This document shows, piece after piece, positions 1-64,000 of a DNA stretch of 64,000 bases (within the stretch, counting starts at the first letter, position 1; each line of letters begins with the position of its first letter). The notes below the pieces were generated by a model. That model did no database searches and had not been told where the DNA came from. It was given only the letters and a program-made list of their open reading frames with translations. The DNA is taken from the NCBI GenBank assembly GCA_016873615.1, contig VGWX01000001.1, positions 53,734 through 117,733 on the forward strand, given 5' to 3'. The stretch is from Nitrospira sp. Its GTDB lineage: Bacteria > Nitrospirota > Thermodesulfovibrionia > Thermodesulfovibrionales > SM23-35. Both the position numbers and the translations under genes were made by a program.

Positions 1-799
1 GGCTGTTGAGTCCTTTGATCTTTTCAACACCATTATCAAATTTCTTAGGGAATTTGATAGTTTCATTTTTATAGATACATTTTGTTATCTTCCCGGAAGG
101 GGTCCTGTCCCAAAAAACAAAGATCTTATCCACATGATCATGAATTGATTTGATGGATTCCAGGATAAAATCTTCACCATAGAATCCCCTGTAAACCGCA
201 TAAATATTATGTTTTTTAAATGTCTCTTTCTTCTCGTATCCCTTTCCCTGAACTGCTTCTACTAAATTATTATATGCATTAGAATACCCCGGTTTCAGCA
301 GAAGAGCCTTCTGAAAATGAGTCATAGCTTCGTCAAGCTGCCCTTTTTCCTGAAAGGCAACCCCAAGATTATTAAATACTTCAGCATATGCCGGGTCGAT
401 CTTTACAGCTTTTTTATAACATTTAATAGCTTTATCAATTTGCAGGTTATCCTGCAAAGCGATTCCCATGTTGTTATATGCTTCAACGTAGTTTGGATTC
501 AGTTTAATAGCTTTTTTATAATTCGTTATAGCCCTGATTCTTTGCCCCTTCTCCTGCAGTACATTTCCCAGATCATAGTATGCATCAGCATCGTTGGGAT
601 TAAGCTTGACTGACTTGCTGATATTCTTTAATGCAAGATCAAGGTCTCCACGTTTATAAAATATTAATCCTGAAAGATGCAGGGCTTCTGCGTTGTCAGG
701 TTGAACTTTTAAAATCTCCCCTGAAATATTTGCTGCTTCCTCAAACTTCCCTGATTGATAATACTCAAAAGCTGACCGAATTAATTCACTGGTTTCCAT
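1..799 (-). CDS. TPR-repeat protein, N-terminal 266 codons only (gene runs off the left edge); region after the TPRs looks glycosyltransferase-like
   Basis: Own minus-strand translation from ATG 799-797 (GAGGG about 9 nt upstream): METSELIRSAFEYYQSGKFEEAANISGEILKVQPDNAEALHLSGLIFYKRGDLDLALKNISKSVKLNPNDADAYYDLGNVLQEKGQ..., i.e. repeated 34-aa TPR units, open to position 1. Absent from the ORF track because it has no stop in the window. Confidence 0.75.
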   Translation of the reverse strand, partial: METSELIRSAFEYYQSGKFEEAANISGEILKVQPDNAEALHLSGLIFYKRGDLDLALKNISKSVKLNPNDADAYYDLGNVLQEKGQRIRAITNYKKAIKLNPNYVEAYNNMGIALQDNLQIDKAIKCYKKAVKIDPAYAEVFNNLGVAFQEKGQLDEAMTHFQKALLLKPGYSNAYNNLVEAVQGKGYEKKETFKKHNIYAVYRGFYGEDFILESIKSIHDHVDKIFVFWDRTPSGKITKCIYKNETIKFPKKFDNGVEKIKGLNS

Positions 800-827
800 A
801 ATTTTAACCCTCAAATATGTTTTAAAT

Positions 828-2174
828 TTAAGTTGAAGGCCTTTTTCCACCGGGGTGACGGCTTGGGTGCATCCCTGTGCCACGGGAAACATTATCTGTT
901 ATCCCGGATTTTCCTCTCTGCGGTGCCTGGCGAGGCGCTTGTCCCTCTCCATGCCTTCTTTTATATGGAGACGGTTTTCCATCTGGCTGTATATCTTTCT
1001 TCCCGGGCTGCGCCGGCCTCCTTCGATAGCCGGTAACAATCATTTCATCAGTCAGGGGCATGACCGGTATTTTCTGTCTGATAAATTCCTCAATATCCGG
1101 GAGGGAATGGACGTATTGCTCACAGGCGAGTCCTATGGCCTTGCCACCGGCCCCGGCCCGGGCAGTTCTGCCGATCCTGTGCACATAGTCCTCCGGGTCC
1201 TGCGGAAGGTCGTAGTTGATCACATGCGTTACTGCTTCGATATGCAGCCCGCGGCTCGCGACGTCCGTTGCCACAAGTATCGGCAATGTACCATTCCTGA
1301 ACCGGGAGAGCACCTTCATACGCTTATCCTGAGGCAGGTCTCCGGTTATGGCAGCAGCTGCGAAACCATTCGCCTTGAGAATAACTTCAAGCCGGTCGGC
1401 TGCAACCCTTGTGTTGCAGAATATGAGATACCGGCCTCCGGGCTCACGTCTGAGGATTCCAAGAAGAACCCCAAATTTTTCGGAATTGCCGACGTGATAA
1501 ATCTCCTGTTCAGTCTTTTCCACTGTAACATTCTCAGGTGTCACTGAAAACTGCTCAGGCATATTCATATGTTCATAGCACAATTCAAGAACGCGGTTCG
1601 AGAGGGTAGCGGAAAAGAGCATGGATTGCCGTCTGTTATAAGGAGACATCCTCCTGAGCAGAAACCTGAGATCGCTGATAAAGCCCATGTCGAACATCCG
1701 GTCAGCCTCGTCTATCACGAGGAACTGGGTATTCCTCAGACTGTATACCTTTTGCTTTAGATAATCAATAAGCCGGCCGGGCGTGCCTATAAGCGCATCA
1801 ACGCCCTCAGCAATCTGTTCCCGCTGCTTCAGATAGTCGATGCCGCCGTATACAGGGAGGATCCTGAATCCGGCAGAACCGCCGAGCAGTTTTGCCTCAG
1901 TGTATATCTGGATTACGAGTTCCCTTGTAGGCGCTATGATAAGCGCCCGTGGTGACGGTCCCCGCCCCGCTGAACGCATTGAGAGCATACGGGAGAATAT
2001 CGCAATCAGGAAGGCAGCTGTCTTTCCTGTGCCTGTTTGGGCCTGGGCTGCAATATCTCTTCCTATCAATGCTCTGGGCAGGGTTAATGCCTGAACCGGC
2101 GTGCACTCTGTAAATCCTGCAGCCTTGATTCCTTCAAGAACCTTTCCGGGAATATTCAGTTCTTCAAATCTCAC
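828..2174 (-). CDS. DEAD-box ATP-dependent RNA helicase
   Basis: 448-aa ORF with AQAQTGTGKT (motif I), PTRELV, VIDEADRM (DEAD), SAT and HRIGRTARAG motifs plus a basic C-terminal tail. GTG start at 2174. Confidence 0.9.
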   Translation of the reverse strand: MRFEELNIPGKVLEGIKAAGFTECTPVQALTLPRALIGRDIAAQAQTGTGKTAAFLIAIFSRMLSMRSAGRGPSPRALIIAPTRELVIQIYTEAKLLGGSAGFRILPVYGGIDYLKQREQIAEGVDALIGTPGRLIDYLKQKVYSLRNTQFLVIDEADRMFDMGFISDLRFLLRRMSPYNRRQSMLFSATLSNRVLELCYEHMNMPEQFSVTPENVTVEKTEQEIYHVGNSEKFGVLLGILRREPGGRYLIFCNTRVAADRLEVILKANGFAAAAITGDLPQDKRMKVLSRFRNGTLPILVATDVASRGLHIEAVTHVINYDLPQDPEDYVHRIGRTARAGAGGKAIGLACEQYVHSLPDIEEFIRQKIPVMPLTDEMIVTGYRRRPAQPGKKDIQPDGKPSPYKRRHGEGQAPRQAPQRGKSGITDNVSRGTGMHPSRHPGGKRPST

Positions 2175-2269
2175 GTCTTATACTATACCTGAATTATAGT
2201 GAATCCTTAAAGCAGCGGAAGCGTATGTTCGTCATTAAAGGATCAATATCTAACTTCTTCAGGCTTATT

Positions 2270-2635
2270 TTATGCAGCGTTTAATTCTTTTCTCATCCAG
2301 TCTCTGAGTTCGCCTTCAAGCGCATATATCCCCTTCACCTTGCATGCCGGCTTTTTAAATGCTTGCGGCAATTCAAATTTTGCAAGATCCTCTGCTTCCT
2401 CAGAACTCATCCTGATGAGATTGATGTAAGAAGGACTGGCCCAGCAATTTATAACAAAATAGACTGAATAATCTTTTTTAGAGCGCACTACATGTCTACG
2501 ATCCCCATGCGCCCAGATATTCCCCCACTCCAAATACATACGCACAGCCATTTCAGGCGTCATTTCCCAGTCAATTTCATTGATAAGCTTTCTCTCTTTT
2601 TTTAATCCCTCGAGACTTGATATCATCTCTCCCAT
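2270..2635 (-). CDS. hypothetical protein (121 aa)
   Basis: Clean ORF between two real genes. No motif I can name. Confidence 0.5.
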   Translation of the reverse strand: MGEMISSLEGLKKERKLINEIDWEMTPEMAVRMYLEWGNIWAHGDRRHVVRSKKDYSVYFVINCWASPSYINLIRMSSEEAEDLAKFELPQAFKKPACKVKGIYALEGELRDWMRKELNAA

Positions 2636-2754
2636 GACAGACTCCTTTCTTAAAGTTTATTTATATAGTATTAATTATTATTATTATATTAAATATAAAT
2701 AAACCCTTTGGAAATGTCAAGGGGTTGTTGTGGAAATTTATAAGGATGGATATC

Positions 2755-3342
2755 TTAACTTAAAATATTTACGCCAAACTTCTTCAGGCTGCCGGCCAAG
2801 GCATGTAAGGGCAGCCCCATGACATTAAAGAAATCACCCTCTATTCTTCTGACCATCAAAGCGCCAAGCCCCTGGATTCCGTAAGCGCCGGCCTTATCCA
2901 AAGGCTCGCCGGATTTGATGTATGCCGCTATCTCATCCCTGCTCAGCCTCTTAAAAAAGACCTTTGACTGTATTGATCTGGACAGCTCTTTATTAGAGGC
3001 TGTGTCGATTATTGTAAATCCTGTGATTACGGAATGGGCTTTTCCGCTCAGGGCCTTCAGCATCTCCCTTGCGTCTTCTTCATTACAGGGCTTGCCGAAA
3101 AGCCTGCCTCTCAATACAACAAGGGTATCAGCCGCTATAACGAGAGCATTCCTGTATTTGCGGGCAACGTGCCTTGCCTTTTCGCGTGAAAGGAACCGGG
3201 CGATCTCATGAGGCCTCATGCCGGGTTCTGTTTTCTCTTCGCAGCCGCTCTTATCGACCTTGAATTTAAGTCCTGTCTTTTCGAGTATCTCCTTCCTCCT
3301 TGGAGAAGCTGATGCAAGTATGATTGTTTTGATATTAAGCAT
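2755..3342 (-). CDS. maf: Maf-family nucleoside triphosphate pyrophosphatase
   Basis: MLNIKTIILASASPRRKEIL... and GAYGIQG motifs. I chose ATG 3342 (ORF-track residue 60) because the longer N-terminus overlaps the upstream gene. With this start the overlap is 8 nt. Confidence 0.85.
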   Translation of the reverse strand: MLNIKTIILASASPRRKEILEKTGLKFKVDKSGCEEKTEPGMRPHEIARFLSREKARHVARKYRNALVIAADTLVVLRGRLFGKPCNEEDAREMLKALSGKAHSVITGFTIIDTASNKELSRSIQSKVFFKRLSRDEIAAYIKSGEPLDKAGAYGIQGLGALMVRRIEGDFFNVMGLPLHALAGSLKKFGVNILS

Positions 3343-4561
3343 ATTGGCCTGCAATAAAGCCCGAAGACCAGGCCCATTGAAGGTTGTATCCGCCGAGTTG
3401 TCCTGCAACATCGATAACCTCTCCTGCAAAATAGAGACCCGGCACCTTCTTTGCTTCCATAGTCCTGGATGACAGTTCATCCGTATCAATTCCGCCGGCT
3501 GTAATCTCTGCCTTTCCATAGCCCTCGGTACCTGCAGGCCTTATCGTCCAGTGGTGAAGCTGATGAGCTATATCCTTAAGCTCCTTTTCTGTATATTGGC
3601 AGAGAGGACGTATTGGGGCATTTAATTCAGACCACCTGTGGCTGAACCTCCTCGGAAGGTATTCTGAGAGAAGGTTGCTCAACTCAGTCCTGCGCCTGCG
3701 CTTCGACATGAAAAGTTCATAAGCATTCCTGTCCGGCATCAAATCGATAGTGATTTTATCCCCTTTATCCCAATATGATGACACCTGAAGAATAGCAGGC
3801 CCGCTCAACCCTCTGTGGGTAAAAAGGACTTCCCCGCGGAACTGCCTTCCTCTGCAGCCAACAATGGCATCAAACGAAGCGCCGCTCAGTTCACTGAACT
3901 TTTCGAGATCCTGCCGGCTGAATACAAGCGGGACCAATGCCGGTTTTAGCTGGGTAACCTTCAGACCAAATCTTTGAGCAGTCCTGAATCCCATGTCCGA
4001 TGCCCCAAGTTCAGGATAAGATAAACCGCCTGTTGCGATAACGAGTGCAGATGCTTCTATTTTGTTTAAATTCGTTGAAACTTTGAAATGGCCGGCCTTT
4101 GTTATACTTCTGACTCTGCAATCTACGCTAATTTCAACCCCTGCTTTGCGGCATTCCTCATAGAGCATCCTGACAACCTCCCCTGAAGTCCCCTGACAAA
4201 ACAGCTGTCCTTTTTCTTTTTCGTAATATTCTATTCCATACCTTTCTGTTAGGCTTATAAAATCATGAGGTGTAAAACGTGCGAGGGCGGATTTGCAGAA
4301 ATGGGGGTTGGCGGATAAATAATTGTCGGGCTGCAGATTTATGTTCGTAAAATTGCAGTGGCCGCCCCCTGAAACCCTTATCTTTCTTGCAATCTTATCC
4401 ATATGCTCAAGGACAATAACCGAGCGGTTCCTTTTGCCTGCCTCTATTGCACACATAAGGCCGGCAGCTCCCGCTCCTATGATCACAACATCCTTTTTAA
4501 TCAGAGTCTTTTTATACCGGGGCAATTCCTTTTCAGCCGCCTTTAATCTGGACATATCCAT
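3335..4561 (-). CDS. HI0933/YhiN (BaiN)-like FAD-dependent oxidoreductase
   Basis: 408 aa with N-terminal dinucleotide-binding motif VVIIGAGAAGLMCA. C-terminal GGYNLQWAWSSG is typical of this family. Confidence 0.8.
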   Translation of the reverse strand: MDMSRLKAAEKELPRYKKTLIKKDVVIIGAGAAGLMCAIEAGKRNRSVIVLEHMDKIARKIRVSGGGHCNFTNINLQPDNYLSANPHFCKSALARFTPHDFISLTERYGIEYYEKEKGQLFCQGTSGEVVRMLYEECRKAGVEISVDCRVRSITKAGHFKVSTNLNKIEASALVIATGGLSYPELGASDMGFRTAQRFGLKVTQLKPALVPLVFSRQDLEKFSELSGASFDAIVGCRGRQFRGEVLFTHRGLSGPAILQVSSYWDKGDKITIDLMPDRNAYELFMSKRRRRTELSNLLSEYLPRRFSHRWSELNAPIRPLCQYTEKELKDIAHQLHHWTIRPAGTEGYGKAEITAGGIDTDELSSRTMEAKKVPGLYFAGEVIDVAGQLGGYNLQWAWSSGFIAGQYA

Positions 4562-4677
4562 ATTATATACCGTTTCCGCCTTTCCCCCATATACATCTGG
4601 TCTGATATAGGCTGACGTTCTGAGGGATGCTGAAATGAGGTATAATGTAAGTGCTCATTATCATTTGGAGATATGCT

Positions 4678-7185
4678 ATGCAAGAAGAAAGTAATATAAC
4701 CCCAACGCCATCAAATGAACAGCGCGAAGAGGTCCGCACCGGGCTGAGCGCGAAAGCGATCAAACAATCTGTGCTTGATAACCTTTACTTCCATCTCGCA
4801 AAGGTCCCGCACACCGCAACCCGGAACGACTGGTATCTGGCGCTTGCGTATACTGTCCGGGACAGGATGATACAACGCTGGATTAGAACACTCAATAACT
4901 TTACAGAAGATATTACAGTAGTCGCATACCTGTCTTCCGAGTTTCTAATGGGGCCACAACTCGGGAACAACCTTTTGAACCTCGGCATCTATGACAAGGT
5001 CTCTGAGGCTCTCAAAGAGTTAGGCCTTAATTTAGAGGAACTGAGCGAACAGGAGAAAGATCCCGGGCTTGGCAACAGCAGCCTTGGAAGGCTGTCAGCC
5101 TGCTATATGGATTCACTCGCAACGCTCGAGATCCCTGCAATAGGATATGGGGTGCGCTATGAATTCGGCGTATTTGATCAGGATATCCGGGACGGCTGGC
5201 AGGTTGAAATGACCGACAAGTGGCTTCGGCCCGGCAACCCCTGGGAGATCCCGCGGCCTGATATCGCCTACAATGTGCTTCTCGGCGGACACACCGAGTC
5301 TTATTATGACAAGCAGGACACTTTCCGGGTGCGATGGATTCCCAAATTCTCTCTCAAAGGGATTGCATATGATACCCCTGTATCCGGATACAGAGTCGGC
5401 ACAACAAACCTGTTGCGGCTCTGGAAATCCGAGGCAGTCGAATCCTTTGATTTTGAGGCCTTCAACACCGGCGATTACTTCGGCGCAGTCAACGAGAAAA
5501 TTGCCTCGGAATCGATCGGCAAGATACTCTATCCTGATGACGAACCATATGCCGGCAAACAGTTGCGGCTTGCACAGCAGTATTTTTTTATCTCCTGCGC
5601 TCTCCAGGATATGATACGCCTCCACCTCCTGCGCTGGAAAAGCATCCATGCCTTCTCTGACTCCTTTGCCGTACAGCTTAATGATACCAATCTCGCAATC
5701 GCGGTTGCTGAACTGATGAGACTCCTGGTGGATGAACATCTCGTAAGCTGGGACAAAGCATGGTACATCACACAGAACACCTTCTCATACACAAACCATA
5801 CCATTTTACCTGAAGCCCTCCAGAAGTGGCCATTGCCGCTCTTCTCAGGCATCCTACCAAGACACCTTGAAATTATTTATGAGATAAACCGGCGCTTTCT
5901 TGAAGAGATATGGTTAAAGTATCCTGATAATAATGATAAACTATCCCGTATTTCCATCATCGATGAGAGTGATCAGAAATATGTCCGTATGTCGCAGCTT
6001 GCAGCTTTAGGAAGCCATGCAGTCAACGGCGTTTCAAAAATCCATTCTGAGTTCCTGAAGAATAACATTCTCTCCGATCTTCACGAACTGTATCCTGAAA
6101 GGTTTCTTAATGTAACAAACGGAGTTGCACCGAGGCGCTGGATTGTACTCAGTAATCCGCGACTCACTGAACTTATTACAAATACGATCGGAGAGCGCTG
6201 GATCACGAAACTGGATGATATAAAACAGCTTGAAGCCTTTGCCAATGATCCGAACCTTATAAAAAAATGGCGCCAGGCAAAGCATGAAAATAAACGTGAT
6301 CTTGCCGGGATCATTCATGACCGGACTGGAATTTCGACTAATCCTGATACGCTCTTTGACATTCATATGAAGCGCCTCCATGAATACAACCGCCATCTTC
6401 TCAACGTTCTTCACATTATCACATTATATAACAGGATCAGGAAAAATCCCCGGACAGATATCACTTCCCGGACATTCATCTTCGGGGGCAAATCTTCTCC
6501 CGGCTATTTCATGGCAAACCTTATTATAAAACTGATCAATTCTGTTGCCGAAGTTGTAAACAGTGATCCTGACGTGGCAGGACGTCTGAAAGTTGTATTT
6601 TTCCCAAACTTTACCGTAAAGAATGGACAAAGGGTTTATCCGGCTGCAGACCTTTCCGAACAGATATCTACGGCAGGAAAAGAGGCATCGGGCACAGGGA
6701 ACATGAAATTCTCTATGAACGGCGCATTGACAATAGGCACTTTAGACGGATCGAACTCAGAAATACGTGAAGAGGTAGGCTCCGAAAACTTCTTCCACTG
6801 TTGTTTGAATGCTGAAGAGATATATCAAATTAAATCTCATGGCTATAATCCAATGACTTACTATAATGCTGATCCTGACCTGAAAGAAGTGATTGACCTT
6901 ATCAGTTCCGGATTCTTTTACACAAAAGACGCAAACCTGTTCAAGCCATTGGTTGACTCGCTGCTTCGCCGCGATGAACATATGGCGCTTGCCGATTATC
7001 AGTCCTATATTCAATGCCAGGATAGAGTGAGTATGATATTCAAAGATCAGAAAAAGTGGACAAAGATGTCGATCCTGACTGTTGCGCGGATGGGAAAGTT
7101 CTCATCAGACCGTTCCATACGTGAATACAACGAAAAAATATGGCATGCCGCACCGCTGAAAATAGACATTGAGAGTACAGAATAA
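4678..7185 (+). CDS. glgP: glycogen/maltodextrin phosphorylase
   Basis: About 835 aa. The PLP-lysine motif EASGTGNMKF is present. Start moved to ATG 4678, which has GGAG (4667-4670) 7 nt upstream; the ORF-track GTG 4651 has no SD. Confidence 0.9.
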   Translation: MQEESNITPTPSNEQREEVRTGLSAKAIKQSVLDNLYFHLAKVPHTATRNDWYLALAYTVRDRMIQRWIRTLNNFTEDITVVAYLSSEFLMGPQLGNNLLNLGIYDKVSEALKELGLNLEELSEQEKDPGLGNSSLGRLSACYMDSLATLEIPAIGYGVRYEFGVFDQDIRDGWQVEMTDKWLRPGNPWEIPRPDIAYNVLLGGHTESYYDKQDTFRVRWIPKFSLKGIAYDTPVSGYRVGTTNLLRLWKSEAVESFDFEAFNTGDYFGAVNEKIASESIGKILYPDDEPYAGKQLRLAQQYFFISCALQDMIRLHLLRWKSIHAFSDSFAVQLNDTNLAIAVAELMRLLVDEHLVSWDKAWYITQNTFSYTNHTILPEALQKWPLPLFSGILPRHLEIIYEINRRFLEEIWLKYPDNNDKLSRISIIDESDQKYVRMSQLAALGSHAVNGVSKIHSEFLKNNILSDLHELYPERFLNVTNGVAPRRWIVLSNPRLTELITNTIGERWITKLDDIKQLEAFANDPNLIKKWRQAKHENKRDLAGIIHDRTGISTNPDTLFDIHMKRLHEYNRHLLNVLHIITLYNRIRKNPRTDITSRTFIFGGKSSPGYFMANLIIKLINSVAEVVNSDPDVAGRLKVVFFPNFTVKNGQRVYPAADLSEQISTAGKEASGTGNMKFSMNGALTIGTLDGSNSEIREEVGSENFFHCCLNAEEIYQIKSHGYNPMTYYNADPDLKEVIDLISSGFFYTKDANLFKPLVDSLLRRDEHMALADYQSYIQCQDRVSMIFKDQKKWTKMSILTVARMGKFSSDRSIREYNEKIWHAAPLKIDIESTE

Positions 7186-7306
7186 GATTTGATTTTTCAG
7201 CCGGATCAGATTATGAAGGCAACAATAGCAATCTAACCTTTCCCCTTGAAACATTGGCAGACTATTATTTAGACTATATTAAGTATTTATTCAAGGAGGT
7301 GATTCA

Positions 7307-7591
7307 ATGAAACTCAGTGAAAATGTAAAGCCAATAAGTTATATCAAATCCCATGCTTCTGAAATCATCCGTGATTTAAGTGAGGAGAATAGCACTGTTG
7401 TCATTACCCTTAATGGAGAAGCAAAGGCAATTCTACAGGATATCCGTGAATACGAAAAAGTACAGGAGAGTCTTGCCATGCTAAAGATACTTGCACATAG
7501 CAGGAAAAGTCTTGAGGCAGGCAATACGAGACCTGCAAAGGATGTATTCCGCGATATCAGGGCAAAAGCAAAGGGAACTCAGCAAAGGTGA
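7307..7591 (+). CDS. type II antitoxin, Phd/YefM family
   Basis: 94 aa. N-terminus (ISYIKSHASEIIRDLSEENSTVVITLNGEAKAILQDIREYE) is typical of Phd/YefM. It overlaps the downstream toxin gene by 4 nt, and GGAGG lies upstream of the ATG. Confidence 0.8.
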   Translation: MKLSENVKPISYIKSHASEIIRDLSEENSTVVITLNGEAKAILQDIREYEKVQESLAMLKILAHSRKSLEAGNTRPAKDVFRDIRAKAKGTQQR

Positions 7592-7911
7592 AATACACTA
7601 TCGAGATCATCATTGATGCTGAGAACGACTTGCGGGAAATATATCGCTATGCAGCCAGGAATGATTCTATTGAAAAAGCGGACCGCCTGATCGACAACAT
7701 TGAGAAAACCATTTTTACGCTCGAAACACTTCCGTTCCGGGGCAATTATCCACCTGAGCTGGAGAGAATCGGCGTCCTGGAATACCGGGAGGTATTTTTC
7801 AAGCCTTATCGGATCATTTATCAGGTCATGAAATCTATTGTTTACATCCACTGTATCCTTGACGGCAGAAAAGATTTGCCCGATCTCCTACAGAGCAGAC
7901 TTTTAAGATAA
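7588..7911 (+). CDS. parE: type II toxin, ParE/RelE family
   Basis: 107 aa with GTG start overlapping the antitoxin stop. The pattern A..DL.EIY.Y...YRIIY...IVYIHCILDGRKD is typical of ParE/RelE. Confidence 0.8.
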   Translation: MKYTIEIIIDAENDLREIYRYAARNDSIEKADRLIDNIEKTIFTLETLPFRGNYPPELERIGVLEYREVFFKPYRIIYQVMKSIVYIHCILDGRKDLPDLLQSRLLR

Positions 7912-8047
7912 TTAACCGGTTAATCTTGTACCAGTACACATAGAAAAGATCATCTTGAGAGATTTCTGCTCCCGGTCTGTTACTTCCTGAAGTCCTACTC
8001 TTTTAATCTGGATATAGTCGTGCAGAGTATAACCAGTAAGAGCTAAT

Positions 8048-8068
8048 TTACTAATGCGGTCATTAGTA
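8048..8068. repeat. 21-nt palindromic element ttactaatGcggtcattagta (copy 1 of 2)
   Basis: Stem tactaatg / cattagta with a 4-nt loop. A second copy with one mismatch is at 24845-24865. Confidence 0.7.
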
Positions 8069-8090
8069 TGGCGACATAGTTTTGTCTGTT

Positions 8091-8296
8091 TGTCATTCTC
8101 CGGCTTGGAAGCTGTGTCGCAATTGCCTGAAAATATACATTTGTCATTCTGAACGAAGTGAAGAATCTCATGAAATTAATGTGTTATAAAACAGAGATTC
8201 TTCGGCTTGGGCCTCAGAATGACATTGTGACACAGTCTCTCGACCGGTGAATCCAGTTCCTTTCTCTGGATTGCCCGATCAAGTCAAGCAATGACG
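8091..8296. repeat. cluster of nested REP/MITE-like inverted repeats (GTCATT... family)
   Basis: Inner arms 8142-8169 (tgtcattctgaacgaagtgaagaatctc) and 8194-8224 (gagattcttcggcttgggcctcagaatgaca). Outer arms 8091-8125 and 8223-8254. A third unit at 8266-8296 is related to 23377-23430 and 9086-9120. Confidence 0.6.
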
Positions 8297-8386
8297 TACT
8301 TATAGCCGTCTTAGTAAATGGTCTATTGGGCTAATCAAAATTCATAAATACTATAAAACATGCCTTGACATTTTAAATTTATATGC

Positions 8387-8415
8387 TTGACTTTTTTTAT
8401 ACACTATAATACACT
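8387..8415 (+). promoter_or_regulatory. candidate sigma70-type promoter of the lexA-like gene with overlapping repeat/palindrome (possible operator)
   Basis: TTGACT (8387-8392), 17 nt spacer, TACACT (8410-8415). The ATG at 8426 follows with no SD, so the transcript looks leaderless or short-leadered. ATACAC is directly repeated (8399-8404, 8409-8414), and ATACA-N3-TGTAT is an imperfect palindrome at 8409-8421. Confidence 0.3.
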
Positions 8416-8425
8416 TTGTATAATT

Positions 8426-9052
8426 ATGAAGGCACAACTAAGTAAAAAACAAGCAGATGCAGTCCGTCATATCCGAAATTGGATTATGCATAAAGGCAAA
8501 ACCCCATCTGTCCGTGAGCTGATGACAGCGCTTGGATATAAATCTCCCAGATCGGCTGCTTTAATTATCGAGGAATTAATCCAGAAAGGTATTTTGAAAA
8601 AACGTTCAAATGGAAATTTGCAGTTAATAAAAGATATTGACGCAGATTCAGTTCATGCCCGCACAGTCGATATTCCCATAGTTGGTATGGTAACCTGTGG
8701 AGTGCCTATCTTGGCTCAGGAAAACATAGAGGGATTTATTCCTGTATCTGATTCCCTTGCAAAGCCCGGTTTTAAATACTTCTTGCTTAGGGCTAAAGGC
8801 GATTCTATGAACAAAGCTGGAATCAATGATGGAGATTTAATACTTGTTCGCCAGCAGTCAGTGGCACAAAATGGCGATATAGTTGTAGCACTGATTGATG
8901 ATGAAGCAACTGTGAAAGAGTTTCAACATAGCAAAAATTGTGTTGTTTTAATGCCTATGTCGAATAATAAAAGTCATAAGCCGATTATCCTGACTGAAAA
9001 TTTTCAGGTTCAAGGGGTAGCTGTAACAACAATTCCAAAATTGGAGGTTTGA
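8426..9052 (+). CDS. lexA: LexA-type repressor (winged-helix N-domain plus S24 autopeptidase)
   Basis: 208 aa from ATG 8426. The N-domain resembles the LexA DNA-binding domain (KTPSVRELMTALGYKSPRSAALIIEELIQKGILKK). The S24 catalytic Ser is in KGDSM and the Lys in ATVKEF. The linker VTCGVPILAQENIEG aligns to the LexA VAAGEP cleavage region. Confidence 0.8.
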   Translation: MKAQLSKKQADAVRHIRNWIMHKGKTPSVRELMTALGYKSPRSAALIIEELIQKGILKKRSNGNLQLIKDIDADSVHARTVDIPIVGMVTCGVPILAQENIEGFIPVSDSLAKPGFKYFLLRAKGDSMNKAGINDGDLILVRQQSVAQNGDIVVALIDDEATVKEFQHSKNCVVLMPMSNNKSHKPIILTENFQVQGVAVTTIPKLEV

Positions 9053-9085
9053 ATATGACAAAGAATGCACATTCACCCTCTTTTC

Positions 9086-9120
9086 TGTCATTCCCGCAAT
9101 CATTAAGCGGGAATCCAGAA
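9086..9120. repeat. REP-like hairpin (tgtcattcccgc...gcgggaatcc), possible terminator of the lexA-like gene
   Basis: 8-bp stem attcccgc (9090-9097) / gcgggaat (9107-9114). It has the same GTCATT... leader as the 8091-8296 and 23377-23430 copies. Confidence 0.5.
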
Positions 9121-9239
9121 GGTGTTGTTATAAAAATGAATTTATTGATCAAAAGGCGGATAAGGGATGGTTGAAAGGGGGAGGAAGGGAAAGTAGCTGA
9201 ATGAGCTAAATAATATTGTGATCTTGTGAGAATAACAAA

Positions 9240-10391
9240 GTGATATATTTGACACCAAGGGAAATAGATGAATTAGATGAAGAAAAATTAAGAACTTTTC
9301 TTCAGAAAAAATATAGAGAAAATAGATTTCTCGACTATAAATTAAAATACGAGAAACGCAATGATGAAGAAACAAAAGAGGAATTTCTTGCTGATGTAAC
9401 TGCGTTTGCAAATTATTATGGAGGAAATATAATCGTTGGCGTAAACGAACTTGAAGAAGAAGGAGCAAGTTCTCAACCGGGGGAGTTGGAGGGAATAAAT
9501 GATGGAAAAATTTTGGCTGAAAGGTTTAGTAATTTATGCGAAACTTCTATTGACCCCATAATTCCCGGGTTGATTATTAAGGAAATACCTCTTAAAAATG
9601 TAAGATGGGCAATTGTTGTTTATATTCCCCCCAGTCTCAGAAAGCCTCATATGGTTAATTTTAACCGTAAGAGAGAATTTTATATAAAACGTGATGACAG
9701 GAAGGGCAAGATGACAGCAGATGAAGTAAAAAGAACGGTTTTAGAAGTAATAAATCTTCAAAATGATATGAACTCATACATTAAAATGGTGGAAGAAGAA
9801 ATTATTGAGGACTTCATAGGTTATGACTTTGCCCTTATAATGCATTCTGTTCCGTATTTGCTTGAAGAAGGTCAGATTGACACATCATCTGAAATGATTA
9901 AATCAGCTTTGTATAACAATTCTTTGTTTATTAACTACAGCATAGATATTAGAACATCCTACTCCATAGCCAATATTCATGGTATTGTTGGACAAGATTC
10001 CTATCACGATCCTTTTATTCAAAGTTATATTCACCGAACAGGTTATATTGGGCTGGCAATTAATTTTCAAAAAAGATTTGCCATAACTGGAATAAAAGAT
10101 AAAATAATTTATCCTTCTAAAAACGATTTTTTATCTTTTTTAAGGCTTTCTGAACTTATTATTGAAAGGGCGCAGATAGCGCAGCTTTATCAAGTACGCA
10201 GTAGTTTTATAAATGCAAAGGGAGCGGTTTGCAGATGTGAAAGGATAGGCGGTTTTGAACGCCAATCAAATATTGTTTGGAAGCGTGATCGCATCAACCT
10301 GCCAGGTGTAAGACTTGATTCATTTCAAGATATTGATAAAGTTGCAGAATTATTTTTTAAGAGACTAAAAAATGCTTTTGGAATGGAATAA
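9240..10391 (+). CDS. Schlafen/AlbA_2 (divergent AAA) domain protein with uncharacterised about 200-aa C-terminal domain
   Basis: 383 aa. The N-terminal half matches the AlbA_2 pattern (FLDYKLKY..., ADVTAFANYYGGNIIVGVNE, VVYIPPSLRKPHMV, FYIKRDDRKGKMTADEV). I see no HTH or catalytic motif in the C-terminal half. The GTG start is uncertain and has no clear SD. Confidence 0.6.
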   Translation: MIYLTPREIDELDEEKLRTFLQKKYRENRFLDYKLKYEKRNDEETKEEFLADVTAFANYYGGNIIVGVNELEEEGASSQPGELEGINDGKILAERFSNLCETSIDPIIPGLIIKEIPLKNVRWAIVVYIPPSLRKPHMVNFNRKREFYIKRDDRKGKMTADEVKRTVLEVINLQNDMNSYIKMVEEEIIEDFIGYDFALIMHSVPYLLEEGQIDTSSEMIKSALYNNSLFINYSIDIRTSYSIANIHGIVGQDSYHDPFIQSYIHRTGYIGLAINFQKRFAITGIKDKIIYPSKNDFLSFLRLSELIIERAQIAQLYQVRSSFINAKGAVCRCERIGGFERQSNIVWKRDRINLPGVRLDSFQDIDKVAELFFKRLKNAFGME

Positions 10392-10456
10392 TTTAAATAA
10401 AATTTAAGCCCGCTACAATCAGCAGCGAGATGGAATGATTAACAAGAGGCTATATA

Positions 10457-11731
10457 ATGGCATCTATTAATGGAGATTGGTTTCATTCAAGGAGCAGTTC
10501 GAATCTTGAAGAATTATTGACAGTCAGGACATTGGTTCTTGAAAGTCAAAAATCTGAATATATTGGTTTTGGCTGGTCTGGGGGCAGGCTAAGAAATCAA
10601 AAAATGTATAAATTTGCTGCAGCAGCCGATATTCAGCCATCCACAATGCAAACTAAAATTCGTGCAATGATTCGTTACGGCTTTATTAAAGATGGTACTC
10701 AATGCCCGCTTGTCTGGACAAGAATGGGAAGTCTTTGGAATGACCTTTACACAGTGGGTAATTACGGTGCAGCCCAAAAAGTTTATGAATTAACTCTAAC
10801 AATTTCACTTGCGATTTATGCTTTTAATAATACACAGGCTCAATACAGCATAAATCCGGCAAATGGTGAAATGCCTTTGAGGTTCTTGTTAAATATTCTT
10901 GATACTCAGAATTCTATTTCTCTTCAAGAATTTGAAGCATTAGTTGACGGCAATACTCAAAGGGTAGGAGACAACGCTTCGTACTGGAAAAGAGATCTTA
11001 TAAATTCAGGGCTGTTTAAAGATGTACAAGGCGGATTATTTTATACAGGTAAGTATCCAGATTTTATTCGGGAAATTAAGAGTTTCGAGCCAAGTCCATT
11101 TTTAAACGATGCGGACTGGCAATCAATAAGAGAAAATCCACTAATTGAAATTTCACCATTCAGAAACTCAATTCGTTCAATTTTTGAAGCAATAACACAA
11201 GAACAAAATATAGAGGAACAAATTACCGATGAAATTTTCACAGCGCCATTGGTTAATGCCGTTGCAGAACAGGAAGAAATTCAAATGCCAGAGATTGACA
11301 TTTTAAGCAGTGATTTGAGGTTTTCACAAAGCACGCGAAGGATAAGGAATGCGGCATGGGCTATAAGAATAAAAAAGAAATATAATTACATATGTGCTAT
11401 CCCGAATTGTGATGTTATAGGACAAATCTTTGTTGAAGCTGCGCACATTAAGCCCGATAATGCACCGGATAGCAATATTCCACACAGGGCACATATCTTA
11501 AATGGACTATGTTTATGCAGGCATTGTCATATCGCTTTTGACAAAGGTTATTTCTCACTTACTGATACGCATAAAATCATTACATCAACAAGATTTAATG
11601 ATATACCTAACCAGAATCTCAAAACTGCCATAATTTCAAGTGCAAACATTCAAATCAAGAATAGAATGGATAGCAGGTTGCCATTAGTTGAATTTATTCA
11701 GTATCACAGGAGTAACAGATTTAAAGGTTAA
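10457..11731 (+). CDS. HNH-family nuclease, putative restriction endonuclease (large N-terminal recognition domain plus C-terminal HNH)
   Basis: 424 aa with AAGAGG SD upstream. The C-terminus YNYICAIPNCDV...VEAAHIKP...HRAHILNGLCLCRHCHIAFDKGYFSL is the HNH (HNH_2-type) signature. It sits immediately upstream of two DNA methyltransferases. Confidence 0.7.
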   Translation: MASINGDWFHSRSSSNLEELLTVRTLVLESQKSEYIGFGWSGGRLRNQKMYKFAAAADIQPSTMQTKIRAMIRYGFIKDGTQCPLVWTRMGSLWNDLYTVGNYGAAQKVYELTLTISLAIYAFNNTQAQYSINPANGEMPLRFLLNILDTQNSISLQEFEALVDGNTQRVGDNASYWKRDLINSGLFKDVQGGLFYTGKYPDFIREIKSFEPSPFLNDADWQSIRENPLIEISPFRNSIRSIFEAITQEQNIEEQITDEIFTAPLVNAVAEQEEIQMPEIDILSSDLRFSQSTRRIRNAAWAIRIKKKYNYICAIPNCDVIGQIFVEAAHIKPDNAPDSNIPHRAHILNGLCLCRHCHIAFDKGYFSLTDTHKIITSTRFNDIPNQNLKTAIISSANIQIKNRMDSRLPLVEFIQYHRSNRFKG

Positions 11732-11739
11732 GACATAAA

Positions 11740-13176
11740 ATGGGACATACTGACTTAACATATAAAGTATTATTTGATGAATTTGAAGTAGCCAGCATAG
11801 TTGCTGAACCAACATTAAATTACACCCTTTTTGAGGCTGAATTTAAAAATTCGCAAGCGGAGCAGATAAAAATATTTAATAAACTCGAACAGACTCTCCC
11901 GTTTTATAATGGCGAGTCTTTCAGAAATCAAGTACATTTTCAATTTGCTTACCAAACACCAGTCCAGAGATGGTTTCCTTATCGTGAAGGTTACTCCATA
12001 AAACTTGTAAATGCTTTTATCAAAGAGTTAAAAATTAAAGGAAATACTTTTGACCCATTCTCAGGAAGTGGAACCACCCTTCTGGCTTCACGCATGGCTG
12101 ATTTAAATTCATTTGGAATTGATGTAAATCCTGTTTCTGTCTTAGCTGCTAACGTTGAAAATGAACAATACACGCCAGAGGATATTATTCAAGTTGAAGA
12201 AGAATCAAAAAAGCTGACGAACATTGAAAAATCTAAGGAGATTTTTCAGACCTCTTTTGATCTGGCTAATAAAGTATTTAATCAAGATATTTTACAGGCA
12301 CTTCTTCAATTTAAACAACATATAAAAGCTATTCAGCATGAGAAAACTAAAGAGGTACTCTTTGTTGCATGGCTTTCAATAATTGAAGATGTTTCAAACA
12401 TTAAGAAAGAAGGCAACGGAATCAAATACAAAAATCGCAAGAGAACTCCCAATGGTTATATAAACATTGAAAAAGAAAGATGGGAAAATGAAAAATTTCC
12501 TGATAATAAATTTAGCTTTGTAAAAACAAAACTCTCTAATCGTATTGAAATAATTTTATCTGACTTGAAATTTGCTTATGGTAAATGTGATAAAAAACCA
12601 AACATCTATAAGGGCAATTGCTTAGACTTTGAAAAGTTCTTTTCAGATGAAATTGAATTAACTTTCTTTTCACCTCCTTACTGTAACTGCTTTGACTATT
12701 TTGAGATACATAAGGTTGAGCTTTGGCTTGGAGAGTTTGTTTCTGACAAAGAAGAATTCAGAAAATTGCGAAACACTGGTTTTCGTTCAAATACGAATTC
12801 GTTAAATCATAAGCCAATAATTTATAAGAATGAATACCTTGAAAATCTTATAAGCTTTTTTGAACCTCAAAAACTTTGGAATAATAATATTCCGAATGTT
12901 GCAAGAGGTTATTTTGATGATATCTACACTCTCTTAAATAAACTCTACCAACAAACAACTAAAAATGGTTATATAGGAATTGTTGTTGGCAATTCTGCTT
13001 ATTCAGGTGTAATTATTCCAACAGATAGTTTAATTGCTGAAATTGCAAGAGAAATAGGCTTTAAAGTAAAAAGCATCTTTGTTACAAGGCATTTAACTAC
13101 AAGCTCTCAACAAAAACAGGAATTGGATTATCTGAAAAACTATTTAAGAGAGAGTATTGTATTACTTGAAAGATAA
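11740..13176 (+). CDS. DNA methyltransferase (N6-adenine or N4-cytosine), motif I before motif IV
   Basis: 478 aa. It has FDPFSGSGTT (SAM motif I, about residue 105) and FFSPPYCNCFDY (catalytic motif IV, about residue 310). It lies 8 nt after the HNH gene. Confidence 0.75.
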   Translation: MGHTDLTYKVLFDEFEVASIVAEPTLNYTLFEAEFKNSQAEQIKIFNKLEQTLPFYNGESFRNQVHFQFAYQTPVQRWFPYREGYSIKLVNAFIKELKIKGNTFDPFSGSGTTLLASRMADLNSFGIDVNPVSVLAANVENEQYTPEDIIQVEEESKKLTNIEKSKEIFQTSFDLANKVFNQDILQALLQFKQHIKAIQHEKTKEVLFVAWLSIIEDVSNIKKEGNGIKYKNRKRTPNGYINIEKERWENEKFPDNKFSFVKTKLSNRIEIILSDLKFAYGKCDKKPNIYKGNCLDFEKFFSDEIELTFFSPPYCNCFDYFEIHKVELWLGEFVSDKEEFRKLRNTGFRSNTNSLNHKPIIYKNEYLENLISFFEPQKLWNNNIPNVARGYFDDIYTLLNKLYQQTTKNGYIGIVVGNSAYSGVIIPTDSLIAEIAREIGFKVKSIFVTRHLTTSSQQKQELDYLKNYLRESIVLLER

Positions 13177-13181
13177 TTAGA

Positions 13182-14498
13182 ATGCATGATTACCTTTTTG
13201 TAAAAGAAGTCATACCGGCTGAAATTAAGCAAGATTCAATTTTGAATATACGCACAAATAATGTAACTGCCTATACACACGGTTTTCATAAATATCCGGC
13301 TAAATTCATTCCGCATATCCCAAAATGGGCAATCAATAAATATTTGGCAGGACAAAAAAACAAAACTATATTAGACCCATTCTGTGGTTCAGGCACAACT
13401 TTAGCAGAAGGAATTTTAGCAGGACATAATGTAATTGGTATTGACATAGATCCTTTATCATGTCTGATCGCGAAAGTCAAAACCACGAATGTTAATACTG
13501 CAGAGCTAAACAAAGTTTCAAACTGGCTTGCAAAAGGAGTTAAAAAGAAAAAAAGAGGAGAGTTTAAGCCGGAATGCGAAACGATTGGACATTGGTTTCC
13601 TAAAGAAACAATAAACAAGCTTTCAATAATACGGACTCTCATTAATCAGATTCCTGAAAGATTTGGCAATAATAAAAGCATTAAAGATATTCAGCATCTT
13701 TTAATTATATGTTTTTCATCTATAATACGGCGTGTTTCTTATGCAGATAATGAGTCGCAAAAAACTTATGTTTCACACACTCACATTAAAACCCCTGAAG
13801 AACCATTGAGTCTTTTTCTTTTACAACTTGATTTGTTCAAGGAGAGAATTGCTAAGTTCCCTGAAAACATTCCTAAACTTAGAAATCGGATTATTTGTTC
13901 ATCAAGTACAGAATCGTTAAAAGTAAAACTGAAAGGACAACATATAAATTTAGCAATCACTTCGCCACCCTATATCAAAGCTATAGATTATATTTACAAT
14001 CAGATGGTTGAATTATTTTGGATTGGAGATTTATTTGGCATACAAACACAGTCAAAACAGAATGAAAAGAAAAAAGAATACATTGGGACAAAACATTTTC
14101 ATAAAAAAGAGTTTGTAAAATATACACCGTTTGAAACAACTATAGGAATTAAAAAACTGGACAATAAGATTCAAAAGGTATTTAAAACAGACAAGATAAA
14201 CGGGCATAAACATGCCTACATTACATTCAAATATTTTGTGGGTATGGAAAACCACTTTGCAGAAATATCAAAATGCTTAGACAAAGGCAGGCATTATATA
14301 ATGGTAGTCGGCGACAGTTCAGTAAGCAACATTTTCTTTTATACTGCTAACTTTTTGACGGAAATTGCGGAGCGAAATGGTTTTAGAATAACCAACAAGT
14401 GGGGCTACAAAATCAAGAATCGTTATATGAGATTTGACAGAAATGGACGAGGTGGAATAATTGATATTGATTGGGTTTTAGATTTAGTTAGAGTATAA
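13182..14498 (+). CDS. DNA methyltransferase (N6-adenine or N4-cytosine), paralog of the preceding gene
   Basis: 438 aa with LDPFCGSGTT (about residue 65) and ITSPPYIKAIDY (about residue 262). The C-terminal block HYIMVVGDSS...FLTEIAERNGFRI parallels YIGIVVGNSA...LIAEIAREIGFKV of the upstream enzyme. The gap between them is 5 nt. Confidence 0.75.
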   Translation: MHDYLFVKEVIPAEIKQDSILNIRTNNVTAYTHGFHKYPAKFIPHIPKWAINKYLAGQKNKTILDPFCGSGTTLAEGILAGHNVIGIDIDPLSCLIAKVKTTNVNTAELNKVSNWLAKGVKKKKRGEFKPECETIGHWFPKETINKLSIIRTLINQIPERFGNNKSIKDIQHLLIICFSSIIRRVSYADNESQKTYVSHTHIKTPEEPLSLFLLQLDLFKERIAKFPENIPKLRNRIICSSSTESLKVKLKGQHINLAITSPPYIKAIDYIYNQMVELFWIGDLFGIQTQSKQNEKKKEYIGTKHFHKKEFVKYTPFETTIGIKKLDNKIQKVFKTDKINGHKHAYITFKYFVGMENHFAEISKCLDKGRHYIMVVGDSSVSNIFFYTANFLTEIAERNGFRITNKWGYKIKNRYMRFDRNGRGGIIDIDWVLDLVRV

Positions 14499-14583
14499 AT
14501 TTTGAAAAGAATAGCAAGTAGGGTCTTGAAACATCAGTTTTTTATTCTGCCTGTTGAACACATCACCTTAAAAGGAGTGTGCT

Positions 14584-15306
14584 ATGAATAACAAAGGATT
14601 GTCGGAAGTCTTGCAGTCCTCTTCACTGCTTGGTCAGGTCGTAGGCGCAGAGAAACTCTTTCTCTCGGGCCGCCGGAAACGGGGAGAAGATCTCGAGAGC
14701 GCGGTGAGATTCTTTCTCGAGTTCCTGCACGGCTTTGAGAGTTTTGATTTTGATGGTCCATGTGTAACGGTTTTTGGATCAGCGCGCTTTCAGGAAAGAC
14801 ATCGCTACTACGAACTGGCGCGCGAACTTGGACGTGCGCTCGCCAATGCAGGCTATGCTGTCATGACAGGAGGCGGACCAGGCATCATGGAAGCTGCAAA
14901 CCGCGGCGCCAAAGAAGGCGGGGGCTTAAGCCTCGGCTGCAATATCAAGCTACCATTTGAACAGAAACCAAATCCATACCTCGACAAGTTCATCGAATTT
15001 GAGCACTTTTTCGTGCGCAAGGTGATGCTTGTAAAATACTCCACTGCATTCGTCGTGATGCCGGGCGGGTTTGGCACGCTTGATGAGGCTTTCGAAGTGA
15101 TTACGCTCGCTCAGACCGGAAAACTTGAGCGATTTCCAGTCGTAGGCATGGTCAGGGAATTTTGGGACCATCTCCGCCGGTTCATGAACGACACCATGCT
15201 GGCTGAGGGCACCATAAGCAGCGAGGACATGGATTTGATCCACGGAGCAAACACGGTTGAGGATGCCATTCGCATTATCCGGGGGCTCTCGCGCGGAAAC
15301 TTTTAA
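14584..15306 (+). CDS. LOG-family (TIGR00730) Rossmann-fold nucleotide-binding protein
   Basis: 240 aa with GGGPGIMEA and PGGFGTLDE motifs. AAAGGAG SD is present. It is markedly more GC-rich than the cassette to its left. Confidence 0.85.
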   Translation: MNNKGLSEVLQSSSLLGQVVGAEKLFLSGRRKRGEDLESAVRFFLEFLHGFESFDFDGPCVTVFGSARFQERHRYYELARELGRALANAGYAVMTGGGPGIMEAANRGAKEGGGLSLGCNIKLPFEQKPNPYLDKFIEFEHFFVRKVMLVKYSTAFVVMPGGFGTLDEAFEVITLAQTGKLERFPVVGMVREFWDHLRRFMNDTMLAEGTISSEDMDLIHGANTVEDAIRIIRGLSRGNF

Positions 15307-15324
15307 TCTAAAAAAAATGCAATT

Positions 15325-15513
15325 AACCACAGAGAACACGGAGAAATATTTTGATAATAAAAGAGAACTTATCAGTTTTTACAATTTCCTCTGTACACTA
15401 TTTTATATAGGATTGAATCTTAATTGTTTTTAAAATATACATGAGGACACAGAGAATTGCTTGAAACTAAAAGTCTTTTAAAAGTTTAAAATACCTCTGT
15501 GAACTCTGTGGTT
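15325..15513. repeat. two tandem MITE/REP-like inverted-repeat units (CACAGAG / CTCTGTG family)
   Basis: aaccacagagaacacggag (15325-15343) pairs with cctctgtacac (about 15388-15398). gaggacacagagaa (15444-15457) pairs with cctctgtgaactctgtggtt (15494-15513). Confidence 0.55.
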
Positions 15514-15565
15514 TTATCTAAAGGCATTTTTGAGTTCATAAAAAGATATTGCAGGGCAATTACTT

Positions 15566-15994
15566 ATGAATAAGGATAGTAAAATTTTCCCGCGCAAGAC
15601 ACTTGATTCCCTCCATCTATCCAAAGAAGAGAGGGAGAAAATTATGGAAATCGCACTTGAGCGGATGGTCATGATCAATGGCAAGGCATATGGATTGGAG
15701 GATGATGCAGAGCCGGATGTAGTAGTCGATTGTGCATCGATAACTGCAACATGCAAGGCTTTCTGCTGCGCTTATGCCTTTGCCCTGACTCAAGAGGAAG
15801 CTAAAAAAGAGTTTTACAAGTACAATGCTGAAAAGCCCTTTTACATTGCCCGGGACACTGATGGATACTGCCCGTATCTCGACCGCACAACCTTTAAATG
15901 CGGCATCCATGATAAACGTCCATTGCGATGCAGGAAATATGCCTGCCCTCAGGCTAAGAAGCTATATAGTTTATGTAAGCAAGCAAAATGGTAG
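15566..15994 (+). CDS. YkgJ-family cysteine-cluster (putative Fe-S/Zn) protein
   Basis: 142 aa with Cys pattern CKAFCC...GYCPYLD...KCGIHDKRPLRCRKYAC, typical of the CxxCxxCC/UPF0153 family. Confidence 0.7.
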   Translation: MNKDSKIFPRKTLDSLHLSKEEREKIMEIALERMVMINGKAYGLEDDAEPDVVVDCASITATCKAFCCAYAFALTQEEAKKEFYKYNAEKPFYIARDTDGYCPYLDRTTFKCGIHDKRPLRCRKYACPQAKKLYSLCKQAKW

Positions 15995-16046
15995 TCGCAG
16001 CAACGTGTCTATACCCTGAGACGGCCTATATAGAAATTCTTGTTTT

Positions 16047-16232
16047 TTAGACCAGCTTCTTTACAGCCTTTGCCTGCTTGGCAACCGTTTTCTTCACAAC
16101 CTTTACCTGCTTGGCAACTGTTTTCTTTACATCCTTTACTTTTTTGGCAACATCTTTCTTTACGCTTTTTACCTGCTTGGCAACCTTTTTCTCAACTTTC
16201 TTCACCTTCTTGGCAATTGTCTTAATTTTCAT
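16047..16232 (-). CDS. small lysine-rich protein made of five 11-residue repeats (histone H1-like / amphipathic-helix type)
   Basis: 61 aa. The repeats are TIAKKVKKVEK, KVAKQVKSVKK, DVAKKVKDVKK, TVAKQVKVVKK and TVAKQAKAVKK (33-nt DNA period). AGAGG SD lies before the ATG and a candidate promoter lies upstream. Confidence 0.6.
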   Translation of the reverse strand: MKIKTIAKKVKKVEKKVAKQVKSVKKDVAKKVKDVKKTVAKQVKVVKKTVAKQAKAVKKLV

Positions 16233-16298
16233 CTTTACCTCTTTCTATAAAGTATTTACATCTTCATGATGTAACTGAAATCTTTTGCACGTTGAATC

Positions 16299-16327
16299 AT
16301 CCTACCAGACATCCCCCCTATTGTCAA
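16299..16327 (-). promoter_or_regulatory. candidate promoter of the lysine-rich gene
   Basis: On the minus strand: TTGACA (16327-16322), 17 nt spacer, TAGGAT (16304-16299). Direct repeats tcatcatcatgactgc (16328-16343 and 16346-16364) lie just upstream of the -35. Confidence 0.35.
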
Positions 16328-16385
16328 TCATCATCATGACTGCTGTCATCATCATCATGACTGCATAATCATACTATTGTTTATC

Positions 16386-16637
16386 TTATCGGGAATCATC
16401 TGCCCCTTTGCTGCCTTTTGCCTCATTCAGTTTCTCCAATACCTGCGTAAACGCTGCAAACAATTCATCAGACAATCTCTGCACCTTCTCCATTCTCTCT
16501 ATAGCCTTGAGAATAAGGCTGTGCAAATCATCCTCTGAAACAGATGCATCCAAAAGCTCCAGCGTTCCCTTAACAGTTGTTATGTGCTCACCTATTTTGT
16601 CTGATATTTCTTTTAATCTATTATTAATCTCTGACAT
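16386..16637 (-). CDS. hypothetical helical protein (83 aa), weakly HisKA/DHp-like
   Basis: IGEHITTVKGTLELL resembles a histidine-kinase H-box helix. There is no other domain. Confidence 0.4.
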   Translation of the reverse strand: MSEINNRLKEISDKIGEHITTVKGTLELLDASVSEDDLHSLILKAIERMEKVQRLSDELFAAFTQVLEKLNEAKGSKGADDSR

Positions 16638-16754
16638 TTACTTCTCCCTCTCAATTTGATTTAAACAAAACATAAATAGAAAATAAAAACCTTAAAATAA
16701 TTATATACGAAATCCCTTCAACTGCGTACCGGCAGCAGTTCGTGGTATTATATT

Positions 16755-17009
16755 ATGTTGCAAAAAAATACTTATCCTATGAAAAAGTCACATTATCTCA
16801 TATGGCTTGGAATCTCTGCTGCTGCAGGGACTTTCCTTGGCATGCTTGCTGAACGGAAACATCCTGCAAAAGGCAGTCTCTTCGGCGCAGCTGCAGGCGT
16901 TGTTGCAGGTTCTGTTGTCGCAGGTGTTTATCAGTACGTTACCACAGGAGAAAAGGTTCCGTATTATTCCAAGTCGTCTGCCTTTTACGATGAACTCAAT
17001 ACGCTCTGA
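16755..17009 (+). CDS. small membrane protein with glycine-zipper segment
   Basis: 84 aa (or 76 aa from MKKSHY at 16779). It has hydrophobic Gly/Ala-rich segments (GISAAAGTFLG, GAAAGVVAGSVVAG). Its stop is 3 nt before the radical SAM gene. Confidence 0.45.
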   Translation: MLQKNTYPMKKSHYLIWLGISAAAGTFLGMLAERKHPAKGSLFGAAAGVVAGSVVAGVYQYVTTGEKVPYYSKSSAFYDELNTL

Positions 17010-17012
17010 ACT

Positions 17013-18608
17013 TTGATAATCCTCATTTACCCTCCGGTTGCAAAGCCATGCGAACCGCCTGCAGGCATTGCGAGGCTTTCGGCCATACTTCGGATAAGCG
17101 GAGTTGATCACCAACTCCTTGATGCGAATATAGAGGGTCTCCTTTATCTGCTCAGGGGGCCTGTCACCCCTGAAAAAGCGCGTGATGCGTGGACGAGGAG
17201 GGCATTCCGCAATCGTGACCGCAACCTTTCTTCCATGAGAGACCCCTTTTTATACCGGCATATCGACCGTTACAAGAGGGCAGTCAGGGATACAGGCAGG
17301 GCCCTTGCTAAAATTTCCCGGTCTGACACCGCAGTGGGGCTGGTGAATTACGAACATGACGGGCTTTCTCCCTTAAGGAGCAGCGACCTTCTGGCTGCTG
17401 CAGAACGACCTGAACTGAACCCCTTTTATACGTATTTCCGGTCGAGGATTGAAGGACTTTTCCGCGAGAAAAAGCCATCGGTGGCAGGCATCTCCCTCAA
17501 CTATCTGAGCCAGGCATTGTCTGCCTTTTCGATGATCGGTTTCATACGGCATGAATTTCCGGGGATAAAAGTAATTTTGGGAGGAGGGCTTATTACATCA
17601 TGGTTAAAAAGTCCCTTCTGGAAAAATCCCTTCTCCGGACTTGCAGATGAGCTTGTAGCAGGGCCTGGCGAGTATCATCTCCTGTCGCTCCTTGGGATTG
17701 ATACTGCTGAAAAAGAAATGCCGATGCCGGATTATTATGATCTGCCGTGTGACAGTTACTTTTCACCCGGTTTTATCCTGCCCTATAGCGCTTCTGCAGG
17801 ATGTTACTGGAACAGGTGCGCTTTCTGTCCTGAGAATGCAGAAGGCAATCCTTATGTTCCTATCCCGGCGCAGAAGGTTATTTCAAACCTAAAGACCCTT
17901 ACGGAAAAGACCAATCCCGTGCTTATCCACCTTCTCGACAATGCTGTAAGTCCGGCTCTTCTCAATGCGCTTGCCGGCGAAAACTTAAGTGTTCCGTGGT
18001 ACGGATTCGCGCGCATCGGCCCCCATCTGACTGATCCTGATTTCTGCATGTCTCTCAAACAGGCCGGATGTGTAATGCTGAAACTTGGCATTGAATCAGG
18101 GGATCAGGAAGTGCTCGATGCACTCCGGAAAGGGATCACTGTTGAAACAGCTTCTGCTGTCCTGAAGAACCTGAAAAAAGCAGGAATAGCTGCCTATGTC
18201 TACCTCATCTTCGGGACACCGGTGGAGACTGAGAGAGCTGCTAAGAAGACCCTTGAATTCATTGTTAAGAACAGCAACAGCATAGACTTCCTGAATCTCG
18301 CTATATTTAATATGCCCGTCTGTGGGGTAAACAATCCGGGACTCGAGACGAGAGGATTCTATGAAGGAGACCTTTCCCTTTACACTAACTTTACCCACCC
18401 ATATGGATGGGACAGAAAGCATGTACGGTTGTTCCTCGAAAATGAATTCAAACGACACCCTGCAGTTTCGGCAATCCTCAAAAACGAACCTCCGGTATTT
18501 ACCTCAAACCATGCACCGTTCTTTGTGATGGGACGTTCGGGAGATAGAAAAAAGCAAAAATCGTATTCTTATAACGCCAACGCCTCTTCACATTTAAAAA
18601 AATGTTGA
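17013..18608 (+). CDS. B12-binding-domain radical SAM protein
   Basis: 531 aa. The N-terminal LIYPPVAKPCEPPAGIARLSA is a cobalamin-binding-like domain, followed by the cluster motif AGCYWNRCAFCPE. It has a TTG start. Confidence 0.75.
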   Translation: MIILIYPPVAKPCEPPAGIARLSAILRISGVDHQLLDANIEGLLYLLRGPVTPEKARDAWTRRAFRNRDRNLSSMRDPFLYRHIDRYKRAVRDTGRALAKISRSDTAVGLVNYEHDGLSPLRSSDLLAAAERPELNPFYTYFRSRIEGLFREKKPSVAGISLNYLSQALSAFSMIGFIRHEFPGIKVILGGGLITSWLKSPFWKNPFSGLADELVAGPGEYHLLSLLGIDTAEKEMPMPDYYDLPCDSYFSPGFILPYSASAGCYWNRCAFCPENAEGNPYVPIPAQKVISNLKTLTEKTNPVLIHLLDNAVSPALLNALAGENLSVPWYGFARIGPHLTDPDFCMSLKQAGCVMLKLGIESGDQEVLDALRKGITVETASAVLKNLKKAGIAAYVYLIFGTPVETERAAKKTLEFIVKNSNSIDFLNLAIFNMPVCGVNNPGLETRGFYEGDLSLYTNFTHPYGWDRKHVRLFLENEFKRHPAVSAILKNEPPVFTSNHAPFFVMGRSGDRKKQKSYSYNANASSHLKKC

Positions 18609-18650
18609 CGAAACAATTTTGAAAAGCTAAAAAATTAGAGGTATAATATT

Positions 18651-18953
18651 GTGAAAATTATGCAAAGAAGAGACGATAACCAGATCAAACAGGATTTCAG
18701 ATTGCGCCAAAACCTTCAGTATCTTGCCATATCTTTAACGCTGTTGTTTCTTTTATTTCTTGTCTTGCTTTATAAACGTCCTGATCTCTTCGGAGAGTTT
18801 TCAAAGAGTAGTATCTTTTCAGCGCAGGTTTTACTCATTGCAGCCTTTATCGTGTTCAGCGTCTTCAACTGGAGATGCCCTTCATGCAATAAATATATCG
18901 GCAATGATATAAACAGACGCATATGCAAAAACTGCGGGACAAGATTGAGATAA
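18651..18953 (+). CDS. small membrane protein with C-terminal zinc ribbon
   Basis: 100 aa with two predicted TM helices, then CPSCNKY...CKNCGTRL. Confidence 0.45.
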   Translation: MKIMQRRDDNQIKQDFRLRQNLQYLAISLTLLFLLFLVLLYKRPDLFGEFSKSSIFSAQVLLIAAFIVFSVFNWRCPSCNKYIGNDINRRICKNCGTRLR

Positions 18954-19363
18954 AGGAACGATTATCCGGCAAGCAGACAACAAATAAAATTCAGAAAACT
19001 TCCTCCATTATCATTTTTGGTTCTTTCGTATGAGGTTCCAAAATCTTTTCGATTGCTGAAAAACATAGTGTATCTGCTGTTTTGTGACTGTCAATTGACA
19101 GCAAGGAATCAATCAGGGGCATATGAAAGAATATGATGCATGATCTTACTTCGGCTTATTGATAAATAAATTCAAAGCGTACCGTAATTGCCGCAATATA
19201 TCATTATTAATCATTATTAATCATTCTTGACTCCTGATGATTGCCTATATAACATTATAGTTCAGTCGATGCCTGAAGTCAGGCCAAATATGGCATAGTA
19301 TGGCATAGTGACAGATTGACTTTGTTTTTGGGTTTAATTGCGTCCATCAGTTAAAATATCTGC

Positions 19364-21235
19364 ATGATACAGGTCAGTAACCTTTACAAGGCATACGGCA
19401 CTCAGGTCATATTCGATGACATCGGGTTTACGGTCAACGCAGGAGAACGTATCGGGCTTGTGGGCAGGAACGGCCATGGCAAGACGACTCTCCTCAGGAT
19501 GATAACCGGTGAGGAAAGACCTGATGAAGGCGTTATCAGTATTCCCAATAATTACACGGTCGGCTATCTCTCACAGCACCTTGCGTTCAGCGAAGATTCA
19601 GTGCTAAGAGAAACCTGTCTCGGTCTTAAAACCCCTGATGACGGCAGGGATGAATCCTATAAGGCAGAGACGATCCTGATGGGCCTCGGGTTTTCGATGG
19701 AGGATCTTTTACGCCATCCCCTTGACCTATCCGGAGGCTTCCAGGTCCGTTTGAATCTTGCAAAACTGCTCGTCTCTGAACCAGACCTGCTTTTACTTGA
19801 CGAGCCTACCAACTACCTTGACATCGTCTCGATACGATGGCTCACAAGGTTCCTTAAGGGCTGGAGGGGGGAGCTTATCCTGATCACCCATGACAGGGAG
19901 TTTATGGACAGCGTAACCACCCATACCATGGGTATACACCGTAACAAGATACGGAAGATAGAGGGCCCCACCCATAAGCTATACCAGCAGATACTCATGG
20001 AAGAGGAAGTCTACGAACAGACGAGGATAAATGAAGACAAGAAACGAAAGGAAACAGAGCAGTTCATAAACAGGTTCAGGGCCCAGGCAACCCGGGCGCG
20101 GGCAGTTCAGTCAAAGATAAAGGCCCTCCAGAAAAGAGAGAAACTTGAAAAGATGTCCGGGATAAAAGACCTTGAATTCGAATTTATCCAATCACCATTT
20201 ACAGGAAAATGGCTGATCGAGGCAAAAGATATCTCCTTTTCGTTTGAGCCGGAAGGTCCCCGGCTTATAGACGGTCTGAATCTGACCCTCGGCAAAAAGG
20301 ACAGGATTGCTGTCATCGGGAAAAACGGGAAAGGCAAGACAACTCTGCTGAACCTGCTGGCCGCTGAATTGCAACCACTCAATGGTTCAGTGGCCCACCA
20401 TGTGCACTTAAAACTTGCCTATTTCGGCCAGACAAATATCCAGCGGCTCACTGCTGAAAATACAGTCGAAAAAGAGATACTGGATTCACTCCCGGATTAC
20501 AACAGAAACGCTGCACGGAACATCTGCGGCATCATGATGTTCGAAGGTGATACTGCGCTTAAAAAAATAAAAGTGCTTTCCGGAGGGGAGAAAAGCAGGG
20601 TGCTTTTAGGCAAACTTATTGTCAGCCCTGCCAATCTGTTATTGCTGGACGAGCCCACCAACCACCTTGATATGGAATCAGTGGACTCTCTGCTTGCGGC
20701 TATAGACGCATTTTCAGGCGCTGTTGTAATCGTAACGCACAGCGAAATGATTCTGAATGCAGTTGCCACACGGCTTATTGTTTTCGATGACGACAGCGTA
20801 AAGGTTTTTGAGGGCACATACCAGGACTTTCTCGAAAGAACAGGCTGGAAAGACGAGACTGAGTCTACAGTCCGCAGCAGGCAGAATTCAGGACAAAAGG
20901 GAAACGCTACAAACAAGAAAGATTTAAGGAGGATTAAGGCTGAATTAATCAACAGCCGCTCCAGAACTCTCGTGCCGATTCAGTCGAGGATACTTGAAAT
21001 GGAAGAGACCATCACCCGGCTTGAACAGGGCATCGAGCAGGATACAAAAGCGCTCATTAAGGCTTCTGTGAAAGGGCACGGAGAATCGATCAGGCAGCTT
21101 TCTGTCTCGATTCATGAGTCAAGACAAAAAATCGACATCCTCTTTGACGAGCTTGAAACTCTCACCGATGAGCTTGGTGTAAAATCAAGGGAGTTTGAGG
21201 AAAGGTTTGAGGCGCTGAAAACAGCAGGCGGTTAG
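19364..21235 (+). CDS. ABC-F family ATPase (translation-factor type, no TM domain)
   Basis: 623 aa. It has two Walker A motifs (GRNGHGKTT, GKNGKGKTT), two signature motifs (LSGGFQ, LSGGEK) and a C-terminal coiled-coil tail. Confidence 0.9.
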   Translation: MIQVSNLYKAYGTQVIFDDIGFTVNAGERIGLVGRNGHGKTTLLRMITGEERPDEGVISIPNNYTVGYLSQHLAFSEDSVLRETCLGLKTPDDGRDESYKAETILMGLGFSMEDLLRHPLDLSGGFQVRLNLAKLLVSEPDLLLLDEPTNYLDIVSIRWLTRFLKGWRGELILITHDREFMDSVTTHTMGIHRNKIRKIEGPTHKLYQQILMEEEVYEQTRINEDKKRKETEQFINRFRAQATRARAVQSKIKALQKREKLEKMSGIKDLEFEFIQSPFTGKWLIEAKDISFSFEPEGPRLIDGLNLTLGKKDRIAVIGKNGKGKTTLLNLLAAELQPLNGSVAHHVHLKLAYFGQTNIQRLTAENTVEKEILDSLPDYNRNAARNICGIMMFEGDTALKKIKVLSGGEKSRVLLGKLIVSPANLLLLDEPTNHLDMESVDSLLAAIDAFSGAVVIVTHSEMILNAVATRLIVFDDDSVKVFEGTYQDFLERTGWKDETESTVRSRQNSGQKGNATNKKDLRRIKAELINSRSRTLVPIQSRILEMEETITRLEQGIEQDTKALIKASVKGHGESIRQLSVSIHESRQKIDILFDELETLTDELGVKSREFEERFEALKTAGG

Positions 21236-21275
21236 CATATCACGGCTGTAAAGAAATGTAAAAAGGGAGGTTGTT

Positions 21276-22664
21276 GTGGAACGAATCCTTATAAAAGATA
21301 TTCTTTCCGATGCGTATCTCGGAAAACCGGTTACTGTATGCGGATGGGTAAGGTCGAAGCGGGAGTCAAAGGGGTTTGCCTTCCTTGTTTTGAGCGATGG
21401 CTCCACACAGGAAACGCTTCAGCTTGTCATAAACAGCGGAGCTCCCGGGTTTCAACAGCTTCTTCACTGTAATACCGGAGCTGCCATCCTGGCAAAAGGC
21501 ATACTCAAAGAATCTCCTGCAAAGGGCCAGAAGTTTGAAATGGAAGTTTCCGAGCTGGAGGTCTTTGGCGAGGCAGATCCTGAAAAATATCCATTGCAAA
21601 AGAAGGGGCATACCCTCGAATTCCTCAGAGAGATTGCTCATCTCAGGCCAAGGACAAATACCTTCGGTGCAGTATTCAGGCTGCGCAATATACTTGCCTC
21701 TGCAGTCCATGAGTTTTTCCAGGACAGGGGATTTGTCTGGGTACATACTCCTGTTATCACATCCAGCGACTGTGAAGGCGCAGGAGAATTGTTTTCAGTG
21801 ACTTCATTTGATCTTGAAAACCCTCCGGGCAAAGACGATGGAGGGATAGATTTTTCTCAGGACTTCTTCGGCAGACGAGCTTTCCTGACCGTAAGCGGTC
21901 AGCTTGAGGCAGAGTTTCTGGCGATGTCACTCGGCAATGTCTATACCTTCGGTCCGACGTTCAGGGCTGAGAACTCCAACACAACACGCCATCTCTCAGA
22001 GTTCTGGATGATCGAACCGGAAATGGCCTTTGCTGACCTGAAAGACGATATGAGACTGGCAGAGGATTTTTTCCGCTTTCTATGCAGGAAGGCGCTTGAA
22101 AAAGGGGAAAAGGAACTTTCTTTCCTTGAAAACCACTACAAGAGGATTTCACCCGAAGAATTAAGAAAGCTTGCAGACACTTCCTTCGTCCATATGTCTT
22201 ACACAGACGCGATAAAAGAATTGCAGGGCGCAAAAGAGAGATTTGAATTTCCAGTCGAATGGGGCTCTGATTTACAGTCTGAACATGAGCGGTATCTAAC
22301 AGACAAAGTCATCAAAGGACCCGTCATAGTGTTTGACTATCCCAAAGACATCAAGGCATTTTACATGAGACTGAATGATGATGGCAGGACAGTTGCTGCA
22401 ATGGACATGCTGGTTCCGAAGATCGGAGAAATCATCGGCGGAAGCCAGCGTGAAGAGAGGCTGAGTGTTCTCGAAGAGAGGTTAAGGCATTCGGGGATTC
22501 CGGTCGAACACCTTCAGTGGTACCTTGACCTGCGCAGGTTTGGTTCAGCGCCTCACGCAGGATTCGGACTCGGCTTTGAAAGGCTGGTGCAATACATTAC
22601 CGGAATGGTCAATATTCGCGATGTAATCCCATGCCCGAGAGCGCCCAGGGAAATCGGTTTCTGA
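21276..22664 (+). CDS. asnS: asparagine--tRNA ligase
   Basis: 462 aa, class II motifs FRAENSNTTRHLSEFWMIEPE and GSAPHAGFGLGFERL. GTG start preceded by GGGAGG. Confidence 0.9.
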   Translation: MERILIKDILSDAYLGKPVTVCGWVRSKRESKGFAFLVLSDGSTQETLQLVINSGAPGFQQLLHCNTGAAILAKGILKESPAKGQKFEMEVSELEVFGEADPEKYPLQKKGHTLEFLREIAHLRPRTNTFGAVFRLRNILASAVHEFFQDRGFVWVHTPVITSSDCEGAGELFSVTSFDLENPPGKDDGGIDFSQDFFGRRAFLTVSGQLEAEFLAMSLGNVYTFGPTFRAENSNTTRHLSEFWMIEPEMAFADLKDDMRLAEDFFRFLCRKALEKGEKELSFLENHYKRISPEELRKLADTSFVHMSYTDAIKELQGAKERFEFPVEWGSDLQSEHERYLTDKVIKGPVIVFDYPKDIKAFYMRLNDDGRTVAAMDMLVPKIGEIIGGSQREERLSVLEERLRHSGIPVEHLQWYLDLRRFGSAPHAGFGLGFERLVQYITGMVNIRDVIPCPRAPREIGF

Positions 22665-22711
22665 AGCCTCGCAGGGAGGAACGACTGAGAATGAGCGAGA
22701 ATACTCTGTCC
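22664..22711. repeat. half-copy of the 35767-35882 MITE-like element
   Basis: aagcctcgcagggaggaacgacTgagaatgagcg... matches 35833-35880 (22 identical nt, then near-identical). Confidence 0.6.
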
Positions 22712-22746
22712 TTAGTTCAATCAGAAAAGTTTGTGACTAATCTGGG

Positions 22747-23316
22747 CTAAAGCCATTTTACCTGAGGGTCTCTCTTCGGTGGGCGTTCAGGATAACCCTT
22801 TGGATAACCGATGAGGATAGGGCCGAATATCCTTTCATCCTCCACTAATTCAAGCAAGCCTCTTACCTCAGCATCCTCAGTTACCATAGCCCCGAAACCA
22901 ACCCAACAGCTTCCCAGTCCCAATGAATGGGCAGCAAGCATCATATTCTCACAGGCCAAAGGACATGAATGATCCGCATACCGTCCGGAACCAATAACAA
23001 AGATAACTGCAGGAGCAGAATAGTAAACAGGATCCTTTAACTCTCTATAGAGTTTTTCTATCATCTGGTATCTTCCTGGATCAGCATCTTTAACAATTTC
23101 CAAAATCTTCTTTGCATTCGGCAGCGCAGCGCCGAGGAGCTTTTCTTTGATCTTCTTATCTTCGACAACGACAAACCTCCACGGCTGGCTGTTCATTGCA
23201 GATGGCGCTTCATTCCCAGCCTCTATTATCATGTTGATGATATCCCTTGGAATGGTCTTTGACTCATAAGATCTCACTGACCGTCTCTTCCTGATTGCCT
23301 CAATCACTGCGTTCAT
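22747..23316 (-). CDS. nitroreductase-family oxidoreductase
   Basis: 189 aa. RRSVRSY near the N-terminus and the SCWVG region are typical of the NfnB/nitroreductase fold. Confidence 0.85.
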   Translation of the reverse strand: MNAVIEAIRKRRSVRSYESKTIPRDIINMIIEAGNEAPSAMNSQPWRFVVVEDKKIKEKLLGAALPNAKKILEIVKDADPGRYQMIEKLYRELKDPVYYSAPAVIFVIGSGRYADHSCPLACENMMLAAHSLGLGSCWVGFGAMVTEDAEVRGLLELVEDERIFGPILIGYPKGYPERPPKRDPQVKWL

Positions 23317-23376
23317 TTTCCCCTCCTATATGTTTATGTATTATGGGATGTAGAGCCTGCCCATAAAGTCGTATTT

Positions 23377-23430
23377 TGTCATTGTCTGGCTTGACCGGAC
23401 AACCAGTCCCGAAAGCTTTCGGGATTGAAA
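23377..23430. repeat. REP-like element of the GTCATT... family with perfect 18-nt palindrome
   Basis: tgtcattgtctggcttgaccggacaaccag followed by tcccgaaagctttcggga (23407-23424). It is related to the reverse complement of 8266-8296. Confidence 0.55.
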
Positions 23431-23457
23431 ACACTGATCCCCATAAGATAAGTAAAT

Positions 23458-23631
23458 TTATGTTAATTTTTTGATTATATTTTTGGCGAGGTTATTATTG
23501 ATTTCTCTGTGTCTTGGTATTGGCTGCACAGCTTTTGACTTTGGATTTTGATACCAGCCGTGTTTCCCTCCGTGTCTGATAAAGACACACCCAATCTTTT
23601 CAATCTCTCTTATTAAATCTGTTCTTTTCAA
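23458..23631 (-). CDS. hicA: type II toxin HicA (YcfA-like mRNA interferase); not in the ORF track (57 aa)
   Basis: Own translation: (TTG)KRTDLIREIEKIGCVFIRHGGKHGWYQNPKSKAVQPIPRHREINNNLAKNIIKKLT*. The TTG start overlaps the TGA of the upstream antitoxin (TTGA). Confidence 0.7.
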   Translation of the reverse strand: MKRTDLIREIEKIGCVFIRHGGKHGWYQNPKSKAVQPIPRHREINNNLAKNIIKKLT

Positions 23632-23819
23632 GAGACTTGGAGTTCTGCAACTCTACGGACACATGGGATATTGCCGCTCGTAAGTTCCTTGAAAATATCT
23701 TTTAGATTATCTTCAAGTTCTTCAACTGACTCCCCTTGCGTCATGTAATCAGGATACTCTTCCAAATATCCAAGCCACATTTCTTCGTCCTGCCAATAAA
23801 TATATTTTATCTTTTCCAT
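23628..23819 (-). CDS. HicB-like antitoxin (short form)
   Basis: 63 aa. WLGYLEEYPDYMTQGESVEELEDNLKDI matches the HicB N-terminal fold pattern. It is translationally coupled to hicA. Confidence 0.6.
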   Translation of the reverse strand: MEKIKYIYWQDEEMWLGYLEEYPDYMTQGESVEELEDNLKDIFKELTSGNIPCVRRVAELQVS

Positions 23820-23935
23820 ATATAAATTATATTCTCCAAAAGAAAAAACTTCAAATCATCTATTCATATTTTTTGACTTAACGACAGAGCTCCCAGGTGC
23901 GGCGTTTGTCATGCCGCATCCTGTGGAGTGACAGG

Positions 23936-24145
23936 TTATGCGATTTTTTTCTGCCTCTTGATAATTTCAGTCAATGATCTTAATGCTTTGTTTACAGAGT
24001 CATGATCAGGGAAGTATTTTGCAACATCGGGTTCAATGACTACAACATTTGTTCCTTCTGCATACCTTTTTGCATACTTCCCCCGAATGCCTTTGCTGAA
24101 ATCATATTCTTCCAGCATGTCAGGGTCTTTTCGCATTCTCTTCAT
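23936..24145 (-). CDS. putative antitoxin partner of BrnT
   Basis: 69 aa, or 60 aa if it starts at MLEEYDFSKG (24118), 1 nt after the BrnT stop. The EYDFSKG.RGKYA motif is commonly found downstream of DUF497 toxins. Confidence 0.55.
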   Translation of the reverse strand: MKRMRKDPDMLEEYDFSKGIRGKYAKRYAEGTNVVVIEPDVAKYFPDHDSVNKALRSLTEIIKRQKKIA

Positions 24146-24407
24146 ACTGCTTCCTTTCCTTTTTTGTTGTTTTTCTTGCGCTTATTATTCTGATTTTGTC
24201 CCCTATTTCTATATGAACAATTACCAACAGACGATTCTTGCAGGAATTTCCAATTAGAATTAGTCTGTCTTCTTCCTCAGAATGCAGAGGATCATAAATT
24301 GTCAATGATAAATCATCTTTGAAAGCAGTGCTTGCCTCATCAAAAGAAACACCGTGAATTTTTATGTTCTTCTTTGCTTTGTCTGTATCCCATTTAAATA
24401 AAAGCAT
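24120..24407 (-). CDS. brnT: BrnT-family (DUF497) ribonuclease toxin
   Basis: 95 aa. FKWDTDKAKKNIKIHGVSFDEASTAF...RIISARKTTKKERKQY is the BrnT signature. Confidence 0.8.
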   Translation of the reverse strand: MLLFKWDTDKAKKNIKIHGVSFDEASTAFKDDLSLTIYDPLHSEEEDRLILIGNSCKNRLLVIVHIEIGDKIRIISARKTTKKERKQYEENAKRP

Positions 24408-24611
24408 AACACCTCATCTTGGGATTATTATAGCTTGCGTAAATCGGTTTGACAATAAAGTGTTGGAAAATTATTGATGGGCATAACAACGAGATCAGCA
24501 GGTCCCCCGCTGAAACGACTGGTTGGACAATCATTTTCCTATCCTATGCTCAGTCACTCAGTAAGTTGTCAAAGTTGGCAACGTCCCCTCTCCTATCCCC
24601 TCTAAGGAAAA

Positions 24612-24640
24612 GGAAATAGAATTTTATCTTTTCTATTTCC
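24612..24640 (-). terminator. hairpin with T-rich tail on the minus strand
   Basis: Perfect 10-bp stem ggaaatagaa / ttctatttcc with a 9-nt loop. On the minus strand it is followed by TTTTCCTT. Confidence 0.4.
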
Positions 24641-24840
24641 GATTAGGATCGCTTTTTCTATTGACATTGCGGGGCATTATAAGTGTTAGGTGTAATATTG
24701 TTTTCTTGACTTTCTGGCCTGTGCCAGTGCCTAACCACCATATGTTACCCGTTAGTCTAAGCTTCCCTTACCTATATTGCAGTTTGAACAAAGGGTTCAC
24801 AGAATCTGTTCTTAACTCTGCAGAAACACGTAGAATATCT

Positions 24841-25821
24841 TCAATTACTAATACGGTCATTAGTAAGTACAAAGGGATAAAACAAATATCCTAAAATGCT
24901 TTTTAATGACCAGTCTATCTGAATGCCGAAAAGATTGTTGAGCCGCAACCCTATGCCTGACAGGATAAGGTCTGTCAGCGCAACAATCCCAAGAAATGCG
25001 AGAAGAAGCGCCATTATTCCAATAACCATCTTCACACCTTCATTTGCACCATTAATAATCGCTTCCATCAGTGAAGACTCTTTTTCATAATGCGGTTCCA
25101 TATTAATACCCAGGGTCTCAGGTTTTTCTGTTTCAGGCATGATGATCTTTGATATCACAATAGCTGCAATGGCAGAGAGGATAGATGCAGAAACAAGGTG
25201 GCCTGCTATAGTAGGGAACTGTTTTTACAACAGGAAGACATAGAGGGCCAGGACATTGGAGGCTGTAGTTGACATGCCCGCAGCAAGGATTGTGCAGTAT
25301 TCAGAGCGGGTCATGCTGCTAAGATGTGGGAATATAGTCATGTTTGCCTCAACACCCACAAAGATATTGCTTGATACACTGAGGGATTCTGCACCGCTTA
25401 TTCTCATCAGCTTTGTAAAAACCTTTGAGAAAATTTTTATGAGTCTGGGCATTATTCCGGCATAGTAAAGCACTGCCATAAGACTCGCAAAGAATATAAT
25501 CGTGGGCAAGGCCTGAAATGCGAGGATAAAACCCAAAGATTCTTCACCAGCCTCATTTATAGTTCCTGGCGGAAGGGCGAGCCTGCCAAAAAGGAATCTC
25601 GTTCCGGCAGTTGAGCTCTCAAGCGCTTTAACCACCGCATCGTTTATGAAGAGGAATATCCCTGAACCTGCAGGCACAATAAAAATGAAAAATGCCAGCA
25701 TGAGCTGAAGCAGAGTCCCCCAGATGATAACACGCCAGTTGATTGCCTTTCTGTTTGCAGAAAGCAGCCAGGCAAAGGCCATAAGAAAAAATATACCCGA
25801 AAAACTTATGAGGTTATACAC
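24841..25821 (-). pseudogene. nupC: nupC-type concentrative nucleoside transporter, inactivated (in-frame TAA plus 3' truncation)
   Basis: ORFs 25225-25821 and 24841-25158 are in the same frame. Reading through gives ...[40 protein letters not shown]..., with TAA at 25227-25225. The reading frame then ends at ...GYLFYPFVLTNDRISN*, inside the 21-nt palindrome, where CNT transporters normally continue for roughly 90 more residues. Confidence 0.75.
24845..24865. repeat. 21-nt palindromic element ttactaatAcggtcattagta (copy 2 of 2)
   Basis: Matches 8048-8068 with one mismatch. It supplies the last codons and the stop of the truncated nupC. Confidence 0.7.
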
Positions 25822-25837
25822 ACTGGTTGTCTGCTAT

Positions 25838-26818
25838 TTAACCAATCTCTTCTATTATTGCAGCAGCTAATAAAGGGAACATAATCTCATGGTGTCCGGT
25901 CAGGGCATAACACGTGCCTCTATTCATGGTCGGCCTTCTGAGCACATTCTCTGCAGGCCTGTAATGCTGGATAAAGTCCATGTTGACCGTTGTAATATTC
26001 TCAACCTTATTGCCGAGATTTCTCGCTACTGTCAATGCTTTCAGGAAAACCTCGGGCATGATGACGGCAGAACCGAGATTGATGTAAACACCGCCTTCAA
26101 GATCAGATACAACAGCGGAAAAAAGCCTGAAGTCCCTGAAGCTCCCCTCTCCTATAGCCATACCGTCAGCCTCAGGATGCATATGAATAATATCAGTGCC
26201 GATTGCGACATGCACGGTTGCAGGGATGCCAAGCTCATAGGCATTGGCAAAAATACTTCTGTTCTTAAACCTGAAAGAACTTCTGTAAATCATCTCCCCT
26301 ACGGATTGTCCTATGCCGAATCCCTTCTTAAGACCATTTTTTATGGCCTTATTCAGATATGTCCCGGTCTCGTCTGCCATTCCAAACGTTCCTTTGCAGA
26401 GCTCTTTTCCGACATCTTCAGAAGTGTGCCCTATATAAGACAACTCAAAATCATGGACTATACAGGCGCCGTTTGTGGCTATCGCGGTTATAACTCCCTT
26501 TTTCATAAGGTCTATGATCAGGGGTGAGAGACCCACTTTGATCGGATGTGCTCCCATACCAATAACTACAGGCCTGTTATTCTTTCTTGCCTTAACTACA
26601 GCAGCAACAGCAGCCTTAAAGTTTTTCGCGGCAAGGATGTCCGGGAGTGAATCGAGAAATCTCCGGAATGTTTCACCTTTTGCAGGAATTGACGCAACAA
26701 CAGCTAAAGAGACTTTGCTTTTTCTTTTACTTATTGAACAGGTCTTAACCTTTTTTAGTGATACAGGTTTATATTTTGTCATGGAATTAATATTACCACA
26801 AAAGCCAAATTGAAGCAT
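25838..26818 (-). CDS. deoxyhypusine-synthase-like family protein (tentative)
   Basis: 326 aa. MGAHPIKVGLSPLIIDLMKKGVITAIATNGACIVHDFE resembles the DHS pattern (SGLR..I..L....VD..VTT.G..E.D). Assignment is from memory of the family pattern only. Confidence 0.45.
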   Translation of the reverse strand: MLQFGFCGNINSMTKYKPVSLKKVKTCSISKRKSKVSLAVVASIPAKGETFRRFLDSLPDILAAKNFKAAVAAVVKARKNNRPVVIGMGAHPIKVGLSPLIIDLMKKGVITAIATNGACIVHDFELSYIGHTSEDVGKELCKGTFGMADETGTYLNKAIKNGLKKGFGIGQSVGEMIYRSSFRFKNRSIFANAYELGIPATVHVAIGTDIIHMHPEADGMAIGEGSFRDFRLFSAVVSDLEGGVYINLGSAVIMPEVFLKALTVARNLGNKVENITTVNMDFIQHYRPAENVLRRPTMNRGTCYALTGHHEIMFPLLAAAIIEEIG

Positions 26819-26906
26819 TCGGAATGCAGATAATCTTATAGATAAGACCCCTGCGCTAAGAACACAGCGATGTCATATTGAAGAAAATATGCATCCTCTA
26901 TCATAC

Positions 26907-26997
26907 AAGGGGAGGGGATTAAGGGGAGGGTGAAAGAAATAAATATCTAACACCCTCTCCCTAACCCTCCCCCCTCAAGGGGGGAGGGAAATATCTG
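26907..26997. repeat. G-tract/C-tract palindromic repeat cluster in a divergent intergenic region
   Basis: aaggggaggggattaaggggagggtg (26907-26932) versus caccctctccctaaccctcccc. A perfect palindrome ccctcccccc-tcaa-ggggggaggg lies at 26965-26988. aaatatc flanks both. Confidence 0.6.
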
Positions 26998-27065
26998 GAA
27001 GCTAAAATTCATTGAAATGAATCATAAATACTGATAACCTATTAAAAAATATAGAGGGTTTAGAA

Positions 27066-27554
27066 ATGCCATTTCAGGATATATTGGACAGGCATGAAGA
27101 TATCAGAAAAACGGAATATCATCATGAAATCCTTGTAAAAGGTTCAGACTTTCAGGCCTGTAAAAAAAAGGTTTTGCTTTTTTTTGAAAAATACCAGCTG
27201 GTCCGTTACTCTTACATTGCGATATTGGAAAATAAATCCCTCTCTGCTGCAGACTCAGGGTTTGAGGACAGACTGAATGAAGCAATCCTGAAAAACCGGC
27301 AGATAGTCAATGATCTTATAGAGAAACTTCAGGCAGAAGAGATAAAAACCCTTAATGACCTGAAAGCGCTTCCTCATGGCTATAAGTCAAAGATGCTGCA
27401 TGTCATCACTCATTTCCTGGATGGGTTCTTCGGGATAGATACATATTTTTACAGTCTTGAAGACGACTCCCACTGGGTTACAGAAGAGTCTCTTGAGAAA
27501 ATCAATGCCTCGCCTTCTGATTACTGGCTTTTATCCTTAGAGGCTAAAATTTAG
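27066..27554 (+). CDS. hypothetical protein (162 aa)
   Basis: Clean ORF with GAGGG SD. No recognisable motif. Confidence 0.5.
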   Translation: MPFQDILDRHEDIRKTEYHHEILVKGSDFQACKKKVLLFFEKYQLVRYSYIAILENKSLSAADSGFEDRLNEAILKNRQIVNDLIEKLQAEEIKTLNDLKALPHGYKSKMLHVITHFLDGFFGIDTYFYSLEDDSHWVTEESLEKINASPSDYWLLSLEAKI

Positions 27555-27664
27555 GCATCCTATAATATCCCGTTAAATGCACAGGATTCTGAAAAGGAAC
27601 CTTTGTTGCTTTTATACCCCGTTTTATGGTAGTTTAAACATCTAAATTAATCAGGAGGATTGAA

Positions 27665-27961
27665 TTGCCGGCAAAAGCAAGACCAAAGAAAAATCTCTCA
27701 GCCATGAAAAGGGCGAGACAGGCTGTAAAAAGAAATCTTCGCAACACGAGTGTATTGAGCTCTGTTAAAACTATCATAAAGAAAGTTGAAGAGGCGATTG
27801 CTTCAGGCAACAGAGAAGACGCAGGCAAAGCCCTTCTCAAGGCTGTTTCAGCGCTCAATAAGGCTGCTTCAAAAGGTGTTATTCATGATAATACTGCTTC
27901 AAGGAAAATATCCCGGCTTACGAAGAAGGTAAACGCCCTTCCTGCAGCCGGAGCAGCTTAA
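27665..27961 (+). CDS. rpsT: 30S ribosomal protein S20
   Basis: The basic helical protein KRARQAVKRNLRNTSVLSSVKTIIKKV...NKAASKGVIHDNTASRKISRL is the S20 signature. TTG start lies 6 nt after AGGAGG (27653-27658). Confidence 0.85.
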   Translation: MPAKARPKKNLSAMKRARQAVKRNLRNTSVLSSVKTIIKKVEEAIASGNREDAGKALLKAVSALNKAASKGVIHDNTASRKISRLTKKVNALPAAGAA

Positions 27962-28838
27962 TCAGCAGATACTCCATAGGGAAGATTCTCCCTGAGCTTT
28001 TAATATCTTTATCAACACTGTTTAACAGTTCGAATACCCTGAGAAGATATTCATTTTCTGCCTGATTGCCGCCTGAATGGATATGGCGTCCGTATTGCCA
28101 GTTCAGGGCGCCAATCAGGCTGTAATCGTCTGAGGTCTCCTGTAATGTCTTATAAATCCTGAAGACTCGCCCGGGATCTCTTCCCCTGAGTGCATTTGTG
28201 AGGTCAAATATACTGTAAAGCCTACCCCCTGTAACTATTTCAGAGATGTCATCCGTATGAACCTTTTCCTTGCCCAGCAGGGAAATCTTCTCGATCTCTG
28301 CTGCAAGCAAACCAAGGTCCGGACCATGAAGGCCTATTAAAAAATCGATTGCGTCATCAGATATTTCCATGCCCTTTATCCGAGCCCTCTTTTTTATCCA
28401 GAAAGGGATTTCTGATTCTCTCATATCGAGGGATATAGGTTTTAATGCCTTGAATTTCTCCCTCGCATCTTTGCTTAATAACCCGCTATGGAGTATCACA
28501 AAGACTGAACCCTCGGCCGGATTTGATATATATACATGCAATTTTTCAAGGTCTTTCTTTAATAGCTTCTGAATGTTTCCTGAGAGGATAGTAAATCTTC
28601 TCCCGCCGAAGAAAGAAACTGTATTTGCCACATTCAATATCTGCTCTAATGTTATGCTGTCTTCTCCCTGCATTGTAAGATCCAATATGTGGAAATTGAA
28701 ATCTCTTTCGGTCTCAGGCACAAGTCTCTTTATCTCATCCATAGCTTCCCTGATGAGAAACAGATCTGATGCGTAAAACATATAAACAGGGGCCGGCAAA
28801 CCTTTTTCTACTGCGTTAAGAAATGTCTGGAAGCTCAT
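27918..28838 (-). CDS. holA: DNA polymerase III subunit delta
   Basis: 306 aa with a typical delta N-terminus (VYMFYASDLFLIREAMDEI). It is in the conserved leuS-lptE-holA order. Confidence 0.8.
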   Translation of the reverse strand: MSFQTFLNAVEKGLPAPVYMFYASDLFLIREAMDEIKRLVPETERDFNFHILDLTMQGEDSITLEQILNVANTVSFFGGRRFTILSGNIQKLLKKDLEKLHVYISNPAEGSVFVILHSGLLSKDAREKFKALKPISLDMRESEIPFWIKKRARIKGMEISDDAIDFLIGLHGPDLGLLAAEIEKISLLGKEKVHTDDISEIVTGGRLYSIFDLTNALRGRDPGRVFRIYKTLQETSDDYSLIGALNWQYGRHIHSGGNQAENEYLLRVFELLNSVDKDIKSSGRIFPMEYLLIKLLRLQEGRLPSS

Positions 28839-29386
28839 TGATAAAGAATAATGCCGACTATTTCCATAGCCATATCTCTCATGGCCTTTTCTGAGGCCAG
28901 CTCTTTAGATGCGATGAGGTTATTCAATGGTCCGGGGCCTGAAAAAGAGATTATAAACGGAGAGCCTGTATTTTTTAATTCCTTAATCTTTCCTGAAGGG
29001 TCTGTAAGGATGAAATTCCCCTTGATTACTACTTCATATTCTGTTGCTATGTCTGATTTTTCCGAGAGTATGAGCAATTCGAAATGATTAATTCTACCGC
29101 TCAGTTTATATCCTGCATCACGATTAACAGAAACCCCATGTTTTAAAAACTCATCTGTAAGCGCCCTATAGAGTATGTCCTGAAGTTTAGGCTCAATAGT
29201 TACATTCTCTATTTTTCCGATCTGGATTGCCTGAAAAGGAAGAGATGCCTTGTTCTGGATCGAATAACCACAACCAAATAAGCATAGAGCATAGAGCATA
29301 GAGCAAAGAATGAGGAAAGAGCACAAGATATAACTAATAGTTTTTTTGCTTTCAGCTCTTTGCTCTTCGCTCTTCGCTCTCATCAT
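28835..29386 (-). CDS. lptE: LPS-assembly lipoprotein LptE
   Basis: 183 aa with lipobox LFGCGY, positioned between leuS and holA as in Proteobacteria. The N-terminal 40 codons are encoded by an inverted-repeat element (see findings). Confidence 0.7.
   Translation of the reverse strand: MMRAKSEEQRAESKKTISYILCSFLILCSMLYALCLFGCGYSIQNKASLPFQAIQIGKIENVTIEPKLQDILYRALTDEFLKHGVSVNRDAGYKLSGRINHFELLILSEKSDIATEYEVVIKGNFILTDPSGKIKELKNTGSPFIISFSGPGPLNNLIASKELASEKAMRDMAMEIVGIILYQ
29281..29383. repeat. imperfect inverted repeat (gagcatagagc x3 ... gctcttcgctcttcgctc) forming the 5' end of lptE
   Basis: agcatagagcatagagcatagagcaaagaatgagg (29281-29315) versus agctctttgctcttcgctcttcgctct (29354-29380). Confidence 0.6.
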
Positions 29387-31869
29387 TCCCCGATAACTAT
29401 GTTAACCAATTTCCCCCTGACAATAATAACCTTTTTGATTGTTTTGCCGCCAATAATTTCTCTGACCCTGTTATCATCAAAGGCGATCTTTTTTATCTCA
29501 TCATCAGGGATACCTGCGGTTATAATGATCTTTGATCTCAGCTTGCCGTTAACCTGCACAACAAGTTCGATCATATCTTCTTTTGCAGCCTCATTATCCC
29601 ATTCGGGCCATTTCTGCTCAAATATGCTCGGCTTGTTTCCAAGCGCACCCCAGAGCTCTTCCGAGATATGGGGAGAAAATGGCGAGAGGAGAAGGAGGAG
29701 CTGTTCTATTGCAAACTTAAGAATACCCCATTCTTCATCCTTTTTCGGTTCAAATGCAGTTATTTCGTTTGCCAGTTCCATCAATGCTGCTATAGCTGTA
29801 TTAAAGTGGTACTCCCGCTCGATATCCGTTGTAACCTTTTTAATTGTATGATGAGTCTTTCTATACAAGAGTAAAGTCTTGGCAGGTTCTCCGATCACTT
29901 TACGTTTTAAACTTAAACCTTCACGGTTTTTATATACGATCCCCCATAATCTGTTAAGGAATCTGTATGCGCCGTCAACGCCTTTGTCCGACCAGTCAAG
30001 GTCTTTCTCGGGCGGGGCAGCAAACAATGAAAACAGCCTTGATGTATCAGCCCCGTATTTCCGGATTAGATAGTTAGGGTCTACAACATTGCCCTTTGAC
30101 TTTGACATCTTTGAGCCATCTTTAATGACCATGCCCTGAGTGAGAAGATTCTGAAAAGGTTCATTGATATTCAGAAGGCCAAGATCACGGATCACTTTTG
30201 TAAAAAACCTCGAATACAGGAGATGAAGCACTGCATGCTCAACGCCGCCTATATACTGGTCGACAGGCATCCAGTATTTGAGTCCTGATTCCCGTGTTAT
30301 AATTTCCGATTTTAGATCTATATCTCCCTTTTTAAAGCAATACCTGATGAAATACCATGAGGAATCGACAAATGTGTCCATTGTATCGGTCTCACGCCTT
30401 GCCCTGCCTCTGCATTGAGGGCATTCGGCAAATAAAAAAGCCTCTGATTCAAGCAGCGGGGAGCTGCCCTTTCCGGTAATCTTCACATTTTCAGGCAGTA
30501 TAACCGGCAGATCTTTTTCCGGAACAGGAACAATTCCGCACCTATCACAGTACAATACAGGTATAGGTGTGCCCCAATATCTCTGCCGTGAAATGCCCCA
30601 ATCCCGTAATTTATAGTTGACAACAGCTTTCCCTAACCCTTTTTCTTCTATGAATTTAACTATCTCTTTCTTCGCAACATCGCTATGCAGACCAGTGAAT
30701 TGGCCGGAATCAATCAGCACCCCTTCATCTTCGTAAGCCCCGGCAAGGAGTTCAGCATCCGGCAATCCCCCTGTCCCCCCCCTTAGTAAAGGGGGGTTAG
30801 GGGGGATTTCTGGCATAATAACCACCTGAACAGGCAGACCATATTTCTTTGCAAACTCAAAATCCCTCTGGTCATGGGCCGGCACAGACATAATGGCGCC
30901 TGTTCCATATTCCATGAGGACAAAGTTTGCCACATAAATAGGCACTCTTTCACCGTTTAATGGGTTAGTCGCACTGAAGTCAGTAAGAAGTCCCACCTTC
31001 TCGGTTTCTTTGCCATATTTTGCTTTCACCGCATCAAGGGCGCCTTTATCCTTAACGAGTTTTTCTGACAGGGGATGTCCAGGTGCGATACACATAAACT
31101 TAACACCGAATAAGGTATCAGGCCTTGTGGTAAATATCCTCAATTTCTCTCCGATCTCTTCAACCGGAAAATCAACTTCTACGCCCTCGCCCTTGCCGAT
31201 CCAATTTTTCTGCATCAGGACTACCCTTTCAGGCCATCCATCCAATTCGTCACAGCTCTGCAGCAGCTCCTCTGCATATTGGGTGATCCTGAAAAACCAC
31301 TGTTCAAGCTTCTTCTGGATAACCAGGCTGTCACAGCGCCAGCATTTTTCATCAATAACCTGCTCATTGGCAAGGACAGTTGTACAGGAGGGACACCAGT
31401 TGACAAAAGAATATTTTCTGTGCGCGAGCCCTCTTTCTAACATCTTCAGGAAAAACCACTGGTTCCATTTGTAATACTCAGGGGTGCAGGTCGTCACCTC
31501 TCTCTCCCAGTCATAACTCAGTCCCATGCGGTTAAGCTGTATCTTCATGTTATCAATATTCCTGCGTGTCCATTCTGACGGATGCACATCATGCTTAATC
31601 GCAGCATTCTCAGCAGGAAGTCCGAACGCATCCCATCCCATCGGATGAAGCACATTGTATCCGTGCATCCGTTTATATCGTGCGATCACATCACCGATAG
31701 CATAGTTTCTTACGTGACCCATATGAATCTCGCCTGAAGGATAAGGGAACATCTCAAGGCAGTAAAATTTTTTCTTATTGAGGGAGCCATCTGTTTTATA
31801 AAGTTGTCTCTCCGACCAGTATTTCTGCCACTTTAATTCAACTGCCTGTGGATCATATCTTTCTTCCAA
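29383..31869 (-). CDS. leuS: leucine--tRNA ligase
   Basis: 828 aa with HMGHVRNY (HIGH) and KMSKSKGN (KMSKS) motifs. Confidence 0.95.
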   Translation of the reverse strand: MEERYDPQAVELKWQKYWSERQLYKTDGSLNKKKFYCLEMFPYPSGEIHMGHVRNYAIGDVIARYKRMHGYNVLHPMGWDAFGLPAENAAIKHDVHPSEWTRRNIDNMKIQLNRMGLSYDWEREVTTCTPEYYKWNQWFFLKMLERGLAHRKYSFVNWCPSCTTVLANEQVIDEKCWRCDSLVIQKKLEQWFFRITQYAEELLQSCDELDGWPERVVLMQKNWIGKGEGVEVDFPVEEIGEKLRIFTTRPDTLFGVKFMCIAPGHPLSEKLVKDKGALDAVKAKYGKETEKVGLLTDFSATNPLNGERVPIYVANFVLMEYGTGAIMSVPAHDQRDFEFAKKYGLPVQVVIMPEIPPNPPLLRGGTGGLPDAELLAGAYEDEGVLIDSGQFTGLHSDVAKKEIVKFIEEKGLGKAVVNYKLRDWGISRQRYWGTPIPVLYCDRCGIVPVPEKDLPVILPENVKITGKGSSPLLESEAFLFAECPQCRGRARRETDTMDTFVDSSWYFIRYCFKKGDIDLKSEIITRESGLKYWMPVDQYIGGVEHAVLHLLYSRFFTKVIRDLGLLNINEPFQNLLTQGMVIKDGSKMSKSKGNVVDPNYLIRKYGADTSRLFSLFAAPPEKDLDWSDKGVDGAYRFLNRLWGIVYKNREGLSLKRKVIGEPAKTLLLYRKTHHTIKKVTTDIEREYHFNTAIAALMELANEITAFEPKKDEEWGILKFAIEQLLLLLSPFSPHISEELWGALGNKPSIFEQKWPEWDNEAAKEDMIELVVQVNGKLRSKIIITAGIPDDEIKKIAFDDNRVREIIGGKTIKKVIIVRGKLVNIVIGE
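30764..30808. repeat. 45-nt G/C-tract palindromic element inside leuS (in frame)
   Basis: aatccccctgtccccccccttagtaaaggggggttaggggggatt. It is near-identical to 36605-36648 and encodes EIPPNPPLLRGGTGGLPD in LeuRS. Confidence 0.75.
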
Positions 31870-31983
31870 ATTAACCTACCTCCTGACAACAATAAAAAAC
31901 TGACATAAATACCAATATATCAGCAAGAATTACATGAACGGTATTATAGCAAAAACGATGATTTCAGATAATGCGAAGGATGA

Positions 31984-33291
31984 TCAGGCAGAAAGGTTTA
32001 ACTGATAGGTGCTCCATTGCCTGCAGCTTGTGCATCTCCCTGACCATTCGGAAGCTGTATAAGCACAATTCTTACAACTGTAAGAGAGACTGAAAGCGCA
32101 CTTGTGGGCATCCAGAGCCTTTTTGAATTCATGCATAGCCCGGTCCATCTGATGCCTCTTCATATAGAGGTTGCCCATCAGTTGATGCATTTCAGGATAT
32201 ATAGTGCCTCCTGTATCAACGGATGCCATTGTCTCAAACGCATCATCGATCATTTCGAGCCTGTAATAGAGTTTTCCAAGGAAAAACTTAATAACAGGAT
32301 CATTCGGGTTTTTTGATATATTATTTTTGTATATCCTTATAAGCCTTAATGGTTCACCCACACTGATGAGCAGATCCTCAAGTCTCAGAAGGACGATCAT
32401 AGACAATGTTTGCCCGTAACTCTTTTCGAGGAGGTTGATTGCCTCTTCTGTTTCTCCTTCCCTTAAAAGCACTTCAGCAAGTCCAAGGGTTGCAGGTATA
32501 AAGTCCTTTTCCAACCTTAATACAGTCCTGAACGCCTTTTTTGCTTTTTCAAGATCCCCGCTTTCAAGACTGTACCTTCCATACTCATATTTGTAACCGA
32601 CAAGGTTCAGCCGTTCGCGGTTTTTATCTTTTTCTGCATGTTCGTTTTTCAGTATTGTTTTCTGCATAAAGACGATGTCATCCCATCTTTCCTGTTTTTC
32701 GAGTATATCTCTTTTTTTGTAAAGGGCAGAGAGATTTTTATCGTCCAAATCGAGTATTTCCTCAATGTACCTGAGGGCATCAGTCCATCTGCCTGTCTTT
32801 TCCATAAGCCTTTCAAGAGAAAACAAGACCTCGATGTTCCTGGGATTAAGATCCCTTGCCCTCTGATAATATTCACGCGCCTTTTGAAAATCATCTTCAG
32901 CAATAGCAATGTCTCCAAGCTGAAGTAAGGCATTGAGGTGCTCCGGTTCCTCTGTTAAGACGCCTGTGAGCAATTCTTTCGCTTCTGCCTGATTATGATG
33001 GGAGAACAGATAGTTTAATGCCTTTGAGTATAATTCCTGAACTTTTGCTTCTTTCTTCTGTTTTTTCTGGTACTGCAGACTATCTACATATCTTTTTGTA
33101 TCTCTGACAACAAACACAAGGAGCATCGCGAGTGCTCCGATTACAATCGAAAGGAGTATGAGAGCGATCGTAGGGGTTTCGTAAACCTGACCGAACGGCA
33201 TTTGTACAATAGTAACTTTTTGATTGTATATGGCAAATAAGGCGAGTGCTGCCAGGAACAGAACAAATATAAAAACAGCCAGTTTGCTCAT
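31984..33291 (-). CDS. lapB: LapA-LapB fusion: LPS assembly protein B (YciM) with N-terminal LapA-like two-TM domain
   Basis: 435 aa: two N-terminal TM helices, TPR repeats, then a C-terminal rubredoxin-type CKNC...CTSC. Confidence 0.75.
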   Translation of the reverse strand: MSKLAVFIFVLFLAALALFAIYNQKVTIVQMPFGQVYETPTIALILLSIVIGALAMLLVFVVRDTKRYVDSLQYQKKQKKEAKVQELYSKALNYLFSHHNQAEAKELLTGVLTEEPEHLNALLQLGDIAIAEDDFQKAREYYQRARDLNPRNIEVLFSLERLMEKTGRWTDALRYIEEILDLDDKNLSALYKKRDILEKQERWDDIVFMQKTILKNEHAEKDKNRERLNLVGYKYEYGRYSLESGDLEKAKKAFRTVLRLEKDFIPATLGLAEVLLREGETEEAINLLEKSYGQTLSMIVLLRLEDLLISVGEPLRLIRIYKNNISKNPNDPVIKFFLGKLYYRLEMIDDAFETMASVDTGGTIYPEMHQLMGNLYMKRHQMDRAMHEFKKALDAHKCAFSLSYSCKNCAYTASEWSGRCTSCRQWSTYQLNLSA

Positions 33292-33294
33292 TAT

Positions 33295-33639
33295 TTATGA
33301 TCCCAGAGGTATTCTTTTGGCGTCAATCCATAGTTTCTCAAGCTCATAATACGCCCTGGTCTGTTCTTCAAAGATATGAATGATGATATCACCATAATCC
33401 ATCAATACCCAGAGGTTATTCTTCATGCCTTCAATTCCGAGCGGTTTAATGCCTGCCTCTTCAAATTCTTCTTCGATCTGTTCTTCTATGGCTTTTACCT
33501 GGGTGGTGCTCTCTCCCGAGCAGATGATAAAGAAGTCTGCTATTTGGGTCAAACCTTGTAAATCGAGGATAATAAGATCTTTAGCCTTTTTATCGAGTGC
33601 TGCCTTTGCTGCTTTGAGTGCTTTCTCTTTGTTTTCTAA
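33295..33639 (-). CDS. rsfS: ribosome silencing factor RsfS (start codon unresolved)
   Basis: The ORF track gives only 85 aa from TTG 33552. The frame stays open upstream to 33660 and encodes the conserved RsfS N-terminus (ALKAAKAALDKKAKDLIILDLQGLTQIADFFIICSG). GGGAGGG (33653-33647) precedes a TTA at 33639. Confidence 0.75.
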   Translation of the reverse strand, partial: LENKEKALKAAKAALDKKAKDLIILDLQGLTQIADFFIICSGESTTQVKAIEEQIEEEFEEAGIKPLGIEGMKNNLWVLMDYGDIIIHIFEEQTRAYYELEKLWIDAKRIPLGS

Positions 33640-33664
33640 AGTCTTTCCCTCCCTTCTTTTTTAA

Positions 33665-33752
33665 GTTAAAAGTGAAAAGCTAAGAGTTAAAAGTTTCTCA
33701 CAGGTATCCTTTTCTGATTTAAACTTTTAACTACTAACTTTCAACTTTTAAC
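33665..33752. repeat. imperfect inverted repeat (gttaaaagt... family) between rsfS and nadD
   Basis: gttaaaagtgaaaagctaagagttaaaagtt (33665-33695) versus the reverse complement of 33721-33752 (gttaaaagttgaaagttagtagttaaaagttt). Confidence 0.6.
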
Positions 33753-34404
33753 TTCTGTAAAGCTTATTCTTAATTATATAGGATTGGACTTCTGCTGGCA
33801 ACAGATATTTTATGCTTTTACCCTGTTCTATAAGCTTTCTGATCTCTGTTGAAGATATGCCTATCCGGGTAAGTCTGACAAGAACTGCCTTCATATTGCT
33901 TCTGAGTTTCGCTATATGCATTACAGTTTTCTTATTATCAAGGCGTTCCAGAATCGCCTTGCTGATTTTCATGTAAGGGGACATCTGCAGATCAGTGAAT
34001 CTGAAGCCAGGCCTGGAGATGATTATAAAATGAGTGGCGGCGATGAGTTTTTCCGGTTGCCGCCAGTTGGGGATATCGAGAAAGGCATCTATTCCAAGGA
34101 TAAAGTAAAACTCTGTCTCAGGATTCAGCGCGCTCAGCCCTTCGATTGTCTTTACTGTGTATGATTTTCCTTTCAGTCTGCCTTCTATATCTGAAAGTCT
34201 GAAAAAAAGGTTGTTCTTAATTGCAATCCCTGTCATCTCATATCTGTGCCTTGCATCTGCAATATCTTTTGTCTTGAGAGGTGGCTTTCCTGAAGGGATA
34301 AACAGGATATTATCCAAATCGAGATTTTCCCTTACCTCCTCAGCAGCCCTGAGGTGGCCATAATGTATAGGGTTGAATGTCCCGCCGAATATGCCGACTT
34401 TCAA
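33748..34404 (-). CDS. nadD: nicotinate-nucleotide adenylyltransferase
   Basis: 218 aa with the GGTFNPIHYGHL motif. Confidence 0.9.
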   Translation of the reverse strand: MKVGIFGGTFNPIHYGHLRAAEEVRENLDLDNILFIPSGKPPLKTKDIADARHRYEMTGIAIKNNLFFRLSDIEGRLKGKSYTVKTIEGLSALNPETEFYFILGIDAFLDIPNWRQPEKLIAATHFIIISRPGFRFTDLQMSPYMKISKAILERLDNKKTVMHIAKLRSNMKAVLVRLTRIGISSTEIRKLIEQGKSIKYLLPAEVQSYIIKNKLYRS

Positions 34405-34409
34405 GGGCT

Positions 34410-35666
34410 TTATTCCCTTAACTGCCCGTTGCCAAGCACAATAAACTTTGTGCAGGTCAGCTCCTCGATCCCCATCGGCCCCCTTGCATGAATCTTATCC
34501 GTGGATATCCCTATCTCTGCGCCAAGCCCGAACTGAAAACCATCGTTCAGCCTTGTGGAAGCATTCACAAATACAGCTGATGAATCGACCTCTTTAAGGA
34601 ACCGCATAGCCTTAGCGTAATCGTTTGTCACTATCGCATCTGAGTGTGCAGAGCCATACTTCGCTATATGCGCCATTGCATCATCTATATCTTCCACTAT
34701 TTTTGTATTCAGGATGAGGTCAAGATATTCCTTGTAAAAATCCTCTTCCTGAACCGCTTCAAGAGATGAATCTATCTTCCTTGTGAGCGGACATCCTTTC
34801 AGCGCAACACCGGCCTTTTTAAACCTCTGTATCATTGAAGGCAGAAAAGCCTTTGCGATCTTTTTATCAACGAGCATGGTCTCCATGGCATTGCAGGTGC
34901 CAGGCCGCTGAACCTTTGCATTAAAACATATCTCCTCTGCCATTTTCAGATCAGCATCCCGGTCAATAAAAATATGACATATACCTTTGTAGTGCTTGAG
35001 AACCGGGATCCGTGAGTTTTCAGTTACAGCCCGGATAAGCGCTTCACCGCCTCTCGGTATGATCAGGTCTACTATTCCTTCGAGCCTGAGCATCTCCATT
35101 ATGGCTTCCCTGTCAGGCATATCAATAAAGGTTACCGCCCCTTGGTGAAGACCATTCTTTTTTATGACATCCCTTAAAACTTTTACAATCGCCTTATTGG
35201 AATGTATGGCCTCAGAGCCTCCTCTGAGGATAACAGCATTGCCGGCCTTAAGACACAGGCTTGCTGCATCTGCCGTAACATTCGGCCTTGACTCATAGAT
35301 AATCCCGATAAGTCCGATAGGAACGCGCATCCTGCCGACTGTCATCCCATTCGGCCTCTTCCACATCTTTATAATTTCGCCTGCGGGATCAGGCAGCGCT
35401 GAAACCTCGATCAGTCCCTGAGCCATTTCATTTATGCGTTTATCCGTCAGTCTCAGTCTGTCTATTAAAGCCTTTGAGAGGCCCTTGCCCTCAGCATATT
35501 GAATGTCTTTCTTGTTCTCGGAAATCAGCTCCTTTGCCCGTTTCTGCAAGGCCTCTGCCATACCGAGAAGGGCTTCATTCTTCTGTTTTGAAGATGCCTT
35601 CGCGATCTGCCTTGCCCCCTCTTTTGCCTCAAGTGCCTTATCAAGGACATATTTTTTAATATCCAT
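34410..35666 (-). CDS. proA: glutamate-5-semialdehyde dehydrogenase
   Basis: 418 aa, aldehyde dehydrogenase fold. Full-length similarity pattern to ProA (IYESRPNVT, STRLNDGFQFGLGAEIGIST). Confidence 0.95.
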   Translation of the reverse strand: MDIKKYVLDKALEAKEGARQIAKASSKQKNEALLGMAEALQKRAKELISENKKDIQYAEGKGLSKALIDRLRLTDKRINEMAQGLIEVSALPDPAGEIIKMWKRPNGMTVGRMRVPIGLIGIIYESRPNVTADAASLCLKAGNAVILRGGSEAIHSNKAIVKVLRDVIKKNGLHQGAVTFIDMPDREAIMEMLRLEGIVDLIIPRGGEALIRAVTENSRIPVLKHYKGICHIFIDRDADLKMAEEICFNAKVQRPGTCNAMETMLVDKKIAKAFLPSMIQRFKKAGVALKGCPLTRKIDSSLEAVQEEDFYKEYLDLILNTKIVEDIDDAMAHIAKYGSAHSDAIVTNDYAKAMRFLKEVDSSAVFVNASTRLNDGFQFGLGAEIGISTDKIHARGPMGIEELTCTKFIVLGNGQLRE

Positions 35667-35766
35667 AAATTACCTCCTGATAATGTCTTGATAAATATAC
35701 CATAGAATGTTTCGTAAGAGATATAACGGAAGATTTATATTCTCTGGACATTTGATAATATGCGCC

Positions 35767-35882
35767 GGAGAGAGAATATTTGAGCGGATTCTTTTGCCGA
35801 TAGTCAACTAGATTCTATTAATAAAGAGGCAAAAGCCTCGCAGGGAGGAACGACCGAGAATGAGCGCAAATATTCTCTCTCC
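35767..35882. repeat. 116-nt MITE-like element with perfect 16-nt terminal inverted repeats
   Basis: ggagagagaatatttg (35767-35782) and caaatattctctctcc (35867-35882), with an internal stem cttttgcc/ggcaaaag. The right half recurs at 22664-22711. Confidence 0.7.
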
Positions 35883-35932
35883 TGTACATGTCCTTAATGT
35901 GCATTTTATAAAAATGTACGTTAAAATGTCTT

Positions 35933-37681
35933 ATGCCCCAGATTAAGGTTCTGCCAAGAGATTTACGAAACAAGATTGCAGCAGGAGAGGTGATCGAAAG
36001 ACCTGCTTCTGTTGCAAAGGAATTGATAGAAAACTCAATTGATGCAGGGAGTACCGACATACAGATTGACATCCTCTACGGAGGAAAGCGTCTTATAAAG
36101 GTATCTGATAACGGGACTGGAATGGGGAAGGAAGACGCACTACTCTGCTACGAAAGACATGCAACAAGCAAACTGGGTTCTGAAGACGACCTTTTCAACA
36201 TTAAGACAATGGGTTTCAGGGGAGAAGCCCTTCCATCCATCGCCTCTGTAACAAAAATGAAGATAATTACCGGAGAAAAAGGTTCCACTTCAGGTCTGTC
36301 AATCGAATTAGCAGGAGGCGAGGTTCGGGAGATAAAGGATTCCCCTTCTGCCGGCACAATGGTTGAAGTCAGAGACTTGTTCTTTAATACGCCTGCAAGG
36401 AAAAAGTTTCTGAAATCGAACAGCACTGAACTTTTTCACATTATAGATACACTCACAAAAGAGGCCCTTTCCCACTGGGAGATCGGCTTCAGACTTCGTT
36501 CTGACAACAAGGAAATCTTAAGCCTTCCTTTAGCCTCCGGCCCTAAGGAACGCATTCTGCAGGTCTACGGCGAAGAGTTTATGAAAGGCCTCACAGAGGT
36601 GAATAATCCCCCCTTGCCCCCCTTTAGTAAAGGGGGGTTGAGGGGATTTGTGAAAAGCCGGGATGAGGGACAATTGATTAATGTAAAGATGAATGCATTC
36701 ATCTCAAAAGTCAATAATTTCAGAAATATGAAATCCCATCAGTTCATCTTTATAAACAGAAGACCGATAAAGGACCAGTCAGTGTCTCACGCAGTATATA
36801 AAGCTTACGAAGGCATAATCCCCCATGACAAGCATCCCGTCTTCTTTCTATTTCTCGACGTTGATCCTGCCAGTGTGGATGTGAATGTCCATCCGGCAAA
36901 ACGTGAGGTCAGATTTGAGAATAAGGAATTGGTCTATCGCTTTATAAATAGCAGCATAAGAGAAGCTGTAAGGAGCGAGCGGGCTGAATATACTAAACAA
37001 TTCACAGGAATTCCTGCGATAGATTTTCCCCCGCCTCATCCGGAGATTTCATCATCGCCTTACCACTTACCCCTTCCCACTCATGAATCTCAAATATCCG
37101 AAAATCTCGAACTGGCCTACAGGGCATTGTTGCCGTTCATATACCTCGGAGACACATTTATTGCCCTTTCAGGTAAAGGAGGGCTTACGCTCATCGACCA
37201 TCATGCTGCCCATGAAAGGATTCTCTATGAAAGATTTCTAAGTGGGATTAACCTTAATTCCCATCAGCTGTTATTCCCAAGGCAGGTAAAGCTTTCACAT
37301 AAAGAATACATGGTTATCCTTCAGAACCTCCATATACTCATAGACTTTGGAATTGAGACAGATGATTTTGGACATGATACTATTATTGTTCGCTCCTTAC
37401 CCGATGTTTTAAGAGAAGCTGATATAAGAGGGATTTTCTCGGATATTGCATCATGTATTATCGAAGGTGTTGCGCCTGACAAATCTTTTAAAAAGGATCT
37501 TGCTGCACGGATTGCATGTCACAGTTCAGTAAGGGGCAAAGAAATCCTCAATCAGGAAGAACTCTCAAACCTTATTGCCGACCTTGAGCAGACAGAATAC
37601 CCTGACCAGTGTCCTCACGGCAGGCCGACAAGAATCTTCTTTTCTCTGGACGATCTGAAGAAGATGTTTAAGAGGAAATGA
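35933..37681 (+). CDS. mutL: DNA mismatch repair protein MutL
   Basis: 582 aa with GHKL ATPase motifs (AAGEVIERPASVAKELIENSIDAG, DNGTGM) and the C-terminal dimerisation/endonuclease region. Confidence 0.95.
   Translation: MPQIKVLPRDLRNKIAAGEVIERPASVAKELIENSIDAGSTDIQIDILYGGKRLIKVSDNGTGMGKEDALLCYERHATSKLGSEDDLFNIKTMGFRGEALPSIASVTKMKIITGEKGSTSGLSIELAGGEVREIKDSPSAGTMVEVRDLFFNTPARKKFLKSNSTELFHIIDTLTKEALSHWEIGFRLRSDNKEILSLPLASGPKERILQVYGEEFMKGLTEVNNPPLPPFSKGGLRGFVKSRDEGQLINVKMNAFISKVNNFRNMKSHQFIFINRRPIKDQSVSHAVYKAYEGIIPHDKHPVFFLFLDVDPASVDVNVHPAKREVRFENKELVYRFINSSIREAVRSERAEYTKQFTGIPAIDFPPPHPEISSSPYHLPLPTHESQISENLELAYRALLPFIYLGDTFIALSGKGGLTLIDHHAAHERILYERFLSGINLNSHQLLFPRQVKLSHKEYMVILQNLHILIDFGIETDDFGHDTIIVRSLPDVLREADIRGIFSDIASCIIEGVAPDKSFKKDLAARIACHSSVRGKEILNQEELSNLIADLEQTEYPDQCPHGRPTRIFFSLDDLKKMFKRK
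36605..36648. repeat. 44-nt G/C-tract palindromic element inside mutL (in frame)
   Basis: aatccccccttgcccccctttagtaaaggggggttgaggggatt. It belongs to the same family as 30764-30808 and encodes NPPLPPFSKGGLRGF. Confidence 0.75.
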
Positions 37682-38246
37682 ACTTATCTAAATATTTTTG
37701 TGTATAAATCGGGAACCTTTTTGAAAAGTCTTTCACTGTAGCCATTGAAAGCTTTTTAATATCAATTTCGTCTACATCTATCGAGGCTATCCCCCTCGAT
37801 GCAAAATAGACAAGGTCAAGAAATGCCTTCTCAGTCTTTGCAATATAGATTCCTCCCTTCATCTCATAGCCCCAGAAAAGCTCCTTTTTTATCTGTCTGA
37901 ACTCTACATCCCTTTCTTCAACAGTTAGTCTTTTAGTTTTTCTTGTTGTGGCAAAGGTTAAAGTATAAGGCACAAGGTTAAGAACACTGTATCTCGAAAG
38001 CGCAGATTCGAATGAGAGGTAGTTTGGCATATAAAGGGATGCAGCAATTTTCTCTATGGATGGTCTTGCTGTAAAGAGGCGATAAATGCCCTTGCTCACC
38101 CTTTCCAATATGCCGCTATCAACCCATCGTTTAATTGTCACATATATGCTATCTTTGGGCAGACCGGTTAACTTTTCGAGATCTGTGACAGAATAAAATG
38201 GTTTGTTAAATCGCTCAAGGGACTTTATAAGCTCTATTGTCTTCAT
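37668..38246 (-). CDS. AbiEi-family antitoxin (type IV TA, winged-helix)
   Basis: 192 aa. SVTDLEKLTGLPKDSIYVTIKRWVDSGILERVSKGIYRL and PNYLSFESALSRYSVL are typical of AbiEi. It overlaps the mutL 3' end by 14 nt (convergent). Confidence 0.7.
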   Translation of the reverse strand: MKTIELIKSLERFNKPFYSVTDLEKLTGLPKDSIYVTIKRWVDSGILERVSKGIYRLFTARPSIEKIAASLYMPNYLSFESALSRYSVLNLVPYTLTFATTRKTKRLTVEERDVEFRQIKKELFWGYEMKGGIYIAKTEKAFLDLVYFASRGIASIDVDEIDIKKLSMATVKDFSKRFPIYTQKYLDKFISS

Positions 38247-38968
38247 ATCTTTAATGTATCAATTACGGGCCAGAAATCTTTTGGAAGGTATTTCCTTAAT
38301 TCACGTACAAGTTCTCTTTTAGGGATTGAAATAGTATCAGGCTTATATTCCGTTTTAAGTTTCTGACATATATACCACAAATCAAAAATATCTTTTGGCT
38401 TTGCCCTCTCTTTTATACATGCAAGCTTGTCTTTAAATAATTGTTCAAGGGTAGCCACCCTGCCGAGACACTGTATAGTAGAAAGAGGGGATGACATAAG
38501 CGATAAATCAGATTTATATTTTTTATCATGCCTTTTAGATATCTCAACCTTTATCCTGAAAGGCGAAGGAAGATAGTCCTGATTAATTTTAATCTCTCCA
38601 AGATATGTGTAATATTTTTCCTCTAAATCTGTTAATGCAAGCTCTGGATACGGAGAAATGATTTTTTTGATAAGGAGACCGAATTTGTCCTTTAACTTAT
38701 CCTCGGTAAGAGAGAAATCAAGGTCTTCAGAGAACCTCGGAGAACCGTAGACGAGCCTTAATGCTGTACCACCCTTGAATATAAGATAATTTCCCTCCGG
38801 AGAATCAAAAAGCCCTTTCAATAGTATAGTCTCCCAGAACTCCCTGACCACTTGAGTCATATCAATTTTTAAAGTCTTCGCCTGATTCTCCGCTATCTCT
38901 CGTTCCATATTTATTAACAGTTTTGTTAAGTTATAAGGAACTATATAATATCCATGAAGTTTTGTCAA
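38243..38968 (-). CDS. AbiEii/AbiGii-family nucleotidyltransferase toxin
   Basis: 241 aa with LIFKGGTALRLVYGSPRFSEDLDFS (DUF1814 NTase motif). It overlaps the downstream AbiEi gene by 4 nt. Confidence 0.8.
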   Translation of the reverse strand: MTKLHGYYIVPYNLTKLLINMEREIAENQAKTLKIDMTQVVREFWETILLKGLFDSPEGNYLIFKGGTALRLVYGSPRFSEDLDFSLTEDKLKDKFGLLIKKIISPYPELALTDLEEKYYTYLGEIKINQDYLPSPFRIKVEISKRHDKKYKSDLSLMSSPLSTIQCLGRVATLEQLFKDKLACIKERAKPKDIFDLWYICQKLKTEYKPDTISIPKRELVRELRKYLPKDFWPVIDTLKI

Positions 38969-39169
38969 ATTTTAAATCATCGTCGTTGACATCAAACATA
39001 CATTTTGATAGCTTATTAAAAGCATTGAGATGAAAATAGCAGAGTTTATACAAAGAATTGCAGTCAGGGAAAGAGACACTGGACTTATTTACAAAGGCAT
39101 ATAGCCATTATGGAAACCGACGGAAAAAAGGAAATTATCAATAGCCAAGTCTGACCACATAAATAGGAA

Positions 39170-40165
39170 ATGAACAAAGTCATCATCCTTCTTGGACCCA
39201 CAGGCGTTGGGAAGACCGGGGTATCTATCCTCCTTGCAAGGGAACTGAAAACGGAAATAATCAGTGCGGATTCAATGCAGATTTACAGGCATATGGACAT
39301 TGGGACTGCAAAGCCTGCGCCTGAAGAGAGGGCTCTGATCAGACATCATATGATAGATATCGCTGATCCATGGGAGTCTTTCAGTACAGGGAAATACATC
39401 GCAGCAGTTGTGCCTGTTATTGAGCATTTGCATAGGAATGGAAAAATCCCTGTATTAGTTGGAGGAACAGGGCTTTATATTAAGGCAATGACTCGCGGCA
39501 TCTTCAGCGGTCCTTCTGCGGACTGGAAATTGAGACAAGAGTTTCTCTCGATGGAAAAGGAAGAGGAAGGTTCTCTTTACTATTATCTCAAAGAACTTGA
39601 CCCTGAAGCTGCACTAAAAATAACTCCGAAGGATATACGGAGAATCATCAGGGCTATTGAAGTCTGCCTGAAAAGCAATATCCGCATTTCAGATATGCAG
39701 AAAAATCTCACTCAACCGCTTCCATATGAGTTTATTAAAATTGGTATCACCCGTGACAGAAAAGAACTTTACAGGATGATCGAAGACAGGGTTGATGAGA
39801 TGATAAAGATAGGACTCATTGATGAAGTAAAGAGATTAACAAATCTGCTGAAGGAAACGGAGACGCGGAGACACGGGAACGCGGAGAAAGAAAAATTCAC
39901 CGATTTGCCGATTCACCGATTCGCCGATTCGCCTTTTCCTTCCATGCAGGCTATAGGATATAAAGAGATCGCCATGTGCCTGCATGGAGAGATTTCTTTA
40001 GACGAGGCAGTCATGGTCATAAAGCGGGACACAAAAAGGTATGCGAAAAGGCAATTCACCTGGTTCAGAAAAGAAGAACATATTCAATGGGTCGACATAA
40101 CAGGCGTTCAGGACAGCAACGAAGTTTTTACAAGGGTCTTGAATACTCTTAAAACCAAGCTGTAA
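39170..40165 (+). CDS. miaA: tRNA dimethylallyltransferase
   Basis: 331 aa with P-loop GPTGVGKT and IGYKE. It contains a repeat-derived insertion (39856-39933). Confidence 0.95.
   Translation: MNKVIILLGPTGVGKTGVSILLARELKTEIISADSMQIYRHMDIGTAKPAPEERALIRHHMIDIADPWESFSTGKYIAAVVPVIEHLHRNGKIPVLVGGTGLYIKAMTRGIFSGPSADWKLRQEFLSMEKEEEGSLYYYLKELDPEAALKITPKDIRRIIRAIEVCLKSNIRISDMQKNLTQPLPYEFIKIGITRDRKELYRMIEDRVDEMIKIGLIDEVKRLTNLLKETETRRHGNAEKEKFTDLPIHRFADSPFPSMQAIGYKEIAMCLHGEISLDEAVMVIKRDTKRYAKRQFTWFRKEEHIQWVDITGVQDSNEVFTRVLNTLKTKL
39856..39933. repeat. two short tandem-repeat blocks inside miaA (CGGAGA x3; CCGATTNN x4)
   Basis: acggagacgcggagacacgggaacgcggagaaag and caccgatttgccgattcaccgattcgccgattcgcc. 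Together they encode ETETRRHGNAEKEKFTDLPIHRFADSP. Confidence 0.65.
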
Positions 40166-40234
40166 AAGGAAAATCTTGCAATATTAGGAAAAATACTTTA
40201 TGGTAGAAGATATAAAAAATAAGGAGAACAGGTC

Positions 40235-40474
40235 ATGTCAATCGCCGGCAAAGCTATAAACCTTCAGGACATCTATCTGAACCAGCTCAGGAAAGACAAA
40301 ATTCCTGTTGTGATATATCTCACGAACGGGGTCCGGCTGAAAGGCACAATAAGAGGCTTTGATAATTTTGTGCTTCTCTTGAGAGAAAATACTAATTCGC
40401 TTATTTATAAACATGCTATATCGACTATAATACCCGAGAAAGATATAGAGATAGGATTTGAAGAGCAGTTATAA
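40235..40474 (+). CDS. hfq: RNA chaperone Hfq
   Basis: 79 aa with Sm1/Sm2 motifs ([34 protein letters not shown]). It follows miaA as in many bacteria. Confidence 0.95.
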
Positions 40475-40610
40475 CCTCAGGAATCCTATACCTGCTGCAG
40501 ACCTCATAATAAAAGGCATGGTTTTAATAAAAAGGGGCAACCCGCCTGATCAAATAACCTTTGATCACAGAAATATCTTGAATGATTATTTTACAGGGAG
40601 GTATCAGTAA

Positions 40611-41288
40611 ATGCTCAAGGCAATGCAGAAGCATCAAAAATATTTTTATGTCCTTTTCGTGATAATTATAATAAGTTTTATAGGCTGGGGTGTAGGCACT
40701 GTTGATAATACAGGAGGCGTCGAGGTTCTTGCAGAGGTAGGGGACTATAAAATAACAACTGAGGAATATTGGAAGACGTATGAGAGGGTATACCGTTTTT
40801 ACAGGGAGATTTACAAGGACAAGTTTGACGAAGAGACAGAGAAAAAGCTGAACCTGAAAGAGAATGTTCTCGACTCAATGATTAATGAACATGTCCTCCT
40901 AATAACTGCCAAACAGACGGGTATCAGTGTAAGTGATGAGGAGCTCCAGGACTCAATAATCAATGATCCGGCTTTTCTGAAAAACGGAGTATTCGATAAG
41001 GATGTTTACCTGAACAGATTACGGTTAAACAGGATAACTCCGGAGTACTATGAGAACACAAAACGCCAGGAATTGACATTTAATAAAATGAAACGATTCA
41101 TAGAATTGTCTGTTGATGTAACAGATATGGACATTAATATATCACAGCAGGTTTCAGGTAATGAAGAAATAGCAAAGATGCTCAGCCAGGCAAAACTCAG
41201 CGAGAAAAAGGAAAAGGCAGTTAAATCCTATATTGAAGGTCTGAAAAAGAATATCAAGATCACAGTCAATAAAAAGCTTATTGCCTGA
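40611..41288 (+). CDS. PpiD/SurA N-terminal-domain periplasmic chaperone-like protein (no PPIase domain)
   Basis: 225 aa: N-terminal membrane anchor ([19 protein letters not shown]), then a SurA_N-like helical region. Confidence 0.55.
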
Positions 41289-41338
41289 ACGATAAACTTG
41301 AAAACCCTCAGATTTTTGTAGTAGCATACATATCTTGT

Positions 41339-41424
41339 GCCGAAGTGGTGGAACCTGGTAGACACGCACGTTTGAGGGGCGTGTGGGGTAACCCGTGCGG
41401 GTTCAAATCCCGCCTTCGGCACCA
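41339..41424 (+). tRNA. tRNA-Leu (anticodon GAG), type II with long variable arm, CCA encoded
   Basis: Hand-folded. Acceptor GCCGAAG/CTTCGGC. Anticodon stem CACGT/GCGTG with loop TTGAGGG (GAG at 41374-41376). 13-nt variable arm. T-arm GCGGG-TTCAAAT-CCCGC. Discriminator A plus CCA. Confidence 0.9.
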
Positions 41425-41529
41425 TAAAACTCCTTTCACAAAAAGAAAAGTACCCTTCAATCAAATTACAATTGTAAACTATGTTGAATTTCAATGTAAG
41501 ATTTGGAACTGAACTGGTAAGACAAAGGA

Positions 41530-41578
41530 CAATCTCGTCAAATCCCTCCTTTGGAAAAGGGAGAATTTGACGAGATTG
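41530..41578 (-). terminator. long hairpin downstream of the 36-aa ORF
   Basis: Perfect 14-bp stem caatctcgtcaaat (41530-41543) / atttgacgagattg (41565-41578). A U-rich stretch follows on the minus strand. Confidence 0.45.
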
Positions 41579-41604
41579 GTGAAAAAGGTATCTTTTACGT
41601 ATAC

Positions 41605-41715
41605 CTACTTTTTCTTATGGCTTGCGCAGAATTTAGATTTTCCGGTTGCAGAGTTTTTACACTTTTTCCCCTCTTTTGTTTTTGCAGCACATGCCACCTT
41701 CTTTGCTGTTGCCAT
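41605..41715 (-). CDS. 36-aa lysine/cysteine-rich small protein; not in the ORF track
   Basis: Own translation: MATAKKVACAAKTKEGKKCKNSATGKSKFCASHKKK*. AGGGAGG lies 4 nt before the ATG, and the hairpin 41530-41578 lies downstream. The C..C..CxxH spacing suggests a Zn knuckle. Confidence 0.5.
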   Translation of the reverse strand: MATAKKVACAAKTKEGKKCKNSATGKSKFCASHKKK

Positions 41716-41891
41716 TTTTCCTCCCTTTAAAAGAATATTTGAATTAAGTATATCACAAATAACTATTCATAAATATATTGATTCATCCATGCAGATAAAA
41801 ACCATAAAAAATAATTTGTGGTTGGAATAGAACTTTGCCCGAAATTTTGCTAAACTTAATCAAACGGGTGACCTTTTGAGGGAAGAGATAC

Positions 41892-42872
41892 ATGCCGAAA
41901 TTTAATAGCCGTGAAGAATACGAACAGTGGAAAAAAGACAAACTAAAAAATAACCTTGAAAAATTTCAACAACCCGAAGAAACGCAGGAATCAGAAGAAG
42001 AAAAGATAGATAGCACTCTCAATTCTCTTCCTCCTCAAAACAGTCAGCCTGTTGCAACTGTTATAGAACTCCGGCCTATAGGTGAGCTTTTTAAGGATTC
42101 CTGGGAAATTTTCAAAAGGCGTTTCATTGCTCTCATTGCCCTTTACCTTCTATCCATAGTTTTCTTATTTGTTATCATCGGAATCTTTAGCGGTATTGGC
42201 TATCTTCTTTCAACTCTTTTCCCTGAAAATAAAAATGCCGTGATTGCAGCAGGCTTATTCACAGGCATGATTCCAGGTTTTATAGCTATGTTCTGGGTTT
42301 TTGCTGCATTCACCTTTGCTGTTGTTGATCAATCCCTTGGGATAAGGGAAGCCCTTGAAAAAGGCTGGCAGAGGCTTGGTCCCTTTATGTGGCTTGCGTC
42401 CCTGCTCGGTTTTATTGTCACAGGGGGATTCTTTTTATTAGTTATACCCGGCGTTATTTTCCTCGTTTGGTTTATCTTCGCCCAGTTTATCCTCGCTTCC
42501 GAGGATGAGAGGGGCATGAACGCTATCCTCAAAAGCAAGGCATATGTCAAAGATAGATGGTTCGATATATTTCTTAGGCTTTTCGTAGTCTGGCTTGTTT
42601 CCGCCATCCTCGGCATAGTTCCGCTGATAGGACCCATATTGTCTTTGATCTTTTTCCCTTTCACTATGATTTTTATCTGCCTTGTCTATCGGGACTTAAA
42701 AGCCATAAAGGGAGAAGGGTTTATTTACCCTCATTCTTCAGGAGACAAATTCATGTGGATCGGGATAGGAGCGCTTGGGTATATTGTCTTGCCTCTTTTC
42801 ATTATCGGCATTCTCGGCGCATCACTTACAATTCCCCTGCTCATCCTGAAGGGCATGATGAATTCCCAGTGA
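41892..42872 (+). CDS. polytopic membrane protein of unknown function
   Basis: 326 aa: charged N-terminal 60 aa, then about 6 predicted TM helices. Confidence 0.55.
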   Translation: MPKFNSREEYEQWKKDKLKNNLEKFQQPEETQESEEEKIDSTLNSLPPQNSQPVATVIELRPIGELFKDSWEIFKRRFIALIALYLLSIVFLFVIIGIFSGIGYLLSTLFPENKNAVIAAGLFTGMIPGFIAMFWVFAAFTFAVVDQSLGIREALEKGWQRLGPFMWLASLLGFIVTGGFFLLVIPGVIFLVWFIFAQFILASEDERGMNAILKSKAYVKDRWFDIFLRLFVVWLVSAILGIVPLIGPILSLIFFPFTMIFICLVYRDLKAIKGEGFIYPHSSGDKFMWIGIGALGYIVLPLFIIGILGASLTIPLLILKGMMNSQ

Positions 42873-42926
42873 CAGAATATAGTGATTGCTCCACTAAGAA
42901 TAGATCTATTGTTATTGCAAGGAATC

Positions 42927-43268
42927 TTATCCGGGTGGCCAGTGCATCAAACGGCCTCCAACGATATGAAGGTGGATATGGAATACCGTCTGCCCTGATT
43001 CCGGATTGCAGTTTATTACAAGCCTGAACCCTCGTTCTGCGATTCCCCTGTCTTTTGCAATTCTGTTGGCTATTTGGAATAAATGACCAATAAGCGCATT
43101 GTCTTCTTCTTTTATCTCAAGGTTTGTTGAAATATGCTTTTTGGGGATAACAAGCGCATGTACAGGCGCTTGAGGATTAATATCCTCAAAGGCTAATGCG
43201 TGGTCATCCTCGTAAATTATTCTGGCAGGTCTTTTTTTCTCTGCGATCTCACAGAATATGCACCCCAT
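42927..43268 (-). CDS. HIT-family (histidine triad) nucleotide hydrolase
   Basis: 113 aa with the HIHLHIVGG motif. Confidence 0.9.
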   Translation of the reverse strand: MGCIFCEIAEKKRPARIIYEDDHALAFEDINPQAPVHALVIPKKHISTNLEIKEEDNALIGHLFQIANRIAKDRGIAERGFRLVINCNPESGQTVFHIHLHIVGGRLMHWPPG

Positions 43269-43377
43269 ATAATTCCAGCCTTTCTTGTTATTTTCAGCAG
43301 AACAAATTAGATTGCGTCTTTGTTAAATTATAGCAGCTTCAATAAATAATACAACCAATATTAGAATATTTTAGAGA

Positions 43378-45102
43378 TCAGATCCCCCCCATCTTATGAA
43401 TCACAGCTGCTTCCTTGTCTGAATCCCCGATCGCCTGATAACAGGCAGCAGCATATTGTAATGACTGGCGTGATTCAGGAAATCCGAGGAAGCATTGCAA
43501 AGCATCTTCGTATTGGCCGAGGTTCATGTAGCTTATGCCGAGACAGACAGCGATATGTTCGTTCTTCGGAAATTGTTTTGCTCCGGCGGATAGTATGCTT
43601 ATCGATTCATCATATTTTCTTTTCTTCTGGTTAATAATCCCAAGGCCAAGATAAGCCCTTTCATTGGGGTAGTAACCGAGAGATTTTTCAAACAACCGCC
43701 TTGCAACTTCTTCTTTTTCCGGAATATCATCAATCGCCGAATAATCACCGTGGGTGAAGGTCATTGCAAGCCTTGAGAGAAAATCGGCATGAAACTCGTA
43801 GAGGTCATCCCTGTCAATTAGTTCTATCCCTCTTATAAATCCAGGGAGATTCTGATAGAAAGCGGCTCTGAGTTTTTTTCCGTAGGCGAGGATCATGTCC
43901 CCGGTCAAGCCGGGATCGGTCTCAAAGTATAAGATATCTTCCACTCTCTCTAACCAGATATCATCGTCCAGCTTATTCCTGCGTTTCCATTCTTCATATA
44001 ACGCAGTTCCCGGAAAGATATCGAGGATATAAAAAATAATACTCATGGGCTTGATCCCGCAGATCAGGTCTATTGTCTCTTGAATGGTCTTCGAGTTTTC
44101 CCCTGGGGAACCGTAGATAAAATAGGCGCGGGCAAGGATTCCATACCGGCTGGTCAGGCTAAAGGCATTCCTGACATCTTTCGTCCTGATATCCTTATTA
44201 AGAACTTTTCTGATCTTTTCTGAACCGCTTTCTATACCATAACTGATCTGGATACAGCCGGCCTTCCTCATCCAGCAGAGCATCTCCTCATCAACGTGGT
44301 TCACCCGTGCAATGGCAAACCAGCTTATCTTCATTCCCTTTTCGATTATCATCCTGCATATACGGATAACACGGTCCTTTCTCATGGTGAACGTGTCATC
44401 TGAAACAAAAAAGAAGACAATGCCTTTCCGGTACAGTTGCTCTATCATCCCGACAAAATATTCCGGCGAGTGAAACCTAACCCTGCGTCCCCAGAACTGA
44501 GGGGATCCGCAAAACGTACAATTCGATGGGCAGCCCCGTGAAGAAGAGATATGATTGAATGCAAAATATTCTGAAGGCATGGGCAACTGATCCAAATCCT
44601 GGATCACCCCGGCATCTTCCGTCTTTACGATATTTCCCTCTTTTCGAAATACAATACCCTTAATTTGTTCGATCCCTTCGCAGTTGCCTTTTTCGATAGA
44701 CTGAACAAGGCTCAGAAAACTGTATTCTGCCTCGCCAAGCACAGCGTAGTCTATCTCTTTGAAATGCATCAACAGATGTCTCCAGAGGAACGTTGTACCG
44801 ACGCCACCGAATACTATTTTCACCTGCGGGAGGATACGCCTGGCTATTCCGGCGATATCAATCCCGCCCCATCTGTTCGCGTGCACAATGGAAAAGCCGA
44901 TTACTGCCGGATTTTTCTCTCTGAGGGTATTTTCGATTTCATCCGGCCTTAAGTTGATGTCGAACCAATTTAAAATCTCGACATCAAATCCATTTTGCTT
45001 CAGCACAGCGCCGATATAATAAAGACCGATAGGCACTGTCTGTACATCTTCCATCTGAAGCCTTTTCTCAAGAAAATAAGGATAAATGAGCAGTATTTTC
45101 AT
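43378..45102 (-). CDS. B12-binding radical SAM protein with C-terminal TPR domain
   Basis: 574 aa: N-terminal cobalamin-binding-like domain, CPSNCTFC cluster motif, C-terminal TPR-like repeats. Confidence 0.8.
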   Translation of the reverse strand: MKILLIYPYFLEKRLQMEDVQTVPIGLYYIGAVLKQNGFDVEILNWFDINLRPDEIENTLREKNPAVIGFSIVHANRWGGIDIAGIARRILPQVKIVFGGVGTTFLWRHLLMHFKEIDYAVLGEAEYSFLSLVQSIEKGNCEGIEQIKGIVFRKEGNIVKTEDAGVIQDLDQLPMPSEYFAFNHISSSRGCPSNCTFCGSPQFWGRRVRFHSPEYFVGMIEQLYRKGIVFFFVSDDTFTMRKDRVIRICRMIIEKGMKISWFAIARVNHVDEEMLCWMRKAGCIQISYGIESGSEKIRKVLNKDIRTKDVRNAFSLTSRYGILARAYFIYGSPGENSKTIQETIDLICGIKPMSIIFYILDIFPGTALYEEWKRRNKLDDDIWLERVEDILYFETDPGLTGDMILAYGKKLRAAFYQNLPGFIRGIELIDRDDLYEFHADFLSRLAMTFTHGDYSAIDDIPEKEEVARRLFEKSLGYYPNERAYLGLGIINQKKRKYDESISILSAGAKQFPKNEHIAVCLGISYMNLGQYEDALQCFLGFPESRQSLQYAAACYQAIGDSDKEAAVIHKMGGI

Positions 45103-45166
45103 ATGATTAACCTCTGGCTGTTCATTATACTATAACATCCTTTCGCTTAACCCGAAAAATGCAATT

Positions 45167-45355
45167 GACGGTAGGCATGTATGCAGTAAAAGCGCTGTGT
45201 TCTACCCGGCGAATCCGCTGAGGCGGACAGCACCTTTGTAAGCGCTTTAATAACCCGGATAACTTGCACGTTTCCATTCTTAGCGTTTAGATTCTATATA
45301 GACACAAATTCTGCGTTCAAGAGGTTTTGATGCATATGTGCCTACCGTCCTTTTT
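45167..45355 (+). ncRNA. candidate structured RNA (about 190 nt), family unknown
   Basis: The 19-nt arms 45167-45185 and 45331-45349 pair completely as RNA on the plus strand only (17 Watson-Crick plus 2 G-U pairs). Internal helices are AAAGCGCU/AGCGCUUU (45189-45196/45241-45248) and CCGC-UGAG-GCGG. CUUUUUAU follows the closing stem. Confidence 0.3.
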
Positions 45356-45502
45356 ATCCAAACTCATTTTTAGGGTTGATCTTTTTCTGTTGACGAATGC
45401 AATAGAAAATGTATACATTTCTATATCCGGGTTTTTAGCATCTGCGATATGTTTTATGTTGAACCTGTATTGATTAATCAAAAACAAGGAGGACCAAATA
45501 AA

Positions 45503-45754
45503 ATGACTGACCTCAAATCCAAAATACCATCAGAAACCCTTGACGTACTTGGGAAAGACTGTCCGTATCCCATCGTTCTCATTAAAAAGGAAATGGAAAA
45601 ACTGCATAGTGGCGCAACCTTGAAAATACTCTGTGATTCTTCAGCAACTGTTGAGGAAGCAATCCTTCGTTATTGTGAAAAACATGGATATCAGTTTGAA
45701 GCTGTTAAGTTCGAAGATAAGGGCTACTGGGAATTCTATATCGAGAAAACCTAA
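45503..45754 (+). CDS. tusA: TusA/SirA-family sulfurtransferase
   Basis: 83 aa from ATG 45503 (AAGGAGG upstream). It has the active-site motif LGKDCPYPIV. Confidence 0.75.
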   Translation: MTDLKSKIPSETLDVLGKDCPYPIVLIKKEMEKLHSGATLKILCDSSATVEEAILRYCEKHGYQFEAVKFEDKGYWEFYIEKT

Positions 45755-46324
45755 TATCCCTTTTTCCTTACGTACCGTATAAACCAGATAAGGAAACCCG
45801 CAGCAAGAACACAGCCTGCTATATATGGCTCATAATGTTTTACATCGCCGAGCAGGTTCTTAAGTGTGGCTCCGAAGAAATATCCGCCGCTCGTGCATAT
45901 GACAGCCCATATAAGGCAGCTAATGAACTGAAGAGTAAAGTATTTTAGCGTTCCCATACGCGAAAGGCCAAGCACCGCTGCACTCAAAAGCCTGAAACCA
46001 TAGAGCCACTGGCTTATGAAGAGTGCGGCAGTTCCATACTTCGCCATCAGGGCCTCCAGTTTTAAGAGATTAACCTTCACAAATCTCCGGATCAATGTAA
46101 AAAAAGCCTCTCTTTTATATAGGGCAATCAGGAAAAAGGCGCCATGTCCTATATATGAAGCTGCAGTCGATACAATTACAACTGTTACTGCATCAAGATG
46201 CCCTGTGTAAGCAAGGAATCCTGCAGCTATAAGGACGCTTTCCCCTTCAAAAAAAGTCAGAATGAATATAGCGATATAGCCGTATCGTGTTATGAACTCT
46301 TCCAGAAAATCCCCCCCCGAACAT
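45751..46324 (-). pseudogene. DedA-family membrane protein, frameshifted in a C8 (G8 on the coding strand) homopolymer
   Basis: ATG 46324-46322 is followed by TTC then G8 (46318-46311). The DedA frame (...DFLEEFITRYGYIAIFILTFFEGESVLIAAGFLAY...) is open from there to 45751 but is offset by one nt from the ATG. With G7 it would read MFGGDFLEEFITRYGY.... Confidence 0.75.
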
Positions 46325-46330
46325 AAAAAA

Positions 46331-46355
46331 GGGGATGCCGGTTTACCGCATCCCC
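46331..46355. terminator. bidirectional rho-independent terminator
   Basis: Stem GGGGATGC / GCATCCCC, flanked by A6 (46325-46330) and T5 (46356-46360). It sits between the ferredoxin gene and dedA. Confidence 0.6.
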
Positions 46356-46396
46356 TTTTTCAATTTTGAAACAAAATACTCACATCTTCATAGATG

Positions 46397-46585
46397 TTAG
46401 CTTTCTTTCATTGTAATTGCGCCACTCGGACAAACACTGACGCAGGTTTCACAACCTTCGCATAAGTCTGCCTGATAAGGGTCTGACTTACCGTCCTTCA
46501 TCTGAAACACACCAACCGGACAATTGTTAACGCACTCTTCGCACCCATCACACTTAGCAACATCTACGGTAACTGAAAATGCCAC
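46397..46585 (-). CDS. 2x[4Fe-4S] ferredoxin
   Basis: 62 aa with CDGCEECVNNCP and CEGCETCVSVCP. Confidence 0.85.
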   Translation of the reverse strand: MAFSVTVDVAKCDGCEECVNNCPVGVFQMKDGKSDPYQADLCEGCETCVSVCPSGAITMKES

Positions 46586-46691
46586 TTGTACTCACCTCCT
46601 TAATTTGATTGCAGCGATCCACTCTTTAATTATATTTAAACTTATATTTAATTAAAAAATCTACCCATGCCCGAATGAACCCGGTCACCTG

Positions 46692-47888
46692 TTATTCAGC
46701 CTTAATCTGTTTTTCACCGTACTTATCGAATACTACTTCTTCTTTGATTGAAACAGCTATTTTGTAAAGGATAGTCAATACCAGAAAACCGATTGCCCAA
46801 ACAGCAAGGGCAATTAATGCTTCAGGCAATGTCGGCCAGTACTCGGTTATTTTTTCGAATGAATTAGGCACAAAACCTCCCACAACCAAGCCAAATCCTT
46901 TATCAATCCATAACGAAAAGAACGTCGCTAAACACGCAACTGCCAGCAAATTTTCATTTTTTCTTATCTGCGGGAACACAAGCAACACAATAGCGATAAG
47001 TGCCAGGATGCTCGAAACCCACATGATAGGAACAAGCTGGTTATGACCGTGCAGACCCGCGTAAAGATAAGCAAAGGTATGCATGTGTCCGGGTATCTGA
47101 CTGTAAAACGCGGTAAATAATTCGAGACCGAGGAAAAATACATTAATCAGCATGCAGTATGTAACGATTTTACCTAACGATTGAATAGCTTCTTTGCCGG
47201 GATCAAATTTCGTGTATTTTCTTACGATCAAAGCCAGAATAATAAGCAGGGCAGGACCGCCTGCAAATGCCGACGCCAGGAATCGGGCAGCCAGAATTGC
47301 CGTCAGCCAGAAATGTTTTCCCGGAATACCTGCATACAAAAATGCCGTAACGGTATGAATTGAAGGCGCCCAAACAATCGAGAGAATGATAAGAGGTTTT
47401 ACCCACTTGGGCGGTGCAACTTCCTTTCTCTCTGCGCCCAGAACTGTCCATCCGATCAGAAGGTTGAGCATAAGATATCCGCTCAGAACAAGCATATCAT
47501 AGAACATGACAGAATTGGGAGTCGGATGGAGAATTACATTGAGAACTCTCAACGGCTGTCCCAGATCGACAAAGATAAACAGCATGCACATGATGACCGC
47601 AGCAATGGCAAGAAATTCTCCTAAAATAGTGAGCCTGCCGAATTTCTTATAATCATGCAGATAATATGGCAGGACAACCATAACACCCGAAGCTGCGACT
47701 CCGACAAGAAAAGTAAACTGCCCGATATACAATCCCCATGATACATCCCTGCTCATGCCTGTAATGCCTAAACCGCTCTTGAATTGATAAAGATATGCCA
47801 GAAAACCAACGCTTATCAGTCCCAGCAAAAAGAATATCCAGACCCAGTATCTTCGACCTCCATATATCGCTTTCTCAAGCATTATCAT
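46692..47888 (-). CDS. dsrP: DsrP, NrfD-family integral membrane subunit of DsrMKJOP
   Basis: 398 aa, about 10 TM helices, position after dsrO. Confidence 0.85.
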   Translation of the reverse strand: MIMLEKAIYGGRRYWVWIFFLLGLISVGFLAYLYQFKSGLGITGMSRDVSWGLYIGQFTFLVGVAASGVMVVLPYYLHDYKKFGRLTILGEFLAIAAVIMCMLFIFVDLGQPLRVLNVILHPTPNSVMFYDMLVLSGYLMLNLLIGWTVLGAERKEVAPPKWVKPLIILSIVWAPSIHTVTAFLYAGIPGKHFWLTAILAARFLASAFAGGPALLIILALIVRKYTKFDPGKEAIQSLGKIVTYCMLINVFFLGLELFTAFYSQIPGHMHTFAYLYAGLHGHNQLVPIMWVSSILALIAIVLLVFPQIRKNENLLAVACLATFFSLWIDKGFGLVVGGFVPNSFEKITEYWPTLPEALIALAVWAIGFLVLTILYKIAVSIKEEVVFDKYGEKQIKAE

Positions 47889-47894
47889 TCCCTC

Positions 47895-48683
47895 CTAAAT
47901 TATGTAATACACACTAGTGCCTGTCCCGAGTTCAGGTTTGCGCCTGATAGTGAACCGTTCACTGAGGACTTTCCGTACTGCAGAATTCGGATCCTCAAGA
48001 TCGCCAAAAATCAATGCGCCATTGGATACTTCAACACATGCCGGCTGAAGACCTTTCGCAAGCCTCTCATAGCATAGAGTGCACTTCTCTACAACACCCT
48101 TCATCCGTGTAGGAAATTCGAGATTTTCTTTGGACCCATCAATATAAGGCCTTGGATCCTTGTAATTGAAACTTCTGGCGCCATAGGGGCACCCTGCCAT
48201 GCAGAATCTGCATCCAATGCACCGGTGCATATCCATCATGACAATGCCGTCACTTTTTCTTTTGAAAGTTGCCTGTGTCGGACAAACCCTTACGCAGGGA
48301 GGATTCTCGCAGTGATTACAGAGCATCAGAAATGGCATATGTTGAAATCTTTCCGCCCTGTATTTATCTTCATTTCCAGGGAAGGCATGTTCATATGTTT
48401 CTGTCCACAACCACTTGATCTCATGTTTCGGGTTATCAGTTATGTGAGGCACATTATGGGAAAGATGACATGCATTAATGCATTTCTGGTAGTCTTCCTC
48501 TGATTTAAACTTGCTCATGTCTACTACCATAGCCCATCTTTTTGCCGTCAAAGCCTCCGGAGCCCTCGACGCCTGTGAAGCCTCAACACGGTTTCTTACA
48601 CCCTGAACAGCAGACACGCCTCCAATGCCCAATATCGTTGTAATTCCAGCCATCTTTAAAAATTCTCTTCTATTGATGCTCAT
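47895..48683 (-). CDS. dsrO: DsrO, periplasmic ferredoxin-like FeS subunit (Tat signal)
   Basis: Start chosen at MSINRREFLK (ATG 48683, overlapping the dsrJ stop as ATGA). It has the twin-arginine motif and Cys clusters such as CIGCRFCMAGCP. Confidence 0.85.
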   Translation of the reverse strand: MSINRREFLKMAGITTILGIGGVSAVQGVRNRVEASQASRAPEALTAKRWAMVVDMSKFKSEEDYQKCINACHLSHNVPHITDNPKHEIKWLWTETYEHAFPGNEDKYRAERFQHMPFLMLCNHCENPPCVRVCPTQATFKRKSDGIVMMDMHRCIGCRFCMAGCPYGARSFNYKDPRPYIDGSKENLEFPTRMKGVVEKCTLCYERLAKGLQPACVEVSNGALIFGDLEDPNSAVRKVLSERFTIRRKPELGTGTSVYYII

Positions 48684-49084
48684 GACTCTTTCTCCTTCGG
48701 AGCGATATGGCAATCCCAGCAGTAAGGTTTTACTGCCGTGTAATTATGACATTCATCACAGAATTTCTTCTTGTTGGAATGACATTTCATACAGGTATTC
48801 TGAAGGCTCATGTTGAATGTTTTCCCTTCAGCGTTTGTATAAATTGTATTGCCGTCACGGACAACCCAGTCCCTCCAGTCGTTCAGTAACTGCATATGCT
48901 CTTTTTTCATGAATGACTTGGATTCCACACATTTCCTCTCATTCTCCGGCATCTTGAGAATCTCCGGGGTATCGATTTTCGGGTCAGGTTTTGCAGTAGC
49001 TTTCCCACCAGCGAAGATGAATGGAAATGTCACTAACCCGACAAAAATGATAATGCCGATAATTATCTTTCCCGCGTTATACAT
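48680..49084 (-). CDS. dsrJ: DsrJ, triheme cytochrome c
   Basis: Three CxxCH motifs (CMKCH, CDECH, CWDCH) and an N-terminal anchor. Start chosen at MYNAGK (49084), just after the dsrK stop. Confidence 0.85.
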   Translation of the reverse strand: MYNAGKIIIGIIIFVGLVTFPFIFAGGKATAKPDPKIDTPEILKMPENERKCVESKSFMKKEHMQLLNDWRDWVVRDGNTIYTNAEGKTFNMSLQNTCMKCHSNKKKFCDECHNYTAVKPYCWDCHIAPKEKES

Positions 49085-49085
49085 G

Positions 49086-50690
49086 CTATTCACCCTCCAT
49101 TCCAGGGAGAGGATCACCTCGCAGATTGGTAGTTCGCTTCTTCTCCCCTTTCATTACTAAGGCGTTCCCGACCATCTCATGAACACCGGTAACACGCGTG
49201 CCAGGGACCCAATAGTCAACTGAGGCAGTGAGGGCTGCCCTGTCAATCGCACAGATGCAGGAAAGCATGTTCACACCATATTTCTGGACAACATGTTTGA
49301 CTGCATTTGCCCTCGGAAGGCCTCCTCTTAGCCTGATTTCCATGTTCTCTGATGCATTCAACCCGGAACCGCTTCCGCAGCAGAATGTCTGTTCCCTGAT
49401 CGTATTTGGCGGCATTTCATAGAATTTATTGCAGACATTATTGATGATATATCTTGGTTCCTCCAGGAATCCCATGCCTCTTGATGTATTGCAGGAATCA
49501 TGGAACGTGACAACCAGGTCATCGTTTCTGCTCTTGTCAAGATTCAGTTTCCCGTTTTTGATTAAGTCAGATGTAAATTCACAGATATGAACTGTCTTGT
49601 TCGATTTTGCATTCTCGAATTTTGTTCCTGTTATCGGAGAGACCGGTTCTTCAAGAAAGTCCATAGGACCGAACCATGTATTGTGATACTGATGCCAGAC
49701 CCTCCACATATGTCCGCATTCTCCCCCGAGTATCCATTTTACCTTCAGCCGTTTTGCCTCTGCATAAATCTTCGAATGCAATCTTTTAGCCATTTCGTTC
49801 GAAGTAAAGAAGCCGAAATCCCCGCCTTCCGATGCATATGTGCTCCAGGTATAGTCAAGGCCAAGCTCATGGAAGAGAAGCAGTTCACCCATGGTTGTGT
49901 ATGTCCCGGGATCTGCAAAGAAGTCTCCGGAAGGCACCACTACAAGAATCTCTGCGCCCTTTCTGTTAAACGTAGGATTTACCCTGATGCCTGTGAACGT
50001 TTCCAGATCATCTGCAAACATATCGAATGTATCCTTGATAGTGTGAGGCTGCAGACCAAGATGGTTGCCGGTTCTGTAGCAATTTGCAACCGGGCCTGCA
50101 ATCCAGTCGATGTTTAATCCCAGCAGGTTCAGGAGTTCTCTTGCTAATATTGTAATCTCAGCGGTATCAATGCCGTATGGACAGAAAAGGGAGCAGCGGC
50201 GGCATTCAGTGCATTGATATGCATAATACCAGATTTCCTTCAGTACATCGACGGTCAGTTCCCGGGCTCCGGCTATCTTTCCCATGATCTTTCCGGATGT
50301 TGTGCAGTATTTCCTGTAGACCGACCTGAGAAGTTCTGCCCTGAGAACAGGCATGTTCTTCGGGTCTCCGCCACCGATGTAAAAGTGGCATTTGTCGGCA
50401 CAGGCGCCGCACCGCACACAGATATCAAGGAAAAGCCTGAATGAACGGAATTTGTTTACCCGTTCCCTCAGTCCCTCAATGAATATCTCCTGCCAGTTCT
50501 CAGGAAGCTTCCAGTCTTCTTCCATAACAGTCCATTGTCTCGGGTTGGGAAGACCGACATATTCAAGAGATTTGGATTTTCCGGCATGGCAGAACATACC
50601 CTTTCTGATTTCAGCCGGGGTATCCATCCACCCGGTTTTCGGAGGCTTATACTCTATTCTCGCAAGTTCTTCTGGTTTTGGATTTGCCAT
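49086..50690 (-). CDS. dsrK: DsrK, HdrD-like catalytic FeS subunit
   Basis: 534 aa with CVRCGACADKC and CTECRRCSLFCP ferredoxin motifs plus CCG-domain cysteines (FCCGSGSG). Confidence 0.9.
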   Translation of the reverse strand: MANPKPEELARIEYKPPKTGWMDTPAEIRKGMFCHAGKSKSLEYVGLPNPRQWTVMEEDWKLPENWQEIFIEGLRERVNKFRSFRLFLDICVRCGACADKCHFYIGGGDPKNMPVLRAELLRSVYRKYCTTSGKIMGKIAGARELTVDVLKEIWYYAYQCTECRRCSLFCPYGIDTAEITILARELLNLLGLNIDWIAGPVANCYRTGNHLGLQPHTIKDTFDMFADDLETFTGIRVNPTFNRKGAEILVVVPSGDFFADPGTYTTMGELLLFHELGLDYTWSTYASEGGDFGFFTSNEMAKRLHSKIYAEAKRLKVKWILGGECGHMWRVWHQYHNTWFGPMDFLEEPVSPITGTKFENAKSNKTVHICEFTSDLIKNGKLNLDKSRNDDLVVTFHDSCNTSRGMGFLEEPRYIINNVCNKFYEMPPNTIREQTFCCGSGSGLNASENMEIRLRGGLPRANAVKHVVQKYGVNMLSCICAIDRAALTASVDYWVPGTRVTGVHEMVGNALVMKGEKKRTTNLRGDPLPGMEGE

Positions 50691-50692
50691 AA

Positions 50693-51685
50693 TTACTCCT
50701 TTTCTACTGGTAATCCAGCTTCTTTCATCACATTTCTGAATTCATCTTCATATTCATCATATGTATGAGCCTTCACAGGGTAGTTCCATGGATTCACATG
50801 CATAACTGCACGGTTGTTGTTCGCCAGATTCCTGGTAGGACTAAGGAATACCCCTGCCATATGCATCAGCTTGCTCATAGGGAAATAAGCGAATAAGGCA
50901 GAAACAAGGAACAGATGTATATAAAAGATTGTGCCGATAGTCTGGGGAATTACAGGACTGAAGGTGATCAGCCCCATGGTTAATTCCTTTATCCCCACAA
51001 CATCTGTTTTTAAGAAATAGCGCATTAAAACACCTGTAACGCCAATGGCGCCGATCAGGAAGAGCGGGAAATAATCAGCAGCAAGTGATATGTAGCGCAC
51101 CTGAGGGATAACAACCCTTCTGAGGAAAAGAAATGTCACTGCGCCAAGGAATATCAAATTAGTAATATAAAGTACCGGCGCGCCAACCTGGAAAAACCCG
51201 TCGAGCGCTTCCACTATTTCTATTGGCAGCGGAACAGGCTCAAGGAAGAACCGCAAGTGTCTGATAAGGATGATCAGGAAGGCATAGTGAAAGGCAAGGC
51301 CGCCTAACCACAGCCATTTGGTTGAACCATATGAAAGCTTTGGTCCATCCCTTAATTCAGCCCTTGTGTTCCTGAAGAGGGAGCGGAAGAGAAGCACTTC
51401 AAGCGTCATTCTTATAATGACGCCAATTGAAGTGAACGGGTTGTCGATGGTATTCTGCTTGATCCAGGGAAAAGATTTCCCCTGTCCCGCGGTTGTCGGG
51501 ATGCGGAATGGAACAGGTACGCGTGCCCACTGCAGAATGCGGTATATTATACCGATCAGAAACGCAAAGAAAGCTGCATAGGGTATAATAACCCCGAACA
51601 GGTAGCGCATGTCTGCAGCCTTCACTCCGATAAAAACGATTACTCCAAGAGCAACGACTGTGAAAAAGGAAAATATCAGTCCCAT
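50693..51685 (-). CDS. dsrM: DsrM, NarI-like diheme membrane subunit
   Basis: 330 aa polytopic protein, first gene of the MKJOP set. Confidence 0.9.
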   Translation of the reverse strand: MGLIFSFFTVVALGVIVFIGVKAADMRYLFGVIIPYAAFFAFLIGIIYRILQWARVPVPFRIPTTAGQGKSFPWIKQNTIDNPFTSIGVIIRMTLEVLLFRSLFRNTRAELRDGPKLSYGSTKWLWLGGLAFHYAFLIILIRHLRFFLEPVPLPIEIVEALDGFFQVGAPVLYITNLIFLGAVTFLFLRRVVIPQVRYISLAADYFPLFLIGAIGVTGVLMRYFLKTDVVGIKELTMGLITFSPVIPQTIGTIFYIHLFLVSALFAYFPMSKLMHMAGVFLSPTRNLANNNRAVMHVNPWNYPVKAHTYDEYEDEFRNVMKEAGLPVEKE

Positions 51686-51689
51686 TTTT

Positions 51690-52256
51690 CTACCCCTCTA
51701 TCTTTTGTGTTAATACTGATTCTGAACCATTTTCCGGTTCCTGATCCCTGATATCACAAATGAGATTAGCCCTCTTTAAAAGTCCGAATGTCATCCTTTT
51801 CACTTCTTCTGTCTTAATCTCATAGATCCTCTCCCTGCATTTCATATAAATATCAAACGAAAGGAGTGCAAGTCCATCTATCTCTGATTCAAATGATAAA
51901 AGCTCATCTGAAAAATTTTTGCCATTTGTTTCTTTAGCGATCTCTTCCCTGATGATTGGTTTTAGAAGGAAAATGAAAGAGATTGCATTGGATGGAGAGA
52001 AATCCTGTACTGCTTTTATTTTGATGATGTCATTAAGATAGGGGAAAAACCTCTCGGAATTGGCATCATCCCGGAGCAGACCGTCGAACAGACCTTCGAC
52101 GCCCTCTGCAAGGGTATATCCAACGGGATTATGAAAACAGTCAGCCTGACTCTTTATAAAGTTGGAAGCATTGGAAGGATATGTGTCAGCTGTTGCATGA
52201 AACCATTTTTTTATGATCGCAGGTTTTCTATTTTTAAGGAGATCATTAAAATTCAT
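51690..52256 (-). CDS. RsbRD-N-like protein in the dsrT position (putative DsrT)
   Basis: 188 aa, immediately upstream of dsrM (4-nt gap). The assignment rests on position and my memory of the dsrT family. No catalytic motif. Confidence 0.4.
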   Translation of the reverse strand: MNFNDLLKNRKPAIIKKWFHATADTYPSNASNFIKSQADCFHNPVGYTLAEGVEGLFDGLLRDDANSERFFPYLNDIIKIKAVQDFSPSNAISFIFLLKPIIREEIAKETNGKNFSDELLSFESEIDGLALLSFDIYMKCRERIYEIKTEEVKRMTFGLLKRANLICDIRDQEPENGSESVLTQKIEG

Positions 52257-52453
52257 AATCCGGCCTGTTCTTCTCCTTGAAAGTTCTGCCTATCGTGTTT
52301 ATAAATAGGCTACTAATTTTATTTCACGAAGCTGCACTAGTCAACTCGAATTTAAAATTGTCAAGCAAACTAAAATGACAGAATGAAGAGCAAGAAGTGA
52401 GAAGCTGTTAAACCTCCAACTTCTTGCTTTTCAGGAACTCTATATGTGCTGAA

Positions 52454-52789
52454 TTAAACGCAACCTGTCGGTTTCGGGAGCCCGGCAAATCTACATGCCT
52501 GTTTTGCAGGACCAGCCGGGAAAAGCTCATACAGGTACTTGGTATTGCCCTTCTCCGGTCCCATGGCCTTGCCGAGTTCTTTTACGAGAATCTTGATCAT
52601 AGGAGCAATCTGGAATTTAATAAAGTATTCCCTGAGGAATTTTATAATCTCCCAGTGTTCACTGGTAAGAGTCAGGCCATCCTGCTGCGCCATAACTTGA
52701 GCCATCCCTTCCTTCCATGCCTGCCAGTCCGTGAGATAACCATCTTCATCAACTTCGTACTGCTGCCCTTCAAATTCTAAATGTGGCAT
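52454..52789 (-). CDS. dsrC: DsrC (TusE/DsrC/DsvC family)
   Basis: 111 aa ending ...CRFAGLPKPTGCV, with both conserved C-terminal-arm cysteines. Confidence 0.95.
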   Translation of the reverse strand: MPHLEFEGQQYEVDEDGYLTDWQAWKEGMAQVMAQQDGLTLTSEHWEIIKFLREYFIKFQIAPMIKILVKELGKAMGPEKGNTKYLYELFPAGPAKQACRFAGLPKPTGCV

Positions 52790-52975
52790 CTTTCTTTCCT
52801 CCTTGTTTGTTTTTTAGTTTCTTTGACAGAAAAAAACTTCCCATCAATTCAAGCCGCTGTATAGTACCACAAAGATAATCTATCTTTCAATCAACAAAAA
52901 ACAGATATTTTTAGCAAATTATGAATGGGTTATAAAAGGTAATACAAAGAGAGGGATATGGTCAAATAAAAAAAT

Positions 52976-54370
52976 TTAATCAAACGATAAGTTTTTTTCC
53001 TTATTAGCAACAGCTATATGCATTATACCCTTAACCCATTCATTTGTCCCGAGGGCATGGAGATGTGTATACGTAGCCAGCACATTCTTGTAACACAAAC
53101 CATCCATGCCTTTCTTTATCCCTTCACCCTTTTTCATTTTAAAGGCAAAAAATACGCCATCTTTTTTAGCCATGGTAAGGATATAAGAATAGTGAAATTC
53201 ATGGCCATGGAGAATGTCTCCTGCCTTAAAATAGGGATTAACAGATTCTATCTCTATAACAGTATATCCATGCCCCTGTGGTTTTTTGCTCACGCCAATG
53301 ACTGCAGGGAAAATCCCTACCATAGGGTATTTTTTTCCCTCCCATTGCAACTCCTGAGAAAGATACATGAGTCCGCCGCATTCAGCATAAATCGGCAACC
53401 CTTCTTCAGCAGCTTGCTTTATTGCATTCCTTAGAGTTTCATTCGCAGCTAAGGATGCGGCGTGAGTTTCAGGGAATCCGCCGGCAATATAAAGGGCGTC
53501 AAGCAAAGGCGGCAGGTTGTCTGTTAAGGCGCTGAATTCGATTAAGTTAGCGCCTGATCTTTTCAGGGCATCCAGATTTTCCGGATAATAAAATTGGAAT
53601 GCTGAATCACGAATGATCCCGATATTCACCTGCTTTTCTGTGATCTCAGGATATTCTTCAGCGATAAAGTCTAATGGCGCAGCTTCCTGTGCGATTTTCC
53701 ATAACTGTTCTGTATCCAGGTGTTTAGACATTATATCAGCAGCCTTATCTATAGACTCTTCAGCCATAGGATGCTCCTGGGGTGGCACCAATCCCAGATG
53801 CCTGCCCGGGAACGTGATATTTGTTAATTTTGGAATTGCGCCAACTACAGGAAGATGGCAATACTTTTCTATGCTTTTACTGATTACCGACTCATGACGA
53901 AGACCGGCTAATTTGTTGAGGATTACGCCTTTTATGGGAACTTCAGAATCAAACGTCTGACATCCGAGCACTAAGGCAGCTACAGTTCGTGTAACCTTTG
54001 TGCAATCTACAATAAGGATAACCGGAGATTGAAGGACCTTGGATACCTCTGCCGTGCTTACACTTCCTTCAATATCCATACCATCGTAAAGCCCCCGGTT
54101 GCCTTCAATAACTGCAATATCTGCGTTCTTTGTATTAAAGCTAAAGGAAGAGAGGATTTGATCTTTGCTCATGAAGAAAAGATCAATATTGTAGCAGGGA
54201 TGGTTTGCTCCCCTGCTCAACCATCCCATATCTATATAGTCAGGGCCCTTTTTAAAGGGAATAACTTTATGTTTCTGCTTCTGCCAGACCCGGCAGAGAC
54301 CTACACTTACTGCAGTTTTTCCCGTATCACCGCCAAGGCCTGCAATGGTAAGCCTTGGGCATTTGATCAT
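52976..54370 (-). CDS. dsrN: DsrN, CbiA/CobB-type amidotransferase (siroheme amidase)
   Basis: 464 aa: N-terminal GLGGDTGKT ATP-binding loop and a C-terminal glutamine amidotransferase with AECGGLMYL. The dsr context supports the call. Confidence 0.8.
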   Translation of the reverse strand: MIKCPRLTIAGLGGDTGKTAVSVGLCRVWQKQKHKVIPFKKGPDYIDMGWLSRGANHPCYNIDLFFMSKDQILSSFSFNTKNADIAVIEGNRGLYDGMDIEGSVSTAEVSKVLQSPVILIVDCTKVTRTVAALVLGCQTFDSEVPIKGVILNKLAGLRHESVISKSIEKYCHLPVVGAIPKLTNITFPGRHLGLVPPQEHPMAEESIDKAADIMSKHLDTEQLWKIAQEAAPLDFIAEEYPEITEKQVNIGIIRDSAFQFYYPENLDALKRSGANLIEFSALTDNLPPLLDALYIAGGFPETHAASLAANETLRNAIKQAAEEGLPIYAECGGLMYLSQELQWEGKKYPMVGIFPAVIGVSKKPQGHGYTVIEIESVNPYFKAGDILHGHEFHYSYILTMAKKDGVFFAFKMKKGEGIKKGMDGLCYKNVLATYTHLHALGTNEWVKGIMHIAVANKEKNLSFD

Positions 54371-54606
54371 CTTCTGGGACCCGGGATCTCAAATGAAGCA
54401 CATGAACCGCTTCCACAGCTTTTAACAGTTTGTTTAGACTTTTTTCCGCCGCCCGACGTAATAACGCTTACCGAACTTAAAACCCGTTCTATTTCTGCTG
54501 ATTTACATTTCGGGCAGTTCATACCCGATCCCTCGTTTTCCTTTTTCAGTTTTAAAATCTCAAAAACATTACCGCAGCCAAGACAGCGAAATTCATAAAT
54601 AGGCAT
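54367..54606 (-). CDS. FmdB-family zinc-ribbon protein
   Basis: 79 aa: MPIYEFRCLGCGNVFE...CPKCKS. It overlaps the dsrN start by 4 nt. Confidence 0.75.
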   Translation of the reverse strand: MPIYEFRCLGCGNVFEILKLKKENEGSGMNCPKCKSAEIERVLSSVSVITSGGGKKSKQTVKSCGSGSCASFEIPGPRR

Positions 54607-54720
54607 GAAAAGCTCCTTTTAAGTCAATTTTAATGAAACTAATGTTTTAAAAAACACTACACTAAATAAAGAAATATAATATAGACTGAAGAATAGAAAT
54701 ATTCTTACAATAAATACCCT

Positions 54721-55431
54721 ATGAGTCAAAAGTCAAGAAAACAGACGTCAATTATTATAGAGTCTCTGCTCAAACTTGCAACTGATTCTATTGTTCAGGC
54801 AGAAATATCCGATCTCGATTGTTATGTGAAAAATCTTAGTAGTGCTCTAAGAGAGGGTGATCCTTCCTCACTTGAAAGAGATCTGCTAAACTTGTATACA
54901 AAATTGCATGGAGCAGGCTCTGAGTATTCTCCATATGAAAGGAAACTACTTACAGAAAGAAAAGGATATTCGTGCTACCCTGGTGGTCTTTCACCACTTT
55001 TTAAGGCAGTGCAGTTTATCAAACCCGAATCAATCGTCGCTGACCTCGGTGCAGGAAATGGACTGCAGGGATTGTTGCTACAATGCTTGAGCCCACACCG
55101 AAAAACAATCCAAATCGAGATTTCCTCTGAAATGATTCGTATTGGTCGAATCTTTCAACAAGCACTTGGAATCAGTGATGATCGTATAGAGTGGATTCAC
55201 GATGACATTATTAATGTATCAATTGAAACAGCTGATTTTATTTATATCTATCTGCCGGCTAAGCCTCTCGAAGGCGGAAAAGATGTTTACAAGGCTATCA
55301 CCAATAAGCTCAGTATGATGAACAAACCGCTTGTCATCTTTAGCGTAGCCGATTGCCTTGCCAAATTTCTAAATGGGCAATTTTCCATTTTTTATACGGA
55401 TGGCCATCTCACCTGTTTTGTTAAGGAATAA
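54721..55431 (+). CDS. class I SAM-dependent methyltransferase-like protein
   Basis: 236 aa with the glycine-rich motif I VADLGAGNG. Substrate unknown. Confidence 0.55.
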   Translation: MSQKSRKQTSIIIESLLKLATDSIVQAEISDLDCYVKNLSSALREGDPSSLERDLLNLYTKLHGAGSEYSPYERKLLTERKGYSCYPGGLSPLFKAVQFIKPESIVADLGAGNGLQGLLLQCLSPHRKTIQIEISSEMIRIGRIFQQALGISDDRIEWIHDDIINVSIETADFIYIYLPAKPLEGGKDVYKAITNKLSMMNKPLVIFSVADCLAKFLNGQFSIFYTDGHLTCFVKE

Positions 55432-55538
55432 CGTCAAGAATAACGGAACTTCCTTTGCTTCAGGAATCAGAATAATGATTCCTTGAAACCCAGATTTCAA
55501 GCTATAATAAAAGATAAAAGGTAAATTAAGGAGACATA

Positions 55539-56612
55539 ATGAAAGCTTCACCTGAAGAACCGCGGTGCCCTTTTTGCTTCAATAAAATCGAACAACCGAA
55601 AGAACTCTCATCAAGGAAAATAGTCGAATTCCCTCTCGGCCTCTGTAAGCATTGCGGCGCTGTATATGCTTATGATATCACTGGACATAATATGGGATCC
55701 GCCTTTATCGAGGCTTTATTATTCGCATGCAATGAGGATGACTACCTGGCTTTCTCTCTTTCTCACGGAGATGACTATACAGATGCCGTTGTCGGAAATT
55801 ATGATATTGTGACCCATACAGTTGTTCCTGAAAAGATTTACAACGAACGGTTTGTCAGGGGAGCGCTGATTTTCGTGAAACTTTTTGACCAATTCCAGGA
55901 AGCAACTGAACAGAAGGTAAAAGAGAAATTCAAGGCCATACAACCTATTGTGAAAACCAAACTGCGCTCAGAAAAATTTTCCAAAGAGATAGTGCGCCAA
56001 TATATATCAGAAAACAGGAAAGAAGACCTCGTTTCTTTGGCAGAAGAAGATTCCCGGGTAATCAATGAACTGCAGCGCATGCTTTACACGCCGGATGAAC
56101 ATTTAAGGTGGAAGACTATCGAACTGCTTGGTGAAGTAAGCAGGAGAGTCGGCGAAAAACGTCCTGATATCATCAGCAAACTGGTAAATAATCTGCTTCA
56201 GAGCGCTGCTTCACCCGGCGCATCGGCCTGGGGTTCACTTGAGGCAATTGGCGCTATCATCAGTTCAAATCCCGCCCTGTTCGGAGAGTTCACCAAACCG
56301 CTTCTCTCCTTTATCTCACAGAAGGATTTGTGGAGAGAAGTAACCTGGGCTATTGGCAGAATCGCAAGTGCAGACCCGGCGCTCGCCAAGCTCGCATTTC
56401 GTGGCCTTATTTCACTTCTCGACAATCCCGACCCGGTGCTTCGCGGATATGCTTCATGGGCTCTGGGAAACATAGGGTTCGATGATGTTATCGGTCAGTT
56501 GAAAGCCATCGAGACCGATGAAAACAAACTGACTTTATGGAGAGACGGTAATTTGCAGGAAGTGACTGTCGGCCGGCTGGCACGTGAAGCTATTCAGAAG
56601 CTCTCCCGATGA
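55539..56612 (+). CDS. Zn-ribbon plus HEAT-like repeat protein (paralog of 62460-63128 in its C-terminal half)
   Basis: 357 aa: N-terminal CPFC...CKHC, and a C-terminal half that aligns with the 222-aa protein upstream of dsrA (DEHLRW.TIE, WAIGRI, GYASWALGNIGF, VGRLAREAIQKL). Confidence 0.5.
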   Translation: MKASPEEPRCPFCFNKIEQPKELSSRKIVEFPLGLCKHCGAVYAYDITGHNMGSAFIEALLFACNEDDYLAFSLSHGDDYTDAVVGNYDIVTHTVVPEKIYNERFVRGALIFVKLFDQFQEATEQKVKEKFKAIQPIVKTKLRSEKFSKEIVRQYISENRKEDLVSLAEEDSRVINELQRMLYTPDEHLRWKTIELLGEVSRRVGEKRPDIISKLVNNLLQSAASPGASAWGSLEAIGAIISSNPALFGEFTKPLLSFISQKDLWREVTWAIGRIASADPALAKLAFRGLISLLDNPDPVLRGYASWALGNIGFDDVIGQLKAIETDENKLTLWRDGNLQEVTVGRLAREAIQKLSR

Positions 56613-57721
56613 AGAAACCAGCGATAAGGTATCTTGTTGCATCGCCGGCCGGCGACGTCCCTGTCGATAACAGCAGGCTTGACTATCCCCTTGAAGCCGA
56701 TCCATTGAAAACGCCGTACCGTATTTATTTTAGAGCTATCAGCGATTTTCTCACAAAGGCAAATTTCCAGCCGTTGCTTGAGGCGGTCAATAACAGATTG
56801 GGCACTGATTTCGACCTCATTGCACTAAATGAAATAATTATCCGCACTGAAAAACATGGGGCGCTTTATCATCCTGCAAGCATCGAATGTGTAACTGCAG
56901 ACAAGAAGGTGAAGTTTTGTCTCAATGTTGCAGTCACAGAAAGCGGAAGAAATGCATTAAAAAAAGAATTTGATGTTTTACGGACACTCCATGAACAACA
57001 CAATCTCCCTTATATTCCCAAGCCCTTCCTCCTGGATGAAGCAGATTCCATGGTTTTCCTCCTCGAAGAATGGTTTGAAGACTTCCACGAATTCCATATT
57101 GCGAAGTCTGAACATGGCGAAGAGCGTCTAAAGCTCTGGGAATACGGGAAAGGCGACCGTTTTCTTTCAGATAAGCAGAGCTTCGCAATCTACAGACAGA
57201 TCGCCATGATCCTCACCTTATATTATGACATCGAAACCTGCCGCATGATCTTTCCATGGCATCATGCAGCAGGTGATTTTATCGTCAAACTTTCCGATGA
57301 AACACTTATTGACGTTCGTCTTACGACAGTTCGAGGATATGAGCCGTTCATGGTGGCTGCCGATGAAGACATTGTGCATCCTGCCCTTGCCCTGTTTTAT
57401 TTTCTTCTGCATTTGTCGGTTCAGATGCGACTCGACAGAGTTGATGGTGTCGGAGATATCGTATGGGCGGAGGATAAATGTGTTGATGCTGCGCTTGCCG
57501 GTTTTTTTCTCGGAATAGAATCAAAAAAGGCTTTCAGGGACTACTTCGGTTCTCATGCAGAGTTCCTGACGTTATTGCGCTCCTTCAGCATGGAGGACCT
57601 TGCAACAACATTCAAACCTGTTGTTGAGCAGTATGAGAAGACAAAAGATTTTCCGGTTATTGCAAGAAACTTGGAAAATCACATTGCGAGGCTGTATTCT
57701 ACTCTCCGAAATTACCCTTAA
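56609..57721 (+). CDS. hypothetical protein, possibly a degenerate kinase/phosphotransferase fold
   Basis: 370 aa with a 4-nt overlap with the upstream gene. WHHAAGDFIVK faintly resembles an APH-type catalytic loop. Weak. Confidence 0.35.
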   Translation: MKKPAIRYLVASPAGDVPVDNSRLDYPLEADPLKTPYRIYFRAISDFLTKANFQPLLEAVNNRLGTDFDLIALNEIIIRTEKHGALYHPASIECVTADKKVKFCLNVAVTESGRNALKKEFDVLRTLHEQHNLPYIPKPFLLDEADSMVFLLEEWFEDFHEFHIAKSEHGEERLKLWEYGKGDRFLSDKQSFAIYRQIAMILTLYYDIETCRMIFPWHHAAGDFIVKLSDETLIDVRLTTVRGYEPFMVAADEDIVHPALALFYFLLHLSVQMRLDRVDGVGDIVWAEDKCVDAALAGFFLGIESKKAFRDYFGSHAEFLTLLRSFSMEDLATTFKPVVEQYEKTKDFPVIARNLENHIARLYSTLRNYP

Positions 57722-58346
57722 CAATGTCATCAAAGGACATGCGTAAAACCTTCGAGAGAGGCAGCATGAGATTAGCTTTAGCTGCCGGATTTAAAAACCC
57801 TGCCTCTTTTAACATTTCAATGGAAAGCCCGACAAGCTCCTGATAAATGTTATCAAGCTTTACAGTAGGATACGAAGCTTTGGCCTCAAATCCTGAAATG
57901 CCGCATACATAGGCGAGTTCTTTTTTCCCTTTATGAAGACTGTATGGGACACCGTAAATGCGGCAGATAACCGGCCTGTATTCATAAAGCACACATTCTT
58001 CTTTATCACTTAAAAGAGGACATTTCACCCGCTGTTTCCCGAGTCCGTAGACTTTCATCTTTGGGTCTTCTTCAAAAACCTTCAGTCTGTCCTTGGCTTT
58101 TAATATCTCCCCCTCGGATTTTTCAGCTCTCTTCAGGGCATCCCGCCGAACTTTGCGGTCAAGACGGTTGAAATGATAATTGATATATGCAGCTTCTATG
58201 GGGAAGAGCCCAAAAACAGCATGACAGCAATCGCAGCAACGTATCCTGCATCGCACACTGTCAGGATATTTTTCATGAATTGTTTTAAAAAGGATATCTG
58301 CCTTGCGGGGAAGAACCTCGTATCTTGGGAAAAGCTCTTCTTTCAT
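57699..58346 (-). CDS. YkgJ-family cysteine-cluster protein (second copy in the window)
   Basis: 215 aa with CRIRCCDCCH and later CPLL...C motifs. Confidence 0.7.
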   Translation of the reverse strand: MKEELFPRYEVLPRKADILFKTIHEKYPDSVRCRIRCCDCCHAVFGLFPIEAAYINYHFNRLDRKVRRDALKRAEKSEGEILKAKDRLKVFEEDPKMKVYGLGKQRVKCPLLSDKEECVLYEYRPVICRIYGVPYSLHKGKKELAYVCGISGFEAKASYPTVKLDNIYQELVGLSIEMLKEAGFLNPAAKANLMLPLSKVLRMSFDDIVKGNFGE

Positions 58347-59095
58347 TCTGACTTTTTGGCTTTCCCTGTTTTTATTGTCTTGCTTTTTATCACCGGTTGC
58401 TTTGTTTTTGATTTCTTTGCTGATAGTTTTTTTGCTTTTCGCCTGTGCGGCTCCAGGAGTTTTAAAAATTCGGGGTGTACTTCAAATCCCAGCTCTGAGG
58501 CTTTTTCAGAGTTCTGAATGGCTTCATTGAATTGCCCCTTCATATAATAGGCATTTGCCAGATTATTGTAGCCTAAAGCAAAATCCGGAGCTAATTCCAG
58601 CATCTTCTTGTTTGTTTCGATGCTCTTTTCAATATCCCCTTTTTGCAGGTAAGCGTTCGCGAGATTACACCAGGCCTGTACAATCTCGGGATTCAATTCT
58701 AAAGACTTGCTAAGCGCCTCTATAGCCTCATCAGTCTTTCCCATTTGAAGGTGAGCAAAGCCCAGGTTTGCATAGCCTCTTGCATATCTTGGTTCTATTT
58801 CAACAGCCCTTAAGTTTGCTTTAACCACTTTCTCGAGATCGCCTTCTTTAAAGTAGATATATCCGAGATTGACAAATGCCTCAAACATGCGTCCGCTTTC
58901 CGTGATGGCTTGTTCAAATGCATCTATGGCCTCATCGAATTTTCCCTGATTCATAAAGGCTACGCCGAGATTGTAATAAGAAGAAGCACATTTCGGATCT
59001 TGCGCAAGCCGAAGCTTCTGCTCAGCTATAAACTGTTCTATACCTTCCGGTTCTTTCATAAATAATTGTATCCTAACATTTATGCCTGATGGCAT
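58343..59095 (-). CDS. TPR-repeat protein with lysine-rich tail
   Basis: 250 aa: repeated A..YNLG.A....G....A motifs and the tail KAKKLSAKKSKTKQPVIKSKTIKTGKAKKSE. Confidence 0.8.
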   Translation of the reverse strand: MPSGINVRIQLFMKEPEGIEQFIAEQKLRLAQDPKCASSYYNLGVAFMNQGKFDEAIDAFEQAITESGRMFEAFVNLGYIYFKEGDLEKVVKANLRAVEIEPRYARGYANLGFAHLQMGKTDEAIEALSKSLELNPEIVQAWCNLANAYLQKGDIEKSIETNKKMLELAPDFALGYNNLANAYYMKGQFNEAIQNSEKASELGFEVHPEFLKLLEPHRRKAKKLSAKKSKTKQPVIKSKTIKTGKAKKSE

Positions 59096-59325
59096 AAATG
59101 CAGATTTTTTCTTTCATCAGCTTTTATTGTTTCAATACTAATTAAAAAAAGATTCTCAATAAATAATGAGGAATCTGAACCCATAAGATGAAGAAATCAG
59201 GGTGGACATTTTTCATGTCCACCCTGACCGTTCTCAACTCATTCGATACAACAGGTTTTTAAGGTGATATGCCTTTTACTATCCTCCGGTATCACCGGAT
59301 TTTTCAACAGATATGCCTCTTCCCT

Positions 59326-59535
59326 TCAGCCCGTAATGGTAGAGCTGCCGGTTGATAATAACTCCAATACCTCTTCTCTTACCATCTCGGAGGCTATGCT
59401 TTTAATCTCTGAGGCGCCGGCGTCAGGAATAGTCTTCTTTACACCGATCATCATATCTTTGAAATAGAATTTGGTTTTAGCGCCTTTTGAAGCATAATCA
59501 ATAATAGCCTGTCTTATGTCTTCTGGTCTTCCCAT
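59326..59535 (-). CDS. dsrD: DsrD (as encoded: truncated just before the conserved YGLKG C-terminal motif)
   Basis: Start chosen at MGRPEDIRQ (59535), downstream of the dsrB stop. KTKFYFKDM...EEVLELLSTGSST matches the DsrD winged-helix pattern. The frame stops at TGA 59328-59326, while YGLKGRGISVEKSGDTGG* is in the adjacent frame down to 59279. Confidence 0.75.
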   Translation of the reverse strand: MGRPEDIRQAIIDYASKGAKTKFYFKDMMIGVKKTIPDAGASEIKSIASEMVREEVLELLSTGSSTITG

Positions 59536-59560
59536 AATTTTTTTTACGCTCCTTTTAATC

Positions 59561-60739
59561 TTATATGCCACCAACTGCTTTGGATACAGCCCACGCATGT
59601 TCAGTGAATTTGAACTGGGTTGACGTCCTGAACGTATCAACAGCAAGACGATAATCATCAACTAAATGATGCGTGAATGGCAGACCCATCTTCTCAAAGA
59701 ATCTTTCCCAGCCAATGCGCTCTGCCCAGTCTCCAAGTCTTTCGTACTTATTCGCTTCCTTTGCCCAGATTTCAACCATTTTCTTCACGACATCCGTCAC
59801 CTCGGGCCAGCGAGGGGTATTGTTCGGCAGAATAGGCACAATAACCTTGGAGAATTTCGGCGGGCTTAAGCGGTTTGAAACCTTTCCGCCGGCCAGAATA
59901 GCCACACCGTCTCCTGGTCCGTCCGACAGAGGCAGAGCCAGACACATGGTGTAGCAGTTTCCGCAGTACATGCACTTTTCTATATTGACGGATACGCTCT
60001 TCTTACCGTCCTCGGTTGTTATCGGCTTGATTGCGTACAGCGGGCAGGACGCAACAACCAGAGGAATCTCGCAGACCTTTCCTAAAACTTCATGGTCGAT
60101 TGCAGGGGGCTTGCGGTGATATCCCAAAAGCGCGATATCAGAGCAATGAACTGCGCCGCACATATTAAGGCAGCAGGCCAGAGCTATTCTTAGCTTCGCA
60201 GGAAGCCTCATATTTTTGAACTCGTCAAATAATACATCGGCAACAGCTTTAACAGGTCCTGAAGCATCGGTTGCAGGGGTATGACAATGAATCCATCCCT
60301 GGGTATGGACAATATTGGTCATGCCCATTCCTGTTCCCCCTGTCGGGAACTTGAAGGAACCTCCCACATGTTTCCTGCTGTCCAGCTCTTTCTTGAGAGC
60401 TTTTGCCTTTTCTTCGCTGTCTGTGATAAATTCAATGTTATTCCTTGTTGTGAATCTTACATATCCATTGCAATGTTTATCAGCTATATCACAGATTTCA
60501 CGGATATGCTCTACCGACATAATTCTTGCTGCTGCTGCTCTGACTGTAAAAGCCTTTTCACCTGTTTCAGAAACATGCACTAAGAGACCAGGCTCCAGTA
60601 TCCTGTGGGAAGCCCATTTCCCGTAATTCCTCCTGATGACAGGCGGCAGCATCTGTCCATAATGACATGGGCCGATATCAGTTATCCTGTTTTCCTGAGG
60701 CTTTTGGGGATTAAAATAACCAAGTTTGCCTTTTGACAT
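59561..60739 (-). CDS. dsrB: dissimilatory sulfite reductase beta subunit
   Basis: 392 aa with [18 protein letters not shown] and the ferredoxin-domain CMYCGNC motifs. Position is after dsrA. Confidence 0.95.
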
Positions 60740-60757
60740 ATCATTCCCTCCTTTATA

Positions 60758-62194
60758 TTATCTTGGATGTCTGCTTCTGTAATCGTCAATATCCCTTGCA
60801 AATCCACCCGGGACCTCTTCTTCCTTGAAGAAGACATACGGATTGGCACGGGGCGCCGTAACCATCTGGGGCATAGGCGGAATTCCAAGCACCTCACAGA
60901 ATTTCTTTAAGCTTACGCGCTGGATGGTCTCACCAACACGCTCGCGGTTCTTGCCTTCCTCGGTCCACCAGTCAAATACCTTTGTTACAACACCTTTAAT
61001 AGAGGTGTATGGTGCATTTGCATACATAAACGGTATGGTCATACATGACATCTGGGCCCCTTCAAGGATCGGCGCTTTTGCGCCAAAGAGGATGCTCAAA
61101 CCCTGATCTTTACCGACTCTTAAGGCTTCAGGCATGACGTCTATGCAATGCATGCAGCGGTTACATTCAGCATTATTGATAGAGATCTTCTTTCCATCCC
61201 ATTTCATACACTGGGTAGGACAAAGGTTGATTACTTCAGCCTGGATGTCGAACTTGCCCCAGTCTCTTCCGGCAAACCCGCCGCCGTCAGGCGGGATCTT
61301 TCCGGCAGCATATTCCTGGACGGCATCCTGATTAATCCGGATGTCATCCTTCCATGTGCCGATATAGGACATGTCTGCACGCGCTATACTGGCGATACAG
61401 CAATTGGGGCATCCGTCAAATTTGAATTTAAATTTATACGGGAATGCAGGCCTGTGCAATTCATCCTGATAGGTCATGGTAAGGTCATAGCATAAAGCCA
61501 TGGTATCATAACATGCGAACTCGCACCGTGCCTTACCTATGCAATCGGAAGGCGTCCGGAGGTTTCCACCTGAACCGCCTAAATCAACACCAAGGTCATG
61601 GGTCAGGTCAAAAAATAAAGGCTCAAGCTGTTCTGAAAAAGAACCCAGTATAACCATGTCGCCGGTTGAACCATGCAGGTTGGTTAATCCGCTTCCGCGA
61701 TATTCGGCTATATCGGAAAATGCTCTCAGATAATCAGTGGTATAAAATTTTGCACCCGGCTGAGCTACTCTGATAGTGTGGAAATGTGCAATATTGGGGA
61801 ATTTCGCCTGCTGGTCGTTATAACGGCCCACAATACCACCGCCGTAACCAAGAACTCCAACGATACCGCCGTGTTTCCAGTGGGTCTCACGCTCTTTATA
61901 TGAAAGCTCTACTATCCCCAACAAATCATCTACAATATCCGCTGGTATCATCAGGTTATCCTGACCCACTTTATGCCTGTGCACCGCTTCTCTCTTTAAA
62001 TCACTTACAAAACTCGGCCAGGGGCCTGATTCCAACTGCTCCAACTGTGAAATATCATGCTTGCACTTGTAATTCTTAAGCTCATCTTCTGTATAATTGT
62101 TTAACTGATTATCGTCAAAAATCCTCACATCGTTGTACTTCCGATGTTCCTTTTCTTCCTTATCCCACTGCTTCTCCTGTCCGGGAATTGACAT
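60758..62194 (-). CDS. dsrA: dissimilatory sulfite reductase alpha subunit
   Basis: 478 aa with LESGPWPSFVSD, HGGIVGV.GYGGG, CEFACYD, CPNCC and CNRCMHC. Strong SD AAGGAGG lies 6 nt before ATG 62194. Confidence 0.95.
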   Translation of the reverse strand: MSIPGQEKQWDKEEKEHRKYNDVRIFDDNQLNNYTEDELKNYKCKHDISQLEQLESGPWPSFVSDLKREAVHRHKVGQDNLMIPADIVDDLLGIVELSYKERETHWKHGGIVGVLGYGGGIVGRYNDQQAKFPNIAHFHTIRVAQPGAKFYTTDYLRAFSDIAEYRGSGLTNLHGSTGDMVILGSFSEQLEPLFFDLTHDLGVDLGGSGGNLRTPSDCIGKARCEFACYDTMALCYDLTMTYQDELHRPAFPYKFKFKFDGCPNCCIASIARADMSYIGTWKDDIRINQDAVQEYAAGKIPPDGGGFAGRDWGKFDIQAEVINLCPTQCMKWDGKKISINNAECNRCMHCIDVMPEALRVGKDQGLSILFGAKAPILEGAQMSCMTIPFMYANAPYTSIKGVVTKVFDWWTEEGKNRERVGETIQRVSLKKFCEVLGIPPMPQMVTAPRANPYVFFKEEEVPGGFARDIDDYRSRHPR

Positions 62195-62345
62195 CTTCTA
62201 CCTCCTTCGCTGAGTTATTAGTAAAATACTGGCAAATAAAGCGAAAAATTAGACTATCTCTTCACCCCCTTCCTACATGGATATTTACTAAAAATTTAGA
62301 CAGAAATATGCCTTTTACTTTTTTAAGCCTAAAGAAAAGTGTTTA

Positions 62346-62374
62346 ATGATAATCTACTATTTCCCTTTTGTCAA
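62346..62374 (-). promoter_or_regulatory. candidate sigma70-type promoter of dsrABD
   Basis: On the minus strand: TTGACA (62374-62369), 17 nt spacer, TATCAT (62351-62346). This implies a 5' leader of about 150 nt. Confidence 0.3.
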
Positions 62375-62459
62375 GTAAGGATTATTTATATTCAATATAA
62401 GCCGATAGATTTCTTATCCGAAATGCCTTGAATGATATATTTTACCATTTAGCTATTGC

Positions 62460-63128
62460 TTATGATATGCCCCTGCTTTTTTCTATTTTACCTATGGACT
62501 CTTCTGCCCACCGGCCTACTTTTTTTTGCAAAAATTTTCCATTTATATATATCTGCACATTTTCGGTTCGAAATCTTAATTCTTCAAGAAGTGGCCTGGC
62601 GGGCTGAAAACCTGCTTCTCCCATAGCCCACGCTGCAATTCCAAGGATTTCACTGTCTTCGCTCTGGAAAACCGCCAATATTTTATCCTCGAAAAAATTT
62701 ACGGATTCCGCTATCCGTCTGCCCAACCGTCCAATCCCCCAAAGACCTCCTTTCATAAGTGGCGGCTCTTCAATGGAATGCGCTATCATCATACTTCCAT
62801 ACGGATCAATTATCTCCGGTATATTCACAATAATTTCTGCAATGGTTTGCGGCGCACTCCAGCCAATTCCACCGGATTCATCAGACATTGACCAGAAGAG
62901 GGTTCTGATATATATCCGCACCTTTTCTTCCTGTCCTGAACTCCACCAGTGTTGCATAAGTTTTGCAGCCATCTCGATAGCTGTCCAGCGGAGATTTTCA
63001 TCCATATCAAAAAGACGGAAACGAACTTCCTGCCAGAAACGCCTGTCTCTCTCGCATAAATCGAGCAGGGGCTCATAATCTCTTTTCCTGAGAAGTTCTC
63101 TGACCTGCTGTTTTACTGATTTATCCAT
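62460..63128 (-). CDS. HEAT-like repeat protein (DVU0298-like family, from memory), directly upstream of dsrA
   Basis: 222 aa, paralogous to the C-terminal half of 55539-56612 (DENLRW.AIE, GLWGIGRLG, GIAAWAMGEAGF, VGRWAEESIGKI). Confidence 0.5.
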   Translation of the reverse strand: MDKSVKQQVRELLRKRDYEPLLDLCERDRRFWQEVRFRLFDMDENLRWTAIEMAAKLMQHWWSSGQEEKVRIYIRTLFWSMSDESGGIGWSAPQTIAEIIVNIPEIIDPYGSMMIAHSIEEPPLMKGGLWGIGRLGRRIAESVNFFEDKILAVFQSEDSEILGIAAWAMGEAGFQPARPLLEELRFRTENVQIYINGKFLQKKVGRWAEESIGKIEKSRGIS

Positions 63129-63193
63129 ATCGATTTGTTATTTATACCTTCATTTGTGCTATACTTACCGAGTTTCTCTTATAGGAGTAAAGT

Positions 63194-64000
63194 ATGCCTA
63201 AAATAAGAATTATATTGCTACTCATCAGCGTTATTATAGCACCAGCGCTCCTGTTTGCACAGGAACAGCCTGTTATCAATTCGATAGAAATAAAAGGTCT
63301 GAAAAGGATCGATGAAATTGCGGTAAAATCCAGGATTACCCAGAGGGCAGGGGAACCTATCTCTCAGGAGAAAACAAATGAAGACATAAAAAGTATTTTC
63401 AAAATGGGATATTTTGATGATGTCAGGGCAGAGATTGAACCATTTGAGGGCGGCATAAAGCTGATCTATGTTGTGAAGGAAAAACCTGCAATTGTAAAGA
63501 TAGAGCTGCAGGGCAATAAGGAGTTTGATGATGCCAATCTGAAGGAAAAATTGACTATAACAACCGGCGCAATAGCTGATGCGGTCCTGATCCAGGACAA
63601 TGCCAATAAGCTCAGGGCGTTTTATGAAGAAGAAGGATACTGGCTCTCACGCATAGTGCCTGTTGTAAAAACTATTAATCCGGATGAGGTCAGTCTGACC
63701 TATCAGATAGAAGAAGGCCCAAAAATAAGAATAAAGAAAATACTTACTGAAGGGAATAAGGCTATTACATCAAGCAAGATAAAAGGAGTCATTGAAACAA
63801 AAGAATGGTGGCTTTTCTCATTCATTTCTTCTTCAGGTTATTATAAAAAAGACCGTATGGAGTCTGATATCGAAAAAATAAGGGATATTTATTTTAACAA
63901 CGGATTCATCAAGGTAGTTGTTGGTGAACCCCGGATTCAACTCTCCGATGACAAGAAAGGGATGTTCATATCAATCCCGATCTCGGAAGGCGACCAGTAC
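63194..64000 (+). CDS. bamA: outer membrane protein assembly factor BamA, N-terminal part (runs off the right edge)
   Basis: Own translation from ATG 63194 (AGGAG upstream): signal peptide MPKIRIILLLISVIIAPALLFA, then POTRA repeats (INSIEIKGLKRIDE..., IVKIELQGNKEF..., IRIKKILTEGNKAI...). Open to position 64000. Absent from the ORF track. Confidence 0.9.
   Translation, partial: MPKIRIILLLISVIIAPALLFAQEQPVINSIEIKGLKRIDEIAVKSRITQRAGEPISQEKTNEDIKSIFKMGYFDDVRAEIEPFEGGIKLIYVVKEKPAIVKIELQGNKEFDDANLKEKLTITTGAIADAVLIQDNANKLRAFYEEEGYWLSRIVPVVKTINPDEVSLTYQIEEGPKIRIKKILTEGNKAITSSKIKGVIETKEWWLFSFISSSGYYKKDRMESDIEKIRDIYFNNGFIKVVVGEPRIQLSDDKKGMFISIPISEGDQY

Follow-up and report, generated by a model that had tools for sequence, protein, structure and literature searches.

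The window analysed here is a stretch of 64,000 nt, and all positions are counted from its first letter. It contains a lexA gene with its promoter and a putative operator, followed on the same strand by the remnant of a small gene and by four cargo genes:

8387–8392, + strand: −35 hexamer TTGACT of the lexA promoter, near-invariant or invariant in ~20 Nitrospirota-type loci
8398–8421, + strand: putative tripartite operator TATACAC-TAT-AATACAC-TTT-GTAT (conserved repeats, PWM)
8399–8404 and 8409–8414, + strand: direct operator half-sites ATACAC; 8417–8421: inverted half-site TGTAT
8410–8415, + strand: −10 hexamer TACACT, following the −35 after a 17-nt spacer and lying inside the second operator half-site
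8426–9052, + strand: lexA coding sequence, 208 residues plus stop, without a Shine–Dalgarno sequence (Pfam, NCBIfam, alignment to E. coli LexA)
8696–8701, 8804–8806 and 8915–8917, + strand: codons of Cys91-Gly92, Ser127 and Lys164 of lexA
9043–9047, + strand: Shine–Dalgarno sequence GGAGG in the 3′ end of lexA, serving a small ORF with ATG at 9055; kept in 16 of 18 related loci
9055–9196, + strand: remnant of a gene for a 57-residue protein (PADLOC candidate PDC-S38), frame broken (alignment with intact copies)
9240–10391, + strand: cargo gene 1, 383-residue Schlafen/AlbA_2-domain protein (Pfam SLFN_AlbA_2, 2.1e-14)
10457–11731, + strand: cargo gene 2, HNH nuclease, probably a restriction component (Pfam HNH_2; PADLOC HNH, 3.8e-13)
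11740–13176, + strand: cargo gene 3, type II DNA methyltransferase (PADLOC MTase_II, 1.1e-80; Pfam N6_N4_Mtase)
13182–14498, + strand: cargo gene 4, second type II DNA methyltransferase, at the end of the low-GC island (PADLOC MTase_II, 1.6e-70; Pfam)

Only two Pfam domains are found in the lexA product, the LexA_DNA_bind wHTH (PF01726, residues 4–60, 2.5e-10) and Peptidase_S24 (PF00717, 3.6e-32), and its match to the NCBIfam lexA equivalog TIGR00498 scores 165.2 bits, the cut-off being 110.95. Residues 5–203 align with residues 4–196 of E. coli LexA in an alignment to the structures of that protein (PDB 1JHH, 3JSO, 7B5G). Ser127, within GDSM, falls on Ser119 (GMSM in E. coli) and Lys164, within TVKEF, on Lys156 (TVKRL), and both are present in all 188 of the 188 aligned relatives inspected. 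An earlier note on this DNA, which had read the protein as a LexA wHTH joined to an S24 Ser/Lys dyad, is thus borne out by Pfam, TIGR00498 and the alignment. As in canonical LexA, a linker connects the two domains and the cleavage loop G-x-V-x-x-G-x-P aligns (VGMVTCGVP here, VGRVAAGEP in E. coli), but the canonical Ala-Gly scissile bond is absent and Cys91-Gly92 stands at the position of Ala84-Gly85, as that note had claimed. This is not an oddity of the one gene but the rule across a large LexA subfamily: Cys-Gly is found in 119 of the 120 best homologues and also in nearly all relatives of more than 50% identity.

The Cys-Gly bond of E. coli UmuD, a subunit of Pol V, is cut by an S24 Ser/Lys dyad, so that a site of this kind is compatible with RecA*-stimulated self-cleavage. 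Since the substitution runs through the subfamily and UmuD has it as its natural site, cleavage at Cys-Gly is plausible, and the window LexA is probably a RecA-cleavable repressor. The ORF is unbroken and retains every catalytic residue, and the low dN/dS (~0.13 among Nitrospirota lexA copies, ~0.1–0.2 against every relative) indicates purifying selection. We rejected an identity with UmuD itself: the protein scores 75.5 bits with the UmuD model NF007621, under the cut-off of 110, it has a wHTH whereas UmuD lacks any DNA-binding domain, and none of the adjacent genes matches a polymerase family; neither umuC nor another gene for a Y-family polymerase was seen near lexA. PADLOC gives no match for the LexA protein, and no homology to WYL or CapH/CapP was found in it with Pfam or PADLOC. 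Longer versions of LexA (215–221 residues in database annotations), beginning at an upstream in-frame TTG (8387) or ATG, were also rejected, as those starts lie within the promoter and operator and the N-terminus of the shorter form coincides with the first residue of E. coli LexA in the alignment.

The coordinates given in the earlier note for the promoter, the repeats, the palindrome and the ATG are all exact, as is the lack of a Shine–Dalgarno sequence: the ATG at 8426 lies 10 nt past the −10, and GGAG, GAGG and AGGA are absent from −20 to −4. The −35 TTGACT is also found in relatives from Patescibacteria and Spirochaetia, and the −10 is kept in relatives as TACACT or TACAGT. In most of them an ATG lacking a Shine–Dalgarno sequence lies 6–10 nt past the −10, which favours a leaderless lexA transcript, in keeping with the leaderless-looking start remarked on before. 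A competing −10, TATAAT at 8419–8424, was rejected, since relatives do not keep it and transcription from it would start inside the gene.

Overlapping the −10 is an imperfect palindrome, ATACA-N3-TGTAT, at 8409–8421. The pattern ATACAS-N4-ATACAS-N3-GTAT, allowing up to 2 mismatches, occurs once in the 64 kb against 0.04 expected, and the tripartite layout is kept upstream of ~30 homologues, where it overlaps the −35 and −10; the repeat is therefore not due to chance. With a 24-nt PWM we find one match per locus, always at the lexA promoter, and the window operator scores 39.3 of a maximum of 41.2. Promoter, ATACA half-sites and start without a Shine–Dalgarno sequence are conserved in Nitrospirota, Patescibacteria, Bacteroidota and Spirochaetia. 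This conservation across phyla supports the idea, put forward in the earlier note, that the ATACA repeats behave as self-operators of lexA, here on a leaderless or near-leaderless transcript. The orientation of the operator is reversed in some Flavobacteriia and other loci, and one lineage (P0044) has a lexA without the conserved promoter altogether. Searches with regular expressions and the 24-nt PWM located no second operator before cargo or SOS genes in the window or in the loci of Nitrospirota-type relatives; the operator was not found in viral contigs, and Rfam gave no match around lexA. Short half-site matches do occur elsewhere, for example in L016 at 14829.

The tripartite repeat differs from the canonical box CTGT-N8-ACAG, and the earlier note had seen no match to the LexA boxes it considered (CTGT-N8-ACAG, GAAC-N4-GTTC, GTTC-N7-GTTC). 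It does, however, resemble TTACACATATTTTWTACATA, the direct-repeat operator of the Balneolaeota LexA, which was validated by EMSA and serves a classical SOS regulon (PMC7739468). TACAC/TACAT-like half-sites are common to both, whereas the period is about 13 there and 10 in the window, and the window has an additional inverted half-site. Direct-repeat boxes also include the alphaproteobacterial GTTC-N7-GTTC.

In relatives, lexA is followed on the same strand by a small gene, either PADLOC candidate PDC-S38 (match 6.8e-27) or DUF2188/PDC-S16; DUF2188 also accompanies CapH/CapP regulators (bioRxiv 10.1101/2022.04.27.489752). The remnant in the window retains homology to intact copies over its first 16 nt and last ~60 nt, and its middle has been replaced by a hairpin-bearing segment running from TGTCATTCCCGC to GCGGGAATCC at about 9086–9118. 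MITE-like inverted repeats flank lexA.

Bacterial Schlafens act in phage defence (PMC13056530), and a gene similar to cargo gene 1 follows lexA-DUF2188 in a Saccharibacteria locus (L019). Cargo gene 2 is shared with another locus (L007) at 93% amino-acid identity. The earlier statement that lexA equals the remainder of the island in AT-richness needs correction, as its GC content of 39% lies between that of the core (about 43–45%) and that of the cargo (about 33%); GC returns to about 42–45% past ~14.5 kb. Terminator prediction gave nothing on the + strand from 7900 to 15000 of the window. The window island, like most Nitrospirota loci, has no integrase gene and none for transfer or replication, and no second lexA or recA lies within the 64 kb. 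The idea of integron-like cassettes was dropped, since the cargo consists of multi-gene systems and attC-like repeats were not seen.

Among related Nitrospirota genomes, homology is restricted to 8383–9070, that is, to lexA and its promoter, and the cargo beyond lexA and the small gene varies between restriction-modification, CBASS, Schlafen and TIR. Across the subfamily, about 28 of 38 informative loci carry defence cargo (restriction-modification, CBASS/SMODS, Schlafen, TIR, caspase-helicase, Ub-like), so that in one taxon after another it borders defence systems that are varied and not homologous to each other. In ~38 subfamily loci, 138 co-directional ORFs follow lexA, compared with 14 in 41 canonical loci. 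Among these 138, matches with Pfam and PADLOC include N6_N4_Mtase (11), SMODS (8), N6_Mtase (5), Eco57I (5), ResIII (4), SAVED (2), ThsB_TIR (2), SLFN (2), MTase_II (11) and cyclase (10); annotation locus by locus agrees with the pooled counts. The neighbours in 39 control loci of Ala-Gly lexA are housekeeping genes (RsfS, NadD, Obg, MiaA, MutL), mostly convergent, and no defence family is among the top neighbour families of this control. Canonical lexA is monocistronic among housekeeping genes while the window lexA heads a co-directional defence cassette. The subfamily cargo runs in the direction of lexA with short gaps and few terminators: of 34 subfamily loci, 6 have a terminator-like hairpin in the first 400 nt past lexA, compared with 21 of the 39 controls, the compared phyla possibly differing in terminator usage. 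The layout of lexA, small gene and defence genes recurs in unrelated phyla. Relatives without defence cargo exist too, one with a lexA-small ORF-recA operon (L022), two with a DEAD-box helicase (L020/L021) and one with core genes (L089).

Several observations support horizontal spread of this lexA subfamily, a point of difference from canonical LexA. In comparisons within the same genome pair, pS is 0.37 for lexA against 0.77 for mutL, and in another case 0.24 against 0.71 for mnmG. The GC content of lexA stays at 39–43% whatever that of the host flank (39% to 54%). Two MAGs, JACQXB01 and JACQXE01, have two lexA copies each, those of JACQXB01 with different restriction-modification cargo, although bin contamination could inflate the copy count in both. 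In a distant relative (P0114), lexA lies within a conjugative element ahead of SMODS-KAP-TIR cargo, and on at least 24 contigs the identical protein has TraF/TraH/TraG/ParA genes to one side and cargo to the other. The Cys-Gly subfamily is distributed patchily over at least 5 phyla, among them Bacteroidota, which have been reported to be without canonical LexA (PMC8565304). A phage origin was rejected, the best homologue among 2.9 million viral contigs being 37% identical, with no close relative and no copy of the operator there. Taken with the defence cargo in roughly three quarters of loci, the restricted homology, the synonymous divergence far below that of flanking core genes, the paired copies and the conjugative copy uphold the description of the gene as island-borne in the earlier note.

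We therefore favour, with rather better than even confidence, the reading that the window gene encodes a functional autorepressor of a distinct, horizontally exchanged Cys-Gly LexA subfamily whose genes stand nearest the promoter in variable anti-phage defence cassettes. LexA dimers would bind the three ATACA half-sites over the −35 and −10 and so repress a single promoter of the sigma-70 type. The transcript would begin at the ATG or a few nucleotides away, with lexA translated leaderless, and the small gene, a remnant in the window, would be translationally coupled through the GGAGG inside the 3′ end of lexA. Read-through would reach the co-directional genes for the Schlafen-type protein, the HNH nuclease and both methyltransferases. 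RecA, activated by DNA damage or by ssDNA that phages generate, would stimulate self-cleavage by Ser127/Lys164 at Cys91-Gly92, as in UmuD, and so lift repression of the module and its cargo.

As lexA of this subfamily heads changing defence cassettes in several bacterial phyla, those defences may be DNA-damage inducible. Regulation of the cargo by LexA would depend solely on read-through, because no cargo gene is preceded by a second operator. Restriction-modification systems need constitutive methylation, and for this reason tight repression of the SOS type fits such cargo poorly. LexA may in parallel act as SOS regulator of genes elsewhere in the genome. The broken small partner in the window, the promoter loss in the P0044 lineage and the relatives that lack defence cargo count against the favoured reading.

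CapW/BrxR (WYL) and CapH-CapP are known local regulators whose genes border defence systems of various kinds (CBASS, BREX, DISARM, DUF2188 operons). These respond to DNA damage or ssDNA, as the window LexA would, but belong to unrelated families: WYL binds ssDNA directly and, in the other case, a metallopeptidase cleaves an HTH repressor. CapH and CapP are divergently oriented, whereas the window LexA is co-directional with its cargo and would rely on host RecA*. LexA with PDC-S38 or DUF2188 may have a parallel in the UmuDAb-DdrR pair of Acinetobacter, an S24 repressor with a small accessory protein encoded beside it (PMC11332147). UmuDAb has another DNA-binding domain, its regulon is one of error-prone polymerases, and DdrR is, as far as known, unrelated to PDC-S38 or DUF2188.

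A wider proposal, which we put forward tentatively and at somewhat less than even odds, is that Cys-Gly LexA with its small partner (PDC-S38 or DUF2188) forms, beside WYL and CapH/CapP, a third class of portable switch by which DNA damage controls anti-phage immunity. It would use host RecA* and move horizontally across at least 5 phyla, serving interchangeable defence cassettes as their 5′ control module, with PDC-S38 and PDC-S16 as regulatory partners rather than effectors. How defence systems are silenced and switched on is a current question in phage defence, and few local regulators are known. If the proposal is right, the oldest known bacterial damage switch, RecA*-LexA, has been co-opted as a portable immune regulator of restriction-modification, CBASS, Schlafen and TIR cassettes, and two small proteins of unknown function that recur in defence islands are accounted for. 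It would also be simple to approach by experiment, having a single promoter, a single operator and a single cleavage site, and would supply a natural Cys-Gly LexA to studies of S24 autoproteolysis and, to those of translation initiation, a leaderless lexA that is conserved. A literature search for LexA-family regulators of defence islands or leaderless lexA returned nothing relevant; an earlier description is possible in Sanchez-Osuna 2017 (Patescibacteria LexA motif) or Burroughs & Aravind 2020 (DUF2188).

The gene could instead be the ordinary single housekeeping SOS repressor of a Nitrospirota lineage, acquired once by an ancestor, with a defence-island integration hotspot as its 3′ flank and its true regulon (recA, uvr and TLS polymerase genes) elsewhere; the finding would then shrink to a new LexA box in a poorly studied phylum. 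The TIGR00498 score above cut-off, the lexA-small ORF-recA operon of L022 and the similar TACAC/TACAT repeat of the validated Balneolaeota SOS LexA (PMC7739468) agree with this. So do the fixed core genes xerC-hslVU-argB upstream in one species, and the common lexA ... mnmG flanks that enclose different cargo in two loci (L002 and L085). Within this genome, our search for operators and lexA covered the 64-kb window. We nevertheless regard this explanation as unlikely. A lineage-specific hotspot leaves unexplained why lexA, small gene and defence genes share one layout in unrelated phyla. Against the explanation stand also the patchy distribution over at least five phyla, Bacteroidota included, the copy on a conjugative element and the two MAGs with two copies each, whose cargo differs in the sole case where both cargoes are visible. 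The synonymous divergence of lexA two to three times below that of adjacent core genes and its GC content independent of the host point the same way, as does the lack of any further operator in the 64-kb window or the fetched loci of Nitrospirota-type relatives.

Less probable still, in our judgement, is a maintenance repressor of a mobile element, like SetR of SXT or phage cI, that controls excision or transfer with the defence genes as passive cargo. The surroundings of P0114 suit it, as do a resolvase and DUF3854/DUF3631 near lexA in Omnitrophica loci and IS elements or a transposase after lexA in two others (L198 and L086). Repressors of the SetR/cI type and the non-canonical LexA of Bacteroidetes (COG2932) are likewise RecA*-cleavable and come from or lie on mobile elements (PMC8565304), but they have the five-helix HTH of cI where the window protein has the LexA wHTH, not HTH_3, and no close viral relatives. 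An ICE context is seen only for the distant P0114, whereas the window island and most Nitrospirota loci are free of mobility genes, and the adjoining co-directional genes are of defence, not mobility. Finally, the gene could be a relic, now silent or in decay, of a module that used to function, with repeat elements inserted around it and no current regulatory role. This would suit the small-gene remnant, the MITE-like repeats on both sides and the loss of the promoter in the P0044 lineage, but is very improbable given the intact ORF with its catalytic residues, a promoter and operator close to the PWM maximum, and the low dN/dS against every relative.

The best-supported reading of the island is that the window lexA gene encodes a mobile, autoregulated LexA-family repressor heading a defence cassette. 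Its 208-residue product has the Pfam domains LexA_DNA_bind and Peptidase_S24 and scores 165 bits against the NCBIfam lexA equivalog model (cut-off 111); an identical protein in the database, from a Nitrospira/Nitrospirota MAG, is annotated LexA. It is thus an established member of the LexA family. Alignment to E. coli LexA structures places Cys91-Gly92 on Ala84-Gly85, Ser127 on Ser119 and Lys164 on Lys156, which identifies the residues of catalysis and of the cleavage site and bears out the earlier note's Cys-Gly pair and Ser/Lys dyad. UmuD identity was rejected, as the protein scores below that model's cut-off (75 bits vs 110). The positions first noted for promoter, repeats and ATG proved exact and are listed here with the cassette genes, annotated by Pfam and PADLOC.

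8387–8392, +, −35 hexamer TTGACT
8399–8404 and 8409–8414, +, direct repeat ATACAC
8409–8421, +, ATACA-N3-TGTAT
8410–8415, +, −10 hexamer TACACT, 17-nt spacer from the −35
8426, +, lexA start ATG, 10 nt past the −10 hexamer
8426–9052, +, lexA ORF, first gene of the cassette
directly 3′ of lexA, broken gene of the PADLOC defence candidate PDC-S38
9240–10391, Schlafen/AlbA_2 protein, 383 aa
10457–11731, HNH nuclease
11740–13176 and 13182–14498, two type II methyltransferases

Judged from the alignments, Cys-Gly characterises a whole clade. All but one of the 120 best database homologues (63–100% identity) have it, the exception having Cys-Ser. In an alignment of 188 relatives from the fetched loci it is found in 19/19 at ≥80% identity and in 28 of the 30 at 50–80%, and Ala-Gly prevails under about 45%, mostly in Firmicutes. 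The Cys-Gly subfamily occurs in Nitrospirota (85–93% identity), Bacteroidota (Chitinophagales, Cytophagales, Flavobacteriia; 55–62%), Patescibacteria (55–59%), Omnitrophota, a single Spirochaetia MAG and a single Desulfobulbaceae MAG. This distribution is patchy, because canonical LexA is reported absent from Bacteroidota (PMC8565304), yet they carry the subfamily. Many IMG/VR viral contigs (L163–L183, L193) encode proteins that resemble the S24 domain alone (residues 80–200, ~46% identity) and likewise have Cys-Gly (I-ACGTP).

Promoter and operator are conserved together with the gene. The element CTTGACT-N6-TATACAC-TAT-nATACAs-TTTGTAT-N4-ATG is near-invariant 5′ of about 20 Nitrospirota-type copies, and the sequence further 5′ is unrelated among them. 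Distant relatives follow the same promoter logic with different details: TTGACT-18-TACACT-7-ATG in a Paceibacterota locus, TTGACA-17-TATACT-6-ATG in a Spirochaetia locus, and in Bacteroidota loci two TATACAS repeats at 10–11 nt spacing that end 0–4 nt 5′ of the ATG. The whole three-part element is inverted in some Flavobacteriia loci. With ≤2 mismatches allowed, the tripartite repeat occurs a single time in the 64-kb window, against 0.04 expected. The operator half-sites overlap both the −35 and −10 hexamers, as expected for autorepression; the repeats are the predicted DNA-binding sites. The earlier note found no match to a familiar LexA box; the motif is indeed not a classical one, but it resembles TTACACATATTTTWTACATA, a direct-repeat box that has been validated by experiment for Balneolaeota LexA (PMC7739468).

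The ATG 10 nt after the −10, first described as lacking an SD, has no GGAG, GAGG or AGGA in the preceding 20 nt, and the pattern is kept in relatives, with no SD-like sequence before lexA in any of 19 Nitrospirota-type copies. Since GGAGG precedes the ORF next to lexA in 16/18 of these copies and an SD is present at 19/42 other window ORFs, the host uses SD sequences and lexA specifically is without one. Because the −10 ends 6–10 nt before the ATG, the lexA mRNA is probably leaderless or nearly so; this geometry and its conservation point to leaderless translation. In a groundwater population (L195–L204), the gene for an 88% identical protein (P0044) has no trace of the conserved promoter/operator and is preceded by xerC-hslV-hslU-argB-nitroreductase. 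Nearly all of these contigs end 150–350 bp 3′ of lexA, which suggests strain-variable or repeat-rich DNA there; L198 has a truncated MBL-fold gene, then an IS3-type transposase.

Nine related Nitrospirota genomes resemble the window at the nucleotide level only over 8383–9070, a stretch covering the promoter, lexA and the initial few codons of the ORF after it; L007 alone shares the HNH and methyltransferase genes as well. In relatives, a small gene of several types overlaps or abuts the lexA stop codon: a 57-aa protein (PADLOC PDC-S38 match, 6.8e-27), an 80-aa DUF2188 protein (PDC-S16, 7.4e-15) or other short ORFs. The window copy is a remnant, keeping the 5′ 16 nt and the 3′ ~60 nt with a hairpin-bearing repeat in place of the middle. 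This hairpin (9086–9118), TGTCATTCCCGC..GCGGGAATCC, is related to MITE-like nested inverted repeats 5′ of lexA (8089–8283; TGTCATTC termini at 8091, 8142 and 8217(−)); neither repeat region has an Rfam match.

Past the small gene the cargo is variable and nearly always on the lexA strand. In pooled annotation of the 138 co-directional ORFs of ≥100 aa after lexA (about 38 loci), defence families predominate: DNA methyltransferases and restriction enzymes, SMODS/CD-NTase cyclases with SAVED, patatin or transmembrane partners, ThsB-type TIR, Schlafen/AlbA_2, ResIII helicases and ThiF/E1-like proteins. Individual loci carry patatin and CD-NTase (L005), HNH-SAVED and CD-NTase (L094), a caspase-helicase (L017), Schlafen (L019), HerA, PAPS reductase and an Eco57I-type methylase (L082), RE_AlwI with Dam methylases (L205), an MmeI-type enzyme (L206) or, on a conjugative element, a SMODS-KAP-TIR set (L210–L213). 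Defence cargo can be recognised in the first few genes at about 28 of 38 informative loci, by our count; exceptions include the Spirochaetia MAG (lexA-small ORF-recA), two Flavobacteriia MAGs (DEAD-box helicase) and L089 (core genes). This association is absent from the control of 39–41 canonical Ala-Gly lexA loci (38–47% identity, mostly Firmicutes), where lexA and the gene after it usually converge, only 14 ORFs are co-directional and the four nearest 3′ genes are housekeeping (RsfS, NadD, YqeK-type HD, Obg, MiaA, MutL, GlnA). A terminator-like hairpin lies ≤400 nt past lexA in 21/39 control loci vs 6/34 of the subfamily (mostly weak and inside ORFs), a comparison to be read with caution as it spans different phyla. 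Dense conflict islands surround lexA-DUF2188 in L207 (Prok-Ub/E2/JAB/ThiF, AbiEi/AbiEii, ArdC, SMODS+SLATT) and lexA in Omnitrophica L208/L209 (SIR2, Vsr and Dcm methylase on the 5′ side; DUF3892, resolvase and DUF3854/DUF3631 on the 3′ side).

lexA shows signs of horizontal exchange. Core genes compared between the same two genomes have diverged far more than lexA at synonymous sites (window vs L008, lexA 0.37, mutL 0.77; L002 vs L085, lexA 0.24, mnmG 0.71); in the second pair the lexA ... mnmG synteny is shared and the intervening cargo differs. The GC of lexA is 39–43% despite host flanks of 39% to 54%. Two MAGs have two copies each, subject to possible mis-binning: JACQXB01 (L003, L205; separate contigs, different restriction-modification cargo) and JACQXE01 (L002, L026; 92% nt identity). 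One identical Cys-Gly protein, P0114 (63% identical to the window's), occurs on at least 24 contigs, in the conjugative element of L210–L213 (TraF, TraH, TraG_N, S26 peptidase, ParA), and is followed by a 168-aa ORF, SMODS, KAP NTPase, TIR and DACNV genes. A search of the viral contigs gave neither a close LexA relative nor a copy of the operator, so phages are not typical carriers of the module.

A repressor serving the maintenance of a mobile element fits this ICE case, but the window and most loci are without mobility genes. That lexA is the sole housekeeping LexA, merely neighbouring a defence hotspot, is a less likely but viable reading, weakened by the duplicate copies, its young synonymous age, the recurrence of the layout across phyla and the copy on the ICE. 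The intact ORF and operator contradict the idea of a decaying relic, as does the low dN/dS (median 0.13, dS 0.49, 16 copies), which indicates purifying selection.

As an autoregulated repressor heading a defence cassette, LexA would bind the repeats overlapping its promoter and, by analogy with UmuD, might undergo RecA*-stimulated cleavage at Cys-Gly; the cargo would be co-transcribed with lexA. As none of the cargo genes has an operator of its own in front, cargo control, if any, must be by read-through; with restriction-modification cargo, such control would need to leave room for basal expression of the methylase. In function, the nearest counterparts are the WYL regulators CapW/BrxR and the CapH-CapP pair, which respond to DNA damage and accompany many defence systems, DUF2188-containing operons among them; the window LexA is unrelated to these proteins and would use host RecA* instead. 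Phage defence by bacterial Schlafen nucleases was recently shown (PMC13056530). In the searchable literature we found no description of the Cys-Gly LexA clade, a conserved leaderless lexA or a LexA-family regulator heading defence cassettes; earlier mention is possible.

The window GC is 31–36% over 8–14 kb, then returns to 42–45%, and the + strand from 7900 to 15000 has no predicted terminator-like site. Genes past the island look core (LOG/SLOG-family protein, radical SAM, ABC-F, class II aminoacyl-tRNA synthetase). The first, a LOG/'possible lysine decarboxylase' protein at the right edge of the low-GC island (14584–15306), has a weak PADLOC PsyrA match (5.5e-4) and could be cargo or core. 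Just 5′ of the lexA promoter region lies an overlapping Phd/YefM antitoxin (94 aa) and ParE toxin (107 aa) pair (7307–7911, Pfam), which may or may not belong to the island. The only tRNA of the window, tRNA-Leu (GAG) at 41339–41424, does not adjoin the island. A DEAD-box-type helicase (448 aa, 828–2174, −) is 34–37% identical to the gene directly after lexA in Flavobacteriia L020 and L021 and in L035, probably by coincidence. ORFs at 35933–40474 are similar to lexA neighbours in Firmicutes loci with MutL, MiaA (IPPT) and related Pfam domains, the window copies being known by similarity; one, of 582 aa, shares 69–73% identity with a gene that lies 2.3 kb away from lexA in Nitrospirota L008.

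Follow-up and report, generated by a model that had tools for sequence, protein, structure and literature searches.

A probable mobile Type II restriction-modification cassette with an HNH nuclease, a predicted N.BspD6I-like recognition fold and two paralogous alpha-class methyltransferases

Three adjacent genes in the 64,000-nucleotide stretch of DNA analysed here (the window), encoding an HNH nuclease (R) and two methyltransferases (M1 and M2), raise the question of whether they form a single unit and, if so, what kind of DNA site that unit would read, cleave and protect. The features on which the argument depends are as follows.

10431..14518, plus strand: conserved, apparently mobile cassette, outermost limits of DNA homology (blastn against related loci)
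10457..11731, plus strand: R, putative restriction endonuclease, 424 aa (ORF)
10457..11206, plus strand: predicted N-terminal DNA-recognition domain of R, aa 1-250, tandem winged-helix-like subdomains (AF2 model and Foldseek)
11207..11356, plus strand: acidic linker of R, aa ~251-300 (low pLDDT, variable in the alignment)
11357..11731, plus strand: C-terminal HNH nuclease domain of R, aa ~301-424 (Pfam HNH_2, profile comparison with the PDB)
11740..13176, plus strand: M1, alpha-class amino-methyltransferase, 478 aa (ORF, motifs and profile matches)
13182..14498, plus strand: M2, alpha-class amino-methyltransferase and paralog of M1, 438 aa (ORF, motifs and profile matches)

The three genes are intact and co-directional, with R first, followed by M1 and M2 across gaps of 8 nt (R-M1) and 5 nt (M1-M2), in a cassette of 4.06 kb. 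A blastn comparison of window positions 5001-20000 with 25 loci showed that in every full-length locus homology starts at 10431-10458 and ends at 14476-14518, with 66-92% identity; the homology ends at the outer limits of the three ORFs, and only in close relatives are the flanks related. The base composition of the cassette is foreign, with a GC content of 0.332 against 0.433 in the remaining window, and cassette GC is lower than that of the flanks in all loci compared. No direct or inverted repeats were found flanking the cassette in the window itself; long direct repeats flank it in two loci. A promoter and terminator scan of positions 7900-15400 gave counts no higher than those in shuffled sequence and nothing usable. 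Genes for lexA-like S24 repressors repeatedly adjoin the cassette.

R, M1 and M2 turn up together in about 25 independent loci with unrelated flanks, an arrangement far beyond chance. An earlier reading of the sequence alone had taken the HNH nuclease and the two paralogous amino-methyltransferases for a restriction-modification (R-M) unit, and this is borne out. The order R-M1-M2 is colinear in four metagenome or genome contexts and in most of 21 loci from GTDB genomes, while a Woesearchaeota MAG (locus L023) carries a rearranged version in convergent order, with R, M1 and M2 at 35, 44 and 45% identity. The identities of the three proteins drop in step across loci, and the trio is kept together except in a few decayed copies, in which R is frameshifted (L019), R and M2 are interrupted by MITE-like insertions (L020) or R is truncated (L021, L022 and L024), a pattern of decay typical of R-M systems. 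Sequence comparison thus supports the view that R, M1 and M2 constitute a conserved functional module. The cassette is present in more than 10 bacterial phyla and on contigs binned as archaeal. We found 242 homologs of R, of which the 120 listed are 389-437 aa long (nearly all 423-425) with identities of 67-94%; this enzyme family, not previously studied, is widespread among uncultured microbes. The search of viral contigs gave no relative, and in the plasmid collection R had none along its full length, the matches being confined to the HNH domain with 27-46% query coverage. On plasmids of Pseudanabaena and Cryobacterium, an older pair of M1-like and M2-like genes lies with other nucleases, and hence the pair behaves as a stable two-methylase module; the 389-aa protein beside the Cryobacterium pair has no similarity to R.

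M1 and M2 had been read as clear paralogs, and indeed share 24% identity over 371 aa (BLASTP, E 3e-13). Motif I is DPFSGSGTT in M1 (aa 105, nt 12052-12078) and DPFCGSGTT in M2 (aa 65, nt 13374-13400), motif IV is SPPY in both (aa 311, nt 12670-12681 and aa 261, nt 13962-13973, respectively), and the other motifs quoted in that reading, VVGNS/VVGDS and EIAREIGF/EIAERNGF, are likewise present. Pfam N6_N4_Mtase (PF01555) recognizes M1 and M2 with scores of 32.6 and 44.2 (cut-off 26.7), the match covering only the end of the profile (160-221 of 221) and lying at their N-termini; neither protein has the full-profile beta order, with motif IV before motif I. Both have full-length matches to PADLOC MTase_II profiles (M1 to PDLC03224, E 1e-80; M2 to PDLC03362, E 1.6e-70) and display the order motif I, a target-recognition (TRD) insert longer than 150 aa and motif IV. 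This is the alpha class (Topology D), in which motif I (FxGxG) is followed by the TRD insert and motif IV ((S/D)PPY) (bioRxiv 10.1101/2023.12.13.571470, PMC6712171). Motif I had been placed about 200 aa before SPPY, which agrees with the 206 aa seen in M1 and the 196 aa in M2 and with the permuted PF01555 match; the order is no oddity but that of a classic characterised class, exemplified by M.DraR1 and Dam (PMC6712171, bioRxiv 10.1101/2023.12.13.571470). Since an SPPY motif typifies m4C enzymes (PMC6712171), N4-methylcytosine is the probable product of M1 and M2, with N6-methyladenine as a possible one. Conservation per column within either ortholog group is 0.6-0.9, whereas agreement between the M1-group and M2-group consensus is 0.42-0.44 around motif I and 0.14-0.17 in the central region, a divergence that fits two different target-recognition domains.

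In R, Pfam HNH_2 (PF13391) matches aa 318-368 (E 2.3e-9; 37.4 bits, cut-off 21) and leaves about 300 aa ahead of it, close to the 290 aa of the sequence-only reading. We propose from the sequence that C313, C318, C354 and C357 are zinc ligands, and H330, N349 and H358 catalytic residues; the HNH residues and the four cysteines are invariant or nearly so across the family. R thus exceeds the Pfam threshold and keeps both the His/Asn/His set and the Cys4 zinc site of the McrA/TagI-type HNH_2 nucleases. A profile comparison of R with the PDB recovered 6yex (3e-10) and TagI (6e-9), then EcoKMcrA and ScoMcrA, and the module can be aligned to SBD-HNH enzymes over their C-terminal half, which carries the nuclease. 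The NCBIfam model PT-DNA_restrict (NF045808) matches R in its C-terminal half only (profile 127-284, E 7.5e-16), with a score of 58 below the cut-off of 180, and beyond HNH_2 R matches no restriction-enzyme family in Pfam, NCBIfam or PADLOC. The HNH part of the full-length AF2 model has pLDDT <50 and is unusable.

In the N-terminal domain of R, DWFHSRSS lies at aa 7-14 and TKIRAMIRYGFI at aa 66-77; both had been quoted in the earlier reading, and both rank among the best-conserved positions of the family. A search of 1.84 billion proteins with this domain of ~250 aa retrieved solely its own narrow family, in just 34 representative clusters. An AF2 model of aa 1-262 (pLDDT 86.3, pTM 0.86) was compared with the PDB using Foldseek: the top 8 matches were all N.BspD6I (TMq 0.50-0.54, prob 1.00), followed by the BpuJI recognition domain (TMq 0.43) and FokI (TMq 0.44), and TM exceeded 0.3 solely with Type IIS recognition domains. 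The likeness to N.BspD6I is moderate (E ~3e-3, rmsd 7.5-9 A, 16% identity). The model accordingly predicts a sequence reader with the FokI/N.BspD6I/BpuJI type of fold; no SRA, EVE/PUA or SBD reader is present. Searches of PDB sequences with phmmer and hmmsearch revealed no homology between R and N.BspD6I at E-values up to 10. A faint resemblance of the R N-terminus to AlwI, PleI and MlyI, suspected earlier, hence survives at the level of the fold (N.BspD6I, a member of the MlyI/PleI/N.BstNBI family) and not as a sequence relationship. R shares with N.BspD6I, N.BstNBI, MlyI, PleI and AlwI a layout in which recognition and cleavage reside in separate domains, with the recognition domain first, but these enzymes cleave with PD-(D/E)XK (PMC2441816) and R has HNH_2. 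We therefore reject membership of R in the AlwI/PleI/MlyI/N.BspD6I family. The acidic linker between the two domains has low pLDDT in the full-length model and is the most variable part of the family alignment.

We consider that the cassette is probably a Type II R-M system complete in itself and mobile by horizontal transfer, most likely of the IIS/IIA kind acting on an asymmetric site. Its separate nuclease and methyltransferase genes are adjacent and inherited together, and the catalytic motifs of both activities are intact. In the proposed mechanism the tandem winged-helix domain of R would bind a specific DNA sequence, the ~50-aa acidic linker would set the HNH site a short fixed distance from it, and this single, zinc-stabilised C-terminal site would cut unmethylated DNA there. 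M1 and M2, as SAM-dependent enzymes each with its own central target-recognition region, would divide the two strands of a shared asymmetric site between them, and this methylation would protect the host. An asymmetric site with cleavage at a set position beside or outside it has indirect support from the predicted reader fold, from the differing central regions of M1 and M2, and from EcoWI, a relative that cuts a short, fixed distance from the site it binds (PMC7461809).

There are precedents for several parts of this scheme. Two methyltransferases usually accompany an enzyme that acts on an asymmetric site (PMC4081073). MnlI, HphI, Eco31I, MboII and Hin4II are known Type IIS enzymes of the HNH kind (PMC2441816), and in Hin4II the M1 and M2 genes are separate (PMC2816704). 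Hin4II/HpyAV, MnlI, HphI and Eco31I resemble the cassette in combining N-terminal recognition with a C-terminal HNH/beta-beta-alpha-Me nuclease, and their asymmetric sites and two protecting methyltransferase activities follow the same logic that we propose here (PMC2816704, PMC2441816). Type IIS enzymes that pair an HNH nuclease with two methyltransferases were already on record (Hin4II; MnlI, HphI, Eco31I; PMC2816704, PMC2441816). The comparisons with Pfam, NCBIfam and PADLOC profiles detected no sequence similarity to this group, and the cassette differs from it in three respects: 1) the HNH of R is of the McrA/TagI-type HNH_2 kind rather than colicin-E9-like; 2) in place of a C5 and N6A pair there are two alpha-class SPPY methylases; and 3) R comes first in the gene order. 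That R precedes the methylase genes, with neither a controller protein nor a conserved promoter found for the cassette, counts against our reading. We regard as rather unlikely the more ambitious proposal that R founds a new Type IIS family with a new specificity, in which a FokI/N.BspD6I-type reader is joined to a Type IV-type nuclease module and an SOS-type repressor, rather than a controller protein, may drive expression of the cassette or be coupled to it.

It is unlikely that the cassette is a Type IIP-like R-M system whose site is palindromic or otherwise symmetric; the second methyltransferase would then be redundant or have another role, for instance with single-stranded or hemimethylated substrates as in the DpnII system. 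In Acinetobacter sp. NEB 394, pBspH1 encodes a related methyltransferase, presumably M.BspHI (TCATGA), which is presumed to act alone on a palindrome. The N4-cytosine enzyme M.DraR1 of Deinococcus radiodurans acts alone on the palindrome CCGCGG; as in M1 and M2, its FxGxG motif (position 63) is N-terminal and its SPPY (position 256) C-terminal, with the TRD in the centre (PMC6712171). Its homology to M1 is distant (21.7% identity over 79% of M1, E 3e-11). Two methylases are hence no proof of asymmetry, and many HNH Type II enzymes, such as KpnI, SphI, Hpy99I and PacI, are IIP homodimers (PMC4081073). However, M.DraR1 is a lone enzyme with a proposed GIY-YIG nuclease partner, whereas the cassette has two paralogs with different central regions, in a pair that is ancient and always retained together. 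Further, the predicted reader fold of R is the monomeric multi-winged-helix of FokI, N.BspD6I and BpuJI, enzymes that without exception recognise asymmetric sites.

The single HNH active site per R chain might only nick, which counts against double-strand cleavage and would make R a site-specific nicking endonuclease in a nicking-modification system like N.BstNBI/N.BspD6I without the small subunit. The enzyme that the R N-domain resembles most in structure is a natural nickase, truncated SBD-HNH relatives nick DNA (PMC7461809), and a gene for a small second subunit is absent from the conserved cassette. Yet MnlI, Eco31I and HpyAV, HNH Type IIS enzymes with a single site, make double-strand breaks (PMC2441816, PMC2816704), and the relative EcoWI, an SBD-HNH enzyme, cuts both strands in Type IIS-like fashion at N7/N6 from its bound site (PMC7461809). 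As methylases for both strands also fit double-strand cleavage better, we consider nicking quite improbable.

Finally, that R is a modification-dependent Type IV enzyme merely neighbouring two non-cognate methyltransferases in a defence island is suggested by its partial PT-DNA_restrict match and by the nearest sequence relatives of its HNH module, TagI, VcaM4I (PDB 6yex), EcoKMcrA and ScoMcrA, which, like SBD-HNH enzymes (EcoWI), share with R the HNH_2 domain and the region C-terminal to it; but these have SRA, EVE or SBD readers of modified DNA and no cognate methyltransferase, whereas R has a predicted Type IIS-fold reader and is linked to two co-inherited methyltransferases in all those unrelated settings, even in the rearranged 35%-identity version, with DNA homology halting exactly at the three-gene limits, and we reject this as the main reading and hold it to be very improbable.

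If R of this presumed Type IIS cassette is active, it would bring from uncultured organisms a new specificity, Type IIS or nicking, of a kind useful for DNA assembly and labelling, and a clear case of modular restriction-enzyme evolution, in which a Type IIS-style reader is combined with an HNH module otherwise found in modification-dependent enzymes. The sharp limits, the high protein identity across many phyla among the R homologs listed and the direct repeats in two loci make the cassette well suited to the study of R-M mobility. The cassette overturns no current understanding, and the general kind of defence unit is well known. A related, uncharacterised trio on plasmid ABRG53a of Pseudanabaena sp. 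ABRG5-3 has an orthologous methylase pair (36.7% and 32.0% identity), after which comes a 436-aa protein whose layout, a large N-domain and a C-terminal HNH, is R-like. It differs in its order, M1-M2-R, and in its HNH family, which is PF01844 and not HNH_2; most of the N-domain of the 436-aa protein has no detectable similarity to R, and its first ~100 aa show a possible homology to those of R (hhalign prob 63%, E 7e-5).

The cassette consists of three closely spaced ORFs, all on the + strand, which match their description in the sequence-only reading. The intergenic gaps are 8 nt (R/M1) and 5 nt (M1/M2), and the cassette, with R first, is apparently promoterless and controller-less:

10457-11731, + strand: R, putative HNH restriction endonuclease, ORF of 424 aa
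11740-13176, + strand: M1, amino-methyltransferase, ORF of 478 aa
13182-14498, + strand: M2, amino-methyltransferase paralogous to M1, ORF of 438 aa

We propose that a tandem winged-helix domain of R would read an asymmetric site, near which its single HNH site would cut the DNA, and that M1 and M2 would each methylate one strand of that site. Systems of this kind, Type IIS-like HNH restriction-modification (R-M) systems served by two methyltransferases, are well established; well-known examples of HNH Type IIS enzymes accompanied by two methylase activities are Hin4II/HpyAV, MnlI, HphI, Eco31I and MboII (PMC2816704, PMC2441816, PMC4081073). The enzyme R is very probably uncharacterised, because among the matches listed its homologs, where named at all, bear the names 'HNH endonuclease', 'predicted restriction endonuclease' or 'hypothetical protein' and no specific enzyme name, the curated restriction-enzyme families of Pfam, NCBIfam and PADLOC offer no match beyond HNH_2, and all carrier genomes are MAGs.

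The paralogy of M1 and M2 claimed earlier is borne out by BLASTP (24% identity over 371 aa, E 3e-13). In M1, motif I (DPF[SC]GSGTT in the two proteins) is at aa 105 and SPPY at aa 311, 206 residues later; in M2 they are at aa 65 and aa 261, 196 residues apart, both spacings being close to the 200 aa noted before. The beta-ordered Pfam N6_N4_Mtase profile agrees with this: it matches by its last 60 positions alone, at the N-terminus of each protein, as expected from a permuted motif order. The order had been regarded as a departure from the usual one; however, motif I followed by a long insert and motif IV is the classic alpha class, 'Topology D' (bioRxiv 10.1101/2023.12.13.571470). It is comparable to that of M.DraR1 of D. 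radiodurans, a characterised alpha-class N4-cytosine methyltransferase with the site CCGCGG, whose FxGxG and SPPY motifs are at residues 63 and 256 (PMC6712171). Given this order and the full-length matches to the PADLOC MTase_II ('Type II methyltransferase') models (M1 E 1e-80, M2 E 1.6e-70), the architecture of both enzymes is ordinary. M.DraR1 is also a distant homolog of M1 (E 3e-11), and a plasmid-borne methyltransferase, that of pBspH1 in Acinetobacter sp. NEB 394 (presumably the BspHI strain), is likewise distantly related. The SPPY motif favours m4C over m6A as the probable product, without amounting to proof. When 18 orthologs of each paralog were compared, both groups proved well conserved end to end, and agreement between their consensuses was 0.42-0.44 around motif I versus 0.14-0.17 in the central region (M1 aa 145-285, M2 aa 105-237). 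Two different target-recognition domains, which these regions may represent, would be expected to diverge in this way. A symmetric-site R-M system carrying a spare methylase appears unlikely.

By sequence, relatives of R with a known structure or name are found for its C-terminal third only. There the HNH module that had been placed behind a large N-terminal part is recovered by Pfam HNH_2 (aa 318-368, E 2.3e-9, exceeding the cut-off), and the proposed catalytic H330, N349 and H358, together with C313, C318, C354 and C357, are invariant or nearly so across the family. Searches of PDB sequences with the family profile retrieved 6yex (E 3e-10), titled merely 'HNH endonuclease' in the PDB file and which we take to be VcaM4I, as well as TagI (E 6e-9) and, more weakly, EcoKMcrA and ScoMcrA. 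The nuclease half of the NCBIfam model for phosphorothioate-dependent SBD-HNH enzymes also matches R (E 7.5e-16), well under the cut-off of that model.

The N-terminal strings that had been singled out are present in R and belong to the best-conserved positions of the family, which include W8, F9, H10, S11 and R12, and T66, K67, I72, R73, G75 and F76. In a search of 1.84 billion representative proteins, aa 1-290 matched just 34 clusters, whose full-length members nearly all share the architecture of R (~417-443 aa); in sequence terms, the reader domain thus forms a narrow orphan family. AlphaFold modelled aa 1-262 with confidence (pLDDT 86.3, pTM 0.86), and in a Foldseek search of the PDB the top 8 matches to this model are all chains of N.BspD6I (probability 1.00, E 3e-3 to 1e-2, query-normalised TM 0.50-0.54), followed by the BpuJI recognition domain (TM 0.43) and FokI (TM 0.44); every other match is a generic winged-helix regulator below TM 0.25. 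The ranking was unchanged with the full-length model. N.BspD6I is a Type IIS nickase of the MlyI/PleI/N.BstNBI family (PMC2441816 Table 1; PMC4081073), and hence the weak impression that the N-terminus resembles AlwI/PleI/MlyI enzymes was right as to the kind of domain, as judged by fold, but not as to sequence homology. We rejected R as a member of the MlyI/PleI/N.BstNBI family, since it lacks sequence homology to that family and has a different cleavage domain. That the cassette is a nicking system, as the activity of N.BspD6I might bring to mind, we consider quite improbable. For R as an endonuclease of an asymmetric site, cleavage at a distance would find indirect support in the modular build with a ~50-aa linker, the Type IIS structural neighbours and the EcoWI-like relatives; SBD-HNH enzymes such as EcoWI cut N7/N6 from the bound site (PMC7461809).

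Homologs of R number 242, and the best 120 of these are metagenomic, 67-94% identical and nearly all ~424 aa long. A scan of GTDB, with one genome per species, recovered 21 loci, all in MAGs, including those of Elusimicrobia, Nitrospirae, Gammaproteobacteria, Chloroflexota, Brocadia, Scalindua, Chitinophagaceae, Ignavibacteriaceae, Latescibacterota, an unclassified 'archaeon' and Woesearchaeota. R, M1 and M2 are colinear in nearly all of them; in the woesearchaeotal locus the three are kept at 35, 44 and 45% identity, with both methyltransferase genes convergent to R. Both this strict three-gene linkage and the fold of the reader domain argue against R being an unrelated Type IV enzyme adjacent to M1 and M2 by accident, which is very improbable. 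The three genes of the proposed R-M system also form a sharply bounded unit: the window and the other loci become homologous at the DNA level no more than 26 nt ahead of the R start codon and cease to be so within 20 nt of the M2 stop, and the flanking genes are otherwise unrelated between loci. The GC content of the cassette is 0.332 versus 0.433 for its flanks in the window, and it is below that of the flanks in 17/17 loci tested. In the Ignavibacteriaceae MAG an extra M1-like fragment (11723-12586 of that locus, 27% identical) lies ~1.7 kb downstream of the cassette.

Decayed copies, typical of R-M systems, are also seen. In L019 R is frameshifted, and in L020 two different small MITE-like insertions with terminal inverted repeats (2286-2448 and 4745-4993) lie in R and M2, so that the cassette is inactivated there. 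The complete Candidatus Spongiihabitans chromosome NZ_OZ252047 carries a cassette in which R appears frameshifted. L021, L022 and L024 have a truncated R and no M1. In L021 and L022 (a Scalindua and a Bacteroidetes MAG) R ends at ~aa 165-180, M1 is absent and M2 lacks its N-terminus; these similar breakpoints suggest a shared replacement event or mobile insert. Neither of the two ORFs that occupy the gap in L021 (6528-8013; 153 and 343 aa) has a significant Pfam match, and the longer one gives weak HTH-like matches only. Direct repeats bracket the cassette in L017 (1166-1380 / 5648-5862, 215 nt, 95% identical) and L021 (4853-5152 / 9389-9688, 300 nt, 87% identical), an arrangement that resembles what has been called 'insertion with long target duplication' in R-M units (PMC2853133). 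No long direct repeats flank the cassette in the window. The viral contigs searched yielded no relative and the plasmids searched no full-length one. An integrase gene and a Replic_Relax gene (a faint Pfam match in the case of Replic_Relax) are also present on the 'archaeon' contig, which therefore looks like a mobile element.

The methyltransferase pair is found beside different nucleases and is therefore older than the cassette, combining with different partners. On a Pseudanabaena plasmid, M1-like (36.7%) and M2-like (32.0%) genes are followed by a 436-aa protein with a C-terminal HNH of the PF01844 type and, over its first 100 residues, possible homology to the start of R (hhalign probability 63%, E 7e-5). 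On the Cryobacterium plasmid pA28BH1 (4941-11175 of that locus) the same pair precedes an unrelated 389-aa protein, a McrB-like AAA_5 ATPase and possibly a McrC-like protein (weak, sub-cut-off Pfam McrBC match). Here a two-methylase system may be joined to a McrBC-type restriction module, an arrangement we take to be reminiscent of LlaJI.

In several unrelated lineages the neighbourhood of the cassette includes a LexA-type S24 repressor gene, always on the same strand. It is upstream of R in the window (8387-9052; TIGR00498 score 164.9, above cut-off), in L007 (771-1418, 87% identical), in L009 (1543-2190, 38% identical, its stop codon just 37 nt from the R start) and, by 6 kb, in L001 (1647-2246, 31% identical); on the 'archaeon' contig a Peptidase_S24 gene (14782-15624) is downstream. 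Such genes are commoner near the cassette than chance would give for one gene among thousands. Possible reasons are a hotspot for insertion, mobile islands in common, or SOS-coupled expression of the cassette, which lacks a conserved promoter of its own. Between LexA and R the window encodes a Schlafen AlbA_2-domain protein of 383 aa (9240-10391, domain E 2.1e-14), outside the conserved cassette and within a low-GC stretch (~8000-14500, GC 0.31-0.38). At this position the close relative L007 has three other genes, encoding a 212-aa apparent membrane protein and proteins of 384 and 365 aa with HxHxDH-type motifs, metallo-beta-lactamase-like by eye; the slot thus appears to hold variable cargo. 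Upstream of the island are Phd/YefM antitoxin and ParE toxin genes (7307-7911) with a 4-nt overlap. At 16024-16244 there are 5 or 6 tandem copies of a 33-nt unit, which code for lysine-rich KKVAKQVK... repeats in a 61-aa ORF (16047-16232, - strand).

Follow-up and report, generated by a model that had tools for sequence, protein, structure and literature searches.

How does an essential gene come to hold a long G/C-tract palindrome within its reading frame, and what kind of sequence is it? The question arises from leuS, a leucyl-tRNA synthetase gene in the 64-kb stretch of Nitrospirota DNA analysed here (the window). The initial annotation had described a 45-nt palindrome inside this open reading frame, and both its sequence and its nested fold were as reported. 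In-frame selfish palindromes have so far been regarded mainly as a Rickettsia curiosity, to which scattered intragenic REPs can be added. We consider it likely that the 45-nt sequence is one member of a dispersed repeat family whose units are very small, palindromic, non-coding and non-autonomous, a judgement that takes in the survival and movement of the element as set out below.

Palindrome copies in the window

The leuS copy (AATCCCCCTGTCCCCCCCCTTAGTAAAGGGGGGTTAGGGGGGATT) is laid out as a nested hairpin, AAT-C5-TGT-C8-TTAGTAAA-G6-TTA-G6-ATT, with outer arms at 30764-30772 and 30800-30808, inner arms at 30777-30784 and 30789-30796, and an AGTA loop at 30785-30788. A related copy lies in mutL (Table 1). 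In inverted sense the two are 96% identical over a 23-nt core and 88% identical over 33 nt; the extent first given for the mutL copy (36605-36648) becomes 36605-36649, and its net insertion is 39 nt rather than 44. Within the 64 kb the core pattern matched only the leuS and mutL sites (4 matches, both strands counted, against 0.20 expected), and 0 of 100 shuffles reached 4 matches. The two-copy core pattern is not due to chance. DNA folding energies were -16.1 kcal/mol for the leuS copy and -14.9 kcal/mol for the mutL copy (z-scores of -3.3 and -4.3), and the corresponding mRNA values were -31.1 and -28.8 kcal/mol. Rfam returned no family at the gathering threshold and noise alone at E up to 10, so the element is not a described RNA. 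Neither a GTAG nor a CGTC tag adjoins the leuS or the mutL copy.

No further family-1 copies were found within the 64 kb, and a second kind of G/C-tract palindrome, family 2, is present once. This copy density (two family-1 copies and one family-2 copy) is modest and counts against the explanation that we favour. A C8 run at 46311-46318 was considered as an additional copy and rejected; the adjacent hairpin (46330-46358) is an ordinary terminator-like structure.

Table 1. Palindromes and host genes in the window.
Feature	Position	Strand	Basis or context
Family-1 G/C-tract nested palindrome in leuS	30764..30808	-	Sequence, fold, translation, chance test
Family-1 palindrome in mutL (AATCCCCCCTTGCCCCCCTTTAGTAAAGGGGGGTTGAGGGGATTT)	36605..36649	+	Sequence, fold, empty-site comparison
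Family-2 G/C-tract palindrome, CCCTCCCCCC-TCAA-GGGGGGAGGG	26965..26988	.	Intergenic, between divergent ORFs
Host gene leuS, leucyl-tRNA synthetase, 828 aa	29383..31869	-	Pfam tRNA-synt_1, tRNA-synt_1_2, Anticodon_1
Host gene mutL, 582 aa	35933..37681	+	P0121 100% identical, annotated MutL

The inserted loops of MutL and LeuRS

The mutL copy is translated as NNPPLPPFSKGGLRGF. Compared with the empty-site relative P0163, the net inserted DNA spans 36607-36645, which is 39 nt or 13 codons, read N(N)PPLPPFSKGGLRG. The empty site in P0163 consists of GAGGTTAATAA directly followed by ATTTGTGGAAAAT, and P0142 and the window carry the 39 extra nt exactly at that junction. The junction is A/T-rich (AATAA^ATTT), and no target duplication was present at this one site. 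It was the only clean empty/filled pair obtained; one scan of metagenomes for further MutL empty sites, made with a degenerate pattern, gave 0 matches. In the protein the element falls between residues 223 and 253 of E. coli MutL (alignments to PDB 1B63 and 5AKB), where the second subdomain of the N-terminal ATPase fragment begins with a beta-hairpin; it sits at the start of this hairpin and presumably extends it. The mutL copy of P0139 carries a compensatory C>G / G>C change in its outer arms. This change could mean that the hairpin itself is under selection, and it is not predicted by a purely neutral-passenger view.

On the minus strand the leuS copy is translated as ...MPEIPPNPPLLRGGTGGLPDAELL..., and it encodes the 15 LeuRS residues at about 355-369 (IPPNPPLLRGGTGGL). 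Alignment of orthologues and mapping onto a solved structure (PDB 1H3N) placed the extra loop in the CP1 editing domain, at approximately residues 363-372 of T. thermophilus LeuRS. The AlphaFold2 model of LeuRS was poor overall (pLDDT 60.6) and its CP1 domain alone was used; there pLDDT was 82-92, with a coil dip below 50 at residues 358-373. The loop is missing in T. thermophilus, E. coli and many Nitrospirota orthologues. The initial annotation had read the palindrome as an insertion of its own length, and here the alignment confirmed the extra sequence but not a clean 45-nt insertion: 18 nt of the nearest empty allele correspond to 48 nt of the window, so that 30 nt (10 codons) are gained on balance, and the difference is a replacement rather than a simple insertion.

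The leuS copy, with the same junctions, is common to orthologues at 93% to 74% identity; the insertion is therefore old and not recent. Despite this age the window copy is still an almost perfect palindrome. In P0001 and P0028 the palindrome has decayed and the frame is kept (the inner right arm of P0001 reads GTGTGGG, and P0028 encodes PPAPHLLRE). Presence and absence of the element are patchy on the LeuRS tree, where the empty P0004 is nested among filled relatives, and a single insertion event is thus not reconstructable unless recombination is invoked. The P0004 allele was considered as a deletion derivative of the element. We rejected this reading because its loop, DSERRTLN, matches the loop of the distant empty P0086 and because no simple deletion from the element gives it.

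Other orthologues carry a family-2 palindrome in frame at the same LeuRS loop, where it encodes PPTHPSPSRGEGKGGG, and its core is that of the intergenic family-2 copy in the window. The leuS genes of P0007 and P0013 are 96.3% identical in DNA, yet one has a family-1 and the other a family-2 element in this loop, and the swapped loop adjoins a patch of 78-83% identity. The LeuRS loop is a hot spot. LeuRS lengths within one clade range from 815 to 870 aa, largely from such inserts. We infer that the leuS element is translated today and lengthens a variable editing-domain loop, probably with near-neutral effect.

A dispersed family in genes and between them

An architecture scan of species-representative genomes, a set that includes MAGs of which some may be contaminated, found the same architecture in at least 119 loci from several phyla. 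The element is thus not unique to the two sites noticed at first, and no palindrome-free equivalent of the loop was found in the unrelated taxa compared. The listed hosts belong to Nitrospirota, Cyanobacteria, Thermodesulfobacteriota, Planctomycetota, Nitrospinota and others; they include the cyanobacterial isolates Lyngbya PCC 8106, Crocosphaera WH 8501 and Fischerella PCC 7521. From one end to the other, a family-1 copy consists of (A)AT-C5-7, a spacer of 2-5 nt, C5-8, the loop TT(T)-NNN-(A)AA, G5-8, a further spacer and G5-7-AT(T); the whole measures about 40-45 nt and forms a nested hairpin. All 44 full copies among the matches listed have AAT...ATT termini, and AA..TT flanks occur without exception. 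Run lengths vary between copies of the family.

Several MAGs contribute three loci each among the matches listed. At locus L076 two 91-nt repeats are identical save for a flipped loop (TTTAGTAAA in one, TTTACTAAA in the other), and this flip is hairpin activity in DNA. Locus L088 holds a tandem array, P0138 and P0056 are nested or multi-arm versions, and the P0135 copy has lost one arm. Phages were considered as a vector and are not an obvious reservoir, the core being present in only 7 IMG/VR contigs. Neither the DNA string nor the encoded peptide gave a relevant match in the literature searched.

Copies occur in intergenic DNA as well as in genes. At least 30 codons inside an ORF were 59% of the 97 listed copies, compared with 79% of random positions; at a depth of at least 100 codons on both sides the figures were 40% and 46%. 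Where long open frames flank the copy on both sides, 39 of 42 listed copies are in frame and stop-free (39:3), and real Pfam domains were present in 19 of the 20 host ORFs tested. Host genes include those for AlaRS (twice), MetRS, PurL, alanine racemase, chorismate synthase and a radical SAM protein. In chorismate synthase and alanine racemase the insert corresponds to a gap relative to solved homologues, and the domain coordinates, as we read them, place about half of the Pfam-mapped copies in stretches between domains. These findings point to in-frame insertion into functional genes, with the inserts presumably translated.

The frame was at first attributed in part to an element length that is a multiple of three. 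This part did not hold up. Measured from T to A, full copies are 37-43 nt long with the same spread inside and outside genes, and because the length spectrum is equal in both, element length alone fails to explain the frame; it is kept by selection on the whole junction. The central reading of the initial annotation, a dispersed palindrome in frame in LeuRS and tolerated because the frame used is stop-free, was supported. Among genic copies both orientations and each of the four open frames are in use, and direct reading of the sequence confines stops to the loop, in one frame per orientation. Loops of the form PP..(K/R)GG are encoded by four of the six frames. Across seven window genes around the palindrome, the share of CCC among Pro codons is 18% and that of GGG among Gly codons 22%. 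From the sequences, an origin at the level of DNA rather than of protein appears the better reading.

Proposed origin and relation to known repeats

We propose that the element is a REP/RPE-like, small non-autonomous palindromic repeat. The comparisons show that it entered leuS, and separately mutL, in an ancestor of this Nitrospirota lineage and has been passed on with each gene since then. Its C-runs would be read as Pro and its G-runs as Gly in every frame and both orientations, and in four of the six readings the product would be a short and flexible peptide, PP-x-PP-(L/F)-x-(K/R)-GG-x-GG. Survival within genes may thus be due to composition, that is, to Pro/Gly runs with a stop only in the loop. 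A copy landing in a surface loop or an inter-domain linker would do little harm, and copies that break the frame or the fold would be removed by selection. Without a gene of its own, the element must presumably be mobilised in trans, the weakest step of the proposal. At MutL, the lack of a duplication and the A/T-rich junction would agree better with a single-strand transposition that depends on the hairpin, of the IS200/IS605-RAYT type, than with MITE-type cut-and-paste. Alleles with the element, without it or with another element may then be shuffled between relatives by short-patch homologous recombination, for which one case speaks. No transposase was found between or beside copies at the multi-copy loci L076, L083 and L133, where the ORFs are ParA-like, NagA-like, metallo-beta-lactamase-fold, HTH and GemA. 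Neither Y1/RAYT nor any other transposase family was enriched by Pfam among 121 ORFs within 400 nt of copies, a test of low power, since a genome is expected to hold one or a few such genes.

The same observations were weighed against other explanations. The hairpin might be a functional cis-element, selected for ribosome pausing, transcript stability or the binding of a nucleoid or repair protein, with the peptide as a by-product. The hairpins are indeed very stable as RNA (-29 to -31 kcal/mol), the window leuS copy has stayed a near-perfect palindrome although its insertion is old, P0139 shows one compensatory arm change, about half of the mapped copies lie between domains, and REPs inside repair genes have been noted by Di Nocera et al. 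(PMC3733652). Against this, orthologous copies decay freely (P0001, P0135 and P0028), the close relatives P0004 and P0163 do without the element, the same site can carry a different one, the hosts are functionally unrelated, and there is neither a U-tract nor an Rfam match; we regard selection on the hairpin as improbable. About equally small is the chance that nothing transposes and that gene conversion or short-patch exchange alone spreads and homogenises the copies, new ones perhaps arising by hairpin-driven template switching at A/T-rich sites. The divergent patch beside the swapped loop of P0007 and P0013, the patchy LeuRS tree, the loop flip between the otherwise identical L076 repeats, the nested or multi-arm versions (P0138, P0056), the L088 array and the failure to find a transposase at or near copies would all suit recombination. 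Against this, recombination requires flanking homology and cannot put the same 40-nt sequence into unrelated genes, intergenic sites and different phyla. The clean 39-nt MutL insertion has no homology-bearing flanks, and near-identical loops and arms across phyla favour template copying over repeated de novo origin.

Three further readings concern the coding sequence. That the insert is an ordinary lineage-specific protein loop, selected as a peptide over an incidental DNA palindrome, would suit the conservation of the peptide in about a dozen LeuRS orthologues; it is contradicted by the census, in which the same DNA recurs in mutL, in unrelated genes and in intergenic DNA, in both orientations and four frames. 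The insert is moreover built of CCC and GGG, which in the seven window genes account for just 18% of Pro codons and 22% of Gly codons, its folding z-scores are -3.3 to -4.3, and solved LeuRS structures have no such loop, which makes selection on the peptide hardly credible. The homopolymers (runs of C8, G6, G6 and C5 are present) might instead serve as a slippage switch for phase variation of leuS or mutL, in the latter case a mutator switch. Run lengths differ between family copies, so slippage does happen over evolutionary time. A leuS off state would be lethal because the gene is essential, the orthologous copies seen are all in frame, as are 39 of the 42 listed census copies, and a switch is very unlikely. 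Bypass (byp) elements derived from GC clusters occur in yeast mitochondria, and in parallel the stable hairpin here might be skipped by the ribosome or removed from the mRNA and never translated. Frame and absence of stops are strongly preserved (39:3 among listed copies), and in decayed orthologous copies the frame persists and the sequence evolves as coding DNA does. Since a skipped segment needs neither, bypass is highly improbable.

A mobile repeat being the preferred reading, its known counterparts are of interest. Rickettsia palindromic elements (RPEs) lie in frame in many unrelated functional genes (Ogata et al. 2000 Science 290:347) and, as summarised in PMC10969869 and PMC3733652, are translated as extra surface segments, are judged to be selfish DNA compatible with protein folding, measure about 100-150 bp and are confined to Rickettsia, RPE-4 and RPE-6 being shorter with a CGTC tag. 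The present element resembles them in lying in frame in functional genes (leuS, mutL and those of the census), where it is probably translated. It differs in being 40-45 nt long, built of C- and G-runs, free of a CGTC tag and found in free-living bacteria of several phyla; RPEs are not made of homopolymer tracts, and by description the element is set apart from RPE-1 to RPE-10. REPs are short (20-40 nt) G+C-rich stem-loops in many copies, mostly extragenic by definition with a minority in genes that include replication and repair genes, and they carry a GTAG (or CGTC) tag, the GTAG REPs flanking RAYT genes (PMC3733652, PMC12306157). Their consensus motifs show relatively low similarity among the genomes of bacteria and archaea (PMC12306157). 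Our element is likewise a stem-loop palindrome, slightly longer than a single REP and resembling a head-to-head dimer (REPIN); REPs paired in this way make larger hairpins, and the nested arms here do likewise. Unlike REPs, it is not predominantly extragenic, given that 59% of 97 listed copies lie at least 30 codons inside an ORF; it has AAT...ATT termini in the 44 listed full copies in place of a GTAG or CGTC tag, and its sequence is conserved across phyla. RAYT was not seen among the top families of the 121 neighbouring ORFs, a comparison of low power.

The SDR1-8 repeats of Nostoc and its relatives are reportedly 21-27 nt hairpin-forming mobile repeats without coding capacity, and are said to show nested self-insertions, to have no known enzyme and to be confined to a coherent cyanobacterial subgroup. 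Like them, the present family is tiny, forms hairpins and has nested or compound copies (P0138, P0056), with Cyanobacteria also among its major hosts; by description it is longer, G/C-tract built and extends to Nitrospirota, Planctomycetota and Thermodesulfobacteriota. Yeast mitochondrial GC clusters such as GC42 are G+C-rich hairpins of about 40 nt in an A+T-richer genome, with stems more conserved than loops; merging and shuffling among them yields compound palindromes, and how they are mobilised is not known (Wu & Hao 2015, PMC4478555). The present element shares these traits, and the likeness extends to fungal double-hairpin elements. In contrast to the present element, GC clusters are organellar, mostly intergenic and targeted to an AG dinucleotide, and the two are unrelated in sequence. 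ERIC, BOX and Coxiella QMITE1 are MITEs that form in-frame fusions with host ORFs; MITEs measure 50-500 bp, with terminal inverted repeats that match an IS and usually with target-site duplications (PMC10969869, PMC5896051). Our element is also non-autonomous and can extend host proteins, but the whole of it is one palindrome, one clean site (MutL) has no duplication, and it has no known parent IS. The comparison with IS200/IS605-type transposition, in which a hairpin is recognised on single-stranded DNA and insertion beside a short specific target leaves no duplication, is a mechanistic analogy only; the MutL site shows no duplication and an A/T-rich AATAA^ATTT junction, and the listed copies have constant AA..TT flanks.

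A bolder proposal, which we put forward tentatively and hold to be possible rather than probable, is that these copies form an undescribed pan-phylum class of nested-hairpin mobile elements, about 40 nt long and built of G/C tracts. They would colonise coding DNA with mild avoidance, unlike REPs, at nearly constant sequence across Nitrospirota, Cyanobacteria, Planctomycetota and Thermodesulfobacteriota, and the LeuRS CP1 loop and the MutL beta-hairpin would be hot spots where families replace one another between genomes 96% identical there. If this is true, the copies would either have passed between phyla repeatedly by means of a mobilisation system acting in trans or depend on a host process that is conserved, and the family would be a general source from which bacterial proteins still gain new Pro/Gly loops. 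Essential housekeeping genes carry the family in free-living bacteria of several phyla; aminoacyl-tRNA synthetases, mismatch repair and biosynthetic enzymes are represented. It is a recurrent source of protein loop insertions. In phyla rich in MAGs it confounds gene calling, alignment, phylogeny and the prediction of structures, and it offers a tractable case for the spread of a 40-nt sequence that has no gene of its own. The turnover of the LeuRS loop between near-identical genes provides natural filled, empty and swapped alleles for experiments. In the window LeuRS, the predicted tryptic peptide across the element junctions is ...VVIMPEIPPNPPLLR.

The leuS and mutL copies

The initial annotation described a 45-nt G/C-tract palindrome within leuS, with a sister element in mutL. 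Both were recovered: the 828-aa LeuRS translation agreed with the DNA sequence and reads ...VVIMPEIPPNPPLLRGGTGGLPDAELLAGAYEDEGVLIDSGQF... across the element, and the mutL site matched the same core pattern with the same nested fold. Matches to this pattern were confined to these two sites in the 64-kb window, against a chance expectation of 0.2, and blastn-short found no further copy of this element (family-1) in the 64 kb. Each copy forms a nested hairpin in which outer and inner arms, parted by a spacer, enclose a loop, with DNA folding energies of -16.1 kcal/mol (z -3.3) for leuS and -14.9 kcal/mol (z -4.3) for mutL; the mRNA strands gave -31.1 and -28.8 kcal/mol, respectively. A hairpin followed by T5 just past a C8 run was rejected as an element copy, being a terminator-like structure.

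Features of the window and their coordinates
Feature	Position	Strand	Sequence or remark
Family-1 palindrome in leuS	30764-30808	minus (host ORF)	AATCCCCCTGTCCCCCCCCTTAGTAAAGGGGGGTTAGGGGGGATT
leuS ORF	29383-31869	minus	leucyl-tRNA synthetase
Family-1 palindrome in mutL	36605-36649	plus (host ORF)	AATCCCCCCTTGCCCCCCTTTAGTAAAGGGGGGTTGAGGGGATTT
MutL ORF	35933-37681	plus	element read as NNPPLPPFSKGGLRGF
Family-2 core palindrome	26965-26988		CCCTCCCCCC-TCAA-GGGGGGAGGG; intergenic
Divergent ORFs flanking its spacer	25838-26818, 27066-27554	minus, plus	
tRNA-Leu(GAG)	41339-41424		
Inverted repeat	41530-41578		CAATCTCGTCAAATCCCTCCTTT / AAAGGGAGAATTTGACGAGATTG
Terminator-like hairpin	46330-46358		GGGGATGC-CGGTTTACC-GCATCCCC, then T5
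Low-G+C segment	8001-16000		

Of the 120 closest MutL orthologues, the majority are 561 aa long, with EVNAEAEGIRMKSYVTK at the element position, and a second class has a longer hairpin, ...FVENRDEGQWINVKMNAFVSK. The orthologue P0163, of the second class, lacks the palindrome, its DNA reading GAGGTTAATAA directly followed by ATTTGTGGAAAAT. Precisely at this junction, orthologue P0142 and the window mutL carry 39 additional nt (TCCCCCC..GGGGG); in this alignment the mutL element is a clean 13-codon insertion relative to P0163. Comparison of the empty P0163 site with the filled P0142 and window sites revealed no target duplication, and the terminal AA and ATT pre-exist in the empty site. Orthologous mutL copies in other lineages show signs of decay: that of P0139 is decayed, its outer arm bearing a compensatory C>G/G>C change; that of P0135 is short of one arm; and that of P0138 is compound, with three C-runs and four G-runs. 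The window MutL combines the element with a long 'type B' beta-hairpin; all of its nearest database relatives (P0122-P0131, 79-86% identity) have a short 'type A' one. Exchange of the hairpin region itself between lineages seems to have taken place.

Age and turnover of the LeuRS loop

The segment IPPNPPLL(K/R)GGxGG(L/F), with identical junctions, was found in the LeuRS orthologues P0001-3, P0005-10, P0012 and P0117. Because element-bearing orthologues with the same junctions span 93% to 74% identity to the window protein, the leuS insertion is old. P0028 and P0033 hold decayed forms, and in P0001 leuS (93% identical) the palindrome is eroded (ATCTCCCC.., ..GTGTGGG) with the frame intact. Alignment and structure mapping placed the loop in the CP1 editing domain as extra sequence relative to Thermus thermophilus LeuRS (PDB 1H3N), which has only RPGEPLPEP there (residues ~363-372). 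The AlphaFold2 model of the window LeuRS was poor overall (pLDDT 60.6), with the CP1 domain at 82-92; a coil at residues 358-373, overlapping most element-coded residues (~355-369), fell below 50. The nearest element-free allele, P0004 leuS (91% identity), was rejected as a simple empty site, with 18 nt (DSERRT..) versus 48 nt in the window. The window leuS copy is an old, fixed and presumably translated passenger, ordinary in itself.

Many other LeuRS orthologues have PPTHPSPSRGEGKGGG at the same loop position, and some have two inserts in the loop. The DNA behind PPTHPSPSRGEGKGGG is another nested palindrome of G/C tracts, CCCCCCACCCATCCCTCCCCC-TCGA-GGGGGGAGGGTAAGGGAGGGGG (family-2), and P0056 leuS has this palindrome and a perfect copy of family-1 side by side in tandem. 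Other LeuRS orthologues have the core of the window's intergenic family-2 palindrome in frame in this loop, where it encodes the same peptide. In a neighbour-joining tree of LeuRS built with the loop excluded, the empty P0004 was nested among filled relatives and the family-2 P0013 was sister of the family-1 P0007. The leuS genes of P0007 (locus L137) and P0013 (L136) share 96.3% DNA identity, but their loops are completely different; immediately upstream of the loop, identity drops to 78-83% over a patch, which suggests a short recombination tract swapping loop alleles. We conclude that loop alleles have probably been exchanged between lineages, which would account for the patchy distribution on the tree. 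These allele comparisons show the loop to be a site of element turnover, and it behaves as an apparent hot spot.

A dispersed family in coding DNA

The element is not unique to leuS and mutL: one scan of species-representative genomes with the pattern CCCCCYTTASTAARGGGGG matched at least 119 loci in several phyla. By record titles, about 45 loci among the matches listed are Nitrospirota and about 35 Cyanobacteria, including the isolates Lyngbya PCC 8106, Crocosphaera watsonii WH 8501 and Fischerella PCC 7521; others listed are Thermodesulfobacteriota, Planctomycetota (Brocadia, Scalindua), Nitrospinota, Ignavibacteria and others. The full architecture, AATCCCCCC-NNN-CCCCCC-TTTASTAAA-GGGGGG-NNN-GGGGGGATT, recurs in many non-cyanobacterial copies, and cyanobacterial copies tend to GATC ends. 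From T to A, full copies among the matches listed (n=44) are 37-43 nt long, all with AA..TT flanks. Loop variants abound (e.g. TTTTCCAAA, TTTGCTAAA, TTAATAA). Two 91-nt repeats of locus L076 (1897-1987 and 3350-3440) are identical except for an inverted hairpin loop (TTTAGTAAA vs TTTACTAAA), as are the repeats at 2649 and 2735 of L036; this points to loops flipped through recombination between the arms. At 27-160 of L088 (Microseira sp.), the cyanobacterial variant forms a tandem array with a 33-nt period, in which CCCCCCCTTAGTAAGGGGGGGATAGACCCCCTG occurs at least four times. In L083, 69-nt and 26-nt direct repeats including the element (2299-2392 and 3958-4102) bracket a 368-aa ORF with no match in Pfam or NCBIfam, with an HTH_7 protein upstream; the bracketed unit could be a composite mobile unit.

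Genic depth was scored for the 97 copies, among the matches listed, lying far enough from locus ends: 59% lay 30 or more codons deep in an ORF and 40% lay 100 or more codons deep, versus 79% and 46% of random positions. Bona fide Pfam domains lay on both sides of the element in 19 of 20 host ORFs, and by our reading of the domain coordinates about half of the mapped copies fall between domains. Hosts include AlaRS (twice), MetRS, PurL, alanine racemase, chorismate synthase, radical-SAM enzymes, a CbiG-methylase fusion, GH3 and GH57 glycosyl hydrolases, Ser/Thr kinases, a beta-CASP nuclease, an MFS transporter and a molybdopterin oxidoreductase. Genic location is the rule for family-1 copies among the matches listed. 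Relative to Aquifex chorismate synthase (1Q1L), the L082 enzyme (1052-2407) has two element-derived inserts (PPLPPFSKGGMGGF, SPPHPPLAKGGSRGG), and the L053 alanine racemase has a linker insert of ~30 residues relative to solved homologues.

Of the listed copies flanked on each side by 100 or more open codons of the same strand, 39 were in frame and stop-free and 3 were not, strong evidence that copies within long ORFs are translated and have passed through a filter of selection. In both orientations and across all four open frames, the peptide conforms without exception to (N)PP.(P/S)P(L/F)x(K/R)GGxGG; the remaining two frames read TAG-TAA or TAA in the loop. The element's codons are not the usual ones locally, since CCC makes up 18% of Pro and GGG 22% of Gly codons in seven genes around the finding. 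The initial annotation attributed tolerance to a stop-free frame and a length divisible by three; the former stood, but the lengths of full copies spoke against the latter. Its overall interpretation was essentially right: at the level of sequence, the alignments and census show a dispersed repeat, in frame and inserted relative to orthologues. Toleration would follow from Pro/Gly coding and location in loops or linkers, and the element may be near-neutral to its host.

Relation to known elements

In-frame intragenic palindromes are of an already known kind: RPEs are the classic case (PMC10969869), and Di Nocera et al. reported GTAG- and CGTC-tagged REPs within genes, with many of these REPs located in genes for replication or repair (PMC3733652). 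Family-1 fails the REP definition (PMC12306157) twice, being neither mainly extragenic nor tagged with GTAG/CGTC; it is far shorter than RPEs and, at the one clean site, lacks a MITE-type target duplication. It resembles the mobile GC clusters of yeast mitochondria, of roughly 42 nt (PMC4478555). No Rfam family exists for the element, and its sequence and encoded peptides are absent from the searchable literature. The cross-phylum family of G/C-tract mini-palindromes, similar by description to the SDR elements of Nostoc, which are very small, appears undescribed, and it appears to inhabit coding DNA, which it avoids only mildly. The interest lies in this family and in how the LeuRS loop behaves as a hot spot.

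We favour hairpin-dependent single-strand (HUH/Y1-type) transposition as the putative route, because there is no target duplication at the one clean site and the A/T flanks are constant in all copies. The element would be mobilised in trans. A low-power search of ORFs in multi-copy loci and 121 ORFs neighbouring copies found no mobilising enzyme, and the core occurred in only 7 viral contigs.

Two other features of the window were noted. A 23-nt inverted repeat, 87% complementary, lies ~100 nt downstream of tRNA-Leu(GAG). Between 8001 and 16000, G+C falls to 36% versus 40-46% elsewhere and GC skew becomes positive; this segment may be foreign or otherwise distinct.
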